Shown here in pieces: positions 1 to 64,000 of a stretch of 64,000 nucleotides of DNA. The stretch comes from Candidatus Magasanikiibacteriota bacterium (GTDB taxonomy: Bacteria > Patescibacteriota > Patescibacteriia > Magasanikbacterales > UBA922). Numbering within the stretch: the stretch's first letter is position 1; every line of letters starts with the position of its first letter. The stretch spans positions 99,719-163,718 of the forward strand of contig DMXO01000005.1 in assembly GCA_003482855.1 (NCBI GenBank). The letters are read 5' to 3'. The position numbers were made by a program, and so were the translations under genes. The notes below the pieces were generated by a model that was not told where the DNA came from, ran no database searches, and saw nothing but the letters and a program-made list of their open reading frames with translations.

Positions 1-8915: not shown

Positions 8916-9317
8916 TTGACTTCTCCTGATGTATGGTACGAGACGCTCGATAAACCAAGTTTTAATCCACCAAATTGGGTATTTGCACCAGTATGGACAG
9001 TATTGTTTGTATTGATAGGTGTTGCTCTGTATATAGTTTGGGATAGGAGCTTTTTGTTTTTTCGTAAAAAACTAAGGACAGCGCTCAATATATTTGCAAT
9101 ACAAATCATGCTTAATATCCTATGGTCATGGTTGTTTTTTTATTTTCGTAACCCTACTCTTGCGTTTGTCGAGATAGTCATGTTACTTGCTGTTATTATA
9201 TGGAATATGTTTGTTTTTTATCGCATAGATAGACGCGCAGGCTTTTTGATTTTACCTTACGCTGTGTGGGTTAGTTTTGCTATGGTTTTGAATGCCACCC
9301 TAGTTATTCTCAATTAA
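8916..9317 (+). CDS. tspO: TspO/MBR family tryptophan-rich sensory protein
   Basis: WYETLDKPSFNPPNWVFAPVWTVLFVLIGVALY, a Trp-rich, 5-TM pattern typical of TspO. Confidence 0.7.
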   Translation: MTSPDVWYETLDKPSFNPPNWVFAPVWTVLFVLIGVALYIVWDRSFLFFRKKLRTALNIFAIQIMLNILWSWLFFYFRNPTLAFVEIVMLLAVIIWNMFVFYRIDRRAGFLILPYAVWVSFAMVLNATLVILN

Positions 9318-9407
9318 TGTGGATAACTTTTATTTAAGGGAGCTAAAGCTTGACAATATCTAGCGAATGGTGTATTATCTACCTGCTATTATTTTAAGAA
9401 AAGACAT

Positions 9408-9575
9408 ATGGCTTCTAAGTCAAAAGAGCGTAAAAATCGCAAAAAAATGAAGTGTTCTGAATGTGGAACAATCACTTATTTTACCCGTAAAAATGTTACC
9501 TTGCAGAATCGTCTTGAACTCAACAAGCATTGCAAACATTGTGGTAAGCACACATTGCATAAAGAAACGAAATAA
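9408..9575 (+). CDS. rpmG: 50S ribosomal protein L33
   Basis: The 55-aa [58 protein letters not shown] has the L33 CxxC...CxxC zinc ribbon and the conserved C-terminal HKETK. The ORF track missed it because it is under 60 aa. Confidence 0.85.
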
Positions 9576-9633
9576 CGGTATACTAAAACAGTCTTTCAAA
9601 AAGGCTGTTTTTATAACCTCATTACTAATTTTT

Positions 9634-10458
9634 ATGTTTTATCTCCGTGCTATTTTTCGTAGCATATACGATGCCCGGTGGCTTACAGAACAAAAAGACA
9701 ACGGCAAGAAAGCTGCGAATTATATTGTTTTATTTATTTTGTTACTTTCAGCAATCTATGCGGGCTATCTTGCCACTACATTGCCACCACAGATGAGAAC
9801 TATCCGTGATACAGTTTTTGCCCAAGTTCCGTCATTCACGGCTGATATCCGTGATGGCATTTTGGAAGTAAGTAATTTGGAACAGCCATTTGAATATGCA
9901 GGCACATCAGATGGACAATCATTTCGTGTCGTGGTGGATACAGTTAATACAAGTACTATAGTGGTAGATGATACTTTATCAAACAAAGAAGAAAATATAT
10001 TATTAATTACCCGTGATCAATTGGTGGTGCGTGACGCAGCATCTGGTAAGACGACTCTTCAGGATTTTTCTGAGGTGCCAGATATGCACACAGATAGGGA
10101 GGAGATTGTGCGATGGACTGATGATTTTCTTGGTAAAGAGTCGTCTTTTTTTGTTTTTTTGCTTATAGCATGGTTTATACTTTTTACTTTTGGTAAAGTG
10201 GTTTATTTACTTATTCTTACAAGTCTGGTTTTTGTCATAGCCCGTCTTGCAAAAAAAGATAATTGGAAATTTGGGCAGATATACACTATGGGACTTTTTG
10301 CAATTACTGGTCCAAGCATTTTGGTGGGGATTATGCATCTGTATAGGCAGGATATCCCCTACGCATACACCATACTTACGCTTGGATTATTGTTGTATGT
10401 TGTATTTCGTGAGCAAAAACATAAAGAGATTTCGCCTGCAAAAGAAGAAGAAAAGTAA
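9634..10458 (+). CDS. hypothetical membrane protein (N-terminal TM, extracytoplasmic domain, C-terminal TM cluster)
   Basis: The track ORF 9463-10458 overlaps rpmG in another frame. The first in-frame ATG after the rpmG stop is at 9634 (MFYLRAIF...). Confidence 0.45.
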   Translation: MFYLRAIFRSIYDARWLTEQKDNGKKAANYIVLFILLLSAIYAGYLATTLPPQMRTIRDTVFAQVPSFTADIRDGILEVSNLEQPFEYAGTSDGQSFRVVVDTVNTSTIVVDDTLSNKEENILLITRDQLVVRDAASGKTTLQDFSEVPDMHTDREEIVRWTDDFLGKESSFFVFLLIAWFILFTFGKVVYLLILTSLVFVIARLAKKDNWKFGQIYTMGLFAITGPSILVGIMHLYRQDIPYAYTILTLGLLLYVVFREQKHKEISPAKEEEK

Positions 10459-10467
10459 TAAAAATAA

Positions 10468-10497
10468 AAACTACCCTCATGATGGGTAGTTTTTATT
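10468..10497 (+). terminator. rho-independent terminator
   Basis: AAACTACCC-tcatgat-GGGTAGTTT followed by TTTATTTT. Confidence 0.75.
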
Positions 10498-10511
10498 TTA
10501 TCTGCTGACTT

Positions 10512-10635
10512 GCAGGCGCGGTAGGAAATCTCACTCGGCACTTTGTGCCTCTTGGGGAAACCTTCTGGTTTCCCCAACCTTTCCTCAGCATATGAAACCT
10601 ATCGGTTTCACCCTTCCGCAGTTCGATTCCTCTCT
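10512..10635. repeat. tRNA-linked conserved structured element, copy B
   Basis: A 16-nt copy (gcaggcgcggtaggaa) of the tRNA-Trp 3' end, then atctcactc and a core homologous to copy A. Hairpin 1 carries compensatory changes (GGGGAAACC/GGTTTCCCC vs CGAAAACC/GGTTTTCG). It ends with GTTCGATTCCT, identical to the tRNA-Trp T-loop. Hairpin terminators bracket it on the plus strand. Confidence 0.6.
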
Positions 10636-10696
10636 ATTTGTTAATTTATCTGCTAACAACAAAATAACACCATGTTTGTGTAGTGTTATTTTATCG

Positions 10697-10767
10697 CAGG
10701 CGCGGTAGGAATCGAACCTACGCTAACGGTTTTGGAGACCGTAGTACTACCATTATACGACGCGCCC
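10697..10767 (-). tRNA. tRNA-Trp (CCA anticodon), no encoded 3' CCA
   Basis: Acceptor GGGCGCG/CGCGCCT, anticodon loop CTCCAAA, T-loop TTCGATT, 71 nt. Confidence 0.8.
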
Positions 10768-10876
10768 ATGATGCAGATAAATATACATTATTTTTTGAGG
10801 GAAATCAAGCCTGTCAATAGATTTGATATAAGGAGGTATCAATGCTACAATATAGCTACATCATAATCATTTTTTT

Positions 10877-12403
10877 ATGTACAAAAAATATATTGTCGCG
10901 TGTATTTTCTTATTATTTTTTATTGTTGCGCCAGGACATATCTTTGCACAAAATAGTGTGTCGACAGATACCCCAGTAGAAGATACTAGGGTGGTGGAGG
11001 CCTTTATATCGTCTGAAGATATTGTACAGGTTGGCAAAAAGATTATTTTTGGTGCTTCAAATTCTATTGTGCCCGAAGATAACACTATTGCCCCGTCATA
11101 TCGATGGGATTTTGGTGATGGTTTTTTTGAAGTTGGAGAAGAAGTCGTACACCAGTATGGTCACGTGGGCACATATGATGTTACTTTGTCACTTTCGTAT
11201 GACGGTACAGTGTACAAGGCTAGTAAGTCTGTTTTTGTCTATGATACACGCGCATTGCTTATCATAGATACGCAGAAACAAGACGATATCAATCTCATCA
11301 CACGACAAGCGCAAGAACAGGGTGTGGCTCTCAAGGTTTTGTCTCCCGAAGGGTTTGAAGGAGATTTCTTCAATGAGGATTCTTTGGTTAAGTTGATAGG
11401 TGAACAGGCCTCATATATCAAGGATTCTAGTTTACTTTTGTTTTATACCAAATCATTGCGTGGCTTGCAGGCTTTTACGAGCTATTGGCAAGGTCTTGAT
11501 GACGAGACAAAAGGACTTATCCAGAAAAAGTTTTTTGTTGTCATTACTGATGGCAATATAGACGTGGCGTCGCATGGGGTATTCCAGAGTTATCAAATTA
11601 TACTTCCTCCCTACATTTTGCTGACTCGACCAGAGGCGCTTAATCCAATTTTGGGGTTAAAAAATCTTGGAGATGTTGAGGCTGAACTTTTGGGGCGGGG
11701 TATAGAATTTATACATATTGATGAAAATAATGGGAAGTCTCCTTTTTATATATTATCCCAACTCATTACTTATTTTATTGAGAGAGGTATTTCACCCGAT
11801 AGCGTGTACCTCATTTTGGCTTTGCCTTTTCTTGCCTTTATCGTGATATTTTGTCGGCATGTTATTGGTATTAGTACATTTGGTGTGTATACGCCAGTGA
11901 TTATCACGGTGGCTTTTTATATGCTTGGTTTGTGGTTTGGTCTTTTTTCTTTTCTTTTTGCTGTTATCACGAGTTATGCGGTCAAATATATATTTGATAG
12001 ATTTGAATTATTATATTTGCCCAAAGTCGCACTCAATCTTTCGTTTATTGCTCTATCTTTTTTGTTGCTTATACTCCTCATGTTGTGGCTTGGTACCCCT
12101 GTGTCTCTGTCTGTGGCAGTATTTCCTATGCTTGTGATGTCTACATTATCTGAAAAATTTATGACAGCGAAGTCTGAGGAAGGTTTGCGTAATGCTATTC
12201 TTGGTGTTATCGAGACACTTGTTGTTGTTATAGGTTCATATTATCTTATGTTGTGGGCATCATTCAATAATCTTGTCATTTCATGGCCAGAAGTTGTTCT
12301 GTTGCCACTTGTGGGGATTTTGTTATTGGGGAAATTTAGTGGACTTCGGGTGAGTGAATATTTTAGATTTAGAAGTCTTTTTAGTGAGCATACTGAAGAA
12401 TAA
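10877..12403 (+). CDS. secreted PKD-domain protein with central alpha/beta domain and C-terminal ~7-TM bundle
   Basis: It has a signal peptide (FLLFFIVAPGHIFA) and a PKD motif (YRWDFGDG...HQYGHVGTYDVTL). About 6-7 hydrophobic helices occupy the last ~200 residues. It is immediately upstream of the ATP-grasp fusion. Confidence 0.6.
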   Translation: MYKKYIVACIFLLFFIVAPGHIFAQNSVSTDTPVEDTRVVEAFISSEDIVQVGKKIIFGASNSIVPEDNTIAPSYRWDFGDGFFEVGEEVVHQYGHVGTYDVTLSLSYDGTVYKASKSVFVYDTRALLIIDTQKQDDINLITRQAQEQGVALKVLSPEGFEGDFFNEDSLVKLIGEQASYIKDSSLLLFYTKSLRGLQAFTSYWQGLDDETKGLIQKKFFVVITDGNIDVASHGVFQSYQIILPPYILLTRPEALNPILGLKNLGDVEAELLGRGIEFIHIDENNGKSPFYILSQLITYFIERGISPDSVYLILALPFLAFIVIFCRHVIGISTFGVYTPVIITVAFYMLGLWFGLFSFLFAVITSYAVKYIFDRFELLYLPKVALNLSFIALSFLLLILLMLWLGTPVSLSVAVFPMLVMSTLSEKFMTAKSEEGLRNAILGVIETLVVVIGSYYLMLWASFNNLVISWPEVVLLPLVGILLLGKFSGLRVSEYFRFRSLFSEHTEE

Positions 12404-12409
12404 TATTGT

Positions 12410-14764
12410 ATGAGCTTTTTTACCAAAGCAAGAGGTATACTGGGGATGAACGCGCGTAATTTGCATTACGTCGGGCGTTATAATACTGCATTGAACAAAA
12501 AATTTGCTGACAACAAGTTGTATACCAAAAATTACCTTATGACACGTGGTGTGGGTGTGGCCAAGATTTATGCAGTCATAAAAAAATATAAAGAATTATC
12601 TTTGCTTAACCCCAAAACATTGCCTGAGAGTTTTGTTATAAAACCAAATCGCGGGTATGGCGGTGAAGGCATTACCGTGATAGTAGAGCACAAAGGGAAA
12701 AAATTTGTGGACATAGATGGCATTGAGCGCACATGGACAGAACTATACCATCACATGGTGTCTATCTTGGATGGTAAGTATGCTATCTCGGGTTTGTTTG
12801 ACCAGGTTATTATCGAAGAGCGTCTTGAGTCAAATGAATATTTTTCGCGATTTGTCGAACGTGGTCTGCCTGACGTGCGTATCATTGTTTTCAATTATGT
12901 TCCTATTATAGCAATGCTTCGTCTGCCCACTGCGGAATCTCATGGTAAAGCAAATTTACATCTAGGTGCGATTGGTGTTGGTATTGATATTGTGACAGGC
13001 AAAGCGACATATGCAGTACACCACAATAAATTTATTCGTCATCTTCCGAATACTGAAAAGGTGACTGATATACAGGTACCACAGTGGGATGAAATATTAC
13101 TTCTCGCATCTCAGGCACAACATGCAAGCCAAATTAAATTTTTGGCTGTAGATATTGTACTCACGAAGACGGGAATAAAAATTCTTGAGCTAAATGCGCG
13201 AGCCGGACTTGGGGTACAAATAGCAAATCAGGTACCCCTTAAACACAGGTTAAAAAAGGTGGAAGACCTCAAAGTATCTAATCCTGAAAAAGGCGTTGCT
13301 GTAAGTAAGGCATTATTTAGTTCTCTTGTTGAAAAAGAAAAAGAGCGTGAAGGTACAGCAGGTGAGAAAAAGGTGATAGGGTTATATGAGGATATTGATA
13401 TTTTGAATACGTCGTATATATCTGTTCCTGCAAAAATTGATCCGCATCTTGACTATGTAGCATTTGATTCGTCACTCACAGAGCTTGACCCAAAAGAACG
13501 ATATGTTGACATTGTATTAAAAGGAGAACGTGTACGTTTTCCATTTAAAGTAGAGTCTCTTCCTCATGGATACAAGGCATTGATTGGTGGTAAGGTGCTT
13601 CAAAATTTTTTAATTGATCCCCACCGCCAAAGAGAGATCCCCGAGAACGGGATTAAAAAAATGACACAACAAAAAGTTAATGAGAAAATTATTGCAAATA
13701 TTGACAAAAAACTTTTTGAACTAGATAAACAGCTCAATATTTTACCATTGGTAAAACCAATGAATGTGCTTGAAGAAAAGGAACATTTTTTCAACGATAG
13801 AAGTAAGTCTCCTACATTTTTGTATAGAAGATCAAAAGTTGATTTAGTTCAGATATTGCGTGAAGTGAGTTCATTGCCGCGTGATATTGAACATCCATTT
13901 GCTCCTTTATTTATCAAAAAAATAGATGAGATTGTCACAAAGTTGCAATTGGTTGATGCAGTTGGTACGTTGGATTTTGTCCATGCATCAGAAGAATTGT
14001 ATGGGAAGGTAGATAAACAGTTGTACACGAAGGCTGTACAATATATCAAAAAGAATCCTATACGAGAAGATGCGAGCAAGTTACTAAATCACAAACAAGT
14101 GATCAGACGTCTAGAGTCTTTTCTTGTGGCACATAAGTTATCTAATTGGAAAATAAAAATTTCTGAAAGACAAACAGCTGATATTGCGATCAACAAGAGT
14201 GGCTCTGTCTTACTTAAATCAGGCATTCGTTTTACGGAGAATAGACTCAGGGCTGTTATTGCCCATGAGATATGTACACATGTATATCGATACGAAAATG
14301 GCACCATGCAGAAATATCATTTGTTCGGACAGGGTACTGCCAATTATATTTTGACTGAAGAGGGACTGGCTATTTATAACCAGAAGGTTTTGGATATTCC
14401 ACTTGGTGAAAAGGATCACTGGGCTGCATTGCGTGTAATTGCGGCGTATCATGCGCGTGATATGGCTTTTCATGAGTTATTTGTATTTCTCAAAGAGACG
14501 TATCATTTGGATGATAATTCTGCATGGAAAACATGTTTGAGAGCGAAGAGAGGTATGAGTGATACAAGTCAGCATGGCGCATTTACCCGAGACATTGTGT
14601 ATTTCAAAGGATATATGGAAGTCAAAAAATATATTGATATGCACGGGCGTAGGGGACTCAAGGAATTGTATGCGGGTAAAATTCATATAGACGATGTGCC
14701 TTATCTCAAACACATTGGTGAGTACAAAATTAAATATCTGCCACCAGAAGAAATAGAAATATAA
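12410..14764 (+). CDS. RimK-related ATP-grasp ligase (alpha-L-glutamate-ligase-related family) fused to a C-terminal DUF1704/QEGLA-type HExxxH metallopeptidase-like domain
   Basis: The N-terminal GILGMNARNLHYVGRYN and FVIKPNRGYGGEGITVI...ILELNARAGLGVQI are ATP-grasp motifs. The C-terminal AVIAHEICTHVYRYENG (HExxxH) and ILTEEGLAIYNQ match the QEGLA motif family. Confidence 0.7.
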   Translation: MSFFTKARGILGMNARNLHYVGRYNTALNKKFADNKLYTKNYLMTRGVGVAKIYAVIKKYKELSLLNPKTLPESFVIKPNRGYGGEGITVIVEHKGKKFVDIDGIERTWTELYHHMVSILDGKYAISGLFDQVIIEERLESNEYFSRFVERGLPDVRIIVFNYVPIIAMLRLPTAESHGKANLHLGAIGVGIDIVTGKATYAVHHNKFIRHLPNTEKVTDIQVPQWDEILLLASQAQHASQIKFLAVDIVLTKTGIKILELNARAGLGVQIANQVPLKHRLKKVEDLKVSNPEKGVAVSKALFSSLVEKEKEREGTAGEKKVIGLYEDIDILNTSYISVPAKIDPHLDYVAFDSSLTELDPKERYVDIVLKGERVRFPFKVESLPHGYKALIGGKVLQNFLIDPHRQREIPENGIKKMTQQKVNEKIIANIDKKLFELDKQLNILPLVKPMNVLEEKEHFFNDRSKSPTFLYRRSKVDLVQILREVSSLPRDIEHPFAPLFIKKIDEIVTKLQLVDAVGTLDFVHASEELYGKVDKQLYTKAVQYIKKNPIREDASKLLNHKQVIRRLESFLVAHKLSNWKIKISERQTADIAINKSGSVLLKSGIRFTENRLRAVIAHEICTHVYRYENGTMQKYHLFGQGTANYILTEEGLAIYNQKVLDIPLGEKDHWAALRVIAAYHARDMAFHELFVFLKETYHLDDNSAWKTCLRAKRGMSDTSQHGAFTRDIVYFKGYMEVKKYIDMHGRRGLKELYAGKIHIDDVPYLKHIGEYKIKYLPPEEIEI

Positions 14765-14790
14765 AACGGCTTGTCTAGCCGTTTTTCTTT
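14765..14790 (+). terminator. rho-independent terminator
   Basis: AACGGCT-tgtct-AGCCGTT followed by TTTCTTTT. Confidence 0.7.
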
Positions 14791-14832
14791 TGGATATAGT
14801 ATGATATACTGTGTGCATATATTATATATATT

Positions 14833-16215
14833 TTGTGTATGCCTTCTCAAAAACAAATACCTAAAAAAGCATATATAGTCACGGTCGATATGGGGTATGG
14901 ACATCAGCGTGCTGTATACCCTCTGCATGATATTGCCGCAGATGTCGAAGGACTCTCTATGAACGGGTATGGAATCATCAATGCTAATAAATATGGAGGT
15001 ATACCAAAGAGTGATCAACGACGATGGGAGGGCGGTAGGTCAATTTATGAGACGATTTCACGCATGAAACATCTACCCATTGTAGGCAATTGGATTTTTG
15101 GCATCATGGATTATGTACAGCGTATTGAACCATTTTATCCTGCTCGTGATCTTTCCAAACCAACTGTTCAAGTGCGTCAGATATATAGCATGATTAGACA
15201 TGGGTGGGGTAAACATTTGATTGATGTGCTCAATAGTCGCGAGCACCTTCCTTTTATTAGTTCATTTTTTACTACCGCTTTTTTTGCAGAAGAACATAAT
15301 TATAAAGGGGAAATTTATTGTATTTGTACTGACACTGATATTAGTCGGGCATGGGTACCTCTTGAGCCAGCTAAGTCGCGTATCAATTACCTTGTCCCTA
15401 ACAGGCGTGTAAAAGAACGTTTAGGTTTGTATGGCATACGTCCTGAAAAAATTTTTGTGACGGGTTTCCCTTTGCCAAAAGAAAATATAGGAGGTTCCAC
15501 GTTAAAAGTTTTAAAGCAATCTTTGGGCCATCGCATTACTCATTTGGATCCTCATGGTATATACCGACATAAATACAAAAACACTATTCATGAGTTTTTG
15601 GGTACACAATTTGATAGTGATGTCTATGACAAAAATCATCCTCTTACTATCACATTTGCAGTCGGTGGGGCAGGTGCTCAACGTGAATTGGGGGCGACTA
15701 TAGCAGAGAGTCTTCATGAACATATTACTAAGGGACATGTACATCTCAATCTCGTGGCCGGCATACGAAATGATGTATATCGATATTATCAAGCAATACT
15801 CAAAGATATGGATTTATCAAACAAAGGCGATGCCCATGTATCCATACTGTTTGCGGAGACCAAATTTGATTACTTCAAGAAATTTAATACTGTTCTCAAT
15901 GAGACTGATGTTTTGTGGACCAAACCAAGCGAACTATCTTTTTATGCTGGGCTCGGGCTTCCTATTATCATGGCTCCTACGATAGGCTCACAAGAAGATT
16001 TCAATAGACAGTGGCTCGCTTCTACAGGGGCAGGTGTATTACAAGAAGATCCAAAATATACCGGAGAGTGGTTGTTTGATTGGCTTGAGTCTGGTTGGCT
16101 TGCACAGGCCGCTATGGAAGGGTTTTTGAATGCACCACGCAATGGCGCGTATCATATTGAAGATGTAGTACTCAAGAATAAAAGAAGCGAGATAGAGGAT
16201 ATGCATTTACTTTAG
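14833..16215 (+). CDS. GT-B glycosyltransferase, MGDG-synthase/UgtP-like (GT28 family)
   Basis: The N-terminal YIVTVDMGYGHQRA parallels GNGHVQVA of diacylglycerol glycosyltransferases. The C-terminal TKPSELSFYAGLGLPIIMAPTIGSQEDFNRQWL..GAG is the GT-B donor-binding pattern. Confidence 0.55.
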   Translation: MCMPSQKQIPKKAYIVTVDMGYGHQRAVYPLHDIAADVEGLSMNGYGIINANKYGGIPKSDQRRWEGGRSIYETISRMKHLPIVGNWIFGIMDYVQRIEPFYPARDLSKPTVQVRQIYSMIRHGWGKHLIDVLNSREHLPFISSFFTTAFFAEEHNYKGEIYCICTDTDISRAWVPLEPAKSRINYLVPNRRVKERLGLYGIRPEKIFVTGFPLPKENIGGSTLKVLKQSLGHRITHLDPHGIYRHKYKNTIHEFLGTQFDSDVYDKNHPLTITFAVGGAGAQRELGATIAESLHEHITKGHVHLNLVAGIRNDVYRYYQAILKDMDLSNKGDAHVSILFAETKFDYFKKFNTVLNETDVLWTKPSELSFYAGLGLPIIMAPTIGSQEDFNRQWLASTGAGVLQEDPKYTGEWLFDWLESGWLAQAAMEGFLNAPRNGAYHIEDVVLKNKRSEIEDMHLL

Positions 16216-16303
16216 TTTGAAAGTTTATAAAGTTCATAAAGTATTGTGTATCACAGTTCTTTATAGACTTTATAGACTTTATGAACTTTATAACTTTATA
16301 GAC
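16216..16303. repeat. intergenic imperfect inverted repeat built from TAAAGTT/CTTTATA-type short tandem units
   Basis: gtttATAAAGTTCATAAAGTattg ... (CTTTATAGA)x2 ACTTTATGAACTTTATaa. It could act as a hairpin terminator or attenuator. Confidence 0.6.
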
Positions 16304-16304
16304 T

Positions 16305-17210
16305 ATGTCGTGGTTTTTTATTGCACTTGTCGGATATTTTTTTCTTGCCCTTACTTTCATACTCGACAAACTTATCCTAACCAAATCTGTAGGTAAACCG
16401 GTTGTGTATACATTTTACTCGACTATTTTTATGTTTGGGGCTTTTTTTGCTTGGCCGTTTGGCGTGGAATTGCTCAATGGGTTTGATTGGATATGGGCTA
16501 TGGTGTCAGGCGTTGCGTTTGGTTTGGGACTCTGGGCTCTCTATACTGCAGTCAAACGTGGTGAAACATCGCATATCAACCCATTCAATGGCGCAATGGT
16601 AAGTATCGCGACATATGCATTATCTGCTTATTTCCTTGGAGAAAGACTAACCTCTTTACAGGTAGGTGGTATAGTAATATTGGTAGGTGCTTCCTTGTTG
16701 TTATCGTTTGAAAAATCGCGCAACCATAATGGATTTCATATGGGATTTGTGTGGGCCGGTGTGTCCGGAGTTTTATTTGCTCTGTCACACGTAAGTGCAA
16801 AGTATTTGTATGATGTATACCCATTTCTTACGGGGTTTGTGTGGACGCGCGCGATGACAGGTCTTGTAGGATTATTGGTATTATTGTTTCCATCCGTACG
16901 CAAGACATTTAGAAAAAAATACGAGAAACCGAAAACAAATGCAAAACGTCATGCAGGCATTATAGTTGTATTGACAAAAATCTTTGGTGTGATTGCTGTT
17001 GTGCTTATACAATATGCATCAGCTATTGGATCAGTTTCTCTGGTTATGGCTATGAGTGGATTGCAGTATGCATGTATGTTTGTAATTATATTGTTATGTA
17101 CCAAGTTTATCCCGCGTGTATTCAAAGAATATATAACCAAGCGTGAACTTGTGGTAGAGTGGTTGGCTATAGTACTCGTGGGTCTTGGATCAATTTTATT
17201 TGTATTATAA
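16305..17210 (+). CDS. EamA/DMT-superfamily transporter
   Basis: A ~10-TM protein with two EamA-like halves (GETSHINPFNG...). Confidence 0.6.
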   Translation: MSWFFIALVGYFFLALTFILDKLILTKSVGKPVVYTFYSTIFMFGAFFAWPFGVELLNGFDWIWAMVSGVAFGLGLWALYTAVKRGETSHINPFNGAMVSIATYALSAYFLGERLTSLQVGGIVILVGASLLLSFEKSRNHNGFHMGFVWAGVSGVLFALSHVSAKYLYDVYPFLTGFVWTRAMTGLVGLLVLLFPSVRKTFRKKYEKPKTNAKRHAGIIVVLTKIFGVIAVVLIQYASAIGSVSLVMAMSGLQYACMFVIILLCTKFIPRVFKEYITKRELVVEWLAIVLVGLGSILFVL

Positions 17211-17214
17211 TAGT

Positions 17215-18213
17215 ATGAAAAAAATTATGTTTTTTATTTTTAGTATCATTGTCTGTTTATTGCTCTTGTATGTATTTCTTTTAGTGACAAGTATCAAGAA
17301 ATATCCTGTTGAGTATGGTATAAGTTTCAATCAAAATCATGCATCTTCTCTCGGATTAGATTGGAAAAAGGCATACGAGGATATGCTTGGGGAAATCAAA
17401 CCAAAATTTATCCGTATCGCCGCCATGTGGAGTGAAATTGAACATACTGAAGGGGTATATAATTTTTCAGATGTTGATTGGATGATGGACAAAGCTGCTG
17501 AGTATGGCACGAAAGTAACTCTCGTGGTGGGGCAAAAGGCTCCACGTTGGCCTGAGTGCCATGTGCCAGAGTGGGTTGATGCGTTATCTGACACAGAGTA
17601 TAGAGATAAATTATTTGCCTATGTGTCAGCTGTGATAGGACGCTATCAACATCATGATGCTTTGGAAGTTTGGCAAATTGAAAATGAACCATTTATCAAG
17701 TTTAGATTTGGAGAATGTGAAAGATTTCGCCAAGATCTTGTGCAAGGGGAAGTTGACCTTGTGCATACATTGGACGAAGTGCATTGGGTTATGATTACGG
17801 ACAGCGGAGAGTTGAGTACATGGTGGGATGCGAGCAAGGCGGGTGATTTGTTTGGTACGACATTGTATCGTATCGTACGCACCCCTGGTGGTCATATATG
17901 GACATATGATTGGTTGCCAGCTTCTTTTTATCGTTTCAAGACACGTTTGCTCGGGTTGCATATGGAACGTATGTATGTGGCAGAATTACAGGCAGAGCCA
18001 TGGTTCACCGATTCTTCACCCGATGATACACCGGTTTCCGAACAAGAAAAGACTATGAACATAGATAGACTTAGAAAACATATAGATTATGTAGAGCGTA
18101 TTGGCACCAATCGCGCATATTTGTGGGGAGCAGAGTGGTGGTATTGGATGAAAGAAAAACAAGGTAGATCTGACTATTGGAATTTGGTCAAGGATGTAAT
18201 AAAAGGAAATTGA
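17215..18213 (+). CDS. membrane-anchored clan GH-A glycoside hydrolase (TIM barrel, NEP motif)
   Basis: It has an N-terminal TM and WQIENEPF, the NEP acid/base motif of GH5/GH42-type enzymes. The family is not resolved. Confidence 0.5.
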   Translation: MKKIMFFIFSIIVCLLLLYVFLLVTSIKKYPVEYGISFNQNHASSLGLDWKKAYEDMLGEIKPKFIRIAAMWSEIEHTEGVYNFSDVDWMMDKAAEYGTKVTLVVGQKAPRWPECHVPEWVDALSDTEYRDKLFAYVSAVIGRYQHHDALEVWQIENEPFIKFRFGECERFRQDLVQGEVDLVHTLDEVHWVMITDSGELSTWWDASKAGDLFGTTLYRIVRTPGGHIWTYDWLPASFYRFKTRLLGLHMERMYVAELQAEPWFTDSSPDDTPVSEQEKTMNIDRLRKHIDYVERIGTNRAYLWGAEWWYWMKEKQGRSDYWNLVKDVIKGN

Positions 18214-18325
18214 AGAGATAAAATTGTCACATTGTCATACTGTCAAATAGTTTAACAGTCTAAAAAAGTAATTTTTACAGCTTAATTTGCTTATTCTGCT
18301 TACTTTACTTACAAGCTGACAACGT

Positions 18326-19528
18326 ATGTTTTTCAGAAGATTTAAAAAAACTGACCACATTGTGGAAGATCATCCACTTGTTCATCATCGGGGGATTTTT
18401 AGACGTCAGATATCTCTATTTGAAGCCGTAGCACTCGTCGTAAGCGGAACGATAGGAGCTGGAGTATTGGGTATTCCCTTTGTAGTAGCAAAGGTAGGTA
18501 TCTCTATAGGTATATTATATATAGTTACGCTTGGTCTTCTTATGATGGGATTAAATTTGCTTATTGGAGAAGTTGCGACCTGCACAAAGCAGGAGTTGCA
18601 GATTGTAGGTCTTGCTCGTGTGTATCTTGGCAGATGGGGAGCATGGTTTATGACAGGCCTTATCTATGTTATGGGCGTCGGTGTGCTCACGGTATATATT
18701 GTTGGAGAGGGCACAGCCCTTTCAGCATTGTTTGGTGGCGATTCATTTACGTGGAGTGTTATATTTTTTGCCATTGGGTCTGTATGTGTGTATGCCGGCT
18801 TGCGTTTGATCAAAATAATGGATTTATTTTTAGGGCTTGGTCTTTTGTTGGTCATTATTGTTATTTCTCTTCTGGGAGTTCCTCATATGTCAGTGGCTCA
18901 TGTAGAGTTTAATAACTTGGCATATTTATTGTTTCCTTATGGAGTTATCCTTTTTTCTCTGAGTAGTACAGGCGTTATCCCAGAAGCTCATGCATTGCTC
19001 AAACGTAAAGATGGATTATTTAAAAAAACGATTGTTATTGCTTCGATTATTTGTATTGTTATTTATAGTTTGTTTGCTTTTGTTGTGGTAGGGGTTACTG
19101 GTTTAGAGACTACGGAAATTGCCACAGTTGGTCTTGGTAGTGTGGTTGGAAATACTATATTTGTACTTGGTAACATATTTGCTGTACTTGCCATGGGGAC
19201 AGGATTTCTCATGAGGGGTATTGCTTTGCGGGATTCTCTGACATGGGATTACAAAGTACATCCAGTTACTGCCTCTCTTGTCGTATGTGTTATTCCTTTT
19301 TTAATTTTTATTGCGGGCCTGCGTAGTTTTATAGGACTCATTGATGTCATTGGTGGGGTATTTGTGAGCATTGATTTATTGTGTATGGTACTTATATACT
19401 GGCGTGCTCGCCAGCAAGGAGTCCTGAATAACAAGAAATATCATATACATCACGCATTGCTCTTGGTACCTGTATTGCTTCTTGCGCTTGCCGTTGGGGC
19501 GGTGTATAGTTTGGTGAAGTTATTTTAG
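18326..19528 (+). CDS. amino acid permease (APC/aromatic amino acid permease-like)
   Basis: 11-12 TM helices; FEAVALVVSGTIGAGVLGIPFVVAKVG is typical of amino-acid transporter N-termini. Confidence 0.6.
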   Translation: MFFRRFKKTDHIVEDHPLVHHRGIFRRQISLFEAVALVVSGTIGAGVLGIPFVVAKVGISIGILYIVTLGLLMMGLNLLIGEVATCTKQELQIVGLARVYLGRWGAWFMTGLIYVMGVGVLTVYIVGEGTALSALFGGDSFTWSVIFFAIGSVCVYAGLRLIKIMDLFLGLGLLLVIIVISLLGVPHMSVAHVEFNNLAYLLFPYGVILFSLSSTGVIPEAHALLKRKDGLFKKTIVIASIICIVIYSLFAFVVVGVTGLETTEIATVGLGSVVGNTIFVLGNIFAVLAMGTGFLMRGIALRDSLTWDYKVHPVTASLVVCVIPFLIFIAGLRSFIGLIDVIGGVFVSIDLLCMVLIYWRARQQGVLNNKKYHIHHALLLVPVLLLALAVGAVYSLVKLF

Positions 19529-19568
19529 TTTATAAAGTTGAAAGTTTGTAAAGTTTTAAATTGTTACA

Positions 19569-20144
19569 TTGTGTATGCAAGAAATAATTAAAAAAGCTAG
19601 GAAATGGGCGTTAGAAGAAACAGAGAGGTATGGTACTCCATATGTCGGACATTTGGATCTAGCTTATGAAGTGGGCCAGAGATTGTCTATTGAATTAGAT
19701 GCAGATAAAGATATGGTAGCGGTAGGAACTTATTTGATGGATATAAAGTTAGGTCAGGCAAAAGCAGAGGGAAAGATTGAAGAACATATTGGGATGTCTG
19801 CAAAGGCGACAACCGAATTTTTAAAACAGTTTGGCATTGTTGAAGATATTAGACAAAATATTGTCAATTGTGTGGAAGCGCATCATGCAACTATCCCGTA
19901 CCAATCGTTGGAAGCAGAGATATGCGCTAACGCAGATTGTTATCGTTTTTTGCACCCTAGAGGATTATTTGGATATTTTATTTTGCACGGAAGCCATAGT
20001 TTAGATTTTGACTCTGGTTTAGAAAAGGCAGAAAATAAACTAGAGGAAAAATGGAATATTTTATCTCTAGATATCTGTAAAAAAGAGTTAGAGCCTTACT
20101 ATAGAATGTTTAAAGAGCTAATTGACAGAGCAAAAGAAAAGTAG
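19569..20144 (+). CDS. putative HD-superfamily hydrolase-like protein
   Basis: Helical protein with His/Asp clusters (GHLDLAY, EAHHATIP, CANADCYRF). The assignment is weak. Confidence 0.3.
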   Translation: MCMQEIIKKARKWALEETERYGTPYVGHLDLAYEVGQRLSIELDADKDMVAVGTYLMDIKLGQAKAEGKIEEHIGMSAKATTEFLKQFGIVEDIRQNIVNCVEAHHATIPYQSLEAEICANADCYRFLHPRGLFGYFILHGSHSLDFDSGLEKAENKLEEKWNILSLDICKKELEPYYRMFKELIDRAKEK

Positions 20145-20334
20145 TAACATTTTAATGTCACATGTCTCACGTTACATGTTGCATGAGTTCAAGAACATGG
20201 TGTCCGTTGTTGGCCGGTCTGTATCTTGCTTCGGTCGATAGGCAAGATTACTGTTCAACAACGTTCGTTTCCCAGATTGGGAGCGTCTATCTTCTTGAAC
20301 AACTTTAATAAGTTGTTTTTTATTTCTAAAAATT

Positions 20335-21486
20335 ATGTCAAAATATTATTTTACTTCAGAATCAGTTACCGAGGGTCATCCAGACAAAATGTGCGACCAA
20401 ATTTCAGACGCCATTGTAGATGCAATTATCAAAGATGATCCAGACGCACACACAGGCATTGAATGCCTTGCAAAAACAGGTTTCGTCTTGGTGGCAGGGG
20501 AAGTGACGACTTCCACATATGTTGATATGCAAAATCTTGTCCGCAAAACGATTTTGGATATTGGTTATGATAAACCAGAGTACGGTTTTGAAGGGAGTAC
20601 TTGTGGAGTACTCGTAGCTATTTCTGGACAATCGCCAGATATTGCTCAGGGTGTGAATGAAGGTGAAGGATTATACAAAGAACAAGGTGCAGGGGATCAA
20701 GGACTTATGTTTGGGTATGCGACCAATGAAACACCAGAATATATGCCGATGCCGATTATTTATGCGCATAAGCTTACGCGTAAGTTGGCGGAAGTGCGCA
20801 AAAATGGCACACTCAAATATGTTCGTCCAGATGGCAAGTCACAAGTCACCGTTGAATATGAAGATGGTAAGCCAAAACGTATTGACACGGTTGTCATTTC
20901 CACGCAACATTCTGACGACGTTGATTTGGAAACTATTCGCAAAGATATTATAGAATACGTAATTAAGCCAGTCTGTGGTAATCTTGTTGACGAGAATACA
21001 AAATATTTTGTAAATCCAACAGGTCGTTTCGTTATTGGTGGACCAGTAGGGGATGCGGGTTTGACTGGTAGAAAGATTATTGTTGATACCTATGGTGGAC
21101 ACGGGAGCCATGGTGGTGGATGTTTTTCTGGCAAAGATCCAAGCAAAGTTGATCGCAGTGCATCATATTATGCGCGTTATGTCGCAAAAAATATTGTCGC
21201 AGCTGGGCTTGCAGACAAATGTGAAATTCAGGTTGCCTATGCTATTGGGGTTGCAGAACCAGTTAGCATCCTAGTCAATACTAATGGCACAGGTAAAGTA
21301 GAAAATGAAAAAATAGAGCGTGCAGTCCGCGAAGTATTTAATTTCAAACCAAAAGCAATTATTGAACAACTGGATTTGCTTCGTCCTATATACCAAGCTA
21401 CTGCGGCGTATGGACACTTTGGGAGAGATGAATTTCCATGGGAAAAGTTGGACAAAGTTGAGGAGTTAAAAAAAGCTTGTTTATAA
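20335..21486 (+). CDS. metK: S-adenosylmethionine synthetase
   Basis: [26 protein letters not shown] and [16 protein letters not shown]-type motifs; full-length MetK. Confidence 0.95.
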
Positions 21487-21495
21487 ACAAAATAG

Positions 21496-21524
21496 AAACC
21501 GTCCAATAATAGGGCGGTTTTTTG
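21496..21524 (+). terminator. rho-independent terminator after metK
   Basis: AAACCGTCC-aataata-GGGCGGTTT followed by TTTG. Confidence 0.65.
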
Positions 21525-21566
21525 TTTATAGAATCTTTTTATTTTTTTTGCTATACTTAGTTTCAT

Positions 21567-22388
21567 ATGTCCGTTATCCAAGCAATCATTTTAGGAACTA
21601 TCCAAGGACTTACTGAATTTCTTCCTGTGTCATCATCTGGTCATCTTATTTTTTTGCCAAAATTATTTGGGTGGAGTGATCAAGGACTTGCATTTGATAC
21701 AGTGATGCATCTGGGGACATTGTTGGCAGTTGTAGTATATTTCAGGAGAAAATTATACGAGATATCCCTGAGTGTTTTTATTTCGAGTAAAAAGTTGAAA
21801 GTAGAAAGTATAAATGACAGAAAATTATTTTGGTTGCTTATCTTAAGTATTATTCCTGCCGCAATTGTTGGCCTTTTGTTTGATAATTGGATAGAAACGA
21901 ATTTGCGTGCGACATGGATTATCGGAGCAAATTTTATTGTGTGGGGAATCATCTTGTTTTTGGCTGACATGTATAGTAAAAAGTTGAAAGTAGAAAGTAG
22001 AAAGCCATTGGAGAAAGTTAATTGGAAAAATTCATTATGTATTGGTTGCGTACAAGCGTTAGCACTAATTCCGGGGACAAGCAGGTCGGGTATTACCATG
22101 ACCGCGGGATTATTTTCAAAATTGGATAAAAAAAGCGCGGCAGAATTTTCTTTTCTCATGAGTGTCCCAATTATTGCGCTTGCCGGTGGTATGCAGTTGC
22201 TAGAGATGTTGCGAAATGGTTTTGAGCAAACAGGTATGTCTGTGTTAGTTGTTGGGTTTATTGCTTCAACAGTGAGCGGTTTAGTTGCCATCTGGGGATT
22301 GATGAAGATAATACAGAAGTGGAGTTTTGTACCATTTGTCATATACCGTATAATCATTGGTGTACTTATCGTACTGTATCTTGTGTGA
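21567..22388 (+). CDS. uppP: undecaprenyl-diphosphatase
   Basis: EFLPVSSSGHL and GTSRSGITMTAG motifs. It carries two in-frame 28-30 nt heptamer-repeat insertions (SKKLKVESI / SKKLKVESRK). Confidence 0.9.
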   Translation: MSVIQAIILGTIQGLTEFLPVSSSGHLIFLPKLFGWSDQGLAFDTVMHLGTLLAVVVYFRRKLYEISLSVFISSKKLKVESINDRKLFWLLILSIIPAAIVGLLFDNWIETNLRATWIIGANFIVWGIILFLADMYSKKLKVESRKPLEKVNWKNSLCIGCVQALALIPGTSRSGITMTAGLFSKLDKKSAAEFSFLMSVPIIALAGGMQLLEMLRNGFEQTGMSVLVVGFIASTVSGLVAIWGLMKIIQKWSFVPFVIYRIIIGVLIVLYLV

Positions 22389-22609
22389 TTGTCGTGAATA
22401 CGGAGTGAACAGTTTTCGTGTCCGGGTTGTGGATAATTTTAGTACTTCTTTTTTTCGTCTTTTAGCATTTTTTTAAAAAATATCCACATGTTGAGACTCA
22501 TTGTCTGCTATAGGATACTTGACAATGAGTTTTTTTTTAATTCTAAGAGCGATATACTTACTTATATAAGATTTTATATACTAATTATTTATTCTTAATT
22601 ATAAATCAT

Positions 22610-23458
22610 ATGGTTAGAAAAATATTTTTTTTGTCACTTTTTTCGTTGGCACTGGTGATTCTGCCATTGTCTGCAGAGGCATATTATTATGATACCCCTT
22701 CATCTGGAGTAAACTATGTGCATGTCACATCATGCCAGCAGGTAGGTGAGCATATCCGCATTAGTCGCAATAATGGCCCTTCCTATATGCTCACTAGTAC
22801 TATCCGAGATGCAGGGCATGGGTTGCGAGATTATACGTTGAATTGTGTAGGAAGTACGCAATATAGAGTTGAGTGGACAAACGTGATACAACCATCGGAC
22901 ACGATACTTCCAAACGTTTCAATAAGTTCCCCCCAGATGACATATACAAGTGGGACAGTCTTTGGTGTGGCTGTAACTGCTAGTGATAATGTAGGAGTCG
23001 CAAGAATTGATCTATATAGAGATGGGATGTTTGTTGATTCTATTTTAAATCAAAGTCAGTTGAATTATTCTCAACTTGCATCATATAGCAACGTGACGTC
23101 TACCCATACATTTTATGCACGTGTGTATGATGCAGCAGGTAATACACGGCAGTCAAATAGCATAACTATATACATAACTCCTTCAGCGGCTACTATACTT
23201 AATATAGGTATGACCGATAGTCAGTATGTTCCTCGCAATATCGTTGTCAAAGCTGGTACGACTATCGTGTGGACAAATAATGGTTCATTACATCATACGG
23301 TGACAGCAGATGCCGGGACATTTACAAGTGGAATTTTACTGCCTGGGCAGACGTATTCAAGAACATTTAACACGGTGGGGACATATCCATATTATTGTGT
23401 ATTTCATGGTGCACCTGCCGGTGTAGGCATGTCTGGTACAGTGACAGTGATATATTAA
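22610..23458 (+). CDS. secreted cupredoxin (plastocyanin/halocyanin-like type-1 copper protein) with N-terminal Ig-like domains
   Basis: It has a signal peptide. The C-terminal domain VKAGTTIVWTNNGSLHHTV...YPYYCVFHGAPAGVGMSGTVTV has the His...Cys-x2-His-x8-Met copper-ligand spacing. Confidence 0.7.
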   Translation: MVRKIFFLSLFSLALVILPLSAEAYYYDTPSSGVNYVHVTSCQQVGEHIRISRNNGPSYMLTSTIRDAGHGLRDYTLNCVGSTQYRVEWTNVIQPSDTILPNVSISSPQMTYTSGTVFGVAVTASDNVGVARIDLYRDGMFVDSILNQSQLNYSQLASYSNVTSTHTFYARVYDAAGNTRQSNSITIYITPSAATILNIGMTDSQYVPRNIVVKAGTTIVWTNNGSLHHTVTADAGTFTSGILLPGQTYSRTFNTVGTYPYYCVFHGAPAGVGMSGTVTVIY

Positions 23459-23579
23459 GTAACAAACTTTTGTGCCAAAAAAAGACCGGATGAAAATAAA
23501 GCCGGTTTTTTGATGTAAGAAAATCATTTCTGTGCTATACTATAATATAGAAAATATATTAATTTAAAAATTTTGAGAC

Positions 23580-24593
23580 ATGAACAACTCGTCACAAAAT
23601 AAAATTCTTGCAGTTCTTGGAGCAGGGAATATGGGCACAGCTGTTGCCCAGGTTTTGGCTGATAATGGTCATGAGGTACGCATATGGAATTGGGAAGGTG
23701 ATCATGTACCATTGAAGCAAATTGAGATGTATCATGAGAACAAAAAATATCTTAAAGGTGTAAAATTATCCAAACGCATTATCCCTAAGTTTCAGATTAA
23801 AGAGGCACTCGAAGATGCGCATATTATATTTCTTATTATCCCTAGTGGTGTTTTGGAACACACTATTTCATTTGCTGCCCGCAGTATTGCACACAACGCT
23901 ATTATTGTGGATGTGTCAAAAGGAATTGAGCCAGAAAGTTTGCGACTCATTCCACATATTATCATGAAGCACGTACGACCAGATCTGAGGAAAAACGTAG
24001 TAACCATTTCTGGCCCCGCAATCGCAGGTCAGATGGTGTCCAAACAATTTACTGCCATGAACATCGCATCAAAGAATACTCGTGCTATTGCTGCCGTGCG
24101 TGATGTAATGGAAAATAATTATATCAGATTGGTGCCAAACAAAGACGTCATCGGAGTGGAGGTCGGTGGTTCATTCAAAAATGTATATAGCATTGCGATA
24201 GGTATGTGTGATGGGTTGGGTTTTGGACTTAATACCAAGGCGGCACTTCTTACGTATGCGCTCAGAGAGATAGCAGATCTCATTGTCGCTATGGGCGGGC
24301 GCAAAAATACAGCATATGAATTGGCAGGTTTGGGAGATCTTATAGGTACATCATTGTGTCCAGACAGTCGTAATCGTACATTTGGTGAATGGCTTGGAAA
24401 AGGGTATACAGGACTCCAAGCGCGTCAAAAAGTACAGCAGACTGTTGAGGGTGTTGATGCGACGCGTTGTCTCATGCGTTTGGTAAGGAAACACCACATA
24501 CACGCCCCTTTTGCCCATGTCATATATCATTGTATAACGAGTAGACATGATCCACGTAGAGCCTTTTTGAATTTTCTTACGGAGTTGGGCTAG
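23580..24593 (+). CDS. gpsA: NAD(P)H-dependent glycerol-3-phosphate dehydrogenase
   Basis: It has the Rossmann motif LAVLGAGNMGTAVAQVL and GpsA-like length and architecture. Confidence 0.85.
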   Translation: MNNSSQNKILAVLGAGNMGTAVAQVLADNGHEVRIWNWEGDHVPLKQIEMYHENKKYLKGVKLSKRIIPKFQIKEALEDAHIIFLIIPSGVLEHTISFAARSIAHNAIIVDVSKGIEPESLRLIPHIIMKHVRPDLRKNVVTISGPAIAGQMVSKQFTAMNIASKNTRAIAAVRDVMENNYIRLVPNKDVIGVEVGGSFKNVYSIAIGMCDGLGFGLNTKAALLTYALREIADLIVAMGGRKNTAYELAGLGDLIGTSLCPDSRNRTFGEWLGKGYTGLQARQKVQQTVEGVDATRCLMRLVRKHHIHAPFAHVIYHCITSRHDPRRAFLNFLTELG

Positions 24594-24597
24594 TTTT

Positions 24598-24646
24598 TGA
24601 CATGCCTATATTAGTATGGTATGATAAGTATGATAAATCATACTTA
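24598..24646 (+). promoter_or_regulatory. sigma70-like promoter (TTGACA-17-TATGAT) overlapped by a perfect palindrome, AAGTATGAT-aa-ATCATACTT (candidate operator)
   Basis: -35 at 24598-24603, -10 at 24621-24626, palindrome at 24627-24646. It sits just upstream of the AbrB-like gene. Confidence 0.5.
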
Positions 24647-24654
24647 TTTTAAAT

Positions 24655-24870
24655 ATGGATATGCATTCATTAGGTAATTTATATGGGACTACGAGTATTG
24701 GCGAGCGTGGCCAAGTGGTTATCCCCAAGAAAGCGCGTGAAGAATTAGGTTTCAAAAAGGGTGATAACTTTGTAGTAGTAGAAAAGCACGGTATGCTTGT
24801 TTTGGCACCAGCTGAACTACTCAAAAGTTTTATCAATGATGTCACAGAAGAACTTAATAAATTAAAATAA
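24655..24870 (+). CDS. AbrB/MazE/SpoVT-family DNA-binding protein
   Basis: ERGQVVIPKKAREELGFKKGDNFVVVEKHG is the swapped-hairpin barrel motif. Confidence 0.65.
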   Translation: MDMHSLGNLYGTTSIGERGQVVIPKKAREELGFKKGDNFVVVEKHGMLVLAPAELLKSFINDVTEELNKLK

Positions 24871-24877
24871 CATCTTT

Positions 24878-26689
24878 ATGGAACAAGAAACAATAACATC
24901 AAAAAAGAAAAAATGGTATCGGAGGAAATTATTTTATGCGCTCGTTGTGGTTGGACTGCTGGTAGTAAGTATTGTCTATGGAAAGATACGTAGTGCTTAC
25001 AAACAGCCAGTTTATGAAACAACTAAAGTTGAGCGCGGGGTGCTTACACAGACCGTAGACGCCGCAGGGAATGTAGAGTCAGCTGATGAACTGGATTTGA
25101 GATTTGATTCGTCTGGACGTTTGGGGAAAATATACAAAGATACCAATGAACCAGTGAAAGTAGGTGATGTGATAGCGGAGCTTGACTTGGGAGAGCTCAA
25201 TGCGCGTGTAGCTCAGTCAAGTGCAAGTGTTGCAAAGGCAAAAGCAAATTTGGATAAAGTGCTTGCGGGAGAGACAAATGCGTACATTTCAAATTTGAAA
25301 GCAAAACTTGATCAAGCACAGGCAACTCTGAATCAAGTAAAGGCAACAAGCGCAGATACGGTAGCCAATGCACAGGCTGCCCTTGATACTGCACACAATA
25401 ATTTGACTTTATCAGAAGGTGGTGAAAACAGTCAAATTGTACAAGATACATATGATGATATGATAGCCCTGTTATTGTCTATTCAAAATACGTTGTCGGA
25501 TGGTTTGACTTCTGCTGACAATGTAGTTGGTATTGATAATATATTTGCTAATGATGAATTTGAAAGCGTATTGTCAACTCTTGATGGAAATAAATTGAAC
25601 ATGGCAAAAAATAATTACAGTTTTGCAAAAAATAAAAAACAAGAATTCGACAATCAGATTAATACTCTTGGCGCATCTACTCCCCATGATTCCATTGACA
25701 GTACTTCTGACTTGGGACTTACAGCACTTAGTGCTATGAAGGATTTGTTGTTTGCAGTATCAGAAACGCTCAACGTGACTGTACCAATCGGCGATTTAAA
25801 CCAGGCTGAGTTGGACGCACTCAAGACGACTATTACGACAGCTCGTACAAATGTAAACACTAATTACACTTCTCTTATCAACCAAAAACAGGCAATTGAC
25901 ACTGCACAAAACAGTTATGATACGTATGTAGTTGCATACAACAAAGCAGTATCAAATTTGGAGAATGCGCGTACAAAGGCCGAAGCTGATACCATTGCGT
26001 ATCAGGCACTCGTCGATCAAGCACAGGCAGCCTATGATGATGTCGCCAATCCACCACGTACCGAAGATGTTGCAAGCGCTCGTGCCCAATTGTCAGAAGC
26101 ACAGGCTGGTTTGGCTCAGGCCGTTGCTGCACGTAACAAGGGTAGAATAGTAGCCCCCGTTGATGGAGTTGTAGGTAAAGTAAATGGAAAAGTAGGCGAA
26201 TATATTAGTTCACAAGATACGGTAGTAAAACTTGTCAGCCCTCATTTTGAAGTCAAGGTAGATATACCTGAGACTGATATTATCAAGATTGCACTGGGAG
26301 TTGAAGCAGATATTACACTTGATGCATATGGAGACGAAACACATTTTACTGGTCGTGTTAGTCAAATAGAGATAGGTGAGACCGTTATTCAAGATGTTAT
26401 TTATTATACCGTGACAGTATCTTTGGAAGACAAGGACGAGAATCATAAAATTTTGAATGGGATGACAGCCAATGTTGTATTTTACACAGAAGAGAAAGAT
26501 AATGTATTATTTATTCCTCAACGTGTCATACGCACCGAAGAGACAAGGAAATATGTTCGTGTTTTGGAGAATGGAGATATAAAAGAAATTGATATCACCA
26601 CTGGTTTGCGAGGTGATGGAGGATATGTTGAAGTGTTGTCTGGCCTTGTTGAGGGACAAGAAATCGTAGTAGGTGAGTTGGCTGAATAA
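24878..26689 (+). CDS. HlyD/MacA-family periplasmic adaptor (membrane fusion protein) with long coiled-coil
   Basis: It has an N-terminal TM, a lipoyl-like/beta-barrel start (VGDVIAELD) and end (IVAPVDGVVGKVNGKVGEYI), and a long alpha-helical Q/A-rich insert. Confidence 0.7.
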   Translation: MEQETITSKKKKWYRRKLFYALVVVGLLVVSIVYGKIRSAYKQPVYETTKVERGVLTQTVDAAGNVESADELDLRFDSSGRLGKIYKDTNEPVKVGDVIAELDLGELNARVAQSSASVAKAKANLDKVLAGETNAYISNLKAKLDQAQATLNQVKATSADTVANAQAALDTAHNNLTLSEGGENSQIVQDTYDDMIALLLSIQNTLSDGLTSADNVVGIDNIFANDEFESVLSTLDGNKLNMAKNNYSFAKNKKQEFDNQINTLGASTPHDSIDSTSDLGLTALSAMKDLLFAVSETLNVTVPIGDLNQAELDALKTTITTARTNVNTNYTSLINQKQAIDTAQNSYDTYVVAYNKAVSNLENARTKAEADTIAYQALVDQAQAAYDDVANPPRTEDVASARAQLSEAQAGLAQAVAARNKGRIVAPVDGVVGKVNGKVGEYISSQDTVVKLVSPHFEVKVDIPETDIIKIALGVEADITLDAYGDETHFTGRVSQIEIGETVIQDVIYYTVTVSLEDKDENHKILNGMTANVVFYTEEKDNVLFIPQRVIRTEETRKYVRVLENGDIKEIDITTGLRGDGGYVEVLSGLVEGQEIVVGELAE

Positions 26690-26695
26690 CTAAGT

Positions 26696-28147
26696 ATGTT
26701 TGACCATAAGGCGTTATTTAAGATGGTACGCAATGTCGCTTCGCAAGAAGGCGTTGATGTATATACAGTTGGGGGTTACGTGCGTGACCTCCTTCTTGGT
26801 GTACAAACTAAAAAGGATATAGATTTTGTAGTGGTTGGAAGTGGAATTACATTTGCAAAAAAATTTGATGAGATATGGCATACACAGGGGTCATTAGTTG
26901 AGTTTCCAGATTTTGACACAGCGCGTTTTGTGTTTACCAAAGAATTAGAAGACGACACTAAGGAAAAATTATTTGAAATTGAGTTTGCAGGTGCGCGGAG
27001 TGAAACATATGATATAAAATCACGCAAGCCTAAAGTGACAGCAACAAATTTGGAAGATGATTTGAAACGTCGCGATTTTACAGTCAATGCGATGGCGCGC
27101 AGAGTTATTGCAACTGGTCTCAGTAAAAAAATTATAGATCCGTTTCATGGGCAAGACGATGTACAAAATAAGATACTTCGCACTCCACTTGATCCAGACA
27201 TTACATTTAGTGACGATCCATTGCGCATGTTACGTGCAGCCCGTTTTGCATCACAGCTTGGTTTTGCTATAGAAAAAGAGACCTTGTCTGCAATTGAACG
27301 TAATAAGCATCGACTTAAAATTATTTCTGCCGAACGCATTCAAGAAGAATTTTTCAAACTTCTTTCTACTCCTAGACCATCGATTGGATTGTGGATTTTG
27401 TATGAAACGGGGTTACTCCAGGAATTTTTACCAGAAGTATGCGATTTATGGGGAGTGGAAGAATTATATGGGCAAGGTCACAAAAATAATCTTACACACA
27501 CATTTAAGGTCGTAGATAATTTAGCTGAACGCTCTGACAAAGTATTGCTACGTTTTGCTGCATTGATGCACGATATTGGCAAATCGGGTACCAAAAAATT
27601 TATACGTGGCCGAGGTTGGACGTTTGATATGCATGAACATCTGGGGAGAAAAATCGTCCGCCAAGTGAGTAAACGTCTGCACATGAGCAAAGACGACACT
27701 GAGTATGTGGCAAAGTTGGTACGTTGGCATCAACAACCTATTGCGCTTATGGATGAAGGAGTTACCGATAGCCCAGTGCGTCGTCTGATTGTAAATTTGG
27801 AAGATGATTTGGATGATTTGTTACAATTATGTCGCAGTGATATCACGACAGGTAATCCCCAAAAGCTAGGACGGCGTCTTAAAAATTATGATTATTTGGA
27901 AAAACGCATTGCAGAAGTCATAGAAAAGGACAAGCTTCGCGCATTTCAGTCTCCTGTTCGTGGTGAAGAAATTATGAAAGAATGTGGTTTGAAACCTGGC
28001 CCCACAGTTGGTAAAATAAAAAAAGCACTTGAAGATGCAATTTTGGATGGGGTAGTTCCTAATGAATATGAGGCTACAAAGGAGTATTTTTTGAAAATTA
28101 AAGATGATTTTTTGAAAGACACACAGGAGTGGGAGAGACTGAGTTAA
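26696..28147 (+). CDS. cca: CCA-adding tRNA nucleotidyltransferase with HD domain
   Basis: It has VYTVGGYVRDLLLG...DIDFVV (the pol-beta-like GxxRD motif), RLRFAALMHDIGK (HD), and the head-neck-tail architecture. Confidence 0.85.
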   Translation: MFDHKALFKMVRNVASQEGVDVYTVGGYVRDLLLGVQTKKDIDFVVVGSGITFAKKFDEIWHTQGSLVEFPDFDTARFVFTKELEDDTKEKLFEIEFAGARSETYDIKSRKPKVTATNLEDDLKRRDFTVNAMARRVIATGLSKKIIDPFHGQDDVQNKILRTPLDPDITFSDDPLRMLRAARFASQLGFAIEKETLSAIERNKHRLKIISAERIQEEFFKLLSTPRPSIGLWILYETGLLQEFLPEVCDLWGVEELYGQGHKNNLTHTFKVVDNLAERSDKVLLRFAALMHDIGKSGTKKFIRGRGWTFDMHEHLGRKIVRQVSKRLHMSKDDTEYVAKLVRWHQQPIALMDEGVTDSPVRRLIVNLEDDLDDLLQLCRSDITTGNPQKLGRRLKNYDYLEKRIAEVIEKDKLRAFQSPVRGEEIMKECGLKPGPTVGKIKKALEDAILDGVVPNEYEATKEYFLKIKDDFLKDTQEWERLS

Positions 28148-28209
28148 CTAAGCCCTCTAAGCTATTTAATTTTTTAAAATAAGTAAAGAGCGCAGATAAC
28201 TTTTAATGT

Positions 28210-28941
28210 ATGAGTATTACAAAGTTGATACAAGTAGAAAATCTTACTAAACAATACGAAAATGAAGAAGTCGTGACAAAAATTTTGCATGGGCTTACAT
28301 TTGATATCGAAAAAGGTGAGTTTGTCTCTATCATGGGACCTTCTGGTTCTGGAAAGTCAACACTGATGCATATTTTGGGTTTTTTGGACAAACTAAGCAC
28401 AGGGGTATTTTCTTTTGAAGGACGCGATGTAAGTCAGCTCAATGATGACGAATTGGCTGATATGCGTAGTAAAAAAATAGGCTTTGTATTTCAGGCGTTC
28501 AATTTGCTCAATCGTGCAAGCGCACTTGAGAATGTGATGTTGCCTATGTTGTATACTGATGCAACCAAAAAAGAACGTACGAATCGGGCAAAAGAGTTAT
28601 TGACACAGGTTGGACTTGAACATCGTATGGAACATTCACCAAGTCAATTGTCTGGTGGAGAAAAACAGAGAGTGGCAATTGCACGCGCATTGGTCAATAA
28701 TCCACAAGTGATATTTGCTGATGAGCCAACTGGTAACCTTGATTCAAAATCTGGTTTGCAGGTCATGAAAATTTTGCAAGATTTGAATGAGGAAGGAAAT
28801 ACTATTATTCTCGTCACACACGAAAAATATACTGCGGAACATGCAAAAAGAATTTTGAAAATTAGAGATGGGCTGATTGTTGATGATTCATTAGTCACAC
28901 AGCGACAACTCGCTGGTTTAAATGGGGAGCTGACAAAATAG
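28210..28941 (+). CDS. ABC transporter ATP-binding protein (MacB/LolD-like)
   Basis: Walker A GPSGSGKST, signature LSGGEKQRVAIARAL, Walker B IIFADEPTGNLD. Confidence 0.9.
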   Translation: MSITKLIQVENLTKQYENEEVVTKILHGLTFDIEKGEFVSIMGPSGSGKSTLMHILGFLDKLSTGVFSFEGRDVSQLNDDELADMRSKKIGFVFQAFNLLNRASALENVMLPMLYTDATKKERTNRAKELLTQVGLEHRMEHSPSQLSGGEKQRVAIARALVNNPQVIFADEPTGNLDSKSGLQVMKILQDLNEEGNTIILVTHEKYTAEHAKRILKIRDGLIVDDSLVTQRQLAGLNGELTK

Positions 28942-28954
28942 AATTTAATTAGTT

Positions 28955-30193
28955 ATGGATTTTTTAGAAAGCATTCACAATTCATGGAAAATAATCAATC
29001 GTAGCAAGGCACGATCGTTTTTGACTATGCTTGGTATTACGATAGGTGTTATGGCTGTTATTATCGTAATGTCAGTTGGTGCCGGTGCCCAAAGTCTTAT
29101 CTTAAATCAGGTCAAAAGCATGGGATCAAATTTAATAGGAGTATTACCAGGTGCCTCAGAAGATGATGGTCCGCCAGCATCCGCCTTAGGAGTTGTTGTG
29201 ACGACACTTACCTATGATGACGGAAAGGAAATTTTGGATAAAGGTTGCGATTGTATCGAAAGTTTGACTATGTATGTAAGTGGTAATGATAGCATTACGC
29301 GCGATGATACGAGTGTAAATACTACATTTACAGGTACGACAGCGAGCTATATTGATGTAGAAGATGCAGCCGTTGAATTTGGAAGATTTTTTAGTGAAGA
29401 AGAAGAAAAAGGAGTTGCCCATGTTGTGGTGCTTGGTAATGAGGTAAAAGAGAGCTTGTTTGGCGATCAAAATCCAATCGGACTTAGGCTCAGGATTAAA
29501 AAAATTAATTTCACTATTATTGGAGTGATGGAGAAGCGAGGAGTGAGCGGTTTTCAAAATCAGGATGATCAGGTGTTTGTACCTATCAGCACAGCACAAA
29601 AATTGTTACTCGGCATTGATTATGTAAGCTTGATACGTGCCAAAGTTGATACTGCAGAACATGTGGAGCAGGCTATGGATAGCGTAGAAAATATTTTGAG
29701 AGATCGCCATGATATAGCGACAGGGGAGGCGGATGACTTTTCTGTTAGATCTATGGCGCAAGGTCTTGAGGCATTATCTATGATTACGAATGCATTGAAA
29801 TTTTTTTTGGTTGCAGTTTCTAGCATTGCGCTTGTTGTTGGTGGATTTGGCATTATGAATATTATGCTTGCAACTGTGCAAGAACGAACCCGAGAGATTG
29901 GTTTGCGTAAAGCGGTGGGGGCAAAAAGTAGTCATATTACGATGCAATTTTTGATTGAATCAGTTGTGATCACATTTCTTGGTGGAGGTATTGGGATACT
30001 ACTGGGTATATTTATTTCTATTGTTGTGGCTCAGGTTGCTCAAGCAATGGGGTATGAATGGGATTTAGTCATAACTATATCTTCGATACTACTGGGTTGT
30101 GGTGTGTCCATAGGGATTGGATTGTTGTTTGGTATTAGTCCTGCACGAAGGGCGAGTAAACTTAATGCAATTGAAGCACTTCGTTATGAATAG
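28955..30193 (+). CDS. ABC transporter permease, FtsX/MacB-like
   Basis: N-terminal TM, large periplasmic domain, C-terminal 3-TM FtsX fold (GIMNIMLATVQERTREIGLRKAVGA). Confidence 0.8.
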   Translation: MDFLESIHNSWKIINRSKARSFLTMLGITIGVMAVIIVMSVGAGAQSLILNQVKSMGSNLIGVLPGASEDDGPPASALGVVVTTLTYDDGKEILDKGCDCIESLTMYVSGNDSITRDDTSVNTTFTGTTASYIDVEDAAVEFGRFFSEEEEKGVAHVVVLGNEVKESLFGDQNPIGLRLRIKKINFTIIGVMEKRGVSGFQNQDDQVFVPISTAQKLLLGIDYVSLIRAKVDTAEHVEQAMDSVENILRDRHDIATGEADDFSVRSMAQGLEALSMITNALKFFLVAVSSIALVVGGFGIMNIMLATVQERTREIGLRKAVGAKSSHITMQFLIESVVITFLGGGIGILLGIFISIVVAQVAQAMGYEWDLVITISSILLGCGVSIGIGLLFGISPARRASKLNAIEALRYE

Positions 30194-30196
30194 TGT

Positions 30197-31447
30197 TTGA
30201 AATATATGTTACTAAAAGATCGTGTACAACTTGCCTATAGTGCACTCATACGTCAGAAATTACGTAGTGTTTTGACGATGATAGCTTTGAGTATAGGCAT
30301 TGCCTCAGTGGTGATTATCATATCTGCTGGCAAAGGGCTTGAGGGGATGGTATTGAGCGAACTTGATATTTACAATCCGAATACACTTAATATAGAAGTG
30401 CGTATACCAGGTAAAGGTGAACAGGGTAGTGCCACGGGTATGGCAAGTGGTATTACCATTACAACACTCAAAAATTCAGACATGGATGAAATCGGCAAAC
30501 ATAAAAATATTGATGCGGTGTATGCGTATGTCACGAGTCAGGCGGTTATTAAATATCAGGGGGAAAATAAAACAGTGATTATTTTTGGATATGGAGCGCG
30601 TGCCCCAGAAGTTGAGACAATAGAATTATCAGAAGGGAGATTTTACGAACCAGATGAAGAAAATTCATTGTCGCAAGTAATTGTAATTGGCTCTAAAGTA
30701 AAAGATGACCTATTTGGTAGCGATACAGCAGTAGATAAGAGTGTATATATCAATGGAAAATCTTTTCGTGTGGTAGGTGTGCTCGTAGAACGAGGCGCAT
30801 CTTTTGGTTTTGATTTTGATAGTCTTGTTTATATTCCTACATTGACATTACAAAAAAAGATGATCGGCACAGATTATGTTATGGGTATCAATGCGCGAGT
30901 GACAGATATGTCCCATATTGATTCGACAAAAGAAGATGTAGAAATACTTTTGCGTGATCGGCATGATATCACTGATCCTGATAAGGACGATTTCAAAGTC
31001 ACTACCATGGATGAAATACGAGGCACGTTGGAGACAATCGTCGGGGGCATCACGTTATTACTTGTCGCGCTTGTGTGTATATCGCTTATTGTAGGTGGAG
31101 TTGGCATCACCAATATCATGTATGTTACTGTTGCTGAAAGAACTTTTGAGATTGGCTTACGCAAATCTGTCGGCGCAAAGAACAAAGATATACTATGGCA
31201 GTTTTTGATTGAAGCGATTATCCTGACGTTTGGAGGTGGTGTGATTGGCGTTGCATTGGGTTTCATCATCTCTTACGGAGTGTATTATGGTGCAGTTGGA
31301 TATGGACTCAATTGGACATTTGAAATACCTATATATTCTATTATTTTGGCATTAGGTTTTTCGGCTGCTGTGGGACTTTTTTTTGGTCTGTATCCAGCCA
31401 AAAAGGCAGCAAATCTTAATCCTATTGAGGCTTTGAGGAAAGAATAA
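30197..31447 (+). CDS. ABC transporter permease, FtsX/MacB-like (paralog)
   Basis: Same architecture as the upstream permease (ITNIMYVTVAERTFEIGLRKSVGA). Confidence 0.8.
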   Translation: MKYMLLKDRVQLAYSALIRQKLRSVLTMIALSIGIASVVIIISAGKGLEGMVLSELDIYNPNTLNIEVRIPGKGEQGSATGMASGITITTLKNSDMDEIGKHKNIDAVYAYVTSQAVIKYQGENKTVIIFGYGARAPEVETIELSEGRFYEPDEENSLSQVIVIGSKVKDDLFGSDTAVDKSVYINGKSFRVVGVLVERGASFGFDFDSLVYIPTLTLQKKMIGTDYVMGINARVTDMSHIDSTKEDVEILLRDRHDITDPDKDDFKVTTMDEIRGTLETIVGGITLLLVALVCISLIVGGVGITNIMYVTVAERTFEIGLRKSVGAKNKDILWQFLIEAIILTFGGGVIGVALGFIISYGVYYGAVGYGLNWTFEIPIYSIILALGFSAAVGLFFGLYPAKKAANLNPIEALRKE

Positions 31448-31472
31448 TAAAAGGGGCATACTAATTGCCTTT

Positions 31473-32204
31473 TTGTTTGATTTTTGCTATTATAAGAGTA
31501 ATTGTATGTTTGAAATTATTTGGAATGATTTTCTTTATAAACCGTTATTCAACGCGCTTATTTGGCTATATAATAATTGGGCACACCAAAATTTGGGATG
31601 GGCTGTGGTGTATCTCACGATAGGGTTACGTTTGTTGCTATTGCCCACCGCGATTATTGGCGAAAAGAGTAGAATAAAAAATGCAGGAGTGACAGATGAG
31701 ATGGAGCGTATTGAAAAAGAATTTCATAACGACCCAATTCTCAAAAAAGAAGAATTACGAAAAATTGTAAAAAAGAGAAAAATTAAGCCATGGACCAGTG
31801 TGGTGAATATGGGGGTACAGTTGCTGGTATTGGTTTTGTTGTATCAGGTGTTTATACGAGGCATCACGGGCGAACGTATTTTAAAAGTACTGTATGATTG
31901 GATAGATTTTCCAGGGAGTATCAATATTATGTTTTTAGGTTTCAATTTGGGTGAGAGACATGATATAATATGGTCAGGTATAGTGGGGCTATTTTTGCTG
32001 GTAGAAATATATCTTGATTATCGGAAGACCAAGCCACAATTGAGTAAGTCTGACCTATTTTATTTTATTTTATTCCCTGCAGTTTCCTTTCTTCTGCTGT
32101 GGTGGTTGCCTATGGTGAAGTCGGTGTTTATATTGACATCTCTCATATTCTCTGCTATACTCCACCAGTTTATGAAATTATTATTCAAACCAAAAAAGAG
32201 TTAA
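31473..32204 (+). CDS. yidC: YidC/Oxa1-family membrane protein insertase (short form)
   Basis: WAHQNLGWAVVYLTIGLRLLLLPTAII matches the conserved YidC core start; 5 TM helices. Confidence 0.7.
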   Translation: MFDFCYYKSNCMFEIIWNDFLYKPLFNALIWLYNNWAHQNLGWAVVYLTIGLRLLLLPTAIIGEKSRIKNAGVTDEMERIEKEFHNDPILKKEELRKIVKKRKIKPWTSVVNMGVQLLVLVLLYQVFIRGITGERILKVLYDWIDFPGSINIMFLGFNLGERHDIIWSGIVGLFLLVEIYLDYRKTKPQLSKSDLFYFILFPAVSFLLLWWLPMVKSVFILTSLIFSAILHQFMKLLFKPKKS

Positions 32205-32228
32205 TACTTAGCCTAATTTTATTACCCT

Positions 32229-32831
32229 ATGTCCTCATCTCTCGACAAACTTATGTATTCATTTGTGATGGAGGATGTCCTTAAGGGACTTTTTATCTAT
32301 GTACCGCCAGGGTATGTAGCATGCGTATATGATCTTGGCAGGGGAGTACTAAAGAAGGTTTTAACTCCAGGTCTTCATTTCAAGATTCCATTTTGGCAAA
32401 AGGCAAAGTTATTTAATACCCAGACATTGGAGTATGGTATTAGCCGTGAATTTAATCCCGAAAATCTCAAAGCTATGGGTGACGTGCCTATTGCTGCAGT
32501 GACCAAGGATAATAAACGTATTGCGGTCGAGGGAACAGTGCTTTTGAGGCTAGATATACATCAAATTCCTCATATATGGCAGACGATAGGAGAGGATTTT
32601 GTAGAAAAAATTATACGTCCTACTATTCGCAGTCGTATGCGTATGGTAGTAAGTCGTTTTGACCAAGAAGAAATAGTAGGTGCAAAACGTGATGCTACTG
32701 AGACCGAACTAAAAAATGAACTTGAACGTATTTTTTATTCACGAGGCATTTATGTAGAAAATGTCCTTCTCAGTGAGATAGGGAGCGTATCTGAGTTTAA
32801 ACGAGTAGCAAAGGAAGAAGATACAAAATAG
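32229..32831 (+). CDS. SPFH/band-7 domain protein
   Basis: YVPPGYVACVYDLGRGVLKKVLTPGLHFKIPFWQKAKLFNTQTL is the SPFH core. The start is uncertain. Confidence 0.6.
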   Translation: MSSSLDKLMYSFVMEDVLKGLFIYVPPGYVACVYDLGRGVLKKVLTPGLHFKIPFWQKAKLFNTQTLEYGISREFNPENLKAMGDVPIAAVTKDNKRIAVEGTVLLRLDIHQIPHIWQTIGEDFVEKIIRPTIRSRMRMVVSRFDQEEIVGAKRDATETELKNELERIFYSRGIYVENVLLSEIGSVSEFKRVAKEEDTK

Positions 32832-32851
32832 AAAATATCTTTATAAAGCAA

Positions 32852-32879
32852 AAATCCGCTAAAATAAGCGGATTTTTTT
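32852..32879 (+). terminator. rho-independent terminator
   Basis: AAATCCGCT-aaaataa-GCGGATTT followed by TTTTG. Confidence 0.8.
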
Positions 32880-32898
32880 GTGGATAAGTTTATATAAT

Positions 32899-32925
32899 TT
32901 AGCATTTGACAGCAAAGAGTGATAG
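32899..32925 (+). promoter_or_regulatory. degenerate CIRCE-like HrcA operator next to a TATAAT -10
   Basis: TTAGCATTT-N9-GAGTGATAG versus the consensus TTAGCACTC-N9-GAGTGCTAA, immediately after the -10 box at 32893-32898. A perfect palindrome ATTATCAC-t-GTGATAAT follows at 32933-32949. Confidence 0.45.
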
Positions 32926-32961
32926 TGTTAAAATTATCACTGTGATAATTAGAGTGATAAT

Positions 32962-33645
32962 ATGCTCGACATTCGTAAAGAAAAAATATTGCAATTAGTT
33001 GTGGAAAATTATACAGAGACTGCAGAACCAGTGGGATCCAAATTTTTGGTAGAAGAATGCAACCTTGATGTAAGTGGTGCCACTGTGCGCAATGAGATGC
33101 GTGATCTCGAGGAACAAGGCTTCCTCACGCATCCACACACATCGTCGGGTCGTATGCCTACTGAGCAGGGTTTTGGATATTACATAGAACATATCATGAA
33201 ACCAAAAGAACTCGGTAAAAAGACACAAGAAGATATTTCAAGATTTGATAATACCAACCAGATGCAGTATTTGAAGCAGACCGGCAAATATATTGCAGCT
33301 GATGTTCATAATGCAGTAATTATCGCATTTGGTGAGGATTCTTTATATTATACTGGTCTTAGTGATCTTTTTTCTCAGCCTGAATTTCATGATTATGCTT
33401 TTACGGTTCAAATGTCTACAATTTTTGATCACGTAGAAGAAAGAATTAGTTATGTGTTTGATTTATTTACGAATTCACAGCCTCATGTGGTAATTGGCGA
33501 GAAAAATCCCTTTGGCGGTATGTGTGGTCTTGTTGGTGGACGATTGGGTGATAAGTCGTTATTTGCTGTCTTGGGACCGATGCGTATGGATTACGCGCGT
33601 AATTATAGTTTTGTAAATTATTTACAACGTATCCTTAATGTATAG
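32962..33645 (+). CDS. hrcA: heat-inducible transcription repressor HrcA (short form)
   Basis: PVGSKFLVEECNLDVSGATVRNEMRDLEEQGFLTHPHTSSGRMPT matches the HrcA N-terminal winged helix. It sits upstream of grpE-dnaK. Confidence 0.8.
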   Translation: MLDIRKEKILQLVVENYTETAEPVGSKFLVEECNLDVSGATVRNEMRDLEEQGFLTHPHTSSGRMPTEQGFGYYIEHIMKPKELGKKTQEDISRFDNTNQMQYLKQTGKYIAADVHNAVIIAFGEDSLYYTGLSDLFSQPEFHDYAFTVQMSTIFDHVEERISYVFDLFTNSQPHVVIGEKNPFGGMCGLVGGRLGDKSLFAVLGPMRMDYARNYSFVNYLQRILNV

Positions 33646-33650
33646 TTACT

Positions 33651-34190
33651 ATGTCAGATGAACAACAATCACCAAATGAAGACGTGAAGCATGATGAGAA
33701 GAAAAAAATATTTTCAAAAAAATGTAAAAATTGTGGGAAAAAAGAACAGGAAGCACTTGAATATAGGGCAGGTTGGCAACGAGCGCACGCTGATTATCAA
33801 AATTTGGTTCGTGAGATGGATACAAAAAAACACGAATGGCTTGATTGGAGTAAACAACAAATTTTGGAAGATTTTATCCCCGTGTATGATAATTTTAAAA
33901 AAGCCTTTGCAATGGATATCAACAATGGGGATGATGGGGACGCAAAATGGGGAAATTGGAAAAAAGGGATTGGATTTATTATGAAACAGTTTGAAGATGT
34001 TCTCAAAGGTCATGGTGTTGAAGAAATTAAGACAGTGGGGGAACAATTTAATCCTGAATTGCATGAAGTAGTCGCAGAGGAAGAGTCAGAACAGACGGAA
34101 GGTATTATTTTGAAAGAAGTAGACGCCGGATATCTGATGAGAGGAAAAACGATTAAAGTTGCAAAAGTGGTTGTGGCGAAAGGTAAATAA
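33651..34190 (+). CDS. grpE: nucleotide exchange factor GrpE
   Basis: It lies between hrcA and dnaK. The coiled-coil N-terminus plus C-terminal beta domain match GrpE in length and pattern. Confidence 0.75.
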   Translation: MSDEQQSPNEDVKHDEKKKIFSKKCKNCGKKEQEALEYRAGWQRAHADYQNLVREMDTKKHEWLDWSKQQILEDFIPVYDNFKKAFAMDINNGDDGDAKWGNWKKGIGFIMKQFEDVLKGHGVEEIKTVGEQFNPELHEVVAEEESEQTEGIILKEVDAGYLMRGKTIKVAKVVVAKGK

Positions 34191-34284
34191 TTTCGAAATT
34201 AAAAATTATAAATTTAAAATTTATTTATACTTATAACCGCGAACGTTCATCTTGCGATGCCCGTTCGTTATTAGGAGATTTTAT

Positions 34285-34719
34285 ATGTTACCAAGAATAT
34301 GGGATCCATTCCAAGAGATGGAAGAAATGATGTCTTCGCTTCCAGCTTTGCGTAACGCACAACAGATGCAAAAGGCATTTGTGCCTGCTATGGACGTATA
34401 TGAAGACAAAAATAATGTCGTGGTAGAGACGCCATTGGCTGGTATTAGACCAGAAGATGTCGAAGTGAGTGTTGAAAAAGGGGTTTTGACAGTGCAAGGA
34501 TCAAGCAGTAAAGAGCATGAGGTGGATGAAAAAAATTATTATCGCAAAGAGGTTCGTTCCGGTTCATTTTTTCGCCAAGTTGCTTTGCCAACACAGGTGA
34601 AAGAAGATAAAGTTGTTGCGGAATTTGAAAATGGCGTGTTGAAGATTACGTGTCCAAAAGCTAGTCCGACTGTTTCAAAGAAGATTGAGGTGAAGGTGGT
34701 GAAGAAAGATAAGAAATAA
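34285..34719 (+). CDS. Hsp20/alpha-crystallin small heat-shock protein
   Basis: Alpha-crystallin domain AMDVYEDKNNVVVETPLAGIRPEDVEVSVEKGVLTVQG...AEFENGVLKITCPK. An AGGAGA RBS sits 6 nt before the ATG at 34285. Confidence 0.8.
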   Translation: MLPRIWDPFQEMEEMMSSLPALRNAQQMQKAFVPAMDVYEDKNNVVVETPLAGIRPEDVEVSVEKGVLTVQGSSSKEHEVDEKNYYRKEVRSGSFFRQVALPTQVKEDKVVAEFENGVLKITCPKASPTVSKKIEVKVVKKDKK

Positions 34720-34854
34720 AAACATTGATTACACAGATTTTAATGGATTTCACTGATTGTTCCAGTTTATAAGATATTTGATTCTTCTCTTTTCTCCGGT
34801 CAAGGTCTGTACAACCTGAAGATTGGAGAAGGATTGAAGATTTAAATTATAACT

Positions 34855-35382
34855 ATGAGCCCAATTAATAAATTATATCGCGGTTTTGACCCGATTTGGC
34901 ATAGACACAAGAGAGATATTCCGACAATACTCACTTATTTGCGTCTGACCAGTGAAATTTATTATTTGGTAGTTTTTGGTCTTTCGTTAGTTGTAAATTT
35001 TATTTTAAAAAATAACACAGGTGAAGTAGATATATTGGTATGGATGTTGTTTATTTCGTCTACCATTTCAGCCATGTTGCTATTTTATTTGGTTTTAGTA
35101 TACAAAGAACTATGGTATCTTATGCCAAATATGCGTTTTGATATGAAATTATGGAGATGTTTGTTTGGAGTATGGATGATAACATTTTTATTAATCAATA
35201 TGTTTCAGATAATCACGGCAGGTGTATCGGGAAATGAAAAATTGTTTACTATTATGAATGTCTCTGTCAACTATGGGTTATTGATATTTGTGGTAAATGT
35301 CGGATTAGGTGCGATAGGGGGATTATTATTGAGAAAGATTACAAGAACTATTAACAGTTTTAATCAGCAATTTAATCATTAA
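34855..35382 (+). CDS. hypothetical 4-TM membrane protein
   Basis: Intact ORF with four hydrophobic helices between hsp20 and dnaK. Confidence 0.4.
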   Translation: MSPINKLYRGFDPIWHRHKRDIPTILTYLRLTSEIYYLVVFGLSLVVNFILKNNTGEVDILVWMLFISSTISAMLLFYLVLVYKELWYLMPNMRFDMKLWRCLFGVWMITFLLINMFQIITAGVSGNEKLFTIMNVSVNYGLLIFVVNVGLGAIGGLLLRKITRTINSFNQQFNH

Positions 35383-35440
35383 TATTAATAATGATCGTAG
35401 CAGGAAAGATTCCTCGCTACGCTCGGAATGAAATATACAT

Positions 35441-37381
35441 ATGGCAAAAATATTAGGAATCGATCTCGGAACCACTAATTCATGTATGGCTATCACCGAA
35501 GGTGGCCAACCAAAGGTATTGGAGAATAAGGAAGGGTTTAGAACTACACCGTCTATTATTGCGCAGTCAAAAACGGGTGAAATTTTGGTAGGACAGCTTG
35601 CAAAGCGTCAAGCAGTAACAAACCCAAAAAATACATTGTATTCTATCAAACGTGTTATTGGGCGACGCTTCAATGATCCTGAAGTTGAACAAGTAAAGAA
35701 GCATATGCCATTCGATATGTTTCAGGATGGTGATCGAATCAAAATAAAAATGAGTGACAAAGATTATACACCTCAAGAAATTTCTGCAATGGTACTTCGT
35801 AAATTAAAACAAGATGCGGAAGCGAAACTTGGCGAGACTATTACTGAGGCGGTGATTACCGTACCTGCGTACTTTGATGATTCACAGCGCCAGGCAACGA
35901 AAGACGCAGGAGAAATTGCAGGACTTAAAGTTCGTCGTATTATCAATGAACCGACAGCTGCTGCATTCGCATACGGTTTTGACAAGAAGCAAGACCAAAA
36001 AATAGCGGTCTATGATCTTGGTGGGGGTACATTTGATATTTCTATTTTAGATATTGGACATGACACTGAAGAAGGACATTCTACCGTAGAGGTAAAATCA
36101 ACAAATGGTGACACACATCTTGGTGGTGATGATTTTGATCAGAGAATTATTGAATGGATTTTGGAAGAATTTAAACGTATGGAAGGAATTGACTTGGGCA
36201 AAGATCCTCTTGCTCTCCAACGTGTGAAAGATGCTGCAGAAAAAGCAAAGATAGAGCTTTCAAGCACTGTTGAAGTAGAAATTAATGAACCATTCATTTC
36301 TGCTGGTGCTGAAGGTCCAAAACATTTGAATATGAAATTGACTCGGGCAAAGCTTGAAGAGCTTGTTATGGATCTTGTTGAGAAAACGATGATTCCTGTA
36401 CAAAAGGCACTTGATGATTCTGGATTTAACAAAAATGAACTTCATGAAGTTATCCTTGTTGGAGGTATGACACGCATGCCACTCGTTATCAAGAAAGTGG
36501 AAGAATTTTTTGGCAAAAAACCAAATGCTAGCGTGAATCCTGATGAAGTTGTAGCATTGGGTGCGGGGATTCAGGCAGGGCAATTGCAAGGAGATCTTGG
36601 TAAAGATATCCTCTTACTTGATGTCACTCCACTTTCACTTGGTATCGAGACGCTTGGTGGTGTGTGCACCAAACTTATAGAGCGTAACACAACAATTCCT
36701 ACAAGTAAATCCCAAGTATTTTCTACTGCGGCTGATAGTCAACCGAGTGTGGAAATTCATGTGTTGCAAGGTGAACGTGAGATGGCAGGAGACAATAAGT
36801 CGCTTGGAAGATTTATGCTCGATGGTATACCACCAGCACCACGTGGCGTTCCTCAGGTTGAAGTTACGTTTGATATTGATGCAAATGGTATTTTGAATGT
36901 AAAGGCAAAAGATAAAGCAACAAATAAAGAGCAGAGTATTCGTATTGAGGCATCGAGTGGTTTATCAAAAGATGAAATTGAAAAAATGAAAAAGGATGCC
37001 GAAGCTCATGCAGATGAAGATAAGAAGAAAAAGGAAGTAATTGAGGTACGTAATATTGCTGACACTATGATTTATACAACAGAAAAAATGATGAAGGACG
37101 TTGAAGAAAAGAAAATTGAGGTCACAGAAGATGAAAAAAAGAAGGTGAATGATGCACTTTCAAAACTGAAAGAGATCAAAGATAAAGATGATGTCGAGGC
37201 TATCAAAAAAGCATCCGAAGAATTATCTACTGCGGCACAAGCTGTGGGGATGAAGATGTACCAGCAAGAACAAGCCAATAAACAACCACCAGTGAACAAC
37301 GATCAAGGGGCGGATAAGAAAGATCAGAAAAAAGATGACGGAGAGAGTGTAGAAGGCGAAGTTGTGGATGAGAAGAAATAA
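35441..37381 (+). CDS. dnaK: molecular chaperone DnaK (Hsp70)
   Basis: [25 protein letters not shown] and [11 protein letters not shown] motifs; full-length protein. Confidence 0.97.
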
Positions 37382-37452
37382 TGGAGTTTATAGTTCATAG
37401 GGGCGGAGGAAAACTTCGCCCTTATGTGCTATAATAATGGGAGTTATCTTTA

Positions 37453-37935
37453 ATGTTATATACTATGCAAAATTTTTTGGTTTTGGCTGGGGCATTTGTA
37501 GCTATTGCAATTATAGTCTCCCGTATTATAAATAAGAAAAGATCATGGAAGAATTTTAAATTATTGGATGGCGAAAAAGTTGAATATGAAGAAAATGGTG
37601 TTCGAGTAAATTTTGATGCTAAACCACGCAATACATTCGTAAAAGCAAATGTTAAAGTAACAAATAAAAGAATTATTATTTTGGCTCTGAATATATTTGA
37701 TAAACAAGGAACAGTGTGGTGGGTATTCGATTATTCTGCGCCAGTAGAAGGCAACTTGGCAGATACGTTCAGTGGACAATACTATATGGACAAAAAAGAC
37801 ATAAGGATGGAAAAGGGTAAAGATGGAAAAGAATATTTTTATGTTGAAGGGAAAATGGCACAGAAAGTGTATACGTATTCACTCAGGTTTCCTATTTCAG
37901 ATAGCAGCAAGTTGAAAAAAATAGTTGGATTTTAA
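37453..37935 (+). CDS. hypothetical membrane-anchored protein (possible bacterial PH-like domain)
   Basis: N-terminal TM followed by a beta-rich domain. Confidence 0.35.
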   Translation: MLYTMQNFLVLAGAFVAIAIIVSRIINKKRSWKNFKLLDGEKVEYEENGVRVNFDAKPRNTFVKANVKVTNKRIIILALNIFDKQGTVWWVFDYSAPVEGNLADTFSGQYYMDKKDIRMEKGKDGKEYFYVEGKMAQKVYTYSLRFPISDSSKLKKIVGF

Positions 37936-37957
37936 TATCTTAAATTAATTATTTATT

Positions 37958-38149
37958 ATGCTTCACTACTTTCATGAAAAAAGGAGACAACATCGTATGT
38001 GGGTTCTCCTGATTGGTTTGTTGTTGTTATTGTTTTTAACGGCTTTGACTTCACTATTTTTTAACATGGACAGAACAGGTTTGCTCGTGCTGTTTCCTTT
38101 GTTTGTGCTGTTTATGGTGTTGATTGATTTGGGGATTGAACATTATTAA
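37958..38149 (+). CDS. hypothetical small 2-TM protein
   Basis: Intact ORF with two hydrophobic helices. Confidence 0.3.
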   Translation: MLHYFHEKRRQHRMWVLLIGLLLLLFLTALTSLFFNMDRTGLLVLFPLFVLFMVLIDLGIEHY

Positions 38150-38178
38150 TAATATAGAGATAGAGTAATTCGTAATCT

Positions 38179-38646
38179 GTGTTATGTATGACGCGGAATC
38201 ATAGCGCTTTCATTATTATCATTATTCTCCTATTTACAGGCTTTGGGTTATTTTGGTTTTTTATACATAGTATGTATTTTACATATTCTTGGCATGAATT
38301 CAAGGATGAAGTAGAAGTATTGCCACGTCTATTTTTGTTTTACCCTCCCATTTGGGTTGTCTTGTTGTCCATTTTTCATATTTTTAGCAAAAAGACAGCT
38401 GGATTGCATATTGTGATAGGAGAAATTTTTCTTATTATTGCATCTGTAATAAGTCTCTATATTTTTATGAATACATGCGATGGTGAATCATGCATAGGAG
38501 GCCCTTTAATTTTGTCATTGGCTTTTGGTGCCCTATTAATTAATCCATTTGTACAATTGATGATTTTTTTTATTAAGAAAAGATATCTTAAAGATCGAGT
38601 TGTAGAAGATGAGGGTATGTTGCCTAGGGAGATTAAAATAAAATAG
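38179..38646 (+). CDS. hypothetical 4-TM membrane protein
   Basis: Intact ORF with four hydrophobic helices. Confidence 0.35.
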
Positions 38647-38648
38647 AT

Positions 38649-39758
38649 ATGAGTAAAGACTACTACAAAATTCTCGGCGTAGATAAAAACGCATCTCAAG
38701 ACGAAATTAAGAAAGCATTTCGTAAGTTGGCGCACAAATATCATCCAGATAAACAAGGTGGAGACGAAGCAAAGTTTAAAGAAGTAAATGAAGCTTTTCA
38801 GGTCCTCGGGAATGAGAATAAACGCAAACAGTATGATCAATTTGGTGCTGATTTTGCACAGCAAGGTGGATTTGGTGGTGGCATGAACTGGGATGACTTC
38901 ATGCGTGCAGCCCGAGGGCAGCAAGGTGGATTTGGTGGTGGATTTCAAGGAAACTTTGGAGGTATTGACCTTGGCGATTTGTTTGGTGATATGTTTGGTT
39001 TTTCTGGTGGGCGTACACGTTCTTCACGCCAACGCAGAGGAAATGATATACAAGTAGATGTATCATTAGAATTTCGTGAAGCAGTATTTGGTATAGAGAA
39101 GGAAATCCGACTCACCAAACATAATGTGTGTGATGTATGTAATGGTACTGGCGCTGAGCCAGGCTCAGGGAGCAAAAAGTGTTCTGATTGTAATGGACAA
39201 GGTCAGGTCAGGCATGTGCAACAGACAATCCTTGGTGCTATGCAAAGTGTTGTGACATGCTCTACGTGTGAAGGAACCGGCCAAGTACCAAACAAAATGT
39301 GTAAACATTGTGGTGGAGATGGGGCGATGCGAGGTGAATCACGCTACAAAGTAAAAATTCCGCCAGGTATTTCAGAAGGTGAGATGATTAGATTATCAGG
39401 GAAAGGTGAAGCTGTTGGTGTAGGAAGTACACCTGGAGATCTATATGTTCGGGTGCATGTGCGTGATGAACGTGGATATGTACGCGAAGGAGATGATATT
39501 CATACTGAAATTCATATTTCATATCCACAAGCAGTACTTGGCGACAAAGTTGAAATCGAAACATTGGAGGGTGATAAGAAGCTTGTGATTCCTGAGGGGA
39601 CGCAATCACATCAGAAATTTAAATTAAAAGGACTTGGCGTGCCCCGGCTTCATCATAGTGGAAGAGGGGATCAGTATGTGAAAGTGATTATAGATGTACC
39701 AAAGAAAATAAGTAGAAAAGGTAAAAAATTGTTGGAAGAATTAAAAGATGAGATATAA
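38649..39758 (+). CDS. dnaJ: molecular chaperone DnaJ
   Basis: J domain [31 protein letters not shown], a G/F-rich region, and four CxxCxGxG zinc-finger repeats. Confidence 0.95.
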
Positions 39759-39772
39759 GTATAAAATTATTT

Positions 39773-40084
39773 GTGAGATTAAAAAATAAAATATTAGTTA
39801 AATATGGAATTCTGTTTTTGACATGTATTGGAATTTTTTTACTCATTCGTCTAACGTACATGGGTCCTATGTTGTTTGGATACGGTAGATGGGAAAAGTC
39901 CGATGAATCTATGATAGGAAAGAGGTATCACTTTGGTGAACATGCTATTGGAAAGAGTTTTTTTTCTCAAATTCCATGTTATATAATTGGAGGAGAGATT
40001 CATGAGTTTGTTGATGATGTTCCGTGTGGTGAAAATAAAGATGCGGTATGTATATATATAACCAAGTCATGCGTTCCAAAATAA
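39773..40084 (+). CDS. hypothetical secreted/membrane protein
   Basis: Intact ORF with an N-terminal hydrophobic segment. Confidence 0.3.
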   Translation: MRLKNKILVKYGILFLTCIGIFLLIRLTYMGPMLFGYGRWEKSDESMIGKRYHFGEHAIGKSFFSQIPCYIIGGEIHEFVDDVPCGENKDAVCIYITKSCVPK

Positions 40085-40124
40085 AAACCCCCTTAGTGGG
40101 AGTTTTTTATTTGTATAAATAATT

Positions 40125-40526
40125 TTATCTTCGTTGGTCTAGTATTTTATTTACCTCGGCATCAGCTTCTTTGTTATTTTCGCGCAAGGTATGGTGTATT
40201 TTTATTTTTTTGAATTGTTGAGTGAGATTCCACGCAATGACAAATAATTTTTGTAATGTTGGTTCTTTTACTTTCCACCTGCCATTTAGTTGTTCACACA
40301 CGAGTTTACTATCCATAATACATTCAACTTCGTCTGCATCTAGTTCTTTCGCTTTTTTTAGTCCAGAAATTACTGCCATGTATTCAGCATAATTATTTGT
40401 TTGCTCACCAAGATACTCGCCGTAATTGGCAATAGTCTTTCCAGTTTCATTTTTTATTACAATTCCTGTGGCGGCTGGGCCAGGATTGTTGCGTGAACCG
40501 CCGTCGGTATAAATAGTTAGTTTCAT
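40125..40526 (-). CDS. rnhA: ribonuclease HI
   Basis: MKLTIYTDGGSRNNPGPAATGIVI...NNYAEYMAVISGL is the RNase H fold with the catalytic D/E/D. The start was chosen at the internal Met to abut recJ. Confidence 0.85.
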   Translation of the reverse strand: MKLTIYTDGGSRNNPGPAATGIVIKNETGKTIANYGEYLGEQTNNYAEYMAVISGLKKAKELDADEVECIMDSKLVCEQLNGRWKVKEPTLQKLFVIAWNLTQQFKKIKIHHTLRENNKEADAEVNKILDQRR

Positions 40527-42283
40527 ATAGACTTTTTTAAGTCGACAATAGTAAGTTGTAGTTCTCGATTTCCATTCCATTCATTTATATCCATTTCGAA
40601 TACGAGATCAATTATATCACCTGGTTTCAATTCTTTACACCAGTTTGTTCCATTGTCATTACACAGACCCCATCCTATAGTTTTCCTTGTTTTTTCCCCA
40701 TTCCTTATGATAATACGCAAATGTTTATTGTCTTTGCCAACCGGTTCTAACTTGTGGATTTCAACATTTTTTGCAAGATATTTTGGTTTTTCATTTGCTT
40801 GACCGAATGGTTCAAATTTTTGTAGTATATCGTATAATCCCCAGTTTGCATCTTCCAATTGTATTTGTGCGTCTATGTGTAGGGTGGGTGTGAGATTCAT
40901 GTTGGTTGTTTTTTGTTCGAATTTTGATATAAGATTTTGTTTGAATTCTTCAAGTTTTCCTTGGACGAGTGTAAAACCGCATGCCATAGGATGCCCACCG
41001 AATTTGGTAAAGCAGTCAGGCATTGATTGGAGCGATTCTACTAGATTAAATCCTTCTATACTTCTGCCTGATCCAGTGATTTCTCCATTATTTTCAGCCA
41101 TGACTATGGCTGGTTTGTAATATTTTTCCTTCAACTTCCCGGCAATGAGGCCAACGAGCCCCGTAGACCACCCTTGTCCGAGGACAAACAACACAGGTTG
41201 TCGTATAGTTTCTAATTCAATTTGTTTTAATGCTTCTTTTACAAGAGCATCGGTTGTTTTTTGGCGGTCCTGATTATTTTTATCTAATTGATAAGCAAGT
41301 TCTGCCGCAGTTGATGCATCTTGTGTCATCATGAGATTATATGCGACGTTTGCATGATCCATGCGACCTGCAGCGTTGATGCGCGGTGCTATCTGGAAAC
41401 CAATCGTATATGTATCAAAGTCTCTTTTTTTGGTTCCGTCCTCTTGCATGAGACGCGCTTCAAGAAGGAGTTTTTGTAATCCCATACGCCGTGTCTTGTT
41501 GAGTACAATGAGTCCATAGAGCGTCAGTGTTCGTGATTCTCCTATGAGTGGTACCATATCTCCTACTGTGGCAATAGCCACCATATCGAGGAGCCATTTT
41601 TCATGAGATTCCTGTGTATCGTTATTTGGCAAGACGGAGTTTGTTTCTTTATGTTTTTTGAGAAGAGCTTGAATAAGCTTGAATGCTACACCACCACCGG
41701 CGAGCCCTTTGTCTGGATATATTTCTCCGGGAACTCCAGGGTGTATGATTGCATGAGCGGGTGGTAATAGCTCTGGAACCGTATGATGATCAGTAATAAT
41801 TACATCTATACCAAGTGCACATGCATAGGTGATTTCTTTTGTATTACTAATGCCACAATCACATGTGATAAGGAGATTTGTTTTTTTGTCTGCCAACTGT
41901 TTGACTGTGTTCATGTTCAGACCGTATCCATCTATCTCTCTGTGAGGAATAAATACCTCGTAGTTTGTATGTCCGAGAGCCTTGAGTGTAGATAATATGA
42001 TGACTGATGCAGATACACCATCCGCATCGTAGTCTCCATGCACTACAATTTTTTCTTGTTTTTTGATAGCTTCAAAAATTCGTTCAACCGCTTTTGTCAT
42101 GTCTCTGAACAAAAATGGATCATGTATGTCTTGCGAATAGTCAGGATTTAGAAATTCGTCTATTTTTTCTTGAGTCCGTATGTTTCTATGGTATAGTAAA
42201 CACGCAACTATCTTGGGGAGTTCAGGAAATTGCTCAAAAAAATCTTGCGGAGGTTCGGGGAGAAGTTCCCATTTTTTTTGCAT
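40523..42283 (-). CDS. recJ: single-stranded-DNA-specific exonuclease RecJ
   Basis: DHH motifs (VVHGDYDADGVSASVI, ITDHH) plus DHHA1 and a C-terminal OB fold. Confidence 0.9.
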   Translation of the reverse strand: MQKKWELLPEPPQDFFEQFPELPKIVACLLYHRNIRTQEKIDEFLNPDYSQDIHDPFLFRDMTKAVERIFEAIKKQEKIVVHGDYDADGVSASVIILSTLKALGHTNYEVFIPHREIDGYGLNMNTVKQLADKKTNLLITCDCGISNTKEITYACALGIDVIITDHHTVPELLPPAHAIIHPGVPGEIYPDKGLAGGGVAFKLIQALLKKHKETNSVLPNNDTQESHEKWLLDMVAIATVGDMVPLIGESRTLTLYGLIVLNKTRRMGLQKLLLEARLMQEDGTKKRDFDTYTIGFQIAPRINAAGRMDHANVAYNLMMTQDASTAAELAYQLDKNNQDRQKTTDALVKEALKQIELETIRQPVLFVLGQGWSTGLVGLIAGKLKEKYYKPAIVMAENNGEITGSGRSIEGFNLVESLQSMPDCFTKFGGHPMACGFTLVQGKLEEFKQNLISKFEQKTTNMNLTPTLHIDAQIQLEDANWGLYDILQKFEPFGQANEKPKYLAKNVEIHKLEPVGKDNKHLRIIIRNGEKTRKTIGWGLCNDNGTNWCKELKPGDIIDLVFEMDINEWNGNRELQLTIVDLKKSI

Positions 42284-42288
42284 GTATT

Positions 42289-42369
42289 TTAATAAAAAGC
42301 TGGCATGACACTAAAGAAAATCATTGCGAGCACGCCAATGATAGTAATGATAGTCCACAAGGTTTTCAT
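42289..42369 (-). CDS. candidate 26-aa hydrophobic micropeptide (MKTLWTIITIIGVLAMIFFSVMPAFY)
   Basis: Intact ATG..TAA ORF 5 nt upstream of the recJ start on the same strand, with a single TM-like helix. It is below the ORF-track cutoff. Confidence 0.25.
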   Translation of the reverse strand: MKTLWTIITIIGVLAMIFFSVMPAFY

Positions 42370-42467
42370 TTTTTTGCTTCCGTACATATACACTGATTAT
42401 ATTGATTAAAAAATAATTTCACTGATTATGTATTCTGTGTAATCTTACATAATCAGTGAAATCAGTG

Positions 42468-44255
42468 TTATCGTTTTAACACTGCCAAATATGCTTCGGT
42501 AGGTATGTCCACTTTTCCTTTACCCATTGCCATCATTTTCTTTTTTCCCTTCTTTTGTTTTTCAAGCAGTTTGTTTTTTCTTGTCACATCTCCGCCATAG
42601 AGTTTTGCAGTCACATCTTTGCGTAAGGCGGACAATCGTTCTGCTGCCACTACTTTTCCTCCAATTGCCGCTTGAATTTTTATCACGAATTGTTGTTTGG
42701 GCAAAGAGTCTTTGAGCGAGTTAACAATTGTTTTGCCAACTTTATGGGCATCTTCTTCCCACACAAGCGTAGCTAGTGACTCTGCTTTTTCATCGGCAAC
42801 GAGAATGTCGAGACGCACGACTTTTGTTTTTTCATATTCTTTTAATTCATAATTGAGCGACGCGTAGCCACTGGTAACAGTCTTCAATTTATCATAGAAG
42901 TCAGTGATAATTGACGCAAGGGGCATTTCATAATGAAGCATGGCTCGTTGATGGCTGCCCGCGCTCAAATATTCAGTATTTTTGTATCGTCCTTTTTTTT
43001 CTGCGATAAGTCCCATTACGTTTCCAATAAAATCTTCCGGCGTAACAATATCAACAGTCATCCAAGGTTCTTCTACGAGTGAGATGCTACTTGGTTCAGG
43101 TAGGTCTTGAGGACTTTTTACAATAAGCTCTTGTCCATTTGTTTTTTTTACTCGATAAGCAACACTGGGCACGGTCACAATGATATGAAGGCCAAATTCA
43201 CGTTTAAGACGCTCCTGAAAAATATCAAGATGGAGCATACCCAGAAATCCGCATCGAAATCCAAAACCGAGTGCTTGAGAATGTTCAGGTTCAAAAAAGA
43301 GTGATGAATCGCTCAATTTTAATTTTTCAATTGCATCTCGCAGGGCAGAGTAGTCATCTCCTTCTTTGGGAAAAATTCCCGCGAATACCATTGGTTTAAT
43401 ATCTTTGTAACCATGCAAGGCTTCGAGTGCTGGATTATCTTTTAGGGTAACCGTATCACCAACACGCACATCAGATAATTCTTTAAGTCCACTTACCACA
43501 TATCCGATTTGTCCATTTCCGAGCGTTGGACCAGACATGAGTTTGGGTGAGAAATGTCCAAGGTCGAGAACTTCCGCTGTTGCGCGTGTTTTCATAAATT
43601 GAATTTTGTCTCCTTTTTTTAATTCCCCATCAAGAACACGTATGGATGCGACAACTCCACGATAATCATCATAAAAAGAATCAAATACCAACGCACGAAG
43701 GGGTTCCTGTGCTGTTTGTTTGGGTGGAGGAACCCTTTGTATAATTTCTTCTAGCAGTTTATCTACACCCTCTCCTGTTTTTCCTGAACAATGCAAAATG
43801 TCTTCGCGTTTGCACCCAAGAAGATGAATAATTTCATCAGTTGTTTTTTCAATATCTGCATTGGGTAAATCTATTTTATTGAGAACAGGAACAATAGTAA
43901 GATCTTGTTCGACTGCTAAATACAAATTACCAATTGTTTGTGCTTGTACGCCCTGTGTTGCATCAACAAGGAGGATTGCCCCTTCGACAGCGGCAAGTGA
44001 GCGAGATACTTCATAGGTAAAATCCACATGGCCTGGAGTATCGATGAGATTTAGGGTGTGGTCTTTGTATTTCATCCTTACCGGTTGGAGTTTGATAGTA
44101 ATACCACGCTCTCTCTCTAGATCCATTTGATCAAGCAACTGCTCTTTCATTTTCCTTTTTTCGACAGTCCCTGTTAATTCCAAAAAACGGTCGGCCAGTG
44201 TCGATTTTCCATGATCTATGTGAGCGATAATACAGAAGTTTCTTATAAAGTTCAT
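42468..44255 (-). CDS. lepA: translation elongation factor 4
   Basis: IRNFCIIAHIDHGKSTLADR and the LepA-specific C-terminal domain. Confidence 0.95.
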   Translation of the reverse strand: MNFIRNFCIIAHIDHGKSTLADRFLELTGTVEKRKMKEQLLDQMDLERERGITIKLQPVRMKYKDHTLNLIDTPGHVDFTYEVSRSLAAVEGAILLVDATQGVQAQTIGNLYLAVEQDLTIVPVLNKIDLPNADIEKTTDEIIHLLGCKREDILHCSGKTGEGVDKLLEEIIQRVPPPKQTAQEPLRALVFDSFYDDYRGVVASIRVLDGELKKGDKIQFMKTRATAEVLDLGHFSPKLMSGPTLGNGQIGYVVSGLKELSDVRVGDTVTLKDNPALEALHGYKDIKPMVFAGIFPKEGDDYSALRDAIEKLKLSDSSLFFEPEHSQALGFGFRCGFLGMLHLDIFQERLKREFGLHIIVTVPSVAYRVKKTNGQELIVKSPQDLPEPSSISLVEEPWMTVDIVTPEDFIGNVMGLIAEKKGRYKNTEYLSAGSHQRAMLHYEMPLASIITDFYDKLKTVTSGYASLNYELKEYEKTKVVRLDILVADEKAESLATLVWEEDAHKVGKTIVNSLKDSLPKQQFVIKIQAAIGGKVVAAERLSALRKDVTAKLYGGDVTRKNKLLEKQKKGKKKMMAMGKGKVDIPTEAYLAVLKR

Positions 44256-45865
44256 ACATTGTCTGGTTTTTCAATTTCTCCTTGTATATGGCGTAGTTTA
44301 AGCCATCTTTTTCTGAGACTTTCTTGAAAAAGCCTCATCTCGCGAAGTTTGAGTTGGTTGCAGATAAATCCATATACTAGGAGACCAATTGTACCAGATA
44401 CAGTACCTTGTATCAATATGCCCCAAAATTTTTGCATATTGACGATGTGTGATATGGGGTATTTGAGTAATTGGATAGCGCATGCCATAAAGAGAGCCGC
44501 TATAGAAATTTTGAGGGCAGTGACAATGACGTCTTTTTCTTGCAGGGTGCCTATTTTTTGGCGGAGGAAGATCCAGAGGAATGCAATTTGTATAATCATG
44601 CTCATGGAGTATGAGATGACTAGACCACTGATGTTTAGAGTACGTACGAAATACAGAGCAAGTATGATATTGACGCCCGTACTTATCATCCCGATGATGA
44701 AAGGTGTCCATGTGTCTTGGAGTGCATAAAAACTTCGTGCAAGAAGTGGAATAAGTGATTGGGCAAACAGGGAGACGGAAAAGAAAGCCAATGCGTCAGC
44801 TGTGAGTATGGTTGCATTCCAATCAAATTCGCCAGTGCCCAAGACAACGCGGACGATTTGAGCACGCAAGAGGAGAAAGATAATGGTGAGAGGGATAATC
44901 AAAAACAAGATTTGTTTTGTTGCATGTGCTATTTGTCTGCCCATATTTTCCATATCGCGTTTGGCTGCAAGCTGAGCAAGTGTTGGAAATATAGCAATAC
45001 CAAATGAGACGCCAATTATCCCTGATGGTACTGATTGCAGATTGTCTGCAAAGGTAAAAATGGCGAGGCTACCGGAGGCTAGAGTAGATGATATAGCCGT
45101 AATGGCGAGGAAATTTATTTGTCGTGTAGCCATCCCGAGCGTACGCGGGATCATGAGCGCGCCAATTTTACGTACATGTTTATTTTTCCATAGGAGAAGT
45201 CCTTGGTATCGAAATCCGTGTTGAATAAATGAAGGTACCTGTATAAGGAGATGAAGCAACGCCCCAAAGACAACACCATACGCCAGACCTGCTATACCCC
45301 ATAAAGGCACAAATATGGTGATACCGAGGATAATACCTAGATTATACATGATGGGGGTAAGGGAATAGATAAGGAAAGATTTGAAACTTTGGAGTACTCC
45401 GCTCATGACACTGCTAATGCCTAGTAAAATAGGACTAATAAACATGATGCGTGTGAGGTTTACTGTCGTGTCAAATTTGTTTCCCTCAAATCCAGGGACG
45501 AGCATGTGCATTATTTCAGGCGCGAACCATATGAGTATGCTGCATATGATGACAAGAAGTATGCCCAGTATATTGATGATAGCATTGGTGACTCGCCATG
45601 CTTCATCTTTGTCTTTGTGTAGTAATTCTACAAAGATGGGTATAAAACCAGCAGAGAGCGCACCAACAATGAGCAAATTGTATACGAGATCTGGAATTTT
45701 GAATGCTGCATAGTATGCATCCATAATATCACTGGCACCGAAATGGTGAGCGAGTAGACGGTCGCGTATCATGCCAATAATGCGGCTCACAAAAGACGCA
45801 GCACCTATAATAATTGCTGCGCCAGTGATGGTATGAGATTGTCGGTTGAGTAAATTACGGATCAT
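44252..45865 (-). CDS. murJ: lipid II flippase MurJ
   Basis: A 14-TM MOP-family protein with the MviN/MurJ N-terminal pattern (RDRLLAHHFGASDIMDAYYAAFKIPDLVYNLL). Confidence 0.85.
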   Translation of the reverse strand: MIRNLLNRQSHTITGAAIIIGAASFVSRIIGMIRDRLLAHHFGASDIMDAYYAAFKIPDLVYNLLIVGALSAGFIPIFVELLHKDKDEAWRVTNAIINILGILLVIICSILIWFAPEIMHMLVPGFEGNKFDTTVNLTRIMFISPILLGISSVMSGVLQSFKSFLIYSLTPIMYNLGIILGITIFVPLWGIAGLAYGVVFGALLHLLIQVPSFIQHGFRYQGLLLWKNKHVRKIGALMIPRTLGMATRQINFLAITAISSTLASGSLAIFTFADNLQSVPSGIIGVSFGIAIFPTLAQLAAKRDMENMGRQIAHATKQILFLIIPLTIIFLLLRAQIVRVVLGTGEFDWNATILTADALAFFSVSLFAQSLIPLLARSFYALQDTWTPFIIGMISTGVNIILALYFVRTLNISGLVISYSMSMIIQIAFLWIFLRQKIGTLQEKDVIVTALKISIAALFMACAIQLLKYPISHIVNMQKFWGILIQGTVSGTIGLLVYGFICNQLKLREMRLFQESLRKRWLKLRHIQGEIEKPDNV

Positions 45866-45874
45866 GTATATTGA

Positions 45875-46795
45875 TTAAAACCATCTCCTTTTTTTCATGA
45901 CAAAAATAATGAGTAAGATGATTGCGGCCAGACCAATAAACATACTCCATACTGCCCAAGGGTGCTCTGAATAGGGGAGGTTGATAATATTCATACCGTA
46001 TATACCAGACAACAAAGTGAGTGGAAGTAGAGATACCGATATGACCGTGAGTGCCCCGATTACTTTATTTGTTTTTTGGTTGATGAGAGATTCGACCGTG
46101 AGATGAAGTCCGTCGATCGTTTCTTTGTATGTATCAGCAATGATCCATAATTTATCCAGATAGTCTTTTATATTGTCGAAATAAATGCTAAGACTTTCAT
46201 CAAGAAAAAGTTTCCGTGTGTGGGACAACGTAGACATGATATATCGTTGTGGATCCAGTATACGACGATAGTTCAATACATTGCGTCTATGTAAGGCAAG
46301 ATGCCTAATTGCTCGGGCGTCTTGGTCTGTAGTGAAGATTTCGTTTTCCATGTCTGATATTTGTCTTCCTATATTTTCAAGGGTTGGCCGTGCTTGGCTG
46401 TATAGCGCCTCGAGTAATTTGTATAGGAGGTAACCCGGGCTTTGTGTCATCCATTCAGCTTTTATCTTTCTATTATTCATGCAACGATAAAAAAAATTTT
46501 TAATTTCTTTATTTTTGCCATGTTGGACAGTGACAAGATAATTTTCTCCTACGAATATATCAATTTCTTGCGAAATTATTTTTTTGCCTCCCTCTTTCCA
46601 TTGGGGCAGGAGAAAAACTAAAAAAAGATAGTTTTTATAAACATCTAACTTCGGATTTTGATTCTCACTTTGTATATCTTCTATGTCGAGTTGATGAAAT
46701 TTGTAGTGTTTTTTAAGATACGTGATTGATTCTTCATTCACTCTGTTTATGTTTATCCATGTGATATTGTCTTGCCTTATTTCTTTTATTGACAT
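45875..46795 (-). CDS. corA: CorA-family divalent-cation transporter
   Basis: Two C-terminal TM helices with the GMN motif (IYGMNIINLPYSEHPW). Confidence 0.8.
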   Translation of the reverse strand: MSIKEIRQDNITWININRVNEESITYLKKHYKFHQLDIEDIQSENQNPKLDVYKNYLFLVFLLPQWKEGGKKIISQEIDIFVGENYLVTVQHGKNKEIKNFFYRCMNNRKIKAEWMTQSPGYLLYKLLEALYSQARPTLENIGRQISDMENEIFTTDQDARAIRHLALHRRNVLNYRRILDPQRYIMSTLSHTRKLFLDESLSIYFDNIKDYLDKLWIIADTYKETIDGLHLTVESLINQKTNKVIGALTVISVSLLPLTLLSGIYGMNIINLPYSEHPWAVWSMFIGLAAIILLIIFVMKKRRWF

Positions 46796-46822
46796 ACGTG
46801 TTGAGTTATGAAGTAATGTCTA

Positions 46823-47497
46823 TTATTCAATAGGTATATTAATAGTGAATGACACGTAATCTGTCTTTGGTGTTTCTGGATCATCCATAGTATAAAAAAC
46901 ACCGTCTATGTCCCCATCTTCTTTTTTAAATGTAAATTGTATAATATGTTTATTTATACTTTGCATCCCAATAATGAATCCTTTTTTTCTGAGTTCAGTA
47001 TCATAATATTCAAGAACGAATTTTTGACTTGCAGGTAGATCAAGCCATTCTATTTGAAATACATCGCGTTGGTCTGTGATAGGATCAGTCATGAATGCAA
47101 TGAATTTTTCCCATTTTGTCATCTCTCGTTCGGTAATAGTGCGTGGTATGTATTTGAAATCTTTATCAAAGTGTATAACAAAGGGCGATAGGATTAATTT
47201 GGGCAAGTAGGCTGCCAATTCGACTTGTTTACTGCGTTCTTTGCCCGACGTATGGGTAATTTTTTCGATATTATCCACGTCATATACAGGCACTATGTTA
47301 GTGAACGTGGTTGGCAAGTCTTTGACTTCTTTTGTTCGGGGTCCTATGGCAAATCGTAATAGCAAAAGTGAAATAACAAATAAAATGAAAAAACAACCAC
47401 ACCCGGTAATACAGGTACGTTTTAGACAAGATCGTTTTTTATTGAGCTCTTCTAATGGTGGCTCTTTTATTTCTATTTTATCAATTTCTTGACGCAT
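46823..47497 (-). CDS. hypothetical membrane-anchored protein
   Basis: Intact ORF with a single N-terminal TM. Confidence 0.35.
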   Translation of the reverse strand: MRQEIDKIEIKEPPLEELNKKRSCLKRTCITGCGCFFILFVISLLLLRFAIGPRTKEVKDLPTTFTNIVPVYDVDNIEKITHTSGKERSKQVELAAYLPKLILSPFVIHFDKDFKYIPRTITEREMTKWEKFIAFMTDPITDQRDVFQIEWLDLPASQKFVLEYYDTELRKKGFIIGMQSINKHIIQFTFKKEDGDIDGVFYTMDDPETPKTDYVSFTINIPIE

Positions 47498-47720
47498 AGT
47501 TGATGGGGATAGTATATCAAAGTAGGGTGTATTTGTACAGTTTTATAACAGATAGAATGTTTGTGCACATTATAGTTGTATATATGTAATAGATGATACA
47601 TTATAATTGATAAGGTTTTTATCATTTATCATTTATTATTTATCTCGACCTTCCTTTTTGACCTTTTTCGATGCGTTGTTTTGTGTTATACTGCATACAA
47701 AGTAATAAATATAATTATGT

Positions 47721-49073
47721 ATGCATATACAATTTTGTGGTGCGAATAGAGGAGTCACGGGATCCTGCCATTTGTTTGATACGGGTACCAAGAAAATTTT
47801 GGTAGATTGTGGCATGTTTCAAGGGGGAGATTTCAATGAAGGGCGGAATCATGACGATTTTCCATTTGATCCGAAGGAAATTGATGTATTGCTTGTCACT
47901 CATGCACATCTGGATCACGTAGGTCGTATCCCAAAGCTCATCAGGGACGGATTTACTGGGTATATTTATATGACCCATGCCACAGGTGAATTGGCTCCTC
48001 TCATATGGGAGGACGCTTACCAGATCATGGCGTACGACAATAGGAAGTTTGGGTACCCCGTGTTATTTGATGAACAAGATATTGCTGTGGCAAAATCGCG
48101 ATGCAAAGGTGTTGATTATCATGCGCCTCTCGATTTGGGTGGAAATATCTCCGCTGTGTGGAAAGATGCGGGGCATATTTTTGGTTCAGCGTTTATCGAA
48201 GTATCAGCAGGCAATATGGTGGTAGGTTTTTCAGGGGATATTGGCAATGAAGATGTCCCTATTTTGAAAGATACCGAGTCATTGGGGGATGTTGATGTAT
48301 TGCTCTGCGAATCAACGTATGGCAATCGTATACATGAAGATATTGATACGCGTCGTCAAATTATTTTGAATCTTATCAAAGATGGTGTACAAAGGGGCGG
48401 CACTATTATGATACCAGCTTTCTCACTTGAACGTACCCAAGAATTTCTGTATGAGCTCAATAAATTGAGTGAATATGATGAGACACTTCCCAATATTCCT
48501 ATCTTTTTGGACAGTCCACTCGCTATAGATGCCACCAAAGTATATAAGAAATATCCGGATTATTACGATGTAGAAGCCTCTCGTCTCCATAGCGCAGGTG
48601 ATGACTTTTTGGATTTTTCTCAATTACATACGACATATACCAAATTGGAATCCCAACAGATAAATCGTATCCCTGGCCCCAAACTGGTAATGGCAGGAGC
48701 AGGCATGATGAACGGCGGACGCATTTTACATCATGCGTCACGCTATTTGAGTGATTCCAACTCTACGCTTATCATTGTTGGATATCAAGCTGAGGGTACA
48801 CTCGGTCGGAAATTATATGAAGGAGCTCGACATGTGAAAGTTATGAATCAAGAAGTAGATGTGCACTGTATGGTGAAAGCGATTGGGGCATTGTCAGCGC
48901 ATGGTGATCAAAGGAAATTGTTGAAATGGGTTGGGTCTGCGAAGAAAGCACCAAAACAAGTGTACTGTGTTCACGGCGAACCTGTAGCTGCTACCGAACT
49001 TGCTCATAGAATCAAAGACCAATATAAAGCTGAGACATTTGTACCGGAATATCTTGAAAAGATTGAAATATGA
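47721..49073 (+). CDS. MBL-fold beta-CASP family ribonuclease (CPSF/Ysh1-like)
   Basis: LVTHAHLDHVGRIP (HxHxDH) with beta-CASP and RMMBL-like C-terminal motifs. Confidence 0.7.
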   Translation: MHIQFCGANRGVTGSCHLFDTGTKKILVDCGMFQGGDFNEGRNHDDFPFDPKEIDVLLVTHAHLDHVGRIPKLIRDGFTGYIYMTHATGELAPLIWEDAYQIMAYDNRKFGYPVLFDEQDIAVAKSRCKGVDYHAPLDLGGNISAVWKDAGHIFGSAFIEVSAGNMVVGFSGDIGNEDVPILKDTESLGDVDVLLCESTYGNRIHEDIDTRRQIILNLIKDGVQRGGTIMIPAFSLERTQEFLYELNKLSEYDETLPNIPIFLDSPLAIDATKVYKKYPDYYDVEASRLHSAGDDFLDFSQLHTTYTKLESQQINRIPGPKLVMAGAGMMNGGRILHHASRYLSDSNSTLIIVGYQAEGTLGRKLYEGARHVKVMNQEVDVHCMVKAIGALSAHGDQRKLLKWVGSAKKAPKQVYCVHGEPVAATELAHRIKDQYKAETFVPEYLEKIEI

Positions 49074-49207
49074 TAAAATTATAAATGATGAATGCAAAAT
49101 GATGAGTAAAAATAAAGATTTAAGATCCAAAATGATAAATGATATATGATAAATTTTTATCACTTATCATCTATCTTATTCATTGTTTGTTTCAGTAGTT
49201 TTCTTTT

Positions 49208-49969
49208 ATGAAAAATATATTGTTAGTAATGAGTTTATTCTTGCTTACGCCAGGTATTTTAAAAGCAGAAATTATTGACTCTGATAATGATGGTCTTTCT
49301 GATGCAGACGAAGCACTTTATTATACGGACTCAAATAATCCAGATACAGACGGAGATACATATACAGATGGTATAGAGGTAAAACATGGTTATTCACCAC
49401 ATGCAGGACCAGGTGTGCAGATGCATCAGTATGATTATGACAAAGATAAACTCGACGATTGGTTGGAGGGATGGTTTCATGCTGACAGAGGAAAAGGGGA
49501 TACTGATGGGGATGGCGATAGCGACTTCGATGAAGTGATGCGCGGGTATAGTCCTTCGGAGAAAAACGGAGAGAGTAAATTTCGTCGCTGGATAGAAGTT
49601 GATTTGCCAAAACAAAGACTTTATTATTTTGTAGATCGTGTAAAAATTTTGAATCTTCCTGTATCAACCGGAAATCCTGGGACAGAAACACCGGATGGTA
49701 TGTTTGAGATCATGAATAAAATTCCTGTCAAACGATATACTGGCGTTGGGTATGATCTCCCCGATGTGAAATGGAATATGGAATTCAAAAAGGGTGGCTA
49801 TTATATACATGGATCTTATTGGCATAATGATTTTGGTCTGAGGACACATTCTCATGGATGTATAAATATGCGTACCGAAGATGCAGGGCTTTTATATATG
49901 TATACAGATGTTGGTATGCCGGTACATATTACGGGGGAGACACCAAAAAAGAGAAATGTGGGGACATAA
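49208..49969 (+). CDS. L,D-transpeptidase (YkuD domain) with N-terminal Ca-binding DxDxDG repeats
   Basis: Signal peptide, DSDNDGLSDADE/DTDGDTYTDG repeats, and a catalytic HGSYWHNDFGLRTHSHGCINM. Confidence 0.75.
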   Translation: MKNILLVMSLFLLTPGILKAEIIDSDNDGLSDADEALYYTDSNNPDTDGDTYTDGIEVKHGYSPHAGPGVQMHQYDYDKDKLDDWLEGWFHADRGKGDTDGDGDSDFDEVMRGYSPSEKNGESKFRRWIEVDLPKQRLYYFVDRVKILNLPVSTGNPGTETPDGMFEIMNKIPVKRYTGVGYDLPDVKWNMEFKKGGYYIHGSYWHNDFGLRTHSHGCINMRTEDAGLLYMYTDVGMPVHITGETPKKRNVGT

Positions 49970-50099
49970 AAGATATTGGATAAAAAATATTGAGATATTA
50001 AGATATTAAAAAGGAATTATAGTTTAAGAAGAGATTTTTTAATAAAAAATTCACCTTCACGGTGGATTTTGTTTTTTAGTTTTTTTTATGAAGATACTC

Positions 50100-50335
50100 A
50101 AGAGAATGGAATGGGCGCCGCGTGGGAGAACTCGTACAAACGTCGAGGAAGGAGGGTGCTCGAGTTCGTTCGGTTCTCACCCACGCGGCGTCCCATATAT
50201 GACTGAAAATGTGCGGCGGCCACCGCGTCTGGCTACCACACGGTAGCCATTTTCCCCGGTTCGCTACGTCCTTCACCCGCCCAGCACCCGCTGGGCAAGA
50301 ATAGTTTCACCGTTAGCTGTAGCCGCCGCACCGAT
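50100..50335. ncRNA. unclassified GC-rich highly structured element (candidate ncRNA)
   Basis: About 65% GC in a ~35% GC context. It contains GGGCGCCGCGTGGGAGAAC...GTTCTCACCCACGCGGCGTCCC (a long stem), GTGCGGCGGC...GCCGCCGCAC (a 10-bp perfect stem spanning 120 nt), GGCTACC-acac-GGTAGCC and CCCAGC-accc-GCTGGG hairpins. No credible ORF is present. Confidence 0.4.
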
Positions 50336-50493
50336 AATTATAGATAAGTAGTATTATCTATATCTATTGATGCGTCTGACTACAAATAGCATTTTTCAGT
50401 CTAAAGAACGGTAGACGAAATTATCATTAATTTGCCATTTTGTCAATAATATAGTATAATAATTTTTGAATTTTAGCTTAATGTAGCTAAATT

Positions 50494-52542
50494 ATGTCAA
50501 AATTTAAGCTTAAATCCAGTTATAAGCCATCCGGCTCTCAGCCAGACGCTATCAAGGGTCTTGTTTCAGGTTTGGAAAAAGATATACGAACACAGACGTT
50601 GCTTGGTGTTACGGGGAGTGGGAAAACATTTACGATTGCAAATGTTATTGAACAGACCCAGATGCCGACACTGGTAATTGCACACAATAAAACTCTTGCT
50701 GCGCAATTGTGTAATGAATTTCGTGAATTTTTTCCAGACAACGCAGTTGAATATTTTGTCTCGTATTATGATTATTATCAGCCAGAGGCGTATATTCCTT
50801 CTTCAGATACATATATAGAAAAAGAAGCACAGATAAATCAAGAAATAGATCGTCTGCGTCACGCATGCACACAAGCGTTATTATCACGCAAAGATGTAAT
50901 TATTGTTGCTTCTGTTTCTGCGATTTATAATCTGGGTAACCCAAAAGATTATGAGAAAGAAGTTATTCATTTACGTTTGGGTGAGGAGTTAGATCGTCGT
51001 GGAATGATGGAGCGATTGATAAATATGCAATATGAACGTACGAATGCTGATTTAAAACGTGGGCAGTTTCGCATGCGCGGACAAGTATTTGAAATCGTTC
51101 CCGTGAATGAAGAACGAATTTATCGATTTGAAATTTCAAATAAGATTGATGTAATTGAATTAGTCGATCCAGTAACTCGTCAGGTAAAAACAGAATTGTC
51201 TGACGCATGGTTTTTTCCTGCAAAACATTATGTAATATCAGAATCAGAAAGAAATAATGCATTCACATCTATACGCGCAGAATTAGAAGAACGTTTAGCA
51301 TATTTTAAAAAAACTGGGAAAGTATTGGAATATGAACGGCTGAAACGCAAGACGAATTATGATTTGGAAATGATAGAACATATAGGGTATTGCAACGGTA
51401 TAGAAAATTATTCGCGACAGTTTGACGGGCGCAAAGAAGGAGAGCCAGCGTTTACCTTGTTGGATTATTTTAAATGGGGGACAGGGGGCGCGGAACGAGG
51501 AATGGGTAACTTTCTTACTGTTGTTGATGAGAGTCATGTTACTCTTCCGCAAATTCGTGGGATGTTTAATGGTGATAGGGCACGAAAAGATACACTTATT
51601 GAGCACGGATTTAGATTGCCAAGTGCACGCGACAATCGACCGCTTACATTTGACGAATTTATTGCGCGTACACAACACATGATTTTTGTGTCTGCAACTC
51701 CAGCTGATTACGAATATCAGCATAGTGAACAAGTAGTAGAACAGATTGTGAGACCGACAGGTTTAGTCGACCCAGAGATTATTGTGTTGCCTGTGACCGG
51801 AGGAAAGGGGAAGAAATCACAGGTAGAAGATATTATTGAGAGAATCAAAGATCGTATTACAAAAGGTGAACGTACACTTGTCACGACGCTTACGAAAAAA
51901 ATGGCAGAAGATCTGACAGATTATCTCAAAGACCAAAAGATAAAAGTTGCTTATCTCCATAGTGATATTCTGACGATTGAGCGCATAGAAATTATTACTA
52001 AACTTCGCAAGGGAGAAGTTGACGTCATTGTAGGTGTCAATTTGTTACGTGAAGGCCTAGATATTCCAGAAGTTTCTTTGGTTGCTATTTTGGATGCGGA
52101 CAAAGAAGGGTTTTTGCGTAATGAAACCAGTCTTGTACAGACTATTGGCCGTGCGGCACGTAATGTAAATGGACAAGTCGTGATGTATGCCGATGTTTCT
52201 ACTAAGTCAATAGAAAGTGCAATAAGAGAAACTAAACGTCGTCGTGAAATTCAGCTGGCATATAATAAAGAGCATGGCATTACACCTAAGACAATTGAAA
52301 AAAGTATTCGTAATATTCTCGAAGAATTCGGCATTTCTTCGTCAAAAGCAAAAACAGCAAAAGGTGGAAAACGAAAAGAACAATTGCTTAAATTAGATTT
52401 GTCTGGGGACGCGCGTCCTATCAACGAAATTATACAAGATAAAGAACAACAGATGAGAGAAGCGGCAAAAGCTTTGGAATTTGAATTGGCAGCAATTTTA
52501 CGTGATGAGATACGAGAACTAAAATTGTATAAGAAAAAATAA
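50494..52542 (+). CDS. uvrB: excinuclease ABC subunit B
   Basis: YKPSGSQPDAIKGL, GVTGSGKTFT, helicase motifs, and a C-terminal UVR domain. Confidence 0.95.
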   Translation: MSKFKLKSSYKPSGSQPDAIKGLVSGLEKDIRTQTLLGVTGSGKTFTIANVIEQTQMPTLVIAHNKTLAAQLCNEFREFFPDNAVEYFVSYYDYYQPEAYIPSSDTYIEKEAQINQEIDRLRHACTQALLSRKDVIIVASVSAIYNLGNPKDYEKEVIHLRLGEELDRRGMMERLINMQYERTNADLKRGQFRMRGQVFEIVPVNEERIYRFEISNKIDVIELVDPVTRQVKTELSDAWFFPAKHYVISESERNNAFTSIRAELEERLAYFKKTGKVLEYERLKRKTNYDLEMIEHIGYCNGIENYSRQFDGRKEGEPAFTLLDYFKWGTGGAERGMGNFLTVVDESHVTLPQIRGMFNGDRARKDTLIEHGFRLPSARDNRPLTFDEFIARTQHMIFVSATPADYEYQHSEQVVEQIVRPTGLVDPEIIVLPVTGGKGKKSQVEDIIERIKDRITKGERTLVTTLTKKMAEDLTDYLKDQKIKVAYLHSDILTIERIEIITKLRKGEVDVIVGVNLLREGLDIPEVSLVAILDADKEGFLRNETSLVQTIGRAARNVNGQVVMYADVSTKSIESAIRETKRRREIQLAYNKEHGITPKTIEKSIRNILEEFGISSSKAKTAKGGKRKEQLLKLDLSGDARPINEIIQDKEQQMREAAKALEFELAAILRDEIRELKLYKKK

Positions 52543-52543
52543 T

Positions 52544-53197
52544 ATGAAGATTTTTTTGAAATATTTATTTTTGAGTGGATCATTTTTCTGTCTTTTTCTT
52601 TTGGGGGCACTATTTAGATCACAGACTTTATTTTTTCACCATACGTTGAACGTACATTCAGATATTTCGGATATCCCTGTGTTAGATGTTGCGTTGGTTT
52701 TTGGTGCAGGAGTTCGTCCCGATGGGCGGCTAACTGATACACTTCGAGATCGTGTACTTACCGCAATAGAATTATATGAAGAGGGAAAAGTAAAAAAACT
52801 TCTGATGACCGGGGACAATGGAAGGCAAGAATACGATGAGGTAACGGCTATGAAAAAATTTGCTATAGAAAGGGGCATCCCCGAGGAAAATATTGTTCTT
52901 GACTACGCTGGTTTTCGGACTTACGACAGCTGTTATCGTGCGCGTGATATTTTTGGTTTAGACAAATACCGTGTGGTGGCTGTGTCTCAAAAATTTCATT
53001 TACCTAGAATTTTGTATACGTGTAATAATTTTGGTATTGAATCAATTGGATTAATCGCAGATAAAAATACATATGTATATGCGCAGTTGTGGCAAGGAAG
53101 AGAATTTTTGGCTCGTTTCAAGGCATGGTTGGATGTTGAAGTATTTAGACCCAAGCCAAAGTTTCTTGGAAAACAGGAATATGTATTTGATTATTAA
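52544..53197 (+). CDS. DUF218 (SanA/YdcF/ElyC-like) domain protein
   Basis: N-terminal TM, then ALVFGAGVRPDGRLTDTLRDRVLTAIELYEEGKVKKLLMTGDNG, the DUF218 core. Confidence 0.6.
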   Translation: MKIFLKYLFLSGSFFCLFLLGALFRSQTLFFHHTLNVHSDISDIPVLDVALVFGAGVRPDGRLTDTLRDRVLTAIELYEEGKVKKLLMTGDNGRQEYDEVTAMKKFAIERGIPEENIVLDYAGFRTYDSCYRARDIFGLDKYRVVAVSQKFHLPRILYTCNNFGIESIGLIADKNTYVYAQLWQGREFLARFKAWLDVEVFRPKPKFLGKQEYVFDY

Positions 53198-53202
53198 ATT
53201 AA

Positions 53203-53226
53203 AAACACCGTGTGTACGGTGTTTTG
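53203..53226. terminator. bidirectional terminator hairpin between convergent genes
   Basis: ACACCGT-gtgt-ACGGTGT flanked by A-runs on one side and T-runs on the other. Confidence 0.65.
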
Positions 53227-53258
53227 TAAAATGTATTCCTATTGTCTGATAATCTGGT

Positions 53259-53741
53259 CTACTGCACTATTGTCACGTCTTCGATGCTTGTTTCTCCGAG
53301 TATTTCTACTTCTACATCATTACTATACGATTCACACACATCTTGTATCACGGCGCATAGCCTGAAATGTGCAACACCACCCGGCAGTCCAGCCCATGTT
53401 TTTTCACGGTGTGGTTTACCTCTTTCAAACCACCAGGTACTTGGATATGTCGGACTTGCTTCTTTGCCGTATACAATACGCCACCCTTCTGCTTGTTTGG
53501 CTATTTCATCTCCCACATTCCATTCGAACTGCACTGTATTTTTTCCTACTGCCTGGGCGCTCAGACTAATGTTATTTCCCGACACTGTATCTGTAAGATA
53601 TGGGGTCTGCGTAGTATCTGAGGACATTGTGTCTGCTGGTTTAGTTTGTGTTTGGTTGTCTGTGTCTTCTGCCTGACTACAACCGGCTCCTAATGCAAGA
53701 AGCATCAGGATAGAAGCAAAAAAGATATTGGCTTTTTGCAT
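53259..53741 (-). CDS. hypothetical lipoprotein
   Basis: Signal peptide with a lipobox (LLALGAGCSQ) and a Thr/Asp-rich linker. Confidence 0.5.
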   Translation of the reverse strand: MQKANIFFASILMLLALGAGCSQAEDTDNQTQTKPADTMSSDTTQTPYLTDTVSGNNISLSAQAVGKNTVQFEWNVGDEIAKQAEGWRIVYGKEASPTYPSTWWFERGKPHREKTWAGLPGGVAHFRLCAVIQDVCESYSNDVEVEILGETSIEDVTIVQ

Positions 53742-53814
53742 ACATTATCGTTAAAAAATAAGATATAGTGTAGCGTAGCTCTTTTTGTTGTTTTAGGCAA
53801 GTATACCATCTACC

Positions 53815-54189
53815 CTAATTATTTTTAGGTTTGAAATCAAGAGAGTACGAATTGATACAGTAACGCTTGCCTGTCGGCTGTGGACCATCATCAAAAACAT
53901 GTCCCAGATGTCCACCACAATTTTTGCATACTACTTCTGTGCGGTTCATCCCATGGTTTGCATCAGCTCTGAGTTCTATGTTGCCTGACTGTACTACATC
54001 TGAGAAACTTGGCCAACCTGTACCTGAATCGAATTTGGTTTTTGAATCAAATAATTCAATACCGCAGTTGGCACAGGTAAACATGCCATTTTCATGGTGG
54101 TCTAGATATTTACCGGTAAACGGCATCTCGGTAGCTTTATCGAATAATACATCTTTTTGTTTTGGAGTGAGATTTGGGTTTTTATCCAT
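53815..54189 (-). CDS. msrB: peptide-methionine (R)-S-oxide reductase
   Basis: CANCGIELF...GTGWPSF...[16 protein letters not shown]...RYCINS, the SelR/MsrB zinc and catalytic Cys motifs. Confidence 0.9.
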
Positions 54190-54366
54190 ATGCGTATATA
54201 TTTATTGACAAATCATACCTACTAAGTATATAATACTAGTGTTCTTTTTTCAATATAGCTGTTATATACCCCTTGTTTATGGGGCTTTTTGACGTTTAGC
54301 CTATTAAATAATTTTAAATTTTTTTACTTTAAAACATATACTGTTTAATTACTGTTTAATCTAACT

Positions 54367-57003
54367 ATGCAAGAAAAAATTATAATTCGTGGAGCTCGAG
54401 AACATAATTTGAAAAACATCAGTCTCGAACTTCCACGCAACAACATGATTGTTTTTACTGGACTGTCTGGATCAGGCAAGTCTAGTCTTGCGTTTGATAC
54501 CATTTTTGCAGAAGGCCAGCGTAGATATATAGAAAGTCTATCTGCATATGCACGTCAATTTCTTGGAGGCATGCAGAAACCTGACGTGGATGAGATAGAG
54601 GGACTGAGCCCAGCCATCTCTATAGACCAAAAGGCGCATAGTTCAAATCCACGTTCTACTGTTGCTACTATTACTGAGGTATATGATTATTTACGTGTAT
54701 TGTATGCGAGAGTCGGAGAACCACATTGTCCTGTTTGTGGAACAAAAATAGAGAAGATGACAGTTGACCAAATTGAAGAAAGAATAATAGAGAATCTGCT
54801 CGGAAGTAAAAAGTTGAAAATAGAAAGTAAAAAGGGTAATGAAATTATCATTTTGAGCCCAGTGGTGAGAGGTAGAAAAGGCGAATATTACCAGATGTTG
54901 TATGATATGTATAATTCTGGATTTTTGAATGTACGCGTGGATGGAAAGATGAAGTCGTTGAAAGAAAGAATTGTACTATCAAAGAATAATAAGCATACGA
55001 TTGAGATTGTTGTGGATAAAATGGAGTTCAGAGTTCTGAGTTCTGAGTTCAGAGACGAAGACAAACAGCGTTTAGCTGAAGCCGTAGAACGCGCAGTAGA
55101 TTTATCAAATGGATTATGCACTGTTATATATCCTGATAAGGAAGAACATATCTACAGTACACAGTATTCGTGTCCCAAAGATGGTTTTAGCTTTCCAGAG
55201 ATTGAGCCAAGGCTTTTTAGTTTCAATAGTCCTTATGGGTATTGCGATTTTTGCACGGGACTTGGTACCAAAGAATTATTTAGTGAAGAAGTATGTCCCA
55301 AATGTGAAGGCAGACGTCTCAATAATAATGCTCTTTCGGTCAAAATTGCTGACAAAAATATTTGGGAAGCAACGAGTCAGACAATTGGGGAGGCAAAATC
55401 TTTTTTTGAAAATCTAATAGAAATATTGGATAAGAAAAAAATGGAAATAGCAGGGACAGCCCTAAATGAGATACACAATAGATTATCATTTTTACATAAT
55501 GTCGGTCTTCACTATATTACACTCAATCGGAGAGCAGGCACTTTGTCCGGCGGAGAGGCCCAGCGCATTCGTCTCGCATCTCAAGTTGGCCAACAGCTTG
55601 TGGGAGCATTATATGTATTGGATGAACCAACTATTGGATTGCACCAAAAAGACAACGATCAACTTGTCTCCACACTTCGTAATTTATGTGATATAGGAAA
55701 TACTATCATTGTCGTGGAACATGACGAAGATACTATTTTGACTAGTGATTGGGTGGTAGATATTGGGCCAGGAGCAGGAACACATGGTGGGAAGGTGATT
55801 TATTCTGGACCGCTCAACTTGCTACTTGAAAGTAAAAAGGAAAAAGTAAAAAATAAAAAGAATGATTCAATTTTAGGCTGCACCATCTTGGGTAATCCAG
55901 AAAATTCATTAACAGGTAAATATTTACGGGGTGAAGAAAAGATTGAAGTACCTGACACGCGTCGCAAAGTTGATGCTTCAACACCAAAAATTAAAATTAA
56001 AGGCGCGAGTGAACATAACTTAAAGACTATTGACGTCGAGATTCCATTGCGTCGTTTTGTTTGTTTGACGGGGGTGTCTGGGTCTGGCAAGTCTACACTC
56101 ATGCACGATATTTTGTATCGTGCGGTTGCAAATAGAATAAATTATTCTGGCCATGTGCCAGAAGAACAAAAAAGACGTGTTGGTAAACACAAACAAATTT
56201 TGAACACGGAATATATAGACAAGATCATAAAGATAGATCAAAATCCGATTGGCCGTACACCACGAAGTAATCCTGCTACGTATACAGGAACATGGACTCT
56301 CATCCGCGATTTGTTTGCGGCGACTCCCGAAGCGCGTATTCGTGGATACAAATCTGGCCGCTTTAGTTTCAACAGGCCTGGTGGGCGGTGTGAGAATTGT
56401 GAAGGACGCGGGGTATTGGAGATCGAAATGCATTTTTTGCCAAGTGTAGAGATAGTATGTGATGTGTGCAAAGGCCAGCGATTTACCCAAGAGACATTAC
56501 AAGTGCATTACAAAAGCAAAAACATTGTAGATGTACTCAATATGACGATAGAAGAAGCGGAAGATTTTTTTGAAGATATTCCATACATCTATGACAAATT
56601 GAAAGTGTTGAACAGTGTAGGACTAGATTATCTGCGCCTCGGACAATCTGCTACAACACTCTCTGGAGGTGAAGCACAGAGGATTAAACTTTCAAAGGAA
56701 CTCGCAAAGAAGAATACGAGCAAGACATTGTATTTACTTGATGAACCTACGACAGGACTTCATTATGATGATGTGAAAAAGTTGATCAGTGTGTTGCAGG
56801 ATCTTGTGTCAAAAGGGAATACTATTTTGGTTATTGAGCATAATTTGGATGTAATTAAGTCGTGCGATTGGATCATAGATCTTGGCCCTGAAGGTGGAGA
56901 CAAAGGTGGCGAAGTAGTGGCGATCGGCACACCCGAGGATATTGCACGGAAAATTACTACCAGCTATACTGGGAAATATCTAGGTCGTGTATTAAAAAAA
57001 TAA
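54367..57003 (+). CDS. uvrA: excinuclease ABC subunit A
   Basis: Two ABC modules (GLSGSGKSSLAFDT, LSGGEAQRIRLA twice) and zinc fingers. It contains three in-frame heptamer-repeat insertions at about 54805, 55024 and 55831. Confidence 0.95.
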   Translation: MQEKIIIRGAREHNLKNISLELPRNNMIVFTGLSGSGKSSLAFDTIFAEGQRRYIESLSAYARQFLGGMQKPDVDEIEGLSPAISIDQKAHSSNPRSTVATITEVYDYLRVLYARVGEPHCPVCGTKIEKMTVDQIEERIIENLLGSKKLKIESKKGNEIIILSPVVRGRKGEYYQMLYDMYNSGFLNVRVDGKMKSLKERIVLSKNNKHTIEIVVDKMEFRVLSSEFRDEDKQRLAEAVERAVDLSNGLCTVIYPDKEEHIYSTQYSCPKDGFSFPEIEPRLFSFNSPYGYCDFCTGLGTKELFSEEVCPKCEGRRLNNNALSVKIADKNIWEATSQTIGEAKSFFENLIEILDKKKMEIAGTALNEIHNRLSFLHNVGLHYITLNRRAGTLSGGEAQRIRLASQVGQQLVGALYVLDEPTIGLHQKDNDQLVSTLRNLCDIGNTIIVVEHDEDTILTSDWVVDIGPGAGTHGGKVIYSGPLNLLLESKKEKVKNKKNDSILGCTILGNPENSLTGKYLRGEEKIEVPDTRRKVDASTPKIKIKGASEHNLKTIDVEIPLRRFVCLTGVSGSGKSTLMHDILYRAVANRINYSGHVPEEQKRRVGKHKQILNTEYIDKIIKIDQNPIGRTPRSNPATYTGTWTLIRDLFAATPEARIRGYKSGRFSFNRPGGRCENCEGRGVLEIEMHFLPSVEIVCDVCKGQRFTQETLQVHYKSKNIVDVLNMTIEEAEDFFEDIPYIYDKLKVLNSVGLDYLRLGQSATTLSGGEAQRIKLSKELAKKNTSKTLYLLDEPTTGLHYDDVKKLISVLQDLVSKGNTILVIEHNLDVIKSCDWIIDLGPEGGDKGGEVVAIGTPEDIARKITTSYTGKYLGRVLKK

Positions 57004-57005
57004 AT

Positions 57006-57659
57006 ATGTCATCTTTGAAAAATAAACGGAGTAAATTTAATGTGATATTAGCAACAGTTTATTATTTCGTCTCTATTTTTATTCCGATCGTCCTGATTAT
57101 GAGTAGATTGGATGAATTAGCTTACGCACAGTCGTGGTACATGTTTACGAGCGGGCTCAGTGCATTGTTTTTGATTATAGGAGGGGGAGCAATGATTAGT
57201 GAATTGTTTCCGCGAGAAAATAGGAAGTCCATTTTACTATTTGTTTCTCTTATTATGAATGCGATTGTGTGGCTCATTATATCAGGGGATTATACGCGTG
57301 CTTACAAAATGGATATTTTGTTTATCAACGGCGTTATCACCTGCACTGGATTTGTGTGGGGTGTTCTCATATCAACCATAGTTGATGCATGGTATGACGA
57401 AGAAGCGGCTGAGAAGGGTGTACATATATCACTTGATACATTTAAAAAGAAATTGGCGTATATAAAAAAACAGCCCGGCATCATTGCTGGGTTTGTTGTT
57501 CTTCTAATTCCTGTTATTTTTATTTCTCACCTTGTAGTAATTGGTTTTGAACTTAACCTGAGTATATCGACATTATCACATTTTTTTGCAGGGTTACTAT
57601 ATATTGTTATGTTGCTCAATGTTTCATTGTCGAATTATAGAGAAATGAAAAAAATGTAA
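57006..57659 (+). CDS. hypothetical 5-6 TM membrane protein
   Basis: Intact ORF with hydrophobic helices; its start overlaps the uvrA stop. Confidence 0.35.
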   Translation: MSSLKNKRSKFNVILATVYYFVSIFIPIVLIMSRLDELAYAQSWYMFTSGLSALFLIIGGGAMISELFPRENRKSILLFVSLIMNAIVWLIISGDYTRAYKMDILFINGVITCTGFVWGVLISTIVDAWYDEEAAEKGVHISLDTFKKKLAYIKKQPGIIAGFVVLLIPVIFISHLVVIGFELNLSISTLSHFFAGLLYIVMLLNVSLSNYREMKKM

Positions 57660-57679
57660 TATTCATCATTTAGCATTTT

Positions 57680-58633
57680 TCATTTATCATTTTGTACCGC
57701 TTCAATCAACATCTGTGCAATTTTCCCATTCCACTGCTTGTATGTTGCTTCGTATGCAAACAATAAGCCTGGGCGAGAGTTTAGTTCGAGAAGTTTGAAA
57801 CCTTCTTTTGTATTCATGAAGTCTGCAGAGTAGAGGAGCGGTCGATATTTGTCTACTTTTGGTTGAATATCGTGGCAAATTATATTTACTACGTCTTTTG
57901 GTATATCTGAAACTTGTACAGTAAAAGAATCACCGCCTTGGGAAACATTTGCCAAGAAGCTTCCTTTTTTGGGCATACGCATGAGGGAGTGAGCTATTTC
58001 CCCATTGATTACCTCGACTCGCAGATCATGATTTCCTTGTACCAGATTGTGGATACCGCACGTTGCATCGAGAAATTCTTGGAGTAAGACATCGTGCCAA
58101 TCATCGTACGTGTGTTCACTCACTTCGCCGGCATTGATAATAAAAATTCCACGTCCTTCAGTGAGATAATTTTTTTTGAGCACAACGCGATCACCATTGC
58201 CAATAGCATATTCCTTCATCTTGCCAATGAATTCTTCATATGAATTGATTAGGTCTGTGCGCGGGGAGATTTCTTCGAATGTCTGAGCTGTGAGATGTTT
58301 ATCAAGAGCAAGCTCGTCAAAATCAGGATGGTTGATCACTTTACAATCATAAATTTTTGGGATTGTATTTTTGTCATCACGATTAAAAATCAAATCTGCC
58401 TTTATTTTATTTTTGTATTCTTTAAGTTCGCCATTATCAAAATACCATCCGTGAGAGAAAACTCCATTCCCCTCGTATGAATTTTTTCCTCGGACAAAGT
58501 AAACGTCGATGGGGTACTTCGTTATGTCAGAGATTACATCCTGGTATCTATCAAAGTATTCACCTTCGTTGAAAGGATAACCCATTGGCTCTGGGTCGGA
58601 GAAGTAAATTGTGATTGTTTTTCTTCTATTCAT
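57680..58633 (-). CDS. ATP-grasp domain protein (RimK/GshB-like)
   Basis: RVVLKKNYLTEGRGIFIINAGE and FKLLELNSRPGLLFAYE are ATP-grasp B/C-domain motifs. The substrate is unknown. Confidence 0.5.
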   Translation of the reverse strand: MNRRKTITIYFSDPEPMGYPFNEGEYFDRYQDVISDITKYPIDVYFVRGKNSYEGNGVFSHGWYFDNGELKEYKNKIKADLIFNRDDKNTIPKIYDCKVINHPDFDELALDKHLTAQTFEEISPRTDLINSYEEFIGKMKEYAIGNGDRVVLKKNYLTEGRGIFIINAGEVSEHTYDDWHDVLLQEFLDATCGIHNLVQGNHDLRVEVINGEIAHSLMRMPKKGSFLANVSQGGDSFTVQVSDIPKDVVNIICHDIQPKVDKYRPLLYSADFMNTKEGFKLLELNSRPGLLFAYEATYKQWNGKIAQMLIEAVQNDK

Positions 58634-58713
58634 AACATAAACAGCATAACGTTAATTTTAGACATTGTCAAAGATTATTAACCATAGTATATTATTGGAT
58701 AATTAAACCACAT

Positions 58714-60003
58714 ATGTTTATATTTGATTCAAAAAAATTTCCAGATAGTCCGGGTATTTATCTATTTTATAATGATAAAAGAGAGCTTATTTATGTTGGA
58801 AAAGCTACGTCTTTGAAAGATAGAGTTGCGTCGTATTTTCGCAACCCCCTCCCAACCTCCCCCTTAAAAATGGGGAGGCGTCCGATTGAGTTGCTTATAA
58901 ATGAAGTATCAGATGTCAAAATAATACAAACTGAATCAGTGTTGGAAGCGATTATTTTGGAAGCTAATACTATTAAGAAATTTCAACCAAAATATAATGT
59001 AGATTTGAAAGATGACAAGTCGTGGAATTATATCGTCATGACTAAAGAAAATTATCCACAAGTAAAAACTGTTCGCCAACATGAAATAGAAAATTCGAAA
59101 TTCGATCCTCGATTTAATCGGGGACGAAATTTGAAATTTAAATTTGGTCCTTATCCAGGGTTAAAAACACGTGAAATGATGAAACTGTTGCAGAGGTTGT
59201 TTTTTATTTCGCACTGTAAGCCTTGCCAGCCTGGTAAGCCTTGTAGGCCTTGTTTGTACTATGCAATGGAACAATGCTTAGGCGTATGTACCGGAGAAAT
59301 TACGTCACAAGAGTATAAAAAGAAAGTTATTCGTCCCTTAGTTATGTTTTTGAGAGGAAACAAAAAAGGCGTTATACGACAACTTGGAAAACAAATGAAA
59401 GAAGAGAGTAAGAAGGAAAATTTTGAAGAAGCTGGTCGTTTGCGAAATCAAATCAGCGCTTTGCAGAGAATACAGGATATAGCATTGTTGAATAAGTCAT
59501 TTACTAGTCAACAAAAATTCGAAATTCGAAATTCGAAATTCGAATTTTCAAGAATAGAAGGTTATGATATTTCAAATTTGGGTGAGGCGGGCAAAGTAGG
59601 ATCCATGGTAGTGTTTGAAAATAGCGAGTCGAACAAATCACAATATAGAAAATTTAAAATCAAAAATGTTCTTGGTCAAAGTGATGTTGGATGTCTTCAT
59701 GAGGTGTTGGAACGCAGATTAAAACATAGTGAGTGGAGAATGCCGAATGTTATTTTGGTAGATGGGGGAGTACCACAGGTCAATAGAACAGTGGAAACTA
59801 TTCGAGTAAATAAATTTAAAATACCAGTCGTTGGCATTGCCAAAGGACCCAAACGTAAGAAGAATGAATTTATTTTAGGGAGCAAAGAAAAAGAATTTGT
59901 GAAGTGGGTAAACAAAAATCAAGAATTGTTGGTTCGTGTGAGGGACGAAGCCCATCGGTTTGCTATCAGCTATCAGAGGAAGTTGCGCAAAATCAAACAC
60001 TAA
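58714..60003 (+). CDS. uvrC: excinuclease ABC subunit C, short form lacking the C-terminal (HhH)2 domain
   Basis: GIY-YIG domain (PGIYLFYNDKRELIYVGKATSLKDR, YNV), UvrBC region, RIEGYDISN, and a C-terminal RDEAHRFAISYQRK. It contains heptamer repeats (aaattcg)x4 and a CCTCCCC/GGGGAGG palindrome insertion. Confidence 0.85.
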   Translation: MFIFDSKKFPDSPGIYLFYNDKRELIYVGKATSLKDRVASYFRNPLPTSPLKMGRRPIELLINEVSDVKIIQTESVLEAIILEANTIKKFQPKYNVDLKDDKSWNYIVMTKENYPQVKTVRQHEIENSKFDPRFNRGRNLKFKFGPYPGLKTREMMKLLQRLFFISHCKPCQPGKPCRPCLYYAMEQCLGVCTGEITSQEYKKKVIRPLVMFLRGNKKGVIRQLGKQMKEESKKENFEEAGRLRNQISALQRIQDIALLNKSFTSQQKFEIRNSKFEFSRIEGYDISNLGEAGKVGSMVVFENSESNKSQYRKFKIKNVLGQSDVGCLHEVLERRLKHSEWRMPNVILVDGGVPQVNRTVETIRVNKFKIPVVGIAKGPKRKKNEFILGSKEKEFVKWVNKNQELLVRVRDEAHRFAISYQRKLRKIKH

Positions 60004-60027
60004 TCTCAACATTAATTTACATCAATA

Positions 60028-60056
60028 AAAAATCGCGTAAATGACGCGGTTTTTTT
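60028..60056 (+). terminator. rho-independent terminator after uvrC
   Basis: AAATCGCGT-aaatg-ACGCGGTTT followed by TTTTT. Confidence 0.75.
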
Positions 60057-60282
60057 ATATTCCACTAAATATTTTATTAAATATGTAATGGAACGGAGGC
60101 GAACGATGGACGTCTACCTCGATGTGTGATGGATCTCCGGTCCATCGTTTCCCTCCATCCCTCCCTTGTGGGAAAAAGAACGTGCGACCCTGCATCGCCT
60201 CATGTCAACCGCCACAGTCGTCGTGGCGATCAGGGTCTTCTTGTCAGGTCACCAGACCGGCTGATCGGGAACTCGGAGTTCC

Positions 60283-60606
60283 CTACGCGACCGGGTCGAT
60301 CCCCTTGGACTCGGGCGCTTCTTCGGCCAGCGGGGCCTCGGGCTCGGGCGCGGCGTCGGCTTCGGTGCCCTCGGCGGTGGGCTCGAGGACCTCGGTCGCG
60401 GTGGGCGCGGGGCAGCCCTGTCCACAGCCGCAGTCGGCTTCTTCGGCCAGCGGGGCCTCGGCTTCGGCGGCCTCGGTGACGCGGAAGTCCACAGGGAGCT
60501 CCCCGTGGTCGCGCAGGAACTGCTCGCAGGCCTTGTTGAGCTCTTCTTCAGGCATGACGCCCATGACGACCTTGGCGAAAATCGTGAGGAACTGAGTCTC
60601 GTTCAT
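60283..60606 (-). CDS. small acidic Cys-containing protein encoded in a high-GC island (107 aa from MNETQFLTIFAKVV...)
   Basis: AAGAGGT sits 3 nt upstream of the ATG. The codon third positions are almost all G/C, unlike every other gene here. It has internal EAPLAEEA direct repeats flanking DCGCGQGC. A GGGAACTC-c-GAGTTCCC hairpin follows the stop. Confidence 0.4.
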   Translation of the reverse strand: MNETQFLTIFAKVVMGVMPEEELNKACEQFLRDHGELPVDFRVTEAAEAEAPLAEEADCGCGQGCPAPTATEVLEPTAEGTEADAAPEPEAPLAEEAPESKGIDPVA

Positions 60607-60820
60607 GATACCTCTTTGGTAGGTGTGGCAGTTGACTACCTTAGAGAAACTACATGGTCTTGCGCGTTTTGTCAATTTTTTAATTTACATTTTGTTTTTT
60701 GAACAGATATGTGGATAACATGGGTTTTCATGGTTGCAAAGAATAGTAAAGTGGGATATAATGGATGTACGTGGGGAAGAGTGGGGAAAATGCTTGTCTC
60801 TCTACTTTCTAAATACAATT

Positions 60821-61252
60821 ATGTTCATCGGAGAATATTCCCACAATTTAGATGAAAAAGGTCGTCTTGCGGTCCCCAAAAAGTTCCGCGCTGATCTTTC
60901 CAAAGGTGCAGTTGTAACAAGGGGACTCGACAACTGTCTTTTTCTTTATACGAAAACAGAATGGAAAAAGCTTGCTGATAAGCTCGCGACGTTGCCATTC
61001 TCACAAGCAAATACACGTGCGTTTGCGCGTCTCATGCTCGCAGGAGCTATGGATGTCTTGGTAGATAAACAAGGTAGAATCATGGTCCCTGATTATCTAC
61101 GCAGTTTTGCTGGTCTCAAAAAAGGAGTTGTCGTGGCAGGTCTATACAACCGTCTCGAACTTTGGGATCAGGAAAAGTGGGAAGAATACAAGACAAAGAC
61201 TGAGAAAGAGAGTAATACGATTGCAGAGCAGATGTTTGAACTCGGTGTTTAA
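60821..61252 (+). CDS. mraZ: transcriptional regulator MraZ
   Basis: MFIGEYSHNLDEKGRLAVPKKFR, the canonical MraZ start. Two repeated half-domains. The track ORF begins upstream at 60734. Confidence 0.85.
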   Translation: MFIGEYSHNLDEKGRLAVPKKFRADLSKGAVVTRGLDNCLFLYTKTEWKKLADKLATLPFSQANTRAFARLMLAGAMDVLVDKQGRIMVPDYLRSFAGLKKGVVVAGLYNRLELWDQEKWEEYKTKTEKESNTIAEQMFELGV

Positions 61253-61265
61253 TTCCTTAAAAGAA

Positions 61266-61346
61266 TTATCATGTATCATTTATCATGTATCATGTATTGG
61301 TTCACTTGGTAGCAAATAAATGATATATGATAAATGTACATGATAT
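61266..61346. repeat. intergenic inverted repeat made of (ATCATKT)n heptamer units
   Basis: atcatgt atcattt atcatgt atcatgt ... aaatgatatatgataaatgtacatgatat, between mraZ and rsmH. Confidence 0.55.
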
Positions 61347-62314
61347 TTATGAAACACGTGCCAGTGCTGTTAAATGAAGTCATTGAAGAACTTAATCTTA
61401 TCTCTGGCATGAATGTCATTGATGGTACTTTGGGTGATGCAGGACATGCAGAAGAAATTTTGAAAGTGACAGCTCCAGATGGCAAGTTGCTTGGTATAGA
61501 TGCTGACGCAGAAGCAATCTTGCGCGCAAAGAAATATCTGTATGATTTTGGAGATAGGGTATTGTTTGCACGAAATAATTTTGAACACATACAGCAAATA
61601 GTGAAAGAACAATCATTTGAACATGTGTCGGGGATATTGATGGATTTTGGCTGGTCAAGTCCTCAGTTTGAAGAGAGGGGAAGAGGATTTAGTTTCTTCA
61701 AACGTGATGAGCCTTTGGATATGCGCTATGACACATATCTCAAGTGTCCACATGAAGCAGACAACCCTCCACTGAGCGTCGATAATAGACCATTGTATGG
61801 TAGATGCACTGCAGCAGAGTTGGTCAATATGAAGTCGCAAACAGAATTGTCATACATATTTGATACGTATGGTGAAGAGAAATTGAGCATAGACATAGCA
61901 CGCGCTATAGTGGAGAAGAGAGTTGACTATGTGCTCGAGACGGTGGGTGATCTCGTAGATGTGATTCTCGATGTATATCGCAAGAAGCTCAAGACAGACA
62001 AAGAAATACCTTGGGTGGGAGGCAATCATCCTGCGACCAAAGTCTTTCAAGCATTACGTATTGCAGTGAATGATGAACTGGGTGTCATAGAGCGTGTATT
62101 GCCACAGGCGATAGACATATTGGAGAAGCATGGCAGGCTTGCTGTGATCACGTTTCACTCTATTGAGGATAGAATCGTGAAGCATTATTTCAAATCACAA
62201 CATAAGAAAACAATTAATCTTATACATAAAAAACCTATTGTTGCGTCTGAACAGGAGGTACAAGAAAACCCTCGATCCAGATCTGCAAAATTACGGGTTG
62301 TTGAAAAATTATGA
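61334..62314 (+). CDS. rsmH: 16S rRNA (cytosine1402-N4)-methyltransferase
   Basis: HVPVLLNEVIEEL, DGTLGDAGHA, and the SAM-binding fold; full-length protein. The true start is possibly at 61349. Confidence 0.9.
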   Translation: MYMIFMKHVPVLLNEVIEELNLISGMNVIDGTLGDAGHAEEILKVTAPDGKLLGIDADAEAILRAKKYLYDFGDRVLFARNNFEHIQQIVKEQSFEHVSGILMDFGWSSPQFEERGRGFSFFKRDEPLDMRYDTYLKCPHEADNPPLSVDNRPLYGRCTAAELVNMKSQTELSYIFDTYGEEKLSIDIARAIVEKRVDYVLETVGDLVDVILDVYRKKLKTDKEIPWVGGNHPATKVFQALRIAVNDELGVIERVLPQAIDILEKHGRLAVITFHSIEDRIVKHYFKSQHKKTINLIHKKPIVASEQEVQENPRSRSAKLRVVEKL

Positions 62315-62655
62315 ATACATACTCACAAAAAAGGCAATCACTCAGACAAAAGAAAGAGGCGATACGAAATGTCCTCCTCAGTACGACATTCCGCACAGGA
62401 TTGACTATCTGTATTGTTGTCTTTGGATTCATGTATGTATGGCAGACCAATACTGTGTCAACAAAAGGATACTTGATTTCAGATCTAGAACAAAAGATAC
62501 AAGAACTTGAACAAGAAACACGTGGTTTAGAAGTAAATATTGCAAAACACAGATCAATGCAAAATCTTCAAAGTAGATTGTCAGAAACGAATTTTATTGT
62601 CGCAGCCAATGTAGATTACATGACATTGTCGGGTAATGTGGTAGCAAAACGCTGA
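62311..62655 (+). CDS. ftsL: FtsL-like cell-division protein
   Basis: A single TM followed by a coiled coil (LEQKIQELEQETRGLEVNIAKH), directly downstream of rsmH. Confidence 0.6.
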   Translation: MNTYSQKRQSLRQKKEAIRNVLLSTTFRTGLTICIVVFGFMYVWQTNTVSTKGYLISDLEQKIQELEQETRGLEVNIAKHRSMQNLQSRLSETNFIVAANVDYMTLSGNVVAKR

Positions 62656-62682
62656 ACGCCTGTTCATAATTGAGAATGAGTC

Positions 62683-62706
62683 ATCTCCTATGTAGGAGAT
62701 TTTTTA
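62683..62706 (+). terminator. rho-independent terminator
   Basis: ATCTCCT-atgt-AGGAGAT followed by TTTTTTA. Confidence 0.75.
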
Positions 62707-62720
62707 TTTTTATGGTATAC

Positions 62721-62818
62721 TAGTCAAGTAGAAAGTAGAAAGTAGAAATATTATTGAAATGAGCTAAGCGGTTTGAATGACTTTATACTTTATACTTTAT
62801 ACTTTTAACTTTCTAGTC
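62721..62818. repeat. intergenic inverted repeat: ACTAGTC(AAGTAGA)3 ... (CTTTATA)3..TTTCTAGTC
   Basis: The arms are near reverse-complementary heptamer arrays (AGTAGAA vs TTTATAC, one mismatch per unit) around a ~35-nt loop. Confidence 0.6.
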
Positions 62819-62823
62819 GTCGT

Positions 62824-63186
62824 ATGTGGATCCTTGTTGCACAACGTATATTGCTTGAGTTTGTTGTAGATATTATTTATTTTCCTATTTGGTGGTTTAC
62901 TGCTGGTGCACGTCATGCACTATTGTTTTGTGTTGGGCTTGTACAGGAAGCGAATGCAATGATGGCTCCCGGACTCTGGCTCAAGAATATATTTGTTCCT
63001 ATGTTTGGCCAATGGGATTGGCAGGGACGGATCATGAGTTTTTTCATGCGTCTTGCCAATGTTATTATACGTAGTATTGGTCTCACCATATGGGTTGGTG
63101 TAGTCATTGTATTGTTTTTGCTATGGATATTATTTCCTACGTTTGTTCTATATATGTTACTTACGTCATTTTTATCTTTTGGATAA
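62824..63186 (+). CDS. hypothetical 3-TM membrane protein
   Basis: Intact ORF with hydrophobic helices. Confidence 0.35.
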   Translation: MWILVAQRILLEFVVDIIYFPIWWFTAGARHALLFCVGLVQEANAMMAPGLWLKNIFVPMFGQWDWQGRIMSFFMRLANVIIRSIGLTIWVGVVIVLFLLWILFPTFVLYMLLTSFLSFG

Positions 63187-63189
63187 CGT

Positions 63190-64000
63190 ATGTTGTTTAC
63201 CAAAAATGAACAACTTGATATTGTACAATGCGATACGTGCCGTTCTTCGGGATATGTGAAATTTCGTACATGTCCAACATGCAAAGGCATGAGTATGGGG
63301 CGTTTTGATGGTGAACAATTTGTCTTTTTTGGGGAACCACTTACCAAATATCATATTAGCGTGCGCAAAGCACGACGTGTTCTCAATCGTTTCCGCATTA
63401 TTGGGGCAGTTGTGTTTTGGCTTGGTTTTTGGGCATTATTTTTTGTGCCGGTGTATCTCAAAAATACTTGGGATACTATATTTTCTTCGCAATATTGGTT
63501 TAATCAGATAGATGCGACCAAATCATTTTTTTGGCTTGGCGTCGTTGCTCTGAGTTATCTATGGTATCGTTCTATAAAAGATCATGAACCTGAACCGCAG
63601 ATTGAGTACAAAAAATCTCTGACCAAAAAACAAGATACGGAGCATGTGGCGCCTCTTTCACCCATGACAACATGGAATGAGATAAGAAAGATTTCTCACA
63701 AACATAAAGTTGATTTTTCCTCATATCTTACTCAAGATGCGCGTCTCGTGCTGGAACGTGCATATATGTTGGCTGACTCGTACAAAAATCCTTTAGTCAC
63801 CGAAATGCATATATTTCATAGTCTATTATCATCTGATCAAATAGCAGGTGTTTTTATTAGACTTGGTGTACCAGTCAAACATCTTCAATCAAAAGTGACG
63901 CAACTTTTCAAAACTGCTGATAGCCAGATTGCACCAGCGCTTTCTCCGGAAGTGAGGCAAATAGTATTCCATGCATACAAGATATCCCGTGAGTCAAAAG
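63190..64000 (+). CDS. membrane protein with N-terminal zinc ribbon and Clp N-terminal-domain-like repeat; 3'-partial
   Basis: CDTCRSSGYVKFRTCPTCKG (two CxxC), two TM helices, then LTQDARLVLERAYMLADSYKNPLVTEMHIFHSLLS, which resembles a Clp_N repeat. It runs off the window end. Confidence 0.4.
   Translation, partial: MLFTKNEQLDIVQCDTCRSSGYVKFRTCPTCKGMSMGRFDGEQFVFFGEPLTKYHISVRKARRVLNRFRIIGAVVFWLGFWALFFVPVYLKNTWDTIFSSQYWFNQIDATKSFFWLGVVALSYLWYRSIKDHEPEPQIEYKKSLTKKQDTEHVAPLSPMTTWNEIRKISHKHKVDFSSYLTQDARLVLERAYMLADSYKNPLVTEMHIFHSLLSSDQIAGVFIRLGVPVKHLQSKVTQLFKTADSQIAPALSPEVRQIVFHAYKISRESK

Follow-up and report, generated by a model that had tools for sequence, protein, structure and literature searches.

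Elements that are integrated at the 3' ends of tRNA genes and are flanked by partial tRNAs are well known, the tycheposons being one example (10.1101/2020.12.28.424599). The element described here resembles the islands of this kind (P4-type islands, Prochlorococcus tycheposons, ICE/IME and derived cis-mobilisable elements) in that the tRNA is left intact, a direct repeat runs from the T-loop to the tRNA end and sometimes beyond it, tandem accretion leads to arrays with partial tRNAs, and empty sites are found in relatives. It differs from them in that it is only about 170 bp and has no integrase or other ORF, in that it has a core of covarying single-strand hairpins together with an additional, inverted target copy whose pairing partner is the repeat, and in that one core family serves at least 16 tRNA identities.

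Phage CTX integrates by way of a folded single strand in which the hairpin arms are the target and its inverted copy, and integron cassettes work similarly. By analogy, the folded attP of phage CTX and the attC sites of integrons are probably the closest counterparts of our element. Like CTX attP(+), other Xer-exploiting elements and attC, it has two inverted target-like copies about 90 nt apart, and its stem mimics the duplex target. Conserved stem mismatches and an extrahelical base, arrays formed by repeated integration and a capacity to be non-coding or satellite-like are also common to these systems, and single-strand exchange predicts the order that we observe, namely, target, cargo, inverted copy, loop and target. 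On the other hand, the target here is a tRNA gene and not dif or attI, and the loop is a conserved core of three hairpins and not a variable structure. The element itself was rejected as an integron attC site because its AAC/GTT-like boxes adjoin the loop and not the base of the stem (R'', R') and their sequence is that of the tRNA T-arm. Likewise, dif-like XerC/XerD arms are absent from the element, the corresponding sequence being again the tRNA T-arm.

The window, that is, the whole stretch of 64,000 nucleotides that was analysed, is from a Candidatus Magasanikbacteria MAG and holds two copies of the element, copy A behind tRNA-Asp and, as the second copy, copy B behind tRNA-Trp at 10512-10695. 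Both lie on the minus strand, which is the sense of the tRNA. Read in that sense, the order of the parts is the tRNA, a trailer with a terminator hairpin (X), an inverted segment (antiT), a purine-rich core of about 90 nt with three hairpins, a second copy of the tRNA 3' end (T_c) and a terminator. The features of the two loci are as follows.

10696-10767, minus strand: tRNA-Trp(CCA) gene, target and anchor of copy B (ARAGORN; Rfam tRNA model, 64.6 bits)
10696-10711, minus strand: T_a, the proximal direct-repeat copy, i.e. the last 16 nt of tRNA-Trp (repeat family D14, 16/16)
10632-10695, minus strand: X of copy B, a trailer with a terminator-like hairpin whose arms are 10661-10670 and 10683-10692 (sequence)
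10621-10631, minus strand: antiT of copy B, AGGAATCGAAC, the exact reverse complement of tRNA-Trp positions 53-63 (sequence; duplex prediction)
10528-10620, minus strand: conserved core of copy B (covariance model R1 match at 10529-10618, 102.8 bits; pair counts)
10512-10527, minus strand: T_c of copy B, TTCCTACCGCGCCTGC, the distal direct copy of the tRNA-Trp 3' end, last 16 nt (repeat search)
10461-10499, minus strand: strong bidirectional terminator behind copy B (terminator scan, 16-pair stem)
5345-5419, minus strand: tRNA-Asp(GTC) gene, anchor of copy A (ARAGORN; Rfam tRNA model)
5176-5344, minus strand: copy A as a whole (R1 match at 5194-5283, 100.9 bits)
5295-5344, minus strand: X of copy A (sequence)
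5287-5294, minus strand: antiT of copy A, GACTCGAA (sequence)
5193-5286, minus strand: core of copy A (sequence)
5176-5192, minus strand: T_c of copy A (sequence)

The tRNA-Trp(CCA) gene does not encode its CCA end, and a CCA-adding enzyme is among the ORFs of the window, which fits tRNA genes that lack CCA. A preliminary description of this DNA held that the leading repeat copies the 3' end of tRNA-Trp, and this is borne out at 16 of 16 positions: GCAGGCGCGGTAGGAA is present at both 10512-10527 and 10696-10711 and, when read on the minus strand, is the tRNA 3' end. The segment T_a spans T-loop positions 59-60, the 3' strand of the T-stem, the 3' strand of the acceptor stem and the discriminator plus one nucleotide. 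Past these 16 nt there is a 9-nt indel, behind which the repeat extends across the terminator as a stretch of about 45 nt that is about 75% identical, and from the alignment of the proximal and distal trailers X is a diverged duplicate of the trailer and terminator that lie behind T_c. The terminator at 10461-10499 is common to copy B and the convergent DUF1189 gene. In the window a 418-nt intergenic gap holds tRNA-Trp and the element, and the same gap is found in three (L053-L055) of the four metagenome contigs that carry an identical DUF1189 protein, the fourth (L056) ending 110 nt past the gene. A near-isogenic empty site for this locus was not found among these four contigs. The preliminary description had also reported that GTTCGATTCCT (10621-10631) matches the T-loop region of tRNA-Trp at 11 of 11 positions. 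The match is real, but the segment is an inverted copy, complementary to the tRNA, and not a second T-loop. It is the antiT of copy B and, from duplex prediction, would form the 5' strand of a closing helix, P1, in which T_c would supply the 3' strand and a single-stranded tail.

In copy A, T_c is identical to 5344-5360 at 17 of 17 positions. The homology of the two cores claimed earlier is confirmed, since 5189-5294 and 10524-10629 (repeat family D1) are 77% identical without a gap and since an identical block of 25 nt and a degenerate block of 31 nt each occur exactly twice in the window where none is expected (100 shuffles). Hairpin 1 is CGCGAAAACC/GGTTTTCGTG in copy A and TGGGGAAACC/GGTTTCCCCA in copy B, and thus, as had been stated, it is altered on both strands and is paired in both copies; it is equally correct that hairpin 2 and the CCCTTCC stretch do not differ between them. 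For the flanking ORF of copy A no record was found. The tRNA-Thr (6429-6502) and tRNA-Val (8562-8638) genes have plain terminators and no element, on which inspection and the covariance model agree with the earlier account, and the covariance model run over the window returned copies A and B and no third copy. The conclusion that the element is distinct from an ordinary tRNA trailer holds and, as shown below, extends to dozens of copies.

The wider family was searched for with a pattern of 19 specified bases taken from hairpin 2, with which bacterial contigs of one genome per species were scanned. The pattern was found at 45 places, about 36 of which continue with the rest of the core, and all 36 core-bearing matches are in assemblies of the Patescibacteria type (about 18 assemblies). 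The hosts are labelled as Magasanikbacteria, Uhrbacteria, Parcubacteria, one Saccharibacteria and several MAGs of about 0.9 Mb named 'uncultured Gammaproteobacteria', and one of the assemblies is a closed chromosome of 1.08 Mb (OY970357.1). The remaining matches are in unrelated phyla and have the pattern alone in common. Further copies were found in a scan of metagenome contigs, and a scan of viral contigs with the same pattern gave no match. Twenty-two copies were used to build covariance model R1, with which 36 copies score 67-108 bits; truncated copies and a sister family ('B') that is richer in GC score lower. Throughout, the element is non-coding and about 165-185 bp in size. Every tRNA gene that was detected shares the strand of its element and has its end 60-80 nt before the core, and larger gaps are filled by another element. 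The tRNA identities are Gln, Arg, Lys, Gly, Glu, Ser, Thr, Leu, Cys, Asp, Ile, Phe, Trp, His and Val, and a diverged match to the covariance model lies just downstream of tRNA-Pro (L045); the element-bearing tRNA genes thus have at least 16 amino-acid identities. A reading of the element as peptide-coding was rejected because the longest sense ORF has seven codons.

Recurrence on this scale also disposes of the idea that the repeats are an assembly artefact, which the preliminary description had named as a refutation, or a chance local duplication. The locus of L002 does break into Ns right after the repeat, and repeats can trouble assemblers. However, the same architecture is present in about 18 independent assemblies, including the closed chromosome OY970357.1, independent metagenome contigs carry the gap of the window locus (L053-L055) next to the identical flanking gene, and zero chance matches are expected. 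Because of this recurrence we take an artefact to be already refuted, its remaining likelihood being negligible.

The consensus of the core is GGGAAGGG, HP2 (GTGAAACC-GNNA-GGTTTCAC), CTGAGGAAAG, HP1, AGAGG, HP3 and CGA-GTGA. HP1 has 10 bp and the loop CGAA, while HP3 has 5 bp, is usually GGAGC-GAA-GCGAC with tandem G.A, and varies in length. In copy B the layout is GGAAGGG, HP2 (10592-10611), CTGAGGAAAG, HP1 (10552-10577), AGAGG, HP3 (10537-10549) and CGAGTGAGAT, and the folding of this core by RNAfold has z = -5.3. Among 22 copies, compensatory double changes were found at six of the 10 pairs of HP1, which is 95.9% paired, at four of the five pairs of HP3, and at 10 of the 23 pairs overall. 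Across the whole structure 91.4% of the cells in these copies are paired as compared to 23-48% when the partners are slid by 1-3 columns, and the covariation score is 0.322 as compared to 0.121 in shuffles, none of the 500 shuffles reaching the observed value. The covariation holds well beyond copies A and B, in 22-36 copies, whereas hairpin 2 is invariant, and this invariance is uninformative either way because the search pattern fixed HP2. On the tRNA-sense strand there are six G.T/T.G pairs and no A.C pair, and it follows that the tRNA-sense strand is the folding strand. The HP2 loops are mostly of the GNRA type. HP3 is usually GCGAAGC, that is, a C-GNA-G mini-hairpin, which is unusually stable in DNA and thereby speaks against a separately transcribed RNA.

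A fold of this kind could belong to a structured non-coding RNA that is made from the tRNA transcript by read-through of the terminator (a 3'-external-transcribed-spacer RNA) and that acts as a guide or as a mimic of the tRNA acceptor/T-arm, a reading that we consider less likely than the one favoured below but a serious rival to it. The RNA would have a constant scaffold, a 5' segment complementary to the T-loop and a 3' segment of 16-20 nt equal to the tRNA 3' end. As a guide it would have the scaffold 5' and the guide 3', as in TnpB omega-RNA and Cas12 crRNA, with the universal GTTC of the T-loop at the place of a target-adjacent motif, and it could serve an RNA-guided nuclease, recombinase or repressor that acts on the tRNA gene. 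Covarying hairpins with G.U-compatible pairs on the tRNA-sense strand only are what such an RNA would show, and the GNRA-type loops of HP2 and the terminators behind T_c suit an RNA and count against the reading that we favour below. Against it stands the absence of any Rfam family match: with all families at E up to 10, the region 4900-11100 gave four tRNAs and sub-threshold chance matches only, and neither the omega-RNA-type nor the ribozyme models match the element. A hammerhead ribozyme was likewise rejected, as there is no Rfam match despite a CUGAGGA motif.

In all copies antiT is the reverse complement of the T-loop and the 3' strand of the T-stem of the local tRNA, from position 52/53 outward. 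Most copies have an antiT of 8-13 nt, whereas that of L004 and L017 is 16-18 nt long and that of L045 extends as far as the acceptor strand. Odd T-loops are followed too, for example GTCCGA in L019. Between antiT and the core there are 2-4 variable nucleotides. At its other end the core closes with a conserved CGAGTGAGA, and T_c of 14-19 nt lies directly behind it. T_c starts at T-loop position 57-59, the GTGA of the core before it occupying the place of G53-T54-T55-C56, and in most copies it matches the 3' end of the local tRNA over its 14-19 nt. The tRNA is left intact, and the direct repeat as a whole is 14-55 nt long in most of the 35 copies examined. In L002 (55 nt), L017 (49 nt), L043 (45 nt) and L018 (37 nt) it takes in the trailer and terminator without a mismatch, in L004, L029, L030, L041 and copy B of the window it has diverged past the tRNA end, and elsewhere it is limited to the tRNA end.

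The preliminary description did not go as far as this pairing, in which the inverted T-loop match pairs with the repeated tRNA end and closes the structure. AntiT and T_c form P1 around the three conserved hairpins, and duplex predictions across the copies give P1 two recurrent features, a 2x2 G.A/A.G internal mismatch and a 1-nt bulge. In L004, L017 and L045, P1 belongs to the minimum-free-energy fold, and in both copies of the window it is weaker. In the four-helix fold as modelled, the closing stem is predicted to reproduce base for base, as a duplex, the T-loop-to-acceptor stretch of the adjacent tRNA gene, and the single-stranded 3' tail is predicted to be the acceptor 3' strand. Several of these properties again suit a structured RNA. 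The length and position of T_c are guide-like, T_c is perfect while the adjoining trailers drop to about 60-75% identity, and in L002 the antiT variant TCGGAC keeps its pairing with the T-loop only by way of a G.U pair. The difficulty is that such a guide is identical to the intact tRNA gene upstream, which means that its own locus would be targeted.

The geometry of the inverted copy could also be that of a retroelement-type relic, in which the plus-strand complement of the tRNA 3' end would be a primer-binding site as in LTR retroelements; in a variant of this, read-through transcripts of pre-tRNA would be reverse-transcribed and snap-back priming at the terminator would give the inverted copy. 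The repeat starts at T-loop position 57-59 and runs over 16-19 nt, which is the span of a retroviral primer-binding site, the inverted copy is symmetric about the terminator hairpin, with 78% of 41 positions paired on the two sides of the terminator loop in copy A, and the 2-4 variable nucleotides between antiT and the core would fit as well. We nevertheless hold this explanation to be very improbable: the distal copy follows the genomic trailer and not the mature CCA end, copy A reading ...GCA-C and not ...GCCA, there is no reverse transcriptase in the window or near the copies, and the G.T pairs put the folded strand in the sense of the tRNA and not in that of a primer-binding site.

The behaviour of the family in genomes is that of a mobile element: there are arrays, decayed copies and empty sites, and the repeats run into the terminator. 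None of this was in the preliminary description. Two tandem units of 164 nt are present in L016, and in L004, L001, L012, L029 and L009 two elements of different families stand in series, each with its own copy of the tRNA end. Copies are truncated in L005 and L022, and T_c or the core is damaged in L040, L003, L014 and L041. Such decayed T_c and truncated cores in several copies argue against a structured RNA. In one MAG the tRNA-Gln(CTG) and tRNA-Gln(TTG) genes carry units of X, antiT and core that are 95-98% identical, the identity of the tRNA bodies being 89% and the distal flanks being unrelated, and cores at Leu, Phe, Ser and Asp genes are 93-95% identical. Among three orthologues of tRNA-Thr(GGT) (L025, L033, L035) the core, antiT and T_c are conserved, with an extra C in all three T_c, and X and the distal trailer are swapped mosaically. 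In orthologous copies generally, the core, antiT and T_c are far better kept than the neighbouring spacers, which are replaced, and this also speaks for a structured RNA. Indeed, the conservation of these three parts in orthologues and the perfect T_c could equally be due to an RNA function selected in the host.

Empty sites were found at several tRNA genes, the available relatives being too distant for exact insertion boundaries to be read. In L046-L052, which are distant relatives of the window genome (about 40-50% protein identity), tRNA-Trp has no element and lies between the same DUF1189 and 7TM-transglutaminase genes in the opposite orientation. The tRNA-Thr(GGT) gene of the window is unoccupied and those of L025, L033 and L035 are occupied, and a tRNA-Gly/Met cluster is unoccupied in L086 and occupied in L018 and L040. 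At tRNA-Asp, L073 has the intact gene followed by the element, whereas in L010 and L077 an island of more than 9 kb has its right end at that point. This is an insertion polymorphism, and it shows that larger islands adjoin the same repeats. The cargo of the >9-kb island includes an HTH/IrrE-like pair, a type III methylase and an ORF with a weak match to a rolling-circle Rep (Phage_CRI). The latter is a Pfam match of 27.6 bits in one neighbouring island, without confirmation from PHROGs, and is the sole link to rolling-circle or ssDNA biology. At L006, L010, L024 and L042, where no tRNA is directly upstream, the copy was considered as autonomous and this was rejected because an island of a different type, 'Z', lies between the tRNA and the element. 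No autonomous relative of the element was found.

The sharing of sites with larger cargo-bearing islands raises the question whether the copies are inert scars of ordinary integrase-type islands or prophages, namely, attL, attR and remnants of the arms left after internal deletion, with a fold that is irrelevant; cis-mobilisable elements may be compared. Direct repeats of a tRNA 3' end around inserted DNA are the classic signature of such islands, and successive integrations push older elements outward and thereby give arrays with partial tRNAs (10.1101/2020.12.28.424599). Moreover, the element has about the size of a complete attP site. We think this explanation improbable because 36 copies at more than 15 different tRNAs have the same boundaries, which deletions that arose independently would not produce. 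In addition, compensatory changes in two hairpins and strand-asymmetric G.T pairs are unexpected of double-stranded arms that bind protein, the conservation of the core is far above that of flanking non-coding DNA, and no copy contains an integrase remnant.

No ORF fits in the roughly 170 bp of the element itself. Partner proteins were looked for in the window and beside the copies. Thirty ORFs of the window were scanned with Pfam, comprising all those of at least 300 aa except 54367-57003 and those flanking both copies. No recombinase/integrase, Rep, RT, TnpB, IscB, Cas or IS110 protein was found among them, only housekeeping genes. Clustering of ORFs all-versus-all at the 36 loci gave syntenic housekeeping families only and no recurrent mobile-element protein beside the copies. 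That TnpB, IscB, Cas and IS110 genes are neither in the window nor recurrent nearby argues against an RNA guide, and the transcription signals argue against a structured RNA as well: no sigma-70-like promoter is predicted for the element, and the terminator hairpin of X lies between it and the tRNA. A further predicted terminator lies behind T_c.

We tentatively favour, at somewhat less than an even chance, the reading that this is a miniature, non-autonomous and non-coding element which integrates at tRNA 3' ends and whose single-strand fold is its attachment site and rebuilds the target site. The analysis shows the architecture, the specificity for tRNAs, the fold with its covariation and the behaviour in populations, and from these we infer a circular intermediate, a single-stranded DNA form and an enzyme. 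The mobile unit would be a circle of the tRNA 3' segment T, the trailer/terminator X, antiT and the core, and Campbell-type recombination would take place between its T and the identical segment of the tRNA gene. The product would be an intact tRNA (T_a) followed by X, antiT, the core and a second T (T_c), and this is the order that is observed. In the single-stranded form, which would most likely be ssDNA and possibly RNA, antiT would pair with T_c to make a duplex copy of the target site. A single-stranded circle would present T as one arm of the hairpin and antiT as the other, giving the order of target, cargo, inverted copy, loop and target. Since the element encodes no protein, its mobilisation would depend on a recombinase that is encoded elsewhere and acts in trans.

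A miniature integrative element is favoured because it explains why the tRNA is intact, why the direct repeat varies in length and why there are arrays, swapped trailers and decayed copies. It also explains why the fold covaries and is specific to one strand, why mismatches in P1 are conserved, and why no promoter is predicted and a terminator precedes the element. Against it count the absence of a recombinase, Rep, RT or TnpB from the ORFs scanned in the window and as a recurrent neighbour of the copies, and the failure to find an autonomous relative. It leaves unexplained how T and antiT come to match a new tRNA and why T_c is perfect beside trailers that drift. The near-identical cores at different tRNAs require either templated copying of both flanks or gene conversion of the core only, and the latter could run through the conserved blocks of 24-27 nt at each end of the core. 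A further reading, to which we give a substantial chance, though one well below even, is an undescribed targeting system with the conserved fold as its working part. A nucleic-acid hairpin (ssDNA or RNA) would bear the stretch of the tRNA from T-loop to acceptor in both antisense and sense, and a trans-acting enzyme would use it to recognise the T-arm that tRNA genes have in common and to insert the protein-free element, or a larger cargo, at whichever tRNA gene is chosen. In that case the segments that confer specificity would be copied from the target and not evolved.

Two other groups of known systems bear on these readings. The omega-RNA of IS200/IS605 TnpB and the guide for tRNA homing in type V-K CRISPR-associated transposons are alike in having a scaffold whose 3' 16-20 nt equal the neighbouring target, in the use of tRNA genes as safe-harbour targets and in having non-coding derivatives. 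In contrast, our element has no tnpB or cas gene and no match to an Rfam omega-RNA, has an antisense segment at its 5' side, and has the matching intact tRNA in the same locus. MITEs and REP/BIME repeats are likewise short, non-coding, multi-copy, hairpin-forming, intergenic and often situated by terminators. Unlike theirs, the terminal inverted repeats of the element are derived from the target and differ at every tRNA, its flanking duplication is 14-55 nt with no target-site duplication of fixed length, and it is strictly linked to tRNA genes and oriented to them.

No description of such an element was found in the searchable literature. The combination of a protein-free size of about 170 bp, a covarying fold, an inverted target copy that closes the fold and at least 16 tRNA identities in reduced genomes has no described counterpart that we could find in Rfam or the searchable literature. 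If it is a mobile element, hardly any smaller integrative element with site specificity could be imagined, since it would amount to a folded attachment site alone, one that has spread to most tRNA species in bacteria with genomes of about 1 Mb. It would then show how tRNA genes serve as universal landing pads and how an element carries or acquires a copy of each target. If the fold is a guide, whether RNA or ssDNA, it would be a new form of programmable DNA addressing with a built-in rule for retargeting, and a true targeting system would mean programmable tRNA-directed insertion distinct from integrases, Tn7/CAST, IS110 bridge RNAs and IS200/IS605. On either reading it is a recognisable feature for annotators of Patescibacteria that explains partial-tRNA repeats by tRNA genes and comes with a testable covariance model.

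As to the point of exchange, we do not favour an IS91-like rolling-circle insertion after the GTTC of the T-loop. T_c of the tRNA-Gln subfamily has a 9-nt hairpin inside it and the block of identity there is the last 14 nt only, and this block places the recombination in the acceptor-side segment.

The elements of copies A and B, which are non-coding units of about 170 bp located 3' of tRNA genes (family A), have a sister family of tRNA-linked elements, family B, in which the hairpins are GC-richer and arranged differently. Both families have the same start, GGGAAGGG, and the same end, AGTGAGAT, and they have hairpin modules such as CCCCGCCCTTCGCGAAGGGCGGGG in common. Also common to both is the logic of an inverted copy of the local tRNA T-loop/T-stem 3' strand (antiT) and a direct copy of the tRNA 3' end after the core (T_c). 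The copies of family B, in loci from other assemblies or metagenomes (L numbers), are:

L012 (oriented), about 330-510
L029, 6465-6663 and 5537-5704
L004, 852-963
L045, 612-711
L009, 139-288

In the tRNA-Gln subfamilies the T-loop, TTCGAAT, is intact in the distal copy. An inserted small hairpin, either AGCGAAGCG or the longer GGTCGC...GCGACC, separates this T-loop from the T-stem strand and, therefore, the exact repeat is the last 14 nt only. This was observed with the tRNA-Gln copies in L001, L013, L042, and L006, and also with L003, L009, and L038.

The 19-base search pattern, taken from hairpin 2 of the core, also matched unrelated phyla, namely, Pirellulales, Arthrobacter, Myxococcales, and others (L007, L008, L011, L015, L027, L028, L032, L036, and L039). 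These were rejected as copies of the element and are chance or unrelated hairpins because no similarity to it was found beyond the GTGAAACC-NNNN-GGTTTCAC hairpin.

A second type of insert, Z, lies between the tRNA and the element. At its end is the motif AAAAGTTCGGAAG and then a degenerate copy of the 3' half of the local tRNA, and it has only the last approximately 6 nt in common with the tRNA. These ends are at:

L010, 2870-2910
L077, about 9100-9140
L024, about 1815-1850
L042 (oriented), 7744-7775

The Z insert in L077 is an island of more than 9 kb that carries an HTH_3/IrrE-like pair, a type III RM methylase, a NucS-like protein, and a 377-aa ORF weakly matching Phage_CRI (rolling-circle Rep). 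L073 is the same locus without this island.

Genes for DUF1189 and 7TM-transglutaminase flank tRNA-Trp in both the window and its relatives but its orientation in the window is inverted. The regions compared were:

window, 10460-10880
L046, 3829-4151
L052, 3325-3701
L049/L050, around 4236-4307

In the relatives the order is Val-Thr-DUF1189; compared with this, tRNA-Val and tRNA-Thr are also inverted in the window and are split by an ArsR-thioredoxin-permease insert.

Since the tRNA genes in the window do not encode CCA, their 3' maturation must be by endonucleolytic cleavage at the discriminator and CCA addition. The following gene is consistent with this lack of CCA:

26696-28147, CCA-adding enzyme (PolyA_pol head and HD domain)

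One more structure was found in the window:

6172-6262, minus strand, long hairpin of 91 nt with almost perfect pairing

Its MFE is -53.5 kcal/mol (z = -9.6) and it had no match in Rfam. A homologue is kept in a distant MAG (L073, about 678-775) with a small basic ORF and tRNA-Asp downstream. This hairpin is possibly an sRNA or a leader that has escaped annotation. The apical loop is pyrimidine, CCCCCUCCUUC, and is similar to the anti-Shine-Dalgarno end of 16S rRNA.

Follow-up and report, generated by a model that had tools for sequence, protein, structure and literature searches.

A two-gene locus of Candidatus Magasanikbacteria pairs a predicted ATP-grasp ligase-metallocarboxypeptidase fusion with a seven-helix membrane protein that ends in an invariant glutamate

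What might an enzyme with a ligase and a peptidase in one polypeptide act on, and why should its gene stand next to that of a membrane protein? The question is raised by positions 10877-14764 of a 64,000-nucleotide stretch of DNA (the window) from a Candidatus Magasanikbacteria (CPR/Patescibacteria) genome, which look like a two-gene operon. Both reading frames delimited in an earlier note on this DNA were confirmed, and two possible regulatory signals flank them:

10877..12403, + strand: gene 1, a secreted PKD / alpha-beta ectodomain / RloB-type 7TM membrane protein of 508 aa (open reading frame; Pfam and NCBIfam matches; 120 orthologues of the same architecture)
12410..14764, + strand: gene 2, a three-domain enzyme of 784 aa comprising an ATP-grasp ligase, a retropepsin-like domain and a MATCAP-type metallocarboxypeptidase (open reading frame; profile matches)
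10823..10851, + strand: promoter-like site TTGATA-17-TACAAT with TG, 26 nt upstream of gene 1 (consensus scan only)
14763..14785, + strand: terminator-like hairpin, a 9-bp stem followed by a T run, overlapping the gene 2 stop codon

Gene 1, whose last codons are GAAGAA, stops 6 nt before the start of gene 2. The latter start, at 12410, is borne out by its orthologues, which can be aligned from residue 1 onwards; the deposited annotation (P0001) begins 12 codons downstream and gives 772 aa. Promoter-like sites in the region do not exceed the shuffled expectation, and the site at 10823..10851 is therefore weak evidence for a promoter.

The motifs that had suggested an ATP-grasp/DUF1704 fusion (GILGMNARNLHYVGRYN, FVIKPNRGYGGEGI, ILELNARAGLG, HEICTH and TEEGLA) are all found in the 784-aa protein, and profile matches to both families, much too strong to be due to chance, lie within this one polypeptide. 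Between them sits a third, retropepsin-like domain, which the earlier note had missed:

12425..13309, + strand: RloC/TIGR02291-like (RimK-related) ATP-grasp ligase domain, residues 6-300 (TIGR02291 5.4e-79; PF14397 8e-60)
13370..13615, + strand: retropepsin-like (RloA/RimB, PF05618-type) domain, residues ~321-402, with D344-P345-H346 (13439-13447) at the DTG position
13655..13741, + strand: long helix between the retropepsin-like and peptidase domains, residues ~416-444 (AF2 secondary structure, H121-149 of the linker model)
13703..14722, + strand: MATCAP/TMCP-family (DUF1704, QEGLA-type) metallocarboxypeptidase domain, residues 432-771, with HEICTH at 14264-14281 and TEEGLA at 14354-14371 (PF08014 3.6e-44; TIGR02421 6.4e-49)

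The PF14397 (ATPgrasp_ST) match spans residues 16-285 and reaches 202.8 bits against a gathering cut-off of 31.4, while that to PF08014 (MATCAP, formerly DUF1704) spans residues 460-771 with 151.6 bits against 27. The curated cut-offs were missed for TIGR02291 (265.5 versus 314.2 bits, with 298 of 317 profile positions covered) and for TIGR02421 QEGLA (167.2 versus 338.65 bits, residues 432-769), as was that of NF052267 (RloB, inactive transglutaminase family) by the gene 1 product (73 versus 900 bits, with only the C-terminal 190 residues matching). With all three scores below the NCBIfam whole-protein cut-offs, the two proteins are relatives of those equivalog families and not members; the ligase domain is a close relative of TIGR02291.

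In the ligase domain, K78, E136, E137, D155, R157, D248, E260, N262 and R264 are invariant in 121/121 gene 2 sequences; we take K78, E136/E137, D155, R157, D248, E260 and N262 to be nucleotide- or Mg-binding residues, as in ATP-grasp enzymes generally. The peptidase residues H619, E620, H624, E650, E651 and G652 are likewise invariant in all 121. Here the motif reads EEGLA, like that of eukaryotic MATCAP, and not QEGLA; HEICTH and TEEGLA align with HEIGTH and an identical TEEGLA of human MATCAP 7z5g (profile E 8.5e-22), in a family that binds zinc through HExxxH and one further ligand from the EEG motif (PMC10499314). The motifs of both catalytic domains are thus intact and strongly constrained, and carboxypeptidase activity is predicted. 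The middle domain has the predicted fold of a retropepsin, nearest to solved RloA/RimB-type family members, even though PF05618 gave no Pfam match in the gene 2 product at E 10 and hhalign against a single Legionella sequence returned P 0.03 over 44 columns only. Opposite the Legionella DTG, with positions matched by motif alignment and not by residue-level structural superposition, lies D-P-H (D in 110, P in 103 and H in 105 of the 121 sequences). On this alignment the catalytic Asp-Thr/Ser-Gly appears to be absent, and the domain is probably now a scaffold only. The length of gene 2 and its ATP-grasp/MATCAP Pfam pair are common to the best 120 of the 90%-identity clusters listed, and the fusion can be seen in databases already, where it bears generic labels ('alpha-L-glutamate ligase-like protein/TIGR02421 family' at JGI, 'tyrosine/phenylalanine carboxypeptidase domain-containing protein' at NCBI). 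In the literature searched we found no description of this rearranged form, in line with the note's impression that it was undescribed.

The upstream product is, as had been proposed, a secreted PKD protein that ends in a 7TM bundle:

10877..10948, + strand: probable signal peptide, residues 1-24 (MYKKYIVACIFLLFFIVAPGHIFA), with a hydrophobic segment at 6-24, then 287 residues before the first membrane helix
11009..11203, + strand: PKD domain, residues 45-109 (profile match 3e-10)
11246..11788, + strand: flavodoxin/Rossmann-like alpha/beta ectodomain, residues ~124-304 (structure model)
11807..12379, + strand: 7TM bundle of the 7TM_transglut (RloB) family, residues 311-501 (PF14402 3.6e-29; NF052267 1.6e-20)
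12329..12400, + strand: predicted cytoplasmic C-terminal tail, residues 485-508 (GKFSGLRVSEYFRFRSLFSEHTEE), with Glu-Glu codons at 12395-12400 (orthologue alignment, hydropathy)

The PF14402 match scores 102.4 bits against a gathering cut-off of 25 and takes in profile positions 56-247 of 248. From the hydropathy profile, read with the positive-inside rule, seven helices are predicted, with the N-terminus outside and the C-terminus inside. PF14400, the periplasmic inactive transglutaminase that canonical homologues have, was without a match in a Pfam search of this protein, and the modelled ectodomain is a PKD domain plus a flavodoxin-like fold, not a transglutaminase, a point that the note had missed.

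The comparison that the earlier note had drawn, with a proteobacterial three-gene cassette of ligase, QEGLA peptidase and 7TM inactive transglutaminase, has to be corrected: it merged two separate cassettes, RloA-RloB-RloC and FGase-QEGLA-GshB-like ligase. In the Legionella and Aeromonas loci examined, the third gene beside the 7TM inactive transglutaminase and the TIGR02291 ligase is the retropepsin-like RloA (PF05618), not QEGLA, and the same holds for P. aeruginosa rloABC (PMC12239564). QEGLA is found instead with N-formylglutamate amidohydrolase and a GshB-like ATP-grasp in Shinella, Sinorhizobium, Aminobacter and Photobacterium, or with no adjacent ATP-grasp gene in Vibrio (where it is FGase-fused) and Pseudoalteromonas; a 7TM protein was not found within 6-7 kb of QEGLA in six loci.

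The locus thus has likenesses to, and differences from, five known systems: (i) The P. aeruginosa RloABC operon consists of a secreted retropepsin (RloA), a 7TM inactive transglutaminase (RloB) and an ATP-grasp protein (RloC) (PMC12239564), and occurs also in Legionella, Aeromonas and Vibrio. Shared with it are the 7TM family PF14402, including the juxtamembrane G-[YL]-R-L-x-E-x-x-R-F motif, the ATP-grasp family TIGR02291/PF14397, the RloA-type retropepsin fold and adjacent genes in unchanged order. However, the retropepsin, a secreted active protease in RloA, lies here inside the cytoplasmic enzyme with DPH for DTG, a MATCAP metallocarboxypeptidase has been added, the PKD and flavodoxin-like domains replace the periplasmic inactive transglutaminase, and the 7TM protein, which like its ligase scores below the family cut-off, gains an invariant C-terminal Glu. 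A separate secreted protease gene is not part of the module, in which only two families are conserved, and the retropepsin-like domain sits in a protein without a signal peptide. (ii) With RimK/RimB it has in common a RimK-related ATP-grasp, a RimB-type domain, an add-and-remove logic at a C-terminus and a candidate substrate ending in Glu-Glu; but here the tail of a membrane protein, not ribosomal protein S6, would be modified, the RimB-like domain is probably inactive with a zinc carboxypeptidase in its place, and there is no EAL regulator (RimA). (iii) The tubulin tail enzymes (TTL/TTLL, MATCAP/TMCP1-2; 7z5g) likewise oppose an ATP-grasp ligase to a PF08014 peptidase with HExxxH and an identical TEEGLA, on an acidic tail ending in -EE (here a candidate one); on the acidic tails of tubulin, MATCAP/TMCP cut off C-terminal Tyr and Glu and trim chains of polyglutamate (PMC10499314). 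In our case both activities would reside in one polypeptide, the ligase is of the RimK/RloC type and not TTL, identity with human MATCAP is low and limited to the catalytic core, and the organism has no tubulin. (iv) The proteobacterial QEGLA cassette also ties a MATCAP-family peptidase genetically to an ATP-grasp ligase, although this belongs to a different, glutathione-synthetase-like family, an FGase partner is present, and the genes are separate or the FGase is fused to QEGLA. The ligase-carboxypeptidase pairing therefore recurs. Low salinity induces QEGLA 27-fold in P. damselae, in a table that also lists a GshB gene with an adjacent number (PMC10308900); this echoes the osmotic phenotype of rlo mutants. 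(v) An ORF on a plasmid of Halobacterium sp. DL1 (L085:5179-6933) joins the same two families, PF14402 and PF14397, with the 7TM fused to the ATP-grasp N-terminus, showing that both modules operate jointly at the cytoplasmic face; this ORF lacks the ectodomain and the retropepsin-like and MATCAP domains, and its 7TM C-terminus is not free.

Two observations bear on what the enzyme acts on. One is linkage: co-conservation of the pair in relatives, anticipated by the note, is seen in 74 of 79 testable loci from Magasanik-, Kerfeld-, Uhr-, Peregrini- and Gracilibacteria, where the 7TM and fusion genes are adjacent on the same strand, and no further gene family is conserved across related loci. 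The other, which the note had overlooked, is the end of the 7TM partner. In 120/120 orthologues, down to 32% identity, this end is an E, which in 106/120 is preceded by another (counts that ignore phylogeny); the entropy is 0 bits at the last residue and 0.63 at the penultimate, rising to about 3 bits, nearly random, at -3 to -7, and the tail varies in length and closes with runs of 1 to 4 Glu. Among 50 large ORFs of the window, gene 1 alone ends in -EE. Canonical RloB, which in the cassettes examined goes with a ligase lacking the MATCAP domain, shows no terminal-Glu constraint (8 of 141 diverse representatives and 14 of 120 Legionella proteins end in E).

The explanation that we favour, at somewhat less than even confidence, is that the pair forms a membrane-associated reversible C-terminal modification system, in which the ligase extends the 7TM tail and the MATCAP domain trims it. 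With the PKD and alpha/beta ectodomain outside the cell, the 7TM protein would present a short cytoplasmic tail, always Glu-ending and usually Glu-Glu; the RimK-related domain would activate its terminal carboxylate and add at least one amino acid, most likely glutamate by analogy with RimK; and the zinc carboxypeptidase of the same polypeptide would take the added residues off, so that tail length would be set by the balance of the two opposing activities. The middle domain would be a remnant of the RloA/RimB peptidase that opposes the ligase in canonical systems, and the ectodomain and 7TM bundle would couple an outside signal to tail access. We infer the tail as substrate, the added amino acid and the signalling role. 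The predicted topology, which places tail and enzyme together in the cytoplasm, argues for this reading, as do the intact catalytic domains, the linkage of the pair, the Glu end that canonical RloB lacks, the Halobacterium fusion, the precedents of RimK/RimB on S6 and TTL/MATCAP on tubulin, and the recurrence of ligase-carboxypeptidase pairing; the results support the ligation-and-removal cycle that the note had proposed; against it stand the five of 79 fusion loci without an adjacent 7TM gene. Since canonical RloB has no acidic end and the Halobacterium fusion no free 7TM C-terminus, the tail cannot serve as a universal substrate across the wider family. More tentatively still, the pair may be a self-contained prokaryotic 'tail code', in which one enzyme both writes amino acids onto the Glu-Glu tail that its own 7TM receptor partner has in the cytoplasm and erases them from it, with the enzyme families that modify S6 (RimK-type ligase) and tubulin tails (MATCAP-type carboxypeptidase). 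If so, reversible ligation of amino acids to a C-terminus would be described for the first time for a membrane protein, the MATCAP detyrosinase/deglutamylase could plausibly have evolved from such a system, and RloBC chemistry would have its key. In the Glu-ending membrane partner, a poorly understood enzyme family gains a testable candidate target.

An alternative that we consider rather unlikely is that what the ligase produces is a free peptide, a free poly-amino acid or a modified small molecule, with the 7TM protein exporting the product or anchoring the enzyme, the MATCAP domain trimming or recycling in the cytoplasm, and the -EE tail serving as a docking or autoinhibitory pseudo-substrate element in an active site. 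RimK also makes free poly-alpha-glutamate, the tail is missing from canonical RloB, and the Halobacterium fusion keeps the pairing without a free 7TM C-terminus. Moreover, loss of the periplasmic RloA proteases is harmful in P. aeruginosa and is rescued by deletion of RloB or RloC (PMC12239564), which fits a product crossing the membrane through or with RloB; the periplasmic location of RloA suggests that the canonical ligase product reaches the periplasm, a point in favour of an exported product and against the tail as substrate. However, this scheme alone leaves unexplained the invariance of the very last residue amid variable tail length and neighbours, no transport activity is known for the 7TM family, and a purely cytoplasmic, ligase-fused peptidase would destroy the product before export unless regulated.

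It is improbable, in our judgement, that the substrate is some other protein (S6, as for RimK, or one with an acidic C-terminus) and that the 7TM protein only regulates or localises the enzyme. The RimK relationship, with RimK/RimB acting on S6, and the five loci without an adjacent 7TM gene would agree with this, but the S6 gene was not found in the window, where, among the 50 large ORFs, -EE is peculiar to gene 1; given the strict two-gene linkage and the invariant terminal Glu of the partner, that partner is the simplest target. A cell-envelope component (peptidoglycan stem peptide or lipid-linked precursor) as the target, with the 7TM protein as a membrane platform and the ectodomain binding the wall, seems quite improbable. 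It would accord with the altered cell shape, beta-lactam sensitivity and hypo-osmotic lethality of Pseudomonas rlo mutants (PMC12239564), with the overproduction of membrane vesicles by a Shewanella RloB-type mutant (PMC12096838) and with a PKD domain, typical of surface binding, in the ectodomain; yet the tail is left unexplained, the characterised MATCAP members, the tubulin enzymes, act on protein C-termini (PMC10499314), and our neighbour survey of related loci showed no conserved linkage of the two genes to envelope-synthesis genes. Finally, that the codons for the terminal Glu act at the nucleotide level, as a purine-rich ribosome-binding site of a tightly coupled gene 2, as GAAGAA so close to its start might suggest, is effectively refuted by gap lengths and codon use, since between stop and start there are -5 to 436 nt in the 73 loci compared, Glu is kept in 10/10 loci with gaps >40 nt and GAA and GAG alternate, placing the constraint on the protein and not on the DNA.

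A further enzyme may belong to the system. Elsewhere in the window we located a possible accessory ligase by the position of its homologues in related loci:

57680..58633, - strand: stand-alone RimK-like ATP-grasp of 317 aa

It matches the RimK, MptN and CofF families weakly and is 47% identical to the neighbour in locus L014; in 16 of 80 related loci, belonging to two subclades, a homologue immediately precedes the 7TM gene.

The two genes seem to form a self-contained bicistronic unit, made up of and bordered by the following features:

10461-10499: a further terminator-like hairpin
10696-10767, minus strand (opposite to the gene pair): tRNA-Trp gene
10823-10851: promoter-like site
10877-12403, plus strand: gene 1, ORF of 508 aa
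12410-14764, plus strand: gene 2, ORF of 784 aa
14763-14785: hairpin followed by a T run, overlapping the gene 2 stop codon

Both ORFs lie where the earlier note had placed them and contain the motifs that it quoted, and profile searches upheld every one of its domain calls. The two genes are spaced by 6 nt, and the tRNA-Trp gene and the hairpin at 10461-10499 stand between the pair and the upstream DUF1189 gene. A 100% identical protein is on deposit, which places the window in a genome of Candidatus Magasanikbacteria (CPR/Patescibacteria). The deposited gene 2 protein (P0001, 772 aa) begins 12 codons 3' of the ATG at 12410 (window 12410-12445); since alignments with the orthologues run from the initial Met (MSFF...), the ATG at 12410 is the more likely start.

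In P. aeruginosa, the products of the rloABC operon are RloA, a retropepsin that is secreted, RloB, a 7TM inactive transglutaminase, and RloC, an ATP-grasp protein (PMC12239564). The gene 2 protein, previously pictured as a two-domain fusion of ligase and peptidase, contains three domains: (i) Residues 6-300 match PF14397 (8e-60) and TIGR02291 (5e-79), the RloC-type ligases, and the ATP-grasp residues K78, E136, E137, D155, R157, D248, E260, N262 and R264 are invariant in 121/121 sequences. Searched by sequence, this domain matched nothing in the PDB, where a profile built on the entire fusion retrieved MATCAP entries only. (ii) Residues 432-771 match PF08014 (now MATCAP, previously DUF1704; 3.6e-44) and TIGR02421 (QEGLA, 6e-49). 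The motifs H619-E620-x-x-T623-H624 and E650-E651-G652 are likewise invariant (121/121), and the domain aligns with human MATCAP (7z5g; profile E 8.5e-22) through its HEIGTH and an identical TEEGLA. In the human enzymes the metal site consists of the HExxxH and EEG motifs, E281 being essential (PMC10499314). (iii) The stretch of about 130 residues between ligase and peptidase has no Pfam match; by eye, it shows four ordered motifs resembling RloA/RimB-type proteins, and a profile-to-sequence comparison with this type was weakly supportive (P 0.03). Residues 296-445 were modelled confidently with AlphaFold2 from 46 sequences (core pLDDT 93-96); the model has a long helix after an all-beta domain, and the third domain is therefore retropepsin-like and of the RloA/RimB family. 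At the position of the Asp-Thr-Gly of RloA/RimB it carries Asp-Pro-His (D in 110, P in 103 and H in 105 of 121 sequences), because of which it is probably not active as an aspartic protease.

The gene 1 protein consists, in this order, of a signal peptide, a PKD domain, a second ectodomain and a 7TM bundle, in which we read seven helices from the hydropathy profile:

residues 45-109 of the 508-aa protein: PKD domain
residues 311-501: 7TM_transglut module (PF14402; profile match 3.6e-29)

The positive-inside rule predicts an N-terminus on the outside and, at the C-terminus, a cytoplasmic tail of 24 residues. The ectodomain, which may have a signalling role, was modelled with a pLDDT of 90.8; it has no transglutaminase fold in the model and no match to PF14400, the inactive transglutaminase domain present in all canonical RloB proteins. 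Only the 7TM bundle is common to RloB and the gene 1 protein. Since the TIGR02291, TIGR02421 and RloB NCBIfam scores all fall below the curated cut-offs, both proteins of the pair are relatives and not members of these families.

The fusion and its pairing are widely conserved. The best 120 clusters at 90% identity are all 761-811 aa long and all carry the ATP-grasp and MATCAP Pfam pair. With one genome taken per species, a relative is encoded in 345 genomes; in the best 80 of these, which come from Magasanik-, Kerfeld-, Uhr-, Peregrini- and Gracilibacteria and related groups, the full-length fusion is present in 80/80, and the PKD-7TM gene lies immediately 5' on the same strand in 74 of the 79 testable loci. 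Other genes precede the fusion in the five exceptions (L043, L051, L054, L063 and L064); in the Peregrinibacteria locus L043 (L043:1083-8340), a repetitive secreted surface protein of 1603 aa replaces the 7TM gene, and the retropepsin-like motif of the fusion has degenerated further (AKVSFE versus AKIDPH). Clustering of all ORFs from the 80 loci gave genes 1 and 2 as the only broadly conserved families and no third conserved gene; the members of one large extra cluster proved to be antisense ORFs within the fusion gene. Flanking genes are common to only 12 close relatives. The downstream genes at 14833-18213 (plus strand), encoding a DUF6938/MGDG-synthase-like glycosyltransferase, an EamA transporter and a GH42/GH10-like hydrolase, keep synteny with the module in only 11-12 close relatives and fall outside the conserved unit. 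The CPR-type module is present in TPA assemblies titled 'uncultured Gammaproteobacteria bacterium' (L004, L014-L018, L020, L022-L024, L026 and L030) and in a record labelled 'Nitrospirota bacterium' (L073), and L004 and L017 show the Magasanikbacteria synteny downstream too (DUF6938, EamA and GH genes 63-66% identical). The organism labels of all these assemblies are probably wrong.

The C-terminal residue is Glu in 120/120 partner proteins, down to 32% identity, and 106 of them end in Glu-Glu, the remainder in Gln-, Asn- or Ser-Glu, with terminal runs of one to four Glu. Entropy is 0 bits at position -1, 0.63 bits at -2 and about 3 bits from -3 to -7, a pattern that places the constraint on the end itself. 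The -EE codons could be conserved as the ribosome-binding site of a coupled gene 2, an explanation rejected by the range of gaps and by codon use: the distance from the gene 1 stop to the gene 2 start runs from -5 to 436 nt (73 loci). Because terminal Glu is retained in 10/10 loci with a gap above 40 nt, and because GAA and GAG are both used, it is the protein that is constrained. Canonical RloB proteins have a juxtamembrane motif in common with the partner and unconstrained ends: of 120 Legionella-type proteins, 59 end in K and 14 in E, and of 141 diverse representatives (50% clustering), 20 end in K, 17 in A, 15 in D, 15 in P and 8 in E. A Fisher test on terminal Glu, which ignores phylogeny, gives 2e-65. 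Among the 50 large ORFs of the window, gene 1 alone has an -EE end.

Set beside proteobacterial loci, the CPR module proves to be chimeric, with parts of two cassettes. Legionella and Aeromonas carry the same three genes as rloABC, without a QEGLA gene. The QEGLA/MATCAP genes of Shinella, Sinorhizobium, Aminobacter and Photobacterium adjoin those for an N-formylglutamate amidohydrolase (FGase) and a glutathione-synthetase-like (GshB-like) ATP-grasp; in Vibrio sp. HDW18 the FGase is fused to QEGLA, and neither neighbour adjoins the Pseudoalteromonas gene. Examples of this cassette, with the FGase separate or fused, are the loci L081:5113-7104, L083:4451-8193 and L087-L089. A proteobacterial cassette of QEGLA, 7TM and TIGR02291 genes, as described in the earlier note, was sought in eight proteobacterial loci and not found; since QEGLA and RloABC-type genes sit in separate loci, that description had merged two different cassettes. 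From rloABC the CPR module keeps the RloB-type 7TM, the RloC-type ligase and a remnant RloA-type domain, and with the QEGLA cassette it has the MATCAP peptidase in common. In P. aeruginosa, loss of the three RloA paralogues causes hypo-osmotic lethality, which deletion of rloB or rloC rescues (PMC12239564). At low salinity, Photobacterium damselae up-regulates its QEGLA gene (RS17025) 27-fold, and the table of up-regulated genes that lists it also includes the adjacently numbered GshB gene (RS17020) and rimK (52-fold) (PMC10308900). An unannotated 584-aa ORF of the Halobacterium sp. DL1 plasmid CP007061.1 (L085:5179-6933, plus strand), flanked by transposases, contains 7TM_transglut at residues 51-243 and ATPgrasp_ST at 286-557. 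This archaeal ORF joins the RloB and RloC modules as a Rosetta-stone fusion, showing that 7TM module and ligase work together at the cytoplasmic face.

The invariant terminal Glu points to a concrete candidate substrate for the adjoining enzyme, and a write-and-erase cycle on the tail is, tentatively, our best reading, held with somewhat less than even confidence. The RimK-related ligase would lengthen the terminal Glu of the tail by an added residue and the MATCAP domain would cut the lengthened tail back, the remnant retropepsin domain marking the position of a peptidase that MATCAP may have functionally replaced. Precedents are RimK/RimB acting on S6 and, on tubulin tails, ATP-grasp ligases with MATCAP/TMCP as their antagonists; the TMCP enzymes cleave off terminal Tyr and Glu and trim polyglutamate chains (PMC10499314). 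Domain identities, intact active sites, linkage, the constancy of the tail and its predicted topology are established here, and from them the substrate role of the tail, the kind of residue added and any signalling by the ectodomain are inferred. In the main rival, rather unlikely, the product of the ligase is free or exported and the tail serves only as a docking or pseudo-substrate element; in the wider family, the periplasmic RloA of Pseudomonas, the tailless canonical RloB and the Halobacterium fusion favour it, and in the CPR module the constancy of the tail's end favours the write-and-erase cycle. A different protein substrate such as S6 is improbable, and an approximate E. coli S6 query found no rpsF in the window. 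An envelope precursor is a slightly more doubtful substrate still.

The module is rated as belonging with the ATP-grasp ligase/peptidase modification systems of RimK-RimB and RloABC type, and here one chain unites ligase, remnant peptidase and new peptidase. It also shows that bacteria have coupled MATCAP-type peptidases to ATP-grasp ligases independently at least twice, which bears on the origin of the eukaryotic enzymes that modify tubulin tails. That the module is widespread in several small-genome CPR lineages suggests relevance to their surface or host-contact biology. Its genes are already in databases under generic names. We found in the literature no assigned function for bacterial MATCAP/DUF1704 proteins and no description of the fusion, third domain, operon or tail, a mention being possible in the 2009 paper by Iyer et al., reportedly the comparative-genomics study that defined these families.

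A stand-alone RimK-like ATP-grasp of about 315 aa, occasionally in two tandem copies, lies directly 5' of the PKD-7TM gene in 16/80 related loci from two subclades (L014:3375-4343, minus strand; L018-L020, L023, L024, L026, L029-L031, L033, L037-L040 and L042), and may serve the same system as an accessory ligase. The window has a homologue:

57680-58633, minus strand: stand-alone RimK-like ATP-grasp, 47% identical, 43 kb from the pair, between uvrA and uvrC

Upstream of the pair, four tRNA genes (Asp, Thr, Val and Trp) are found within 5.5 kb, all of them on the minus strand (window 5345-10767), amid small genes whose sequences, judged by eye, look ArsR-like, thioredoxin-like and TspO-like, and with the DUF1189 gene (PF06691). 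The region at 60001-62000, in which no Rfam family reached threshold, shows a GC spike (0.459 versus about 0.38), especially at 60122-60675, and holds low-complexity Ala/Ser/Gly/Arg-rich ORFs that overlap on both strands.

Follow-up and report, generated by a model that had tools for sequence, protein, structure and literature searches.

A GC-rich island between ykuD and uvrB

The 64-kb stretch of DNA analyzed here (hereafter the window, with positions counted from its first letter) carries an island of about 230 nt set between ykuD, which encodes an L,D-transpeptidase, and uvrB. The DNA belongs to an uncultured member of Candidatus Magasanikbacteria (CPR/Patescibacteria), represented for example by GCA_001783195.1. 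The neighboring genes encode CorA, a beta-CASP RNase, YkuD, UvrB, DUF218, MsrB, UvrA, an ATP-grasp protein, UvrC, MraZ and RsmH; no Cas gene was found nearby, and no reverse transcriptase, transposase, integrase or TnpB/IscB gene within 10 kb or more. Between positions 50108 and 50333 the GC content is 61.5% (60.2% over 50105–50335), and 100-nt windows from 50100 to 50300 give 58–64%, compared with 20–22% in the upstream flank and 23–36% in the downstream flank. The average of the window is about 38% GC, that of ordinary spacers in this genome 20–25%, and the tRNAs of the window lie at 56–65%. An earlier description of this locus, made from the sequence alone and called here the sequence-only reading, had reported a sharp GC-rich island of about 65% GC; the sharp island is real, and the figure was slightly too high, the measured value being 60–62%.

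Five independent assemblies from different samples contain an identical copy of the island at the same position, and it is therefore not an assembly artifact or chimera; in four of them the sequence continues through the island from one flank into the other. The contig of the fifth, L005 (ENA ERZ27254750 k141_164444), starts inside the island at position 50218, at the start of the second of the two domains described below, which could reflect a drop in coverage or a branch in the assembly graph. A single copy of the island was found across the window and all the relatives' loci examined, as determined by nhmmer, repeat finding and covariance models.

The island is non-coding. Mechanical open reading frames of 41–66 aa exist within it, the GC content per codon phase is flat (0.55/0.61/0.65), and in a six-frame pseudo-protein search (E ≤ 1) no reading frame of the island resembles any of 5.8 billion predicted proteins. 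Given the flat codon-phase GC and the lack of a match among these proteins, the earlier statement that no plausible ORF is present was essentially right.

Predicted fold of the island

The stems quoted in the sequence-only reading were all found at their places, and the two densely base-paired domains that it described are supported by the folds of both strands. The elements of the fold are the following:

50111–50196, minus strand: domain 1, a long hairpin of 86 nt with about 34 pairs, 22 of them G-C
50113–50131 with 50173–50194: long stem quoted earlier, GGGCGCCGCGTGGGAGAAC with GTTCTCACCCACGCGGCGTCCC
50148–50158, minus strand: apical loop of domain 1, 11 nt, taken from the folds
50197–50210, minus strand: linker between the domains, 14 nt, AU-rich and unpaired, AUUUUCAGUCAUAU
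50211–50331, minus strand: domain 2, a three-way junction that would form the 5′ part of a minus-strand RNA
50211–50220 with 50322–50331: GC stem quoted earlier, GTGCGGCGGC with GCCGCCGCAC
50231–50248: GGCTACC/GGTAGCC hairpin
50280–50295: CCCAGC/GCTGGG hairpin

In the predicted structure, domain 2 is closed by an 11-bp G-C stem (50211–50221 with 50321–50331) and encloses hairpins at 50230–50249 and 50277–50298. The minimum free energy of the island is −109.3 kcal/mol on the plus strand (z = −6.0) and −122.1 kcal/mol on the minus strand (z = −6.6), and for neither strand was any of 200 dinucleotide shuffles equally stable. Because shuffles can flatter GC-rich sequence, we used as a second control 3500 real windows of 226 nt from 22 high-GC contigs, with GC content regressed out. 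Compared with these, the stability of the minus strand ranks within the top 0.1% and that of the plus strand within the top 0.7%. By these models the island has an exceptionally stable predicted fold, with the minus strand favored.

The two domains contribute differently to the asymmetry between strands. Domain 1, which would be the 3′ domain of an RNA read on the minus strand, has a fold energy of −52.3 kcal/mol on the minus and −50.5 kcal/mol on the plus strand, whereas for domain 2 the values are −68.6 and −58.7 kcal/mol, a gap of 10 kcal/mol; three minus-strand G-U pairs in domain 2 become A-C mismatches on the plus strand (G-U count 3 vs 1). On the minus strand the sequence of the domain 1 apical loop is CACCCUCCUUC, similar to an anti-Shine-Dalgarno sequence, and on the plus strand it is GAAGGAGGGUG, similar to a Shine-Dalgarno sequence. 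This loop is the longest unpaired stretch within either domain, the linker between them being longer.

Comparison with known RNA families and elements

We searched the whole window with Rfam 15 at the gathering score, which returned tRNAs elsewhere and no family at the island, and the 451-nt region 50000–50450 at E ≤ 10, which returned only noise, such as miRNA precursors at 14–16 bits. These models took in SRP RNA, 6S RNA, RNase P RNA, tmRNA, riboswitches, group I and II introns, HEARO, retron msr and self-cleaving ribozymes. ARAGORN found four tRNAs elsewhere in the window, and no tRNA or tmRNA at the island. The sequence-only reading had proposed such a cmscan comparison, and the island matches no family in it, with only noise up to E ≤ 10. 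Its impression that the island is not RNase P RNA, tmRNA, 5S rRNA or 6S RNA agrees with this result; its suggestion of SRP RNA or another housekeeping ncRNA fails, there being no Rfam match up to E ≤ 10 and the island being absent or replaced in close relatives. A novel ncRNA, which it had also put forward, is still tenable, with no conservation or covariation found for the fold.

For SRP RNA, neither Bacteria_small_SRP nor Bacteria_large_SRP gave a cmscan match at the gathering score or at E ≤ 10. The hairpin of domain 1 is of roughly similar size to 4.5S SRP RNA, and its plus-strand apex, GGAAGGAGG, vaguely resembles the GGAAGGAAGCAGC of SRP domain IV, but the island has no GNRA-capped domain IV geometry, no covariance-model match and no conservation in relatives. 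6S RNA was rejected on the lack of an RF00013 match and on architecture, the island having two separate domains, whereas 6S RNA forms one long hairpin of about 180 nt that opens into a large bubble at its center. RNase P RNA gave no match, and about 230 nt is too short for the bacterial types A and B. The tmRNA candidate was dropped on the negative ARAGORN result together with the lack of an Rfam tmRNA match. More generally, the site is empty, differently filled or short-gapped in the syntenic loci of relatives; the island is species-restricted, which cannot be reconciled with a housekeeping RNA and gives no covariation to examine.

Other classes of element were also considered and set aside. 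A riboswitch or cis-acting leader is contradicted by the position of the best predicted uvrB promoter, downstream of the island, by the lack of a gene after the island on the minus strand, and by the lack of an Rfam riboswitch match. A MITE or REP-type repeat does not agree with a single copy in the window and the examined loci, nor with the lack of terminal inverted repeats or target-site duplications of at least 6 nt at the boundaries. Retron ncRNA, the omega-RNA of IscB/TnpB (HEARO) and bridge RNA would call for a partner gene, of which none is adjacent, and there is no Rfam msr or HEARO match. The only resemblance to class C group II introns is the location directly after a terminator; no Intron_gpII or D1–D4 match was obtained, and the island has about 230 nt versus about 600 nt or more. 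Domain 1 has AAC...GTT beside its inner stem, as in an attC site, but the RYYYAAC/GTTRRRY consensus misfits when compared by eye. The hairpin rich in GAAC and GTTC contains no GAAC-N4-GTTC palindrome, and a LexA box of the Cheo type was therefore rejected.

The same locus in related genomes

We compared the syntenic loci of 80 GTDB UvrB relatives, and the island is absent from them. The closest loci are arranged as follows:

L086 and L112, UvrB 86% identical: about 340 nt inserted at precisely this site
L087 and L088, UvrB 84% identical: ykuD stop abutting the uvrB start, no spacer (two independent assemblies)
L089, L110 and L111, UvrB 77–78% identical: no ykuD, gap of 79–175 nt

As judged from these sequences, the island is restricted to one species among the compared relatives. 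Single-sequence covariance models of both domains, run against the window, L086/L112 and the relatives' loci, returned only self-hits. The sequence-only reading had proposed conservation and covariation in related genomes as a check, and neither was found, the island being absent or replaced and its five copies identical.

The insert of L086 (3435–3775, corresponding to 9435–9775 of L112) has 50–64% GC and folding z values of −4.0 and −4.4. On both sides the sequence around the island aligns with that around the L086 insert: the left flank holds the terminator hairpin of ykuD, the right flank the uvrB promoter block (TTTGCCNTTTTGTCAATAATAT...). Between the two inserts there is no relationship, either by local alignment or by a covariance model with filters off, and the L086 insert has no Rfam match and no blastn match among phages and plasmids. 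An AATGGAAYGG motif seen by eye at both island edges was discarded, as it gives no significant alignment.

The region also differs in gene content. The CorA gene (45875–46795) is present in the window, L087 and L089 and missing from the otherwise syntenic L112 (6094–6168), which on the compared sequences is another lineage-specific difference.

Predicted transcription signals around the island

The following signals flank the island:

50046–50070: terminator hairpin, AAAATTCACC-TTCAC-GGTGGATTTT, with T-runs on both strands
50337–50366, minus strand: promoter-like site, TAGATA-18-TATAAT, 10 of 12 matches
50432–50460, plus strand: uvrB promoter-like site, TTGCCA-17-TATAAT, 11 of 12 matches, in a block conserved in L086
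50441–50446, minus strand: conserved TTGACA inside the invariant block TTTTGTCAATAATAT

The terminator hairpin ends ykuD on the plus strand. Its T-runs are GTTTTTTAGTTTTTTTT on the plus and TTTTTTATT on the minus strand; the terminator scan scored the plus strand. The hairpin is kept in the alignment with L086, where its homolog scores on both strands. As expected for a stand-alone sRNA gene, an intrinsic terminator is present at the 3′ end of the proposed minus-strand unit, formed by the hairpin at 50046–50070 with its minus-strand T-run.

On the other side of the island, the −10 element of the minus-strand promoter-like site ends 5 nt short of the closing stem of domain 2. This is a consensus match only, and in this AT-rich DNA four promoter-like matches were observed where 2.3 are expected. 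The −10 element paired with the conserved TTGACA is weak in the window (TAATTT), and in L086 the same TTGACA forms the −35 element of a predicted minus-strand promoter with an extended −10 and 11 of 12 matches (TTGACA-17-TG-TATAGT), which points into the insert of that genome. The uvrB promoter-like site lies downstream of the island and therefore places it outside the uvrB 5′ UTR, the promoter being a predicted one. Sigma-70-type promoters also precede RNA genes in this genome, as in tRNA-Thr (TTGTCA-17-TATAAT).

The window (50430–50460) and L086 (3848–3878) have the same uvrB promoter spacer, TTTTGTCAATAATAT, although their coding DNA is only 70–85% identical. The identity suggests an extra function, such as the −35 element of a divergent promoter or an operator. 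Shine-Dalgarno motifs (GGAG, GAGG or AGGA in the 20 nt before the start codon) occur in only 1 of 53 native genes.

Origin of the island and a second high-GC island

Deviant composition and absence from close relatives characterize horizontally acquired islets, and the island shows both. The proposal of a horizontally acquired fragment is accordingly still live, given the single-species distribution and foreign-like composition, although no donor was found. A near-identical match in an unrelated high-GC genome, which the sequence-only reading had named as one part of a pattern that would point to contamination or an inert fragment, did not appear in the phage and plasmid, viral, metagenome or protein searches. 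Blastn of the island against phages and plasmids gave nothing, nor did two 24-mers of the island against viral contigs. A metagenome scan with the 20-mer GCCCAGCACCCGCTGGGCAA gave 20 matches, all in high-GC contigs and with only 20–24 nt in common. They lie in unrelated coding contexts, antisense to ...AQRVLG..., for example in the C-termini of acyl-CoA dehydrogenases, and were rejected as chance matches. The scan is a weak negative for a donor, since the strain of the window itself was also not recovered by it. A search for target-site duplications and terminal inverted repeats at the island boundaries gave none.

A second high-GC island (island 2; about 60085–60700, 67–70% GC) lies between uvrC and mraZ, 10 kb from the first; the sister genome L112 lacks it. 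Island 2 is a minus-strand unit that ends at a terminator. Its open reading frame (60286–60607, minus strand, 107 aa; MNETQFLTIFAKVVMGV...) has a codon-phase GC of 0.87/0.46/0.74, with GC3 at 0.87, and is preceded by the Shine-Dalgarno-like AAAGAGGT, whereas 52 of 53 native genes have no Shine-Dalgarno motif. The frame is followed by a structured tail of about 200 nt (60085–60283, z = −3.8) and then the terminator. The protein has no Pfam domain, and two large protein searches for homologs returned only itself and two low-complexity repeat-protein matches. No donor was reached by this route either, as the ORF is an orphan and blastn against phages and plasmids gave only low-complexity Streptomyces matches. 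From its codon usage and ribosome-binding motif, island 2 looks like a recently acquired foreign micro-gene. An ORF with a GC3 of 87% and a Shine-Dalgarno motif indicates that this genome takes up small foreign pieces. When the first island, island 2 and the L086 insert were compared by local alignment, nothing aligned beyond the shared terminator flank.

Interpretation of the island

In the model that we lean towards, the species-restricted non-coding insert most likely is a small minus-strand transcription unit of its own, of about 230–290 nt. A sigma-70-type promoter, divergent from the uvrB promoter, would start transcription on the minus strand. The transcript would cross the 5′ three-way-junction domain (50331 to 50211), the AU-rich linker and the 3′ hairpin of 86 nt (50196 to 50111), and transcription would stop at the hairpin terminator common to the convergent ykuD (50070 to 50046). 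The resulting orphan sRNA, about 230–290 nt long, would be stable and heavily G-C-paired. We infer from sequence both that the island is transcribed and which strand is used; the minus-strand unit is favored because of the folding asymmetry, the promoter-like sites and the terminator with T-runs on both strands.

That the island is a lineage-specific, probably acquired, orphan gene for a structured sRNA is thus a tentative reading, which we place somewhat short of an even chance. It is favored by the exceptionally stable fold and the flat codon-phase GC, by the retention of about 61% GC in a genome of 38% GC with spacers of 20–25%, by the minus-strand promoter-like site that adjoins the closing stem, by island 2 being likewise a minus-strand unit that ends at a terminator, and by the insert at the same site in L086, which has a promoter pointing into it and the same two-strand terminator. 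Against it, no homolog was found and so there is no covariation, the five copies being identical; in the window, the −10 element of the conserved divergent promoter is poor, and promoter matches are weak evidence in AT-rich DNA. The lineage restriction and the nearby foreign ORF island also show that small foreign pieces sit in the intergenic regions of this genome with no demonstrated function.

This last point leads to the strongest competing explanation, an inert, horizontally acquired fragment. High-GC DNA would have been caught in the ykuD–uvrB spacer and would persist there unameliorated and functionless, its fold being a legacy of the donor (an ncRNA, a cluster of terminators or the end of a mobile element). 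We consider this a close rival, only slightly less likely than the sRNA gene. The occurrence in one species only, with the site empty in L087/L088 and otherwise filled in L086, would be accounted for, as would the contrast of about 61% GC with a background of 38% and the lack of conservation detectable by protein search and covariance models. Island 2, with its ORF of GC3 0.87 and its Shine-Dalgarno motif, shows recent foreign uptake only 10 kb away. On the other hand, no donor was found, and random high-GC DNA folds equally well only about 0.1–0.7% of the time. The insert is also bounded precisely by a promoter-like site on one side and a terminator on the other, in the better-folding orientation, and under random capture it would be an odd coincidence that one site holds unrelated structured inserts in two sister species. 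The same pair of inserts could instead mark an insertion hotspot, the island being a remnant of a mobile or DNA-level element (a MITE, an IS or integron end, a fragment of a terminator-targeting retroelement, or a recombination site) whose hairpins act as DNA. The position of the two inserts directly after a terminator hairpin and the near-palindrome of 86 nt formed by domain 1 are in line with such an origin, but we regard it as unlikely: the element is single-copy in the 64 kb and the examined loci, has no terminal inverted repeats or target-site duplications, lacks a transposase, integrase, RT, TnpB or IscB gene within 10 kb or more, and matches no group II intron, HEARO or other Rfam family. 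Its GC content, unlike that of the host, would also be unusual for a resident MITE.

The strong plus-strand fold (z = −6.0) could be taken to point to an element of a ykuD–uvrB transcript, namely a stabilizer in the 3′ UTR or read-through region, a processing site, or a regulatory RNA upstream of uvrB. The two genes are contiguous in L087 and so plausibly co-transcribed, and the plus strand exposes a strong Shine-Dalgarno-like sequence, GAAGGAGGGUG, in its apical loop. We judge such an element improbable, as an intrinsic terminator separates ykuD from the island, the best match to a uvrB promoter lies downstream of it and is conserved in L086, and the plus-strand fold is 12 kcal/mol weaker, with A-C mismatches for G-U pairs. 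In addition, no riboswitch or leader family matches, relatives do without the island, and the genome does not use Shine-Dalgarno sites. It is very improbable that the island is a divergent copy of a known housekeeping RNA (SRP, 6S, RNase P or tmRNA) that escaped the models, or that it is an artifact of assembly or contamination. CPR RNAs can be divergent, and the L005 contig does begin inside the island (50218), but there is no Rfam match at E ≤ 10, ARAGORN is negative, close relatives have no insert or a different one at this locus, and four independent assemblies join the flanks through the island.

If the island does encode a minus-strand sRNA, its mode of action is a matter of speculation. 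Because nearly every base is locked in helices, a protein-binding or decoy scaffold, or action through the 11-nt pyrimidine loop, may be more plausible than classical seed-pairing. The anti-Shine-Dalgarno loop was considered as a regulatory seed and rejected, native genes having almost no Shine-Dalgarno motif (1 of 53) and complementary sites not being enriched: sites complementary to the apical loop number 12 in the window, where 9.6 are expected. The analysis identified no target.

Relation to known systems and wider meaning

To our knowledge, the non-coding RNA biology of CPR bacteria is almost unexplored, and organisms of this kind cannot be cultured. If transcribed, the island would be an orphan structured RNA in a CPR bacterium. 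If not transcribed, it would be a small, unameliorated piece of foreign DNA, and its lesson would be that high GC content and a strong fold in an AT-rich genome do not alone make a housekeeping RNA.

High GC content in the intergenic regions of otherwise AT-rich genomes is an established way to enrich for structured ncRNAs (PMC6429828, PMC8632094, PMC11109978). The island resembles the GC-IGR/DIMPL candidates of the Breaker laboratory (PMC6429828, PMC8632094, PMC11109978) in being long, high in GC, non-coding, structured and outside any Rfam family, precisely the features for which these pipelines select. Such candidates are, however, accepted only with covariation among homologs, of which the island, limited to a single species, has none. 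Its predicted layout is also like that of stand-alone, trans-acting bacterial sRNAs with C-rich loops, such as the Rsa RNAs of S. aureus (PMC2790875): it would have its own promoter, stable hairpins and an intrinsic terminator, and would expose a pyrimidine-rich loop, CACCCUCCUUC, that could pair with purine-rich sites. In contrast to the Rsa RNAs, it is far more G-C-paired and larger (about 230–290 nt), shows no target enrichment or conservation, and belongs to a host nearly devoid of Shine-Dalgarno motifs (1 of 53 genes), in which the usual class of targets is missing. With small acquired genomic islets it shares a GC content off by more than 20 points, absence from relatives and proximity to another foreign island, island 2. 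It differs from typical islets in its size of about 230 nt, in carrying no gene and being bounded by no integrase, tRNA or repeat, and in a fold far stronger than that of typical high-GC DNA.

If the island is transcribed, the unrelated inserts in one slot and the nearby foreign micro-island would also hint at a rapid turnover of structured-RNA genes or foreign micro-inserts in reduced episymbiont genomes. A broader reading of the same sequences, to which we give little credence, is that the ykuD–uvrB spacer is a conserved expression slot of this clade, with a divergent promoter and a two-way terminator, in which unrelated, foreign-like, GC-rich structured RNAs are exchanged between species. 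The island, the L086 insert and perhaps island 2 would then reflect a cassette-like turnover of structured-RNA or micro-gene payloads. If true, such a slot would represent a previously undescribed mode of ncRNA gene acquisition, possibly from high-GC hosts or neighbors.

A further RNA candidate lies elsewhere in the window. Two paralogous elements of about 115 nt (5185–5300 and 10520–10635, minus strand; 77–81% identical) sit directly 3′ of tRNA genes, tRNA-Asp and tRNA-Trp. They match no Rfam family at the gathering score. Both contain an invariant hairpin, GGGUGAAACC-GAUA-GGUUUCAC, followed by CUGAGGAAAG, and their consensus fold has 31 pairs, five of them with compensatory double changes. 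On this comparison, the pair may represent a family of small structured RNAs, and the comparative evidence for it is better than that for the island.

Follow-up and report, generated by a model that had tools for sequence, protein, structure and literature searches.

A groundwater bacterium of the candidate phyla radiation (CPR), Magasanikbacteria-like in its affinities, probably carries dispersed families of heptanucleotide tandem repeats similar to those termed long simple-sequence repeats or STRR in some bacteria, which in the window (the whole stretch of 64,000 nucleotides analysed here) lie between genes as well as within uvrA, uvrC and uppP. The best reading is that these arrays are the CPR version of the dispersed 7-nt repeats already described in cyanobacteria (STRR), Xanthomonas and Beggiatoaceae, filtered by selection into the loops of proteins. 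The arrays are real and typical of the lineage, and nothing points to on/off switching. Heptanucleotide repeats have long been noted in a scattered set of bacteria, and this case brings in the CPR.

Arrays within uvrA, uvrC and uppP

Gene identities were taken from NCBIfam equivalog models with scores above the cut-off, and arrays were detected with Tandem Repeats Finder together with direct reading of the sequence (Table 1). The coding arrays of the window have a 7-nt period and comprise about four units (28-32 nt); three are found in uvrA, two in uppP and two to three in uvrC, beginning at residues 147, 220 and 489 of UvrA, 126 and 268 of UvrC, and 74 and 137 of UppP. All of these are housekeeping genes, and the arrays occupy mid-gene positions. 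An earlier note on this DNA had reported the three arrays in uvrA, the near-identical pair in uppP (both encoding SKKLKVES) and the AAATTCG arrays in uvrC at 59515 and 59091-59105; all were recovered, and uvrC was found to hold a further array at 59126-59146. The heptamer that the same note placed in ppsA did not hold up: the repeat at 1448-1464 is (AAAGAC) x2.8, which has a period of 6, stays in frame and falls outside the family. Since 7 is not divisible by 3, successive units of an in-frame array fall in all three phases, and the product is a 7-residue peptide repeat, such as SKKLKVE or KFEIRNS.

Table 1. Repeat arrays and hairpins of the window, with their composition, encoded peptides and setting
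Feature	Position	Strand	Array	Peptide, place or family
uvrA site 1	54804..54834	+	AGTAAAA-AGTTGAA-AATAGAA-AGTAAAA-AG; 4.4 copies, 75% matches	SKKLKIESKK
uvrA site 2	55024..55054	+	(GAGTTCW) x4.4, 91% matches	EFRVLSSEFR
uvrA site 3	55829..55860	+	(AAAGTAA)-type, x4.6, 84% matches	SKKEKVKNKK
uppP loop 1	21786..21814	+	AGTAAAAAGTTGAAAGTAGAAAGTATAAA	SKKLKVESIN
uppP loop 2	21975..22004	+	AGTAAAAAGTTGAAAGTAGAAAGTAGAAAG	SKKLKVESRK
uvrC site 1	59084..59146	+	(AAATTCG) x2.1 at 59091-59105, (GAAATTT) x3.1 at 59126-59146	ENSKFD...NLKFKF; linker after N-terminal domain; family D10
uvrC site 2	59515..59544	+	perfect (AAATTCG) x4.3, 100% matches	KFEIRNSKFE; linker immediately before RNase H-like domain
Hairpin	16213..16305	.	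(AAAGTTYAT) + complement, period 9; -31.1 kcal/mol, z = -5.1	whole gap between two same-strand genes
Intergenic array	19527..19560	+	AAAGTT-type, period 8-9	
Promoter-proximal array	47590..47644	.	(TTTATCA) x3.9	family D4
Small hairpin	49130..49175	.	(AAATGAT) x3.6, then inverted partner	after beta-CASP RNase gene
Array	57661..57692	.	(ATTTATC) x4.6	between convergent genes, overlapping 3' end of RimK-like gene; family D4
Hairpin	61266..61346	.	(TATCATG) x4.4 + complement x4.4; -33.5 kcal/mol, z = -5.9	between mraZ and rsmH
Partly complementary arms	62726..62815	.	(AAGTAGA) x3.3 + (ACTTTAT) x3.7-4.7; weak fold, z = -1.0	just downstream of TGGTATACT box

Every coding site is a variable-length loop or linker, as judged from alignments of relatives and from comparison with solved structures. 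The arrays are borne by surface loops of the UvrB-binding region and an inter-module linker in UvrA, by two inter-domain linkers in UvrC and by two loops in UppP; they are in frame, at surface sites where these conserved proteins tolerate them. Each array had been said to add a loop relative to E. coli homologs. This holds for UvrA, in which the three sites carry 11, 7 and 21 additional residues with respect to Geobacillus UvrA (2R6F), but not of UppP, in which the arrays substitute for loops of near-equal length in the E. coli protein (5OON; +2/-1 and +3/-1 residues). In UvrA, the loop at site 1 varies in length in all relatives aligned, the site 2 array is shared with the relative L006 and missing from most others, and the site 3 array lies within the 21-residue insert, which is clade-specific.

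The two uppP loops have one identical 24-mer in common, and uvrA site 1 matches it at 23 of 24 positions. Internal pseudo-symmetry of UppP was considered as the source of its two arrays and rejected, the spacing being 63 residues and not half the protein. At loop 1 the relative L172 has an array of the same family in a different reading register, while the loop 2 array is kept in both L171 and L172 (31 of 33 nt identical to the latter). In the window, each coding copy is a lone arm of about 30 nt and has no inverted partner nearby.

Prevalence of the 7-nt period and the intergenic hairpins

The window contains 9 period-7 arrays, compared with 0.1 +/- 0.4 in 30 dinucleotide-preserving shuffles, and the same scan returned zero arrays at period 8 or at periods 10-15. 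The earlier note had proposed a genome-wide scan for 7-mer arrays; a scan of the window and of related CPR loci found period 7 enriched and arrays denser between genes than within them. Across 2.32 Mb of these related loci, which include duplicates and close relatives and whose counts are accordingly not fully independent, period 7 accounted for 181 arrays, period 8 for 77, period 9 for 81, period 6 for 31 and period 10 for 11. Within genes there were 96 arrays of period 7, 43 of period 9 and 25 of period 6; more than half of the period-7 arrays (96/164) lay in genes. Per 10 kb, on crude gene calls (longest ORFs), there were 3.34 arrays in intergenic sequence, 0.52 in uvrA, 1.96 in uvrC and 0.32 in other coding sequence, an approximately tenfold higher density between genes than within. 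Arrays are typically 20-36 nt long, and 26-39% of the intergenic ones have an inverted partner at a distance of at most 150 nt (1-6% in the control).

The units are diverse and the families are local to genomes. The 181 arrays reduce to 102 canonical units, and no motif common to the 181 was found; pairs of arrays matching at 18 or more of 21 nt made up 9-15% of pairs from the same genome and 1.9% of pairs between genomes (P about 7e-7). At least three families (AAAGTAR, TTTATCA and AAATTCG/GAGTTCW) are present within the 64 kb of the window, where families D1 and D4 recur at dispersed positions. A comparison of local (<2 kb) with distal copying gave a trend that was not significant (P = 0.08 and 0.25), and we claim no short-range copying. 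The suggestion in the earlier note that the arrays are the footprint of a repeat-generating process peculiar to this lineage gains support from the dominance of period 7 over 2.3 Mb, from the genome-specific families and from the occurrence of different units in the same loops. HutP-like (UAG-N4)n binding arrays and the dnaX-type slippery heptamer A AAA AAG were also considered and dropped, their motifs being missing from most units.

Three intergenic inverted repeats had also been reported, and all three exist, but the one at 16213-16305 has a period of 9 rather than 7. This hairpin and that at 61266-61346 fold far better than shuffled sequences, and the arms at 62726-62815 do not. The promoter-proximal array at 47590-47644 pairs with an imperfect complement upstream and has a TATAAT-like box just upstream of it, while folding tests gave no stable fold for 19527-19560 and no fold for 57661-57692. 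L006 has an intergenic AATGATA array that is similar to the one at 49130-49175 and has a comparable offset, about 5.5 kb upstream of its uvrA. Direct reading showed no relationship among the loops of the various intergenic hairpins. The hairpins are not canonical intrinsic terminators, since no T-run follows them and they fill entire intergenic gaps. A scan of the window at Rfam gathering thresholds returned four tRNAs only, with no match at the arrays.

Turnover at the same loops in relatives, and competing readings

In relatives, the same loops hold other cassettes. UvrA site 1 is occupied by units such as CACATAA, ACAATTA and TGTCGAA, site 3 by GAAACCG or AAATCAG, and UvrC site 2 by ATCAGKG, AAATTTC, GGAATGA or a CAACGAT hairpin; in some relatives GC-rich palindromic inserts take the place of arrays at the UvrA and UvrC sites. 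Within a clade of about 88-90% nucleotide identity, both UvrC-site cassettes differ while their flanks are conserved, and all length differences are multiples of 3, never 7. In UvrC of L089 an array replaces sequence of equal length instead of inserting. Two UvrA loops of L020 hold the same composite element, about 100 nt long, and L016 has an insert reading STSPRGRG in both UvrA and UvrC. Hairpin versions within genes were seen only in L030, L092, L107 and L121, with whole array hairpins inside UvrC in L030, L092 and L121. At UppP loop 2 and UvrA site 1, the same array is found across species whose proteins are 65-80% identical, and hence not every array turns over quickly.

Synonymous sites in orthologous arrays were more conserved than elsewhere: 42 of 49 codons were identical, compared with 27.1 expected (P about 8e-7), in pairwise codon tests on few pairs that come partly from one genome; pairwise tests were used because MAFFT offsets the arrays of the window and L030. 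This counts against neutral junk, which would not show conserved synonymous sites, and could reflect either homogenisation of units read in three phases or selection at the nucleotide level. Exact-protein look-ups returned the same strain only, and no closer strain was found above 81% protein identity by UvrA (genome contigs) or above 65% by UvrC (metagenomes).

The comparisons suggest the following course of events. Arrays would be born and altered by replication slippage and template switching, and blocks would occasionally be copied to other loci of the same genome, as the 24-mer present twice in uppP and its 23/24 match in uvrA may illustrate. Such block events must be assumed, because stepwise slippage to four units in an intact gene passes through frameshifted intermediates. 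At permissive coding sites, arrays could then be swapped for other arrays or for hairpins. Within genes, arrays would survive only where the protein tolerates an insertion and only in versions that keep the frame and lack stops, and at these sites only changes by multiples of 3 nt would persist. The imperfection of the coding copies, and the perfection of AAATTCG, fit this filter, since perfect (AGTAAAA)n and (AAAGTAG)n contain in-frame stops and AAATTCG is stop-free. Over-representation of heptamers, with a polymerase-slippage hypothesis to account for it, has been attributed to earlier work in the summaries given by later papers (Mrazek 2007, as summarised in PMC4679880 and PMC4692102), and inverted heptamer arrays, as well as rapid change of length and sequence between Xanthomonas species, have been described (PMC4692102).

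Shared long matches invite the alternative that these are miniature mobile elements resembling Rickettsia palindromic elements or REP/REPIN, with a trans-acting enzyme moving pre-formed arrays or hairpins in frame into permissive loops. Matches of 24-29 nt, identical or nearly so and with their variant units in the same order, at three loci (two in uppP, one in uvrA), the composite element of L020, the repeated insert of L016, the array hairpins inside UvrC and the genome specificity of the families would all accord with it. Nevertheless, we regard it as unlikely. The annotated parts of the 64-kb window contain no transposase, RAYT-type gene or reverse transcriptase, and its known neighbourhood consists of housekeeping genes; neither terminal repeats nor target duplications are present, and the flanks have no consensus. 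The diversity of units (102 among 181 arrays) and the unrelated hairpin loops also argue against mobility, as do the UppP and L089 UvrC arrays that replace sequence of equal length.

A rather improbable reading makes the arrays functional cis-elements under selection at the nucleotide level, serving as periodic protein-binding sites on DNA or mRNA, or as targets of antisense RNAs made from complementary intergenic arms, with the peptides as a by-product. The synonymous conservation speaks in its favour, but this has an alternative cause in three-phase reading with homogenisation, besides coming from a small and partly non-independent set of pairs. At the DNA level, the UppP loop 1 array of the window resembles that of L172 in spite of their differing registers, the same unit families build non-coding hairpins, several intergenic arrays lie directly behind -10-like boxes, and heptamers upstream of start codons in Beggiatoaceae have been proposed as regulator binding sites. 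Against this, many orthologous sites in close relatives hold unrelated units or no array, the arrays have no motif in common, and no Rfam family matches them. A bolder and doubtful combination of these ideas would treat the permissive loops of UvrA, UvrC and UppP as cassette sites that a template-directed mechanism overwrites in frame with heptamer arrays or hairpins taken from elsewhere in the genome, with nucleotide-level selection retaining the arrays as cis-acting sites. If this were true, the 24-mer shared by uppP and uvrA, together with the complementary intergenic arms, would be part of a regulatory or targeting network and not junk.

The earlier note had raised the prospect of a contingency (mutator) mechanism for uvrA and uvrC. 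In this reading, slippage by one unit would reversibly silence uvrA, uvrC or uppP and create a heritable repair-deficient or mutator subpopulation. Its premise is sound: 7 is not divisible by 3, and one unit more or fewer does shift the frame, truncating each protein within 0-18 codons. In uvrC the array at 59515 is perfect, heptamer copy number can differ in near-identical strains (a 21-nt indel separates L088 from L091, which are 99.75% identical, in an intergenic array of about 11 units), and a genuine heptanucleotide coding switch is known in neuO of E. coli K1, which has 3-53 repeats, most commonly 20, and in which 65.6% of alleles are OFF (PMC13001214). In the window, however, the arrays have only about four units (4.1-4.6 copies) and most are 75-91% regular, 59515 alone being perfect, which leaves no long near-perfect tract. 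They sit in the middle of housekeeping genes rather than at the 5' end or promoter of accessory, surface or restriction-modification genes. Their assembled sequence is unchanged in six other contigs, which come from four sequencing runs, one JGI sample and a further ENA assembly, so that these contigs show no repeat-number polymorphism. No frameshift or OFF allele appeared at about 54 arrays in roughly 140 uvrA and 140 uvrC genes of relatives; an apparent split of uvrA in L167 proved to be a scaffold gap of Ns. Length differences at coding sites are multiples of 3, never 7. Since uppP is normally essential, its OFF state would be lethal rather than adaptive. A switch is therefore very improbable, and the arrays of this organism are, as part of the reading as heptanucleotide repeat families, probably fixed sequence features. 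Finally, the notion of ordinary Lys/Glu/Ser-rich low-complexity linkers, with a 7-nt period arising by chance from A-rich codons, can practically be dismissed: the arrays at 55829-55860 and 54804-54834 are indeed very A-rich (75-84% matches) and encode K-rich loops as typical linkers do, but GAGTTCW and AAATTCG are not low-complexity, shuffling yields almost no arrays, period 7 exceeds periods 6 and 9 within genes, 24-mers recur at three loci, and the same units build non-coding hairpins.

Significance and comparison with known heptanucleotide repeats

Unlike what has been reported for known cases, the 7-nt arrays of this clade outnumber 6- and 9-nt arrays even within genes. Particular loops of conserved repair and cell-wall enzymes hold arrays again and again while the unit changes, and the arrays show apparent copying between loci and conserved synonymous sites. 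With hundreds of metagenome-assembled genomes and orthologous sites holding different cassettes, the lineage offers a tractable comparative system for the birth, copying and filtering of repeats. The case also advises caution, in that a short insertion in a CPR protein may represent repeat DNA and not an adaptive protein feature; for a switchable mutator it supplies no evidence.

Rickettsia palindromic elements are reportedly inserted in frame in protein genes, and would resemble the present arrays as repeat DNA tolerated in frame at surface positions by a family that is also non-coding. They are said to be palindromes of 100-150 bp without tandem substructure, whereas the window's coding copies each consist of one arm of about 30 nt and have a 7-nt period; full hairpins within genes were seen only in some relatives. 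REP and REPIN doublets, reportedly associated with RAYT transposases, are likewise said to consist of repeats of about 30 nt that form long intergenic hairpins as inverted doublets and also occur as singlets, but their units are palindromic and not tandem arrays, and the annotated genes of the 64-kb window include no RAYT (IS200/IS605-like) gene.

With neuO the arrays have in common a 7-nt repeat in coding sequence, three-phase reading and a full-length product at certain repeat numbers only (PMC13001214). The neuO repeats differ in being perfect, in lying at the 5' end of an accessory gene that a phage carries, and in varying in number between and within strains, while the arrays here have about four often imperfect units in mid-gene, are invariant in assembled sequence and are always in frame. 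The TAACTGA direct repeats of marine Beggiatoaceae, some Cyanobacteria and Bacteroidetes are likewise heptamer direct repeats, in 2-6 copies, mostly intergenic near gene starts, of which a few copies in ORFs encode 7-residue peptide repeats (PMC4679880). That system has a single dominant heptamer with stops in all frames in one orientation, and its ORF copies lie at protein ends, whereas here there are many units and the copies occupy internal loops of conserved proteins.

The long simple-sequence repeats or STRR (Calothrix/Nostoc STRR, Xanthomonas GGGAATC, Nostoc GGGGAYT; PMC4692102) share with the present arrays the 7-nt unit as an over-represented period, the short dispersed arrays in genome-specific families, the highest density between genes, and the occurrence of some arrays as inverted pairs that can form stem-loops; in both, related genomes keep the position of an array and change its length and sequence. 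The over-representation of 7-nt units, the sharing of families within the genome and the intergenic preference by density found here are those of this class. The units of the present host are AT-rich and highly diverse where STRR comprise one or few G-rich motifs, more than half of its arrays lie within genes, including conserved housekeeping genes, in frame, and the host itself is a small-genome CPR bacterium.

Period-7 arrays in the window

Direct reading and Tandem Repeats Finder located period-7 arrays in uvrA, uppP and uvrC at every position claimed for them in the earlier note (4.1-4.6 copies each, spanning 29-32 nt), and a lag scan of the window returned nine period-7 arrays versus 0.1 in dinucleotide-preserving shuffles, with zero arrays at periods 8 and 10-15. 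That observation is real, except in two respects: the ppsA repeat, described as a heptamer array, is a hexamer, (AAAGAC) x2.8, and the arrays, said to add loops relative to E. coli homologs, do so in UvrA (11, 7 and 21 residues at its three sites, relative to Geobacillus UvrA) and not in UppP, whose loops almost equal those of E. coli UppP in length. UvrC site 2 is the linker immediately preceding the RNase H-like domain. The 24-mer AGTAAAAAGTTGAAAGTAGAAAGT is identical in both uppP arrays and differs by one base from uvrA site 1. The three intergenic inverted repeats also exist, the one at 16213-16305 having a 9-nt period rather than the claimed 7. Two of the three fold much better than shuffled sequence (z = -5.1 and -5.9); the one at 62715-62825 does not (z = -1.0). 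Extended -10-like promoter boxes lie a few bases upstream of some intergenic arrays, so those arrays would fall in 5′ leaders.

Features of the window, in window coordinates
Feature	Position	Basis or content
ppsA	108-3119	NCBIfam equivalog
106-nt direct repeat, copy 1	5189-5294	
38-nt inverted repeat	5287-5365	
tRNA-Asp	5345-5419	
106-nt direct repeat, copy 2	10524-10629	
tRNA-Trp	10696-10767	
Intergenic inverted repeat	16213-16305	
uppP	21567-22388	NCBIfam equivalog
uppP loop 1	21786-21814	
uppP loop 2	21975-22004	
-10-like box	47600-47612	CATTATAAT
uvrA	54367-57003	NCBIfam equivalog
uvrA site 1	54804-54834	
uvrA site 2	55024-55054	
uvrA site 3	55829-55860	
uvrC, short	58714-60003	NCBIfam equivalog
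uvrC site 1	59084-59146	
9-nt in-frame repeat	59215-59253	TGTAAGCCT x4.3
uvrC site 2	59515-59544	
G+C-rich patch	60090-60600	
22-nt inverted repeat	60090/60140	
31-nt direct repeat	60317 and 60437	
Intergenic inverted repeat	61266-61346	
-10-like box	62715-62730	TGGTATACT
Intergenic inverted repeat	62726-62815	

Exact-protein matches to the window (38% G+C) come from a groundwater metagenome (SRR2177986; JGI 3300009031). For both UvrA and UppP, the nearest relatives come from metagenome-assembled genomes that carry the label Candidatus Magasanikbacteria or Parcubacteria, which places the host, as a Magasanikbacteria-like bacterium, in the candidate phyla radiation (CPR). Several other features were observed. 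The ppsA ORF encodes 1003 aa, of which PEP synthase models reach residues 1-763 only, so that some 240 residues of C-terminal extension stay unassigned. UvrA (878 aa) seems to lack an insertion domain of roughly 100 residues, as do its relatives, because around residues 303-311 of this protein the match to Geobacillus UvrA (2R6F) passes straight from chain residue 313 to 417. UvrC has only 429 aa and stops where the RNase H-like domain ends, and thus lacks the C-terminal (HhH)2 domain; the end point is the same in all aligned relatives. Its 9-nt repeat encodes the Cys-rich CKPCQPGKPCRPC motif, in a region where L092, L100 and L101, three of the relatives, have variable inserts (L-numbers denote fetched loci or genomes). 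The two copies of the 106-nt repeat are 77% identical and each adjoins a tRNA gene, with the 38-nt inverted repeat overlapping the first. The G+C-rich patch (46% in 60001-62000) also holds the 31-nt repeat (94% identical), the 22-nt inverted repeat and a small minus-strand gene in public annotations.

Related loci: abundance, turnover and copying

Across 80 loci around UvrA relatives (genomes), 80 around UvrC relatives (metagenomes) and the window, 2.32 Mb in all, arrays of at least 2.8 copies numbered 181 at period 7 and 19, 31, 77, 81 and 11 at periods 5, 6, 8, 9 and 10, respectively. This lead supports a repeat process peculiar to the lineage, the earlier note's alternative reading. Period-7 arrays had a median length of 28 nt, few exceeded 40 nt, and they were most concentrated in the loci nearest to the window. 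Their density per 10 kb was 3.34 in intergenic DNA, 1.96 in uvrC, 0.52 in uvrA, 0.40 in uvrB and 0.32 in other coding sequence. Between a quarter and a third of the arrays in intergenic DNA had an inverted partner within 150 nt, versus 1-6% in the control; among coding arrays the share was just 4-14%. Within genes, the 96 arrays of period 7 outnumbered those of periods 9 (43), 6 (25) and 12 (12). This excess reverses the usual rule, as PMC4679880 summarises Mrazek 2007, that repeats in coding sequence have periods divisible by three.

All array-bearing sites in the UvrA, UvrC and UppP alignments are variable-length loops or linkers in the clade. Relatives carry arrays of other units there: CACATAA (L006), ACAATTA (L012) and TGTCGAA (L039) at UvrA site 1; GAAACCG (L006) and AAATCAG (L020) at UvrA site 3; and ATCAGKG (L006), AAATTTC (L085) and GGAATGA (L100, L101) at UvrC site 2, which in L030 and L092 holds CAACGAT/TCGTTGA hairpins. 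Further relatives have GC-rich palindromic inserts or nothing. Such inserts, in frame at the UvrA/UvrC loops of L016, L030, L059, L100 and L008/L021, encode peptides such as 'STSPRGRG' (UvrA and UvrC of L016) and the 'LPQDDK' type (L008, L021), and appear to be a second class of repetitive DNA within CPR proteins. An in-frame TAG adjoins the site 1 insert of L059 uvrA (~6229-6269), which could reflect a pseudogene, a sequencing error or recoding.

Within a clade at ~88-90% nucleotide identity, the flanks of both UvrC sites are conserved and the cassettes between them differ widely: arrays (9-nt CAGCAGANN or GGAATGA), a 24-nt palindrome and an array hairpin. In L089 the 9-nt array is swapped for a GGAATGA array of equal length, and all length differences in the clade are multiples of 3 (e.g., 18 nt). 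L088 and L091 are 99.75% identical and differ over 12 kb by a single indel, at L088 13917-13995. Its 21 nt are exactly three units of an (AATTAAC)n array in intergenic DNA immediately after a TGnTATAAT box.

Arrays also resemble one another within genomes: 9-15% of pairs within one genome agree at no fewer than 18 of 21 nt, versus 1.9% between genomes (P ~7e-7). Examples are the 24-mer in window uppP (twice) and uvrA, an insert that L016 UvrA and UvrC have in common, and a composite element of ~100 nt in two loops of L020 UvrA (3808-3940, 4680-4790). The last runs (AAATCAG)n, (AAATTMA)n, AT-rich spacer, (TTACNCA)n and encodes 'KSEIRN...YTLPVTHYxLP' twice in one gene. A bias to nearby donor arrays had no statistical support in the within-genome comparison.

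Synonymous sites and reading frame

Some arrays are old and exceptionally well preserved. UppP loop 2 (SKKLKVESRK in the window) is identical to L172 DNA at 31/33 nt and similar in L171, although the UppP proteins are only ~65% identical. Loop 1 of L172 also has an AAAGTAR array, read in another register (VKSRKYKVER vs SKKLKVESIN), so that DNA rather than peptide is shared. Over six orthologous array pairs, which are not fully independent, codons for identical amino acids were the same in 42/49 cases versus 27.1 expected from amino-acid-specific backgrounds (P ~8e-7). One explanation does without nucleotide-level function: as 7 and 3 have no common factor, every base of a unit falls on codon positions 1, 2 and 3 in successive units, and if units are kept alike, the array has no truly synonymous site. 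This is not separable here from selection on DNA or RNA. Stop codons set a related constraint, visible by direct reading: perfect (AGTAAAA)n or (AAAGTAG)n would contain in-frame stops, and this family has imperfect copies in coding sequence, while the stop-free AAATTCG has a perfect one. A more interesting reading, in which the loops are cassette sites overwritten by a template-directed mechanism and the arrays are selected as nucleotide-level cis sites, retains a low probability because inter-locus copying and synonymous-site conservation are unexplained.

The contingency (mutator) switch that the earlier note raised as one possibility, in which a one-unit change would turn off uvrA or uvrC, is not supported. 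Its frame arithmetic is correct, since one unit more or fewer brings a premature stop within 0-18 codons in each protein. However, the arrays lack the hallmarks of contingency loci: tracts have ~4 mostly imperfect units and lie mid-gene in housekeeping genes, and the frame is interrupted at 0 of ~54 arrays in roughly 140 uvrA and 140 uvrC genes. The comparison of unit numbers across samples found no length variation among assembled contigs of the strain, six others having the same sequence (four sequencing runs, one JGI sample, one further ENA assembly). In contrast, neuO, a true heptanucleotide coding switch, has 3-53 repeats and is OFF in 65.6% of genomes (PMC13001214), whereas the window arrays are always in frame. 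The one apparent uvrA split was a run of Ns.

Proposed origin and comparison with known repeats

The arrays would arise and change by slippage, template switching and block copying, followed by selection for reading frame and for tolerant loops. They resemble Rickettsia palindromic elements in being tolerated in frame and REPINs in doublet/singlet anatomy, with no defining feature of either family established here. Among known repeats, the nearest match is the dispersed heptanucleotide repeat, which includes the STRR of heterocystous cyanobacteria, TAACTGA of Beggiatoaceae (PMC4679880), and Xanthomonas GGGAATC and Nostoc GGGGAYT, with inverted pairs and rapid change between related species (PMC4692102). 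Papers on these repeats propose slippage as their cause, promoted by the length of the DNA stretch that the polymerase holds. The present arrays depart from them in having AT-rich units of great diversity (181 arrays comprise 102 canonical units), in belonging to a CPR bacterium, in lying in frame within loops of conserved proteins, and in being both replaced and conserved at orthologous sites.

Follow-up and report, generated by a model that had tools for sequence, protein, structure and literature searches.

A candidate transcription unit between uvrC and mraZ of Magasanikbacteria, with conserved RNA elements around a GC-rich, fast-evolving open reading frame

Compositional outliers in bacterial genomes are routinely taken as the products of recent horizontal gene transfer (HGT). 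A transferred gene should ameliorate toward the composition of its host, and an amelioration model for horizontally acquired islets and ORFan genes was reportedly put forward by Lawrence and Ochman. Accelerated GC-biased evolution of single loci has also been attributed to biased gene conversion, as for mouse Fxy at the pseudoautosomal boundary and for the GC-rich vls locus of Borrelia; we know of no described bacterial gene conversion with a bias as strong as the one considered below. Small open reading frames (ORFs) are carried by dual-function regulatory RNAs, such as Staphylococcus aureus RNAIII (which encodes hld) and SgrS/SgrT, and by type I toxin mRNAs with long-distance 5'-3' pairing, such as those of hok/sok and Helicobacter AapA/IsoA. 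SulA, YneA, ChiZ, and SidA, finally, are small, non-homologous, damage-inducible division inhibitors encoded beside repair or division genes. Here we describe a GC-rich island between uvrC and mraZ in a genome of the Magasanikbacteria which shares features with each of these systems.

Composition and assembly of the island

The DNA analyzed here (the window) is a stretch of 64 kb from a genome with a GC content of 39%. At positions 60090 to 60606, GC content rose to 73%, with peaks of 0.76 over 200 nt and 0.727 over 300 nt; the peak lay about 7 standard deviations (SD) above the mean of the whole window (0.388; SD, 0.047), and the second-highest 300-nt stretch in the 64 kb had a GC content of 0.53. 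These values bear out the GC-rich island between uvrC (58714 to 60003) and mraZ (60821 to 61252; both located by Pfam) that an initial annotation had described. The neighbors of the island are housekeeping genes, and its GC edges were sharp (within about 50 nt) and matched the limits of the transcription unit proposed below; a GC gradient was absent from the 3' end of uvrC and from mraZ. No integrase, transposase, or tRNA gene was found within about 10 kb of the island, nor any tRNA gene within 49 kb. The 64 kb held no second copies or silent cassettes of the island; the unit and its long hairpin (see below) were single-copy there.

The jump in composition taken alone could reflect a chimeric assembly or high-GC contamination, a concern that the initial annotation had tied to the two junctions. 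However, at least 14 contigs assembled independently from separate samples with different assemblers (ENA, JGI, and Logan assemblies; lengths up to 617 kb) had the same island junctions, and across 721 nt they were identical save for one single-nucleotide polymorphism and one run of Ns. The island is therefore not a chimera at this level of comparison, which stops short of read-level inspection, and since homologous units also occupy the same site in two other species, we consider the probability of an artefact negligible.

The ORF and the predicted RNA elements around it

The ORF of 107 codons plus TAG at 60283 to 60606 on the minus strand was found exactly as first claimed, as was the Shine-Dalgarno (SD) sequence AAGAGGT (60610 to 60616, minus strand) 3 nt from its ATG. 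GC contents at its three codon positions (GC1/GC2/GC3) were 0.75/0.47/0.87, versus a GC3 of 0.25 to 0.43 in the window's 54 other ORFs of at least 100 amino acids, and its codon-adaptation index, scored against host genes, was 0.41, versus 0.63 to 0.77 for host genes; its codon usage was indeed unlike that of all other genes in the window. The plus-strand ORFs of the island look artefactual, as had been suspected from the start: the one at 60122 to 60595 had a GC2 far above its GC1 and a Ser-rich product. That the minus-strand ORF is the coding frame is supported by its SD and ATG, by the order GC3 > GC1 > GC2, and by in-frame indels between strains in its homologue at L071, one of two related loci described below.

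The 107-amino-acid product would be acidic (pI 4.05; Asp plus Glu, 23%), and it contains no segment long enough to span a membrane. An AlphaFold2 model showed a two-helix hairpin (helices predicted at residues 3 to 17 and 20 to 34) with the rest disordered. The N-terminal 43 residues had a host-like amino acid composition (GARP [Gly, Ala, Arg, and Pro], 0.19; FYMINK, 0.28), yet their codons had a GC3 of 0.86. The disordered tail (GARP, 0.47; FYMINK, 0.03) is rich in Ala, Glu, and Pro and carries two copies of EAPLAEEA and the motif DCGCGQGC. The direct repeats encoding these copies, initially given as 24 nt, are real but longer: 31 nt on the minus strand at 60317 to 60347 (second EAPLAEEA) and 60437 to 60467 (first EAPLAEEA), 94% identical, 120 nt apart, and in frame. 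The GC-rich hairpin reported as perfect right after the TAG stop does exist as a palindrome (60266 to 60282, minus strand; GGGAACTC-c-GAGTTCCC), but a 1-nt loop is sterically impossible, so that it is effectively a 6-bp stem.

Word-indexed and exhaustive searches of 5.8 billion clusters and 1.84 billion representatives returned only the product's own sequence; two other matches (P0002 and P0003) were rejected as tandem-repeat artefacts. No match was found in Pfam, NCBIfam, PHROGs, PADLOC, or PDB sequences, nor by tblastn in phages and plasmids. Searches with the ORF of L071 found no homologue either, making it equally an orphan. A graspetide-type RiPP precursor, or poly-Glu tailing by the product of the ATP-grasp gene at 57680 to 58633, was rejected for lack of co-occurrence: within about 4 kb on each side of uvrC, a homologue of that gene was present at L010, an island-less locus, only, and absent from L071 and L012.

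We propose that the island is a single minus-strand transcription unit running roughly from 60675 to 60026. In order, it would comprise a promoter of the sigma-70 type, some 40 nt of leader with a 12-nt motif, SD and ATG, the 107-codon ORF, a GC-rich 3' untranslated region (UTR) that consists of hairpins and extends about 225 nt to the terminator, and the terminator itself, in common with uvrC. The putative promoter (60647 to 60675, minus strand) consists of TTGACA (60675 to 60670), a 17-nt spacer, and TAGTTT (60652 to 60647) and aligns with TTGACA-17-TAGTGT in L071 and L012; the consensus scanner missed it because the -10 box matches at only 3 of 6 positions. At the other end, a bidirectional intrinsic terminator (60026 to 60057) with an A-tract, a CGCG-loop-CGCG stem, and a T-tract would serve both uvrC (plus strand) and the island transcript (minus strand; site called by the terminator scan at 60048 to 60034), and this layout recurs in L071 and L012 with compensatory stem changes. 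In a general consensus scan, no promoter was called on the plus strand within the unit.

Two further hairpins are predicted in the 3' UTR. The long GC-rich hairpin at 60084 to 60172 (minus strand; core arms, 60090 to 60111 and 60140 to 60161), found as an inverted repeat, has GGAGGG in its 5' arm and CCUCC in its 3' arm. Its consensus fold reached -34.2 kcal/mol on the minus strand versus -24.9 kcal/mol on the plus strand; 4 of its pairs showed compensatory changes, and its G.U pairs are legal on the minus strand only, which points to an RNA read from that strand. Between it and the terminator, an AU-rich hairpin (H3; 60059 to 60094, minus strand) was predicted in the RNAalifold consensus of the window, L071, and L012 and in single-sequence minimum-free-energy (MFE) folds; in the three-genome consensus, 4 of its 15 pairs were kept through two-sided changes. 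A covariance model built from L071 and L012 only matched the window at 60021 to 60171 on the minus strand with 99.6 bits (E = 5e-21), versus 24 bits for the next-best match in the 64 kb. An ORF of 22 codons, its AUG 5 nt after GGAGGG, lies within the long hairpin; it was rejected as a peptide because its frame is not conserved across the three genomes, which argues for RNA structure. Searches of Rfam 15 gave nothing above 22 bits in 59500 to 61300 (E up to 10) and no match at gathering level in nine related loci.

The leader motif GUCAACUGCCAC (60625 to 60636, minus strand) is complementary to a motif 3' of the ORF that reads GUGGCGGUUGAC on the minus-strand RNA (60204 to 60215). In the window, GTCAACCGCCAC occurred at 60204 to 60215 (plus strand) and 60625 to 60636 (minus strand) only; no further match in the 64 kb rose above chance, so no target site was seen there. 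Complementarity of 11 to 13 bp was present in all three genomes with the 11 core pairs intact, and the two one-sided changes both give G.U on the minus strand. For L071 and L012, both the MFE and the centroid fold contained the closing helix, which was missing from the window's own MFE fold; because the helix core is nearly invariant, with no double change, covariation lends it weak support. The whole window transcript folded more stably than its shuffles (z = -4.25). Synonymous-codon shuffles of the three family ORFs gave z values of -0.02 to +1.1 and thus no extra internal structure, so that any selection within the ORFs could act on bulk GC only and not on a specific fold.

The 12-bp inverted repeats GTCAACCGCCAC (60204, plus strand) and GTCAACTGCCAC (60625, minus strand) could also work at the DNA level, as targets of an ORF-inverting recombinase (phase variation) or as the ends of a MITE-like element, instead of as an RNA helix; they do flank the ORF, though not the promoter, and are conserved in three genomes. 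All of the at least 14 contigs, however, show the island in one orientation, and no recombinase gene was found near it, on which grounds an invertible segment was rejected. Conserved elements moreover run past the repeat on both sides of the single-copy unit, and each of the two mismatches in the repeat would yield a G.U pair on the transcribed strand; we hold DNA sites of either kind to be very improbable. An integron cassette with an attC site was likewise rejected: GTCAAC and GTTGAC lie 410 to 430 nt apart, flank the ORF rather than bounding a hairpin of 50 to 150 nt as attC core sites would, and fit the consensus (RYYYAAC, GTTRRRY) in part, the ORF has its own conserved promoter, and the G.U pattern of the hairpin points to RNA. 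Neither an integron integrase nor a cassette array was found within about 6 kb on either side, and the hairpin was single-copy in the 64 kb.

The long hairpin (60090 to 60161), the 12-nt inverted motif around the ORF, the TTGACA-17-TAGTTT promoter, and an 11-nt repeat bracketing the island had all escaped the initial annotation. This exact direct repeat, TTAATTTACAT, found by repeat search and possibly a chance match, brackets the terminator and the island at 60012 to 60022 and 60680 to 60690; after its right copy comes ttttgttttttgaa, a match to the terminator tail at the empty L010 site. No other sign of mobility was seen around the island.

Related units and other occupants of the slot

Homologous units were found at the same uvrC-mraZ site in two other Magasanikbacteria, L071 and L012, whose UvrC proteins were 64 to 69% identical to that of the window genome. 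The three hosts, the only unit-bearing species, are distantly related groundwater bacteria of the Candidate Phyla Radiation (CPR). The three islands align, promoter and leader included, and have in common the promoter, the 12-nt leader motif and its 3' complement, and two 3' hairpins with compensatory changes. Nucleotide identity among the three was 64 to 73% in the conserved island parts, 71 to 77% in mraZ, and 58 to 62% at the 3' end of uvrC. SD and ATG were present in all three genomes (SD in the same place, GGGGGA in L071 and GGAGGG in L012), and the ORFs had a GC3 of 0.86 to 0.88 with GC3 > GC1 > GC2 throughout. At 104 to 113 codons, the encoded proteins are acidic and unalignable with one another; what they keep is their length, a pI of about 4.1, a tail rich in A, E, and P that contains an EAP motif, and a TAG stop after a C terminus of small residues. 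In two strains of the L071 species (L092 and L093), the tail has a 51-nt indel relative to L071 that keeps the frame. When metagenomes were scanned for the hairpin motif, all matches were L071-type contigs apart from a single chance match, viral contigs lacked the motif, and covariance models run over about 100 loci found no further strong family member. To judge from these alignments, the unit is a small family specific to Magasanikbacteria and as old as the divergence of these genomes.

The contrast between conserved RNA elements, with their compensatory changes, and an ORF that is not conserved would also be expected of a mainly regulatory or dual-function RNA, transcribed divergently from the mraZ operon, in which the ORF is secondary or a translated spacer. 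The same contrast was seen between L025 and L029, and in the slot upstream of mraZ in L099 lies an RNA of about 350 nt that is structured (z = -8.4), has a perfect promoter, and lacks any convincing long ORF; this RNA matched the model of the window unit weakly (37 bits), and the leaders do not align. Three-base periodicity, the conserved SD and ATG, ORF length, acidity, and in-frame indels, on the other hand, argue for some translational constraint. The CCUCC sequence lies inside a stem rather than a loop, the leader motif has no other above-chance match in the window, and no Rfam family applies, which together make an RNA with an incidental ORF unlikely.

The recent acquisition from a high-GC donor proposed in the initial annotation was not supported: no donor homologue was found, units with a GC3 of about 0.87 occupy the same site in L012 and L071, the best-conserved parts of the unit are no closer between hosts than mraZ, and the N-terminal 43 residues are host-like. 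Since GC3 is about 0.87 in all three and the conserved parts are as diverged as core genes, GC-richness appears to be maintained, and an old unit shared at the same site argues against a recent foreign import as the source of the odd composition. The alternative offered at the time, an unusual locally maintained element, fits the evidence. Presence in all relatives, which had been named as speaking against recent transfer, was found in part: some relatives have the island, and the nearest ones found lack it, namely L096 and L098 (MraZ, 92% identical), L101 (MraZ, 89%), and L010 (UvrC, 71%). Vertical descent thus requires several losses, and the unit may have spread laterally within the lineage.

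Such spread would be taken further if the uvrC-mraZ spacer were an accessory slot refilled by recombination with laterally moving cassettes, whose GC content would reflect an unsampled high-GC source (a host organism or a GC-rich element) or units circulating among Magasanikbacteria. Besides the patchy distribution, the slot varied within one genus, being empty in L019 and L022 and filled in L025 and L029 (UvrC identity, 83 to 88%), and in different relatives it held different GC3-rich ORFs (L025/L029, L033 [ClpP-like], L021, and L073). The 11-nt exact repeat that brackets the unit, with the relic of an older terminator tail to its right, would also suit a cassette, as would the GC hairpins without a U-tract that followed the stop in all island ORFs examined (L071, L012, L025, L029, L021, and L073), as at gene ends of high-GC bacteria; the window organism and the L071 species, moreover, share one aquifer project. 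Against this stand the lack of a donor homologue for this ORF or that of L071 and of any Pfam family for 9 of 10 other island ORFs, the absence of integrase, transposase, and tRNA genes within about 10 kb, AT-rich promoter, leader, and terminator elements of host type kept across three hosts, and conserved parts no more alike between hosts than core genes. The N-terminal domain and the L020 family, furthermore, have an amino acid composition of the low-GC type. In our judgment a moving cassette is a minority possibility.

Other occupants of the region showed similar codon usage. L025 and L029, with UvrC proteins 87% identical, had ORFs 37% identical, both with a GC3 of 0.90, and nearly identical 3' hairpins; their island promoters were TTGACG with a -10 box of TAGTAT or TAGTGT (17-nt spacer, as counted in L025). 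A further GC3-rich family (L020, L027, and L053; GC3, 0.87 to 0.95; amino acid identity of L020 to the other two, 35 to 38%) had host-like GC1 and GC2. Both sets of ORFs speak for a GC content that is maintained. Across 80 loci, the kilobase on either side of uvrC was enriched about 10-fold in GC-island nucleotides, a figure that rests on loci spanning about 4 kb on each side of the gene. This enrichment could mark a recombination hotspot beside uvrC and mraZ at which GC-biased gene conversion drives both the rise in GC and protein change toward GARP, with no function at the RNA level; rapid ORF divergence does coincide with a GC3 of about 0.9 and with the GARP enrichment of the tail, and the ORFs show no specific internal structure. 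Sharp boundaries that match the transcription unit, flanking genes devoid of a gradient, and the preservation of AT-rich elements within the unit are hard to reconcile with such a process, the 64 kb held no conversion partner (second copy or silent cassette), and heteroduplex formation between alleles so diverged is hard to picture. Gene conversion as the sole cause is therefore quite unlikely.

A maintained unit and its resemblance to known systems

We favor, at about even odds (a probability of roughly 0.5), the reading that the island is an old minus-strand unit in which a conserved RNA scaffold carries a fast-evolving, translated ORF and whose GC content is actively maintained, not imported. 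The scaffold conserved in the family would consist of the promoter, the leader motif and its 3' complement, the long hairpin, the AU-rich hairpin, and the terminator, and it would have stayed in place while the encoded protein diverged past recognition. A GC-favoring fixation force would hold the weakly constrained ORF at about 70% GC; it could be biased gene conversion or selection acting on the RNA for its stability or structure, for rare-codon gating, or for withstanding AU-directed RNases. Pairing of the leader motif with its complement 3' of the ORF may close the coding region into a GC-rich domain, and the 3' hairpins may shield the 3' end, so that the RNA would be long-lived, translationally gated or dual-function. 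We infer the transcript ends, translation, and the 5'-3' helix from sequence and, at a guess, take the unit to produce a stable mRNA, self-closing or of dual function, for a small acidic protein. The product, with its N-terminal helical hairpin and disordered acidic tail, may act as a small binding or regulatory protein, and the divergent placement from mraZ hints at a link with the division cluster.

More speculatively, and with limited confidence, the island may be one member, distinguished by its conserved self-closing RNA scaffold, of a class of small GC3-locked genes in Magasanikbacteria. These genes, mostly orphans and several of them for secreted proteins or lipoproteins, would be concentrated to either side of uvrC and also upstream of mraZ. 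In genomes with a GC content of about 38%, their third codon positions would stay near 0.9 GC over very long periods while the proteins evolve very fast, and their composition would stem from a locus-restricted GC-favoring process so far not described in bacteria; codon-based translational gating, protection of a special set of mRNAs from AU-directed RNases, or unusually strong local biased gene conversion may be the cause. Full-text literature searches yielded no account of GC-rich islands, or of genes with outlying GC3, from Magasanikbacteria or other CPR bacteria.

On the favored reading, an outlier of the kind usually ascribed to recent transfer (GC3, 0.87 versus 0.33 in the host) would instead be a long-standing resident that has kept its GC content but not its protein sequence and whose best-conserved part is untranslated RNA structure. 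If the maintenance is real, a streamlined CPR genome here provides a clear example, in bacteria, of GC-biased fixation confined to one locus or of selection at the RNA level, as well as a warning on composition-based HGT calls in CPR lineages. The cluster of GC3-rich orphan ORFs at uvrC and mraZ also provides a defined place for studying orphan-gene turnover in as-yet uncultured organisms.

With horizontally acquired islets and ORFan genes, the island shares a sharp GC jump, atypical codons, an orphan product, patchy presence, and a slot between core genes. It differs in having no donor and no mobility genes, in including a host-type promoter, leader, and terminator as parts of the unit, in the GC3 of about 0.87 of all its homologues in deeply diverged hosts, and in the low-GC type of its N-terminal domain. 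Like Fxy and vls, it combines a local rise of GC3 to about 0.9 and rapid change toward GC-rich codons with an ordinary or AT-rich background, but without a recombination partner or silent cassettes in the 64 kb and with edges that match a transcription unit. In common with SulA, YneA, ChiZ, and SidA, it has a short, fast-evolving, lineage-specific ORF, here divergent and placed between a repair gene (uvrC) and mraZ; its promoter has no LexA-type box by eye and its product no transmembrane or LysM segment, and the link is positional only.

Type I toxin mRNAs have a small ORF enclosed by a conserved long-range helix on a very stable, structured mRNA, an arrangement like the one predicted for the unit. 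Their products, however, are short hydrophobic membrane peptides, usually of fewer than 60 amino acids, whereas the island product is acidic and largely disordered; its 107 amino acids, pI of 4.05, and lack of a membrane-spanning segment led us to reject a type I toxin, and in the island no antisense RNA promoter appeared in the consensus scan and the helix does not obviously occlude the SD. RNAIII and SgrS, in turn, have much shorter ORFs than the 107 codons found here, have no counterpart to the extreme GC content, and bear no sequence or Rfam relationship to the unit, in which the anti-SD-like CCUCC lies in a stem, not in loops. With these RNAs the unit would share a structured RNA of several hundred nucleotides with a small ORF, 5'-3' pairing, and several 3' hairpins. 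RNAIII is transcribed divergently from agr, as the unit would be from mraZ, and, as expected of a dual-function RNA, the RNA structure of the unit is conserved independently of the ORF.

The GC-rich segment between uvrC and mraZ

The sequence at 60090-60690 matches the initial annotation, which had described a high-GC island there. GC content peaked at 0.76 in 200-nt windows and at 0.727 in 300-nt windows, against a mean of 0.388 (sd, 0.047) and a second-highest 300-nt value of 0.53 in the 64 kb. The flanking genes were identified by Pfam as uvrC (58714-60003) and mraZ (60821-61252). Translation of the minus-strand ORF at 60283-60606, whose ATG follows AAGAGGT with 3 nt between, reproduced the 107-aa product reported earlier. 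GC1, GC2, and GC3 of this ORF were 0.75, 0.47, and 0.87, compared to a GC3 of 0.25 to 0.43 in the remaining 54 window ORFs of at least 100 aa (0.29 in dnaK), and its codon index relative to host genes was 0.41, which falls outside the host range (0.63 to 0.77). The N-terminal 43 residues are host-like in amino acid composition (GARP [Gly, Ala, Arg, Pro], 0.19; FYMINK [Phe, Tyr, Met, Ile, Asn, Lys], 0.28; host, 0.22 and 0.30) despite a GC3 of 0.86. The two EAPLAEEA copies of the product are encoded by a direct DNA repeat, which was present as described but is 31 nt rather than 24 nt long (copies at 60317 and 60437, 94% identical, in frame, and spaced 120 nt). Plus-strand ORFs, already dismissed at first reading, had GC2 exceeding GC1 and Ser-rich products and are antisense artefacts of GC-rich DNA.

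The window protein (gene-finder start at Met15) was present on at least 14 contigs, the longest of 617 kb, in ENA, JGI, and Logan assemblies from different groundwater samples, and in every contig examined the ORF lay between mraZ and uvrC. Across both junctions, 721 nt were identical in all nine fetched loci, save one SNP and one N run. The identical junctions in contigs of independent assemblies rule out a chimera, against which the initial annotation had advised a check. The SNP, at 60127 (T/C; contigs L004 and L009), was the sole island polymorphism among the fetched contigs and sits toward the apex of the unit's long hairpin.

Occupancy of the spacer and a shared unit in three genomes

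Judged by its UvrC, the window organism belongs to Candidatus Magasanikbacteria (CPR/Patescibacteria), the best species representative being L010 (UvrC 69 to 71% identical). We sampled 80 loci around uvrC and further loci around close MraZ homologues. The uvrC-mraZ spacer was empty (~200 to 300 nt) in L010, L013/L101, L016, L023, L019, L022, and L096/L098, the last pair being the closest informative relatives (MraZ, 92%). It held a GC-rich unit in the window and in L012, L071, L025, L029, L018, L073, L021, and L033. In filled spacers with a clear ORF, this was always on the strand divergent from mraZ and had a strong SD and a GC hairpin immediately past the stop.

Other features of this neighborhood were recorded alongside. 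The window UvrC (58714-60003) is short (429 aa) and contains GIY-YIG, UVR, and RNase H-like domains; by Pfam, it lacks a C-terminal helix-hairpin-helix domain. UvrC of relatives is equally long. Phased MraZ-box-like repeats (GTGGA, TGGGT, TGGTT, GTGGG, and others; ~10-nt spacing) at 60711-60790 overlap the mraZ promoter TTGCAA-17-TATAAT (60734-60762) and occur upstream of mraZ in all relatives inspected; the first box, TGTGGATAA, also resembles a DnaA box. At the start of the contig with the closest MraZ (L095, 97%), a 35-nt palindromic unit is tandemly repeated 3.5 times, close to the mraZ boxes on their upstream side (L095 1-130); this repeat may be an assembly artefact of a low-coverage contig end. 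In relatives with MraZ of 87 to 89% (L099, L102, L103, and L104), mraZ is directly preceded by CorA, a 224-aa gene, and a beta-CASP gene. These lie at 45.9 to 49.1 kb in the window (comparison over 45875-60820), and mraZ follows there only after an 11.7-kb block that includes uvrB, uvrA, uvrC, and the island. In L099, with the beta-CASP gene instead of uvrC before mraZ, the slot holds a minus-strand candidate structured RNA of ~350 nt (L099 2430-2780; also L100 1160-1510) with a minimum free energy (MFE) z of -8.4 versus shuffles, a perfect TTGACA-17-TATAAT promoter, a long GGAG...CUCC hairpin, a bidirectional terminator, and no Rfam match. It can be linked to the window's unit only tentatively.

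The units of L071 and L012, two other Magasanikbacteria (UvrC 64% and 69% identical to that of the window), correspond to the window's unit part for part. All three comprise a promoter, TTGACA-17-TAGT(G/T)T, a leader with GTCAAC(C/T)GCCA on the other strand, an SD, a minus-strand ORF of 104 to 113 codons with a GC3 of 0.86 to 0.88, the motif GTCAACCGCCA, a GC-rich hairpin of ~75 nt (GGAACGGAG...CATCGTYTCCCYCCAT on the plus strand), an AU-rich hairpin, and a bidirectional terminator in common with uvrC. A covariance model built from L071 and L012 alone matched the window at 60021-60171 on the minus strand (99.6 bits; E = 5e-21), and no other site in the 64 kb exceeded 24 bits. The three proteins had no significant similarity to each other (BLASTP E = 1.6), and those of the window and L071 were each orphans in a 5.8-billion-cluster database. 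All three proteins are alike in length, pI (4.05 to 4.13), GARP-rich and FYMINK-poor composition, a repeated EAP motif, and a C terminus ...(V/A)A before the TAG stop. Contigs L092 and L093, which come from further strains of the species that L071 represents, share an in-frame 51-nt tail indel relative to L071.

The consensus fold of the long hairpin was better on the minus strand (-34.2 kcal/mol; 27 pairs, 4 compensatory, several G.U) than on the plus strand (-24.9 kcal/mol; many A.C breaks), which places the RNA on the ORF's strand, within the 3' UTR of the ORF. Of 28 pairs in the AU-rich hairpin and terminator, 9 had changed on both sides with pairing kept. In each of the three genomes, the leader and 3' motifs were complementary over 11 to 13 bp. 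Their two differences are transitions, each yielding a G.U pair on the minus strand, and the motifs had no further above-chance occurrence within the window. For L071 and L012, both the MFE and the centroid fold contained the resulting helix; the window's own MFE fold lacked it. The entire window transcript folded more stably than shuffles (z = -4.25), synonymous-codon shuffles indicated no additional structure within the three ORFs, and Rfam had no family match for the unit. The SD-like and anti-SD-like arms of the long hairpin may matter for ribosome binding. A 22-codon ORF within this hairpin (60090-60161, minus strand; GGAGGG, 5-nt spacer, AUG) is probably no peptide gene, since its frame is not kept in L071 and L012.

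Age of the unit and its GC level

The best-conserved island parts were 64 to 73% identical in nucleotides between the three hosts, compared to 71 to 77% for mraZ and 58 to 62% for the 3' end of uvrC. Divergence of the unit thus equals that of the genomes, evidence against recent transfer between hosts or from a common recent source. Synonymous sites are saturated at this depth, and an imported gene under host mutation pressure should have dropped toward a GC3 of ~0.33; all three members were instead at 0.86 to 0.88. Recent acquisition from a high-GC donor, as first proposed, is unsupported, and the other reading offered then, a locally maintained element, is supported.

An unrelated, conserved small-protein family directly upstream of uvrC (L020 3509-3829, L027 3477-3851, and L053 3519-3845), with no match in any family library, had host-like GC1 (~0.43 to 0.51) and GC2 (~0.36 to 0.40) and a GC3 of 0.87 to 0.95. 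This GC3 was held even between members 35 to 38% identical in protein (BLASTP), with an identical codon at 31 of 38 shared residues. Together with the host-like N-terminal composition of the window protein, it points in the same direction as maintained GC. In the sister island type (L025 versus L029), UvrC was 87% identical and the ORFs 37% with many indels, both at a GC3 of 0.90, and the 3' hairpins were nearly unchanged. Their hairpin, GGAGGGGGCGACGA...TCGTCGCCCCCTTC (L025 5404-5459, L029 4583-4654 [-]), adjoins the uvrC terminator, matching the position of the window hairpin, and the ORF encodes an orphan, secreted product (158 or 206 aa). Overall, the ORF changes fast, the RNA scaffold is conserved, and the GC level is held. 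The L025/L029 hairpin also recalls the GGAGGG/CCUCC hairpin of the window, with weak covariance-model scores (E, 1.5 to 2.7).

Over the 80 loci, GC-island nucleotides made up 4 to 8% of the sequence within 1 kb either side of uvrC and 0 to 1.4% beyond 2 kb, a ~10-fold enrichment (L010 to L089) in raw counts that ignore shared ancestry and intergenic-space distribution; this clustering is an observation, below the grade of a result. The ORFs fall into at least 15 unrelated, mostly orphan families, several starting with a signal peptide or lipobox (lipoproteins or secreted proteins), and 9 of 10 tested had no Pfam match. Either biased gene conversion or selection on the RNA could hold the GC level. 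The former would fit the hotspot around uvrC and the fast GARP-ward protein change, and the latter is favored by the sharp GC boundaries, which coincide with the transcription unit, and by the failure to find a conversion partner in the 64-kb window.

Interpretation and known systems

We propose a lineage-specific transcription unit whose structured RNA parts would be under purifying selection, while its ORF would be translated under no more than loose constraint on its length, its acidity, and a disordered A/E/P tail. A GC-favoring force would hold the transcribed region at ~70% GC. Pairing of the leader with the 3' motif would enclose the coding region, and the 3' hairpins would serve to shield the RNA end. 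The most likely mechanism is a stable, gated, or dual-function RNA, to which we give a probability of about one-half.

A serious rival is that the unit has spread laterally within the lineage. The unit is missing from the nearest relatives, and an exact 11-nt direct repeat, TTAATTTACAT (60012-60022 and 60680-60690), brackets the terminator and island, perhaps by chance. Directly right of the repeat, ttttgttttttgaa (60691-60705) matches the T-tail of the L010 uvrC terminator, where the site is empty; this relic looks as if the unit had entered an older terminator. A similar repeat of 15 nt, with a single mismatch, flanks the L029 island.

Integron, inverton, and RiPP readings were tested, and the unit did not qualify as any of these. 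The finding is real and unusual. The unit is outside every described RNA or protein family: an HGT islet resembles it in composition alone, and both dual-function RNAs of the RNAIII type and the mRNAs of hok or AapA are similar to it in architecture but probably differ from it in defining features.
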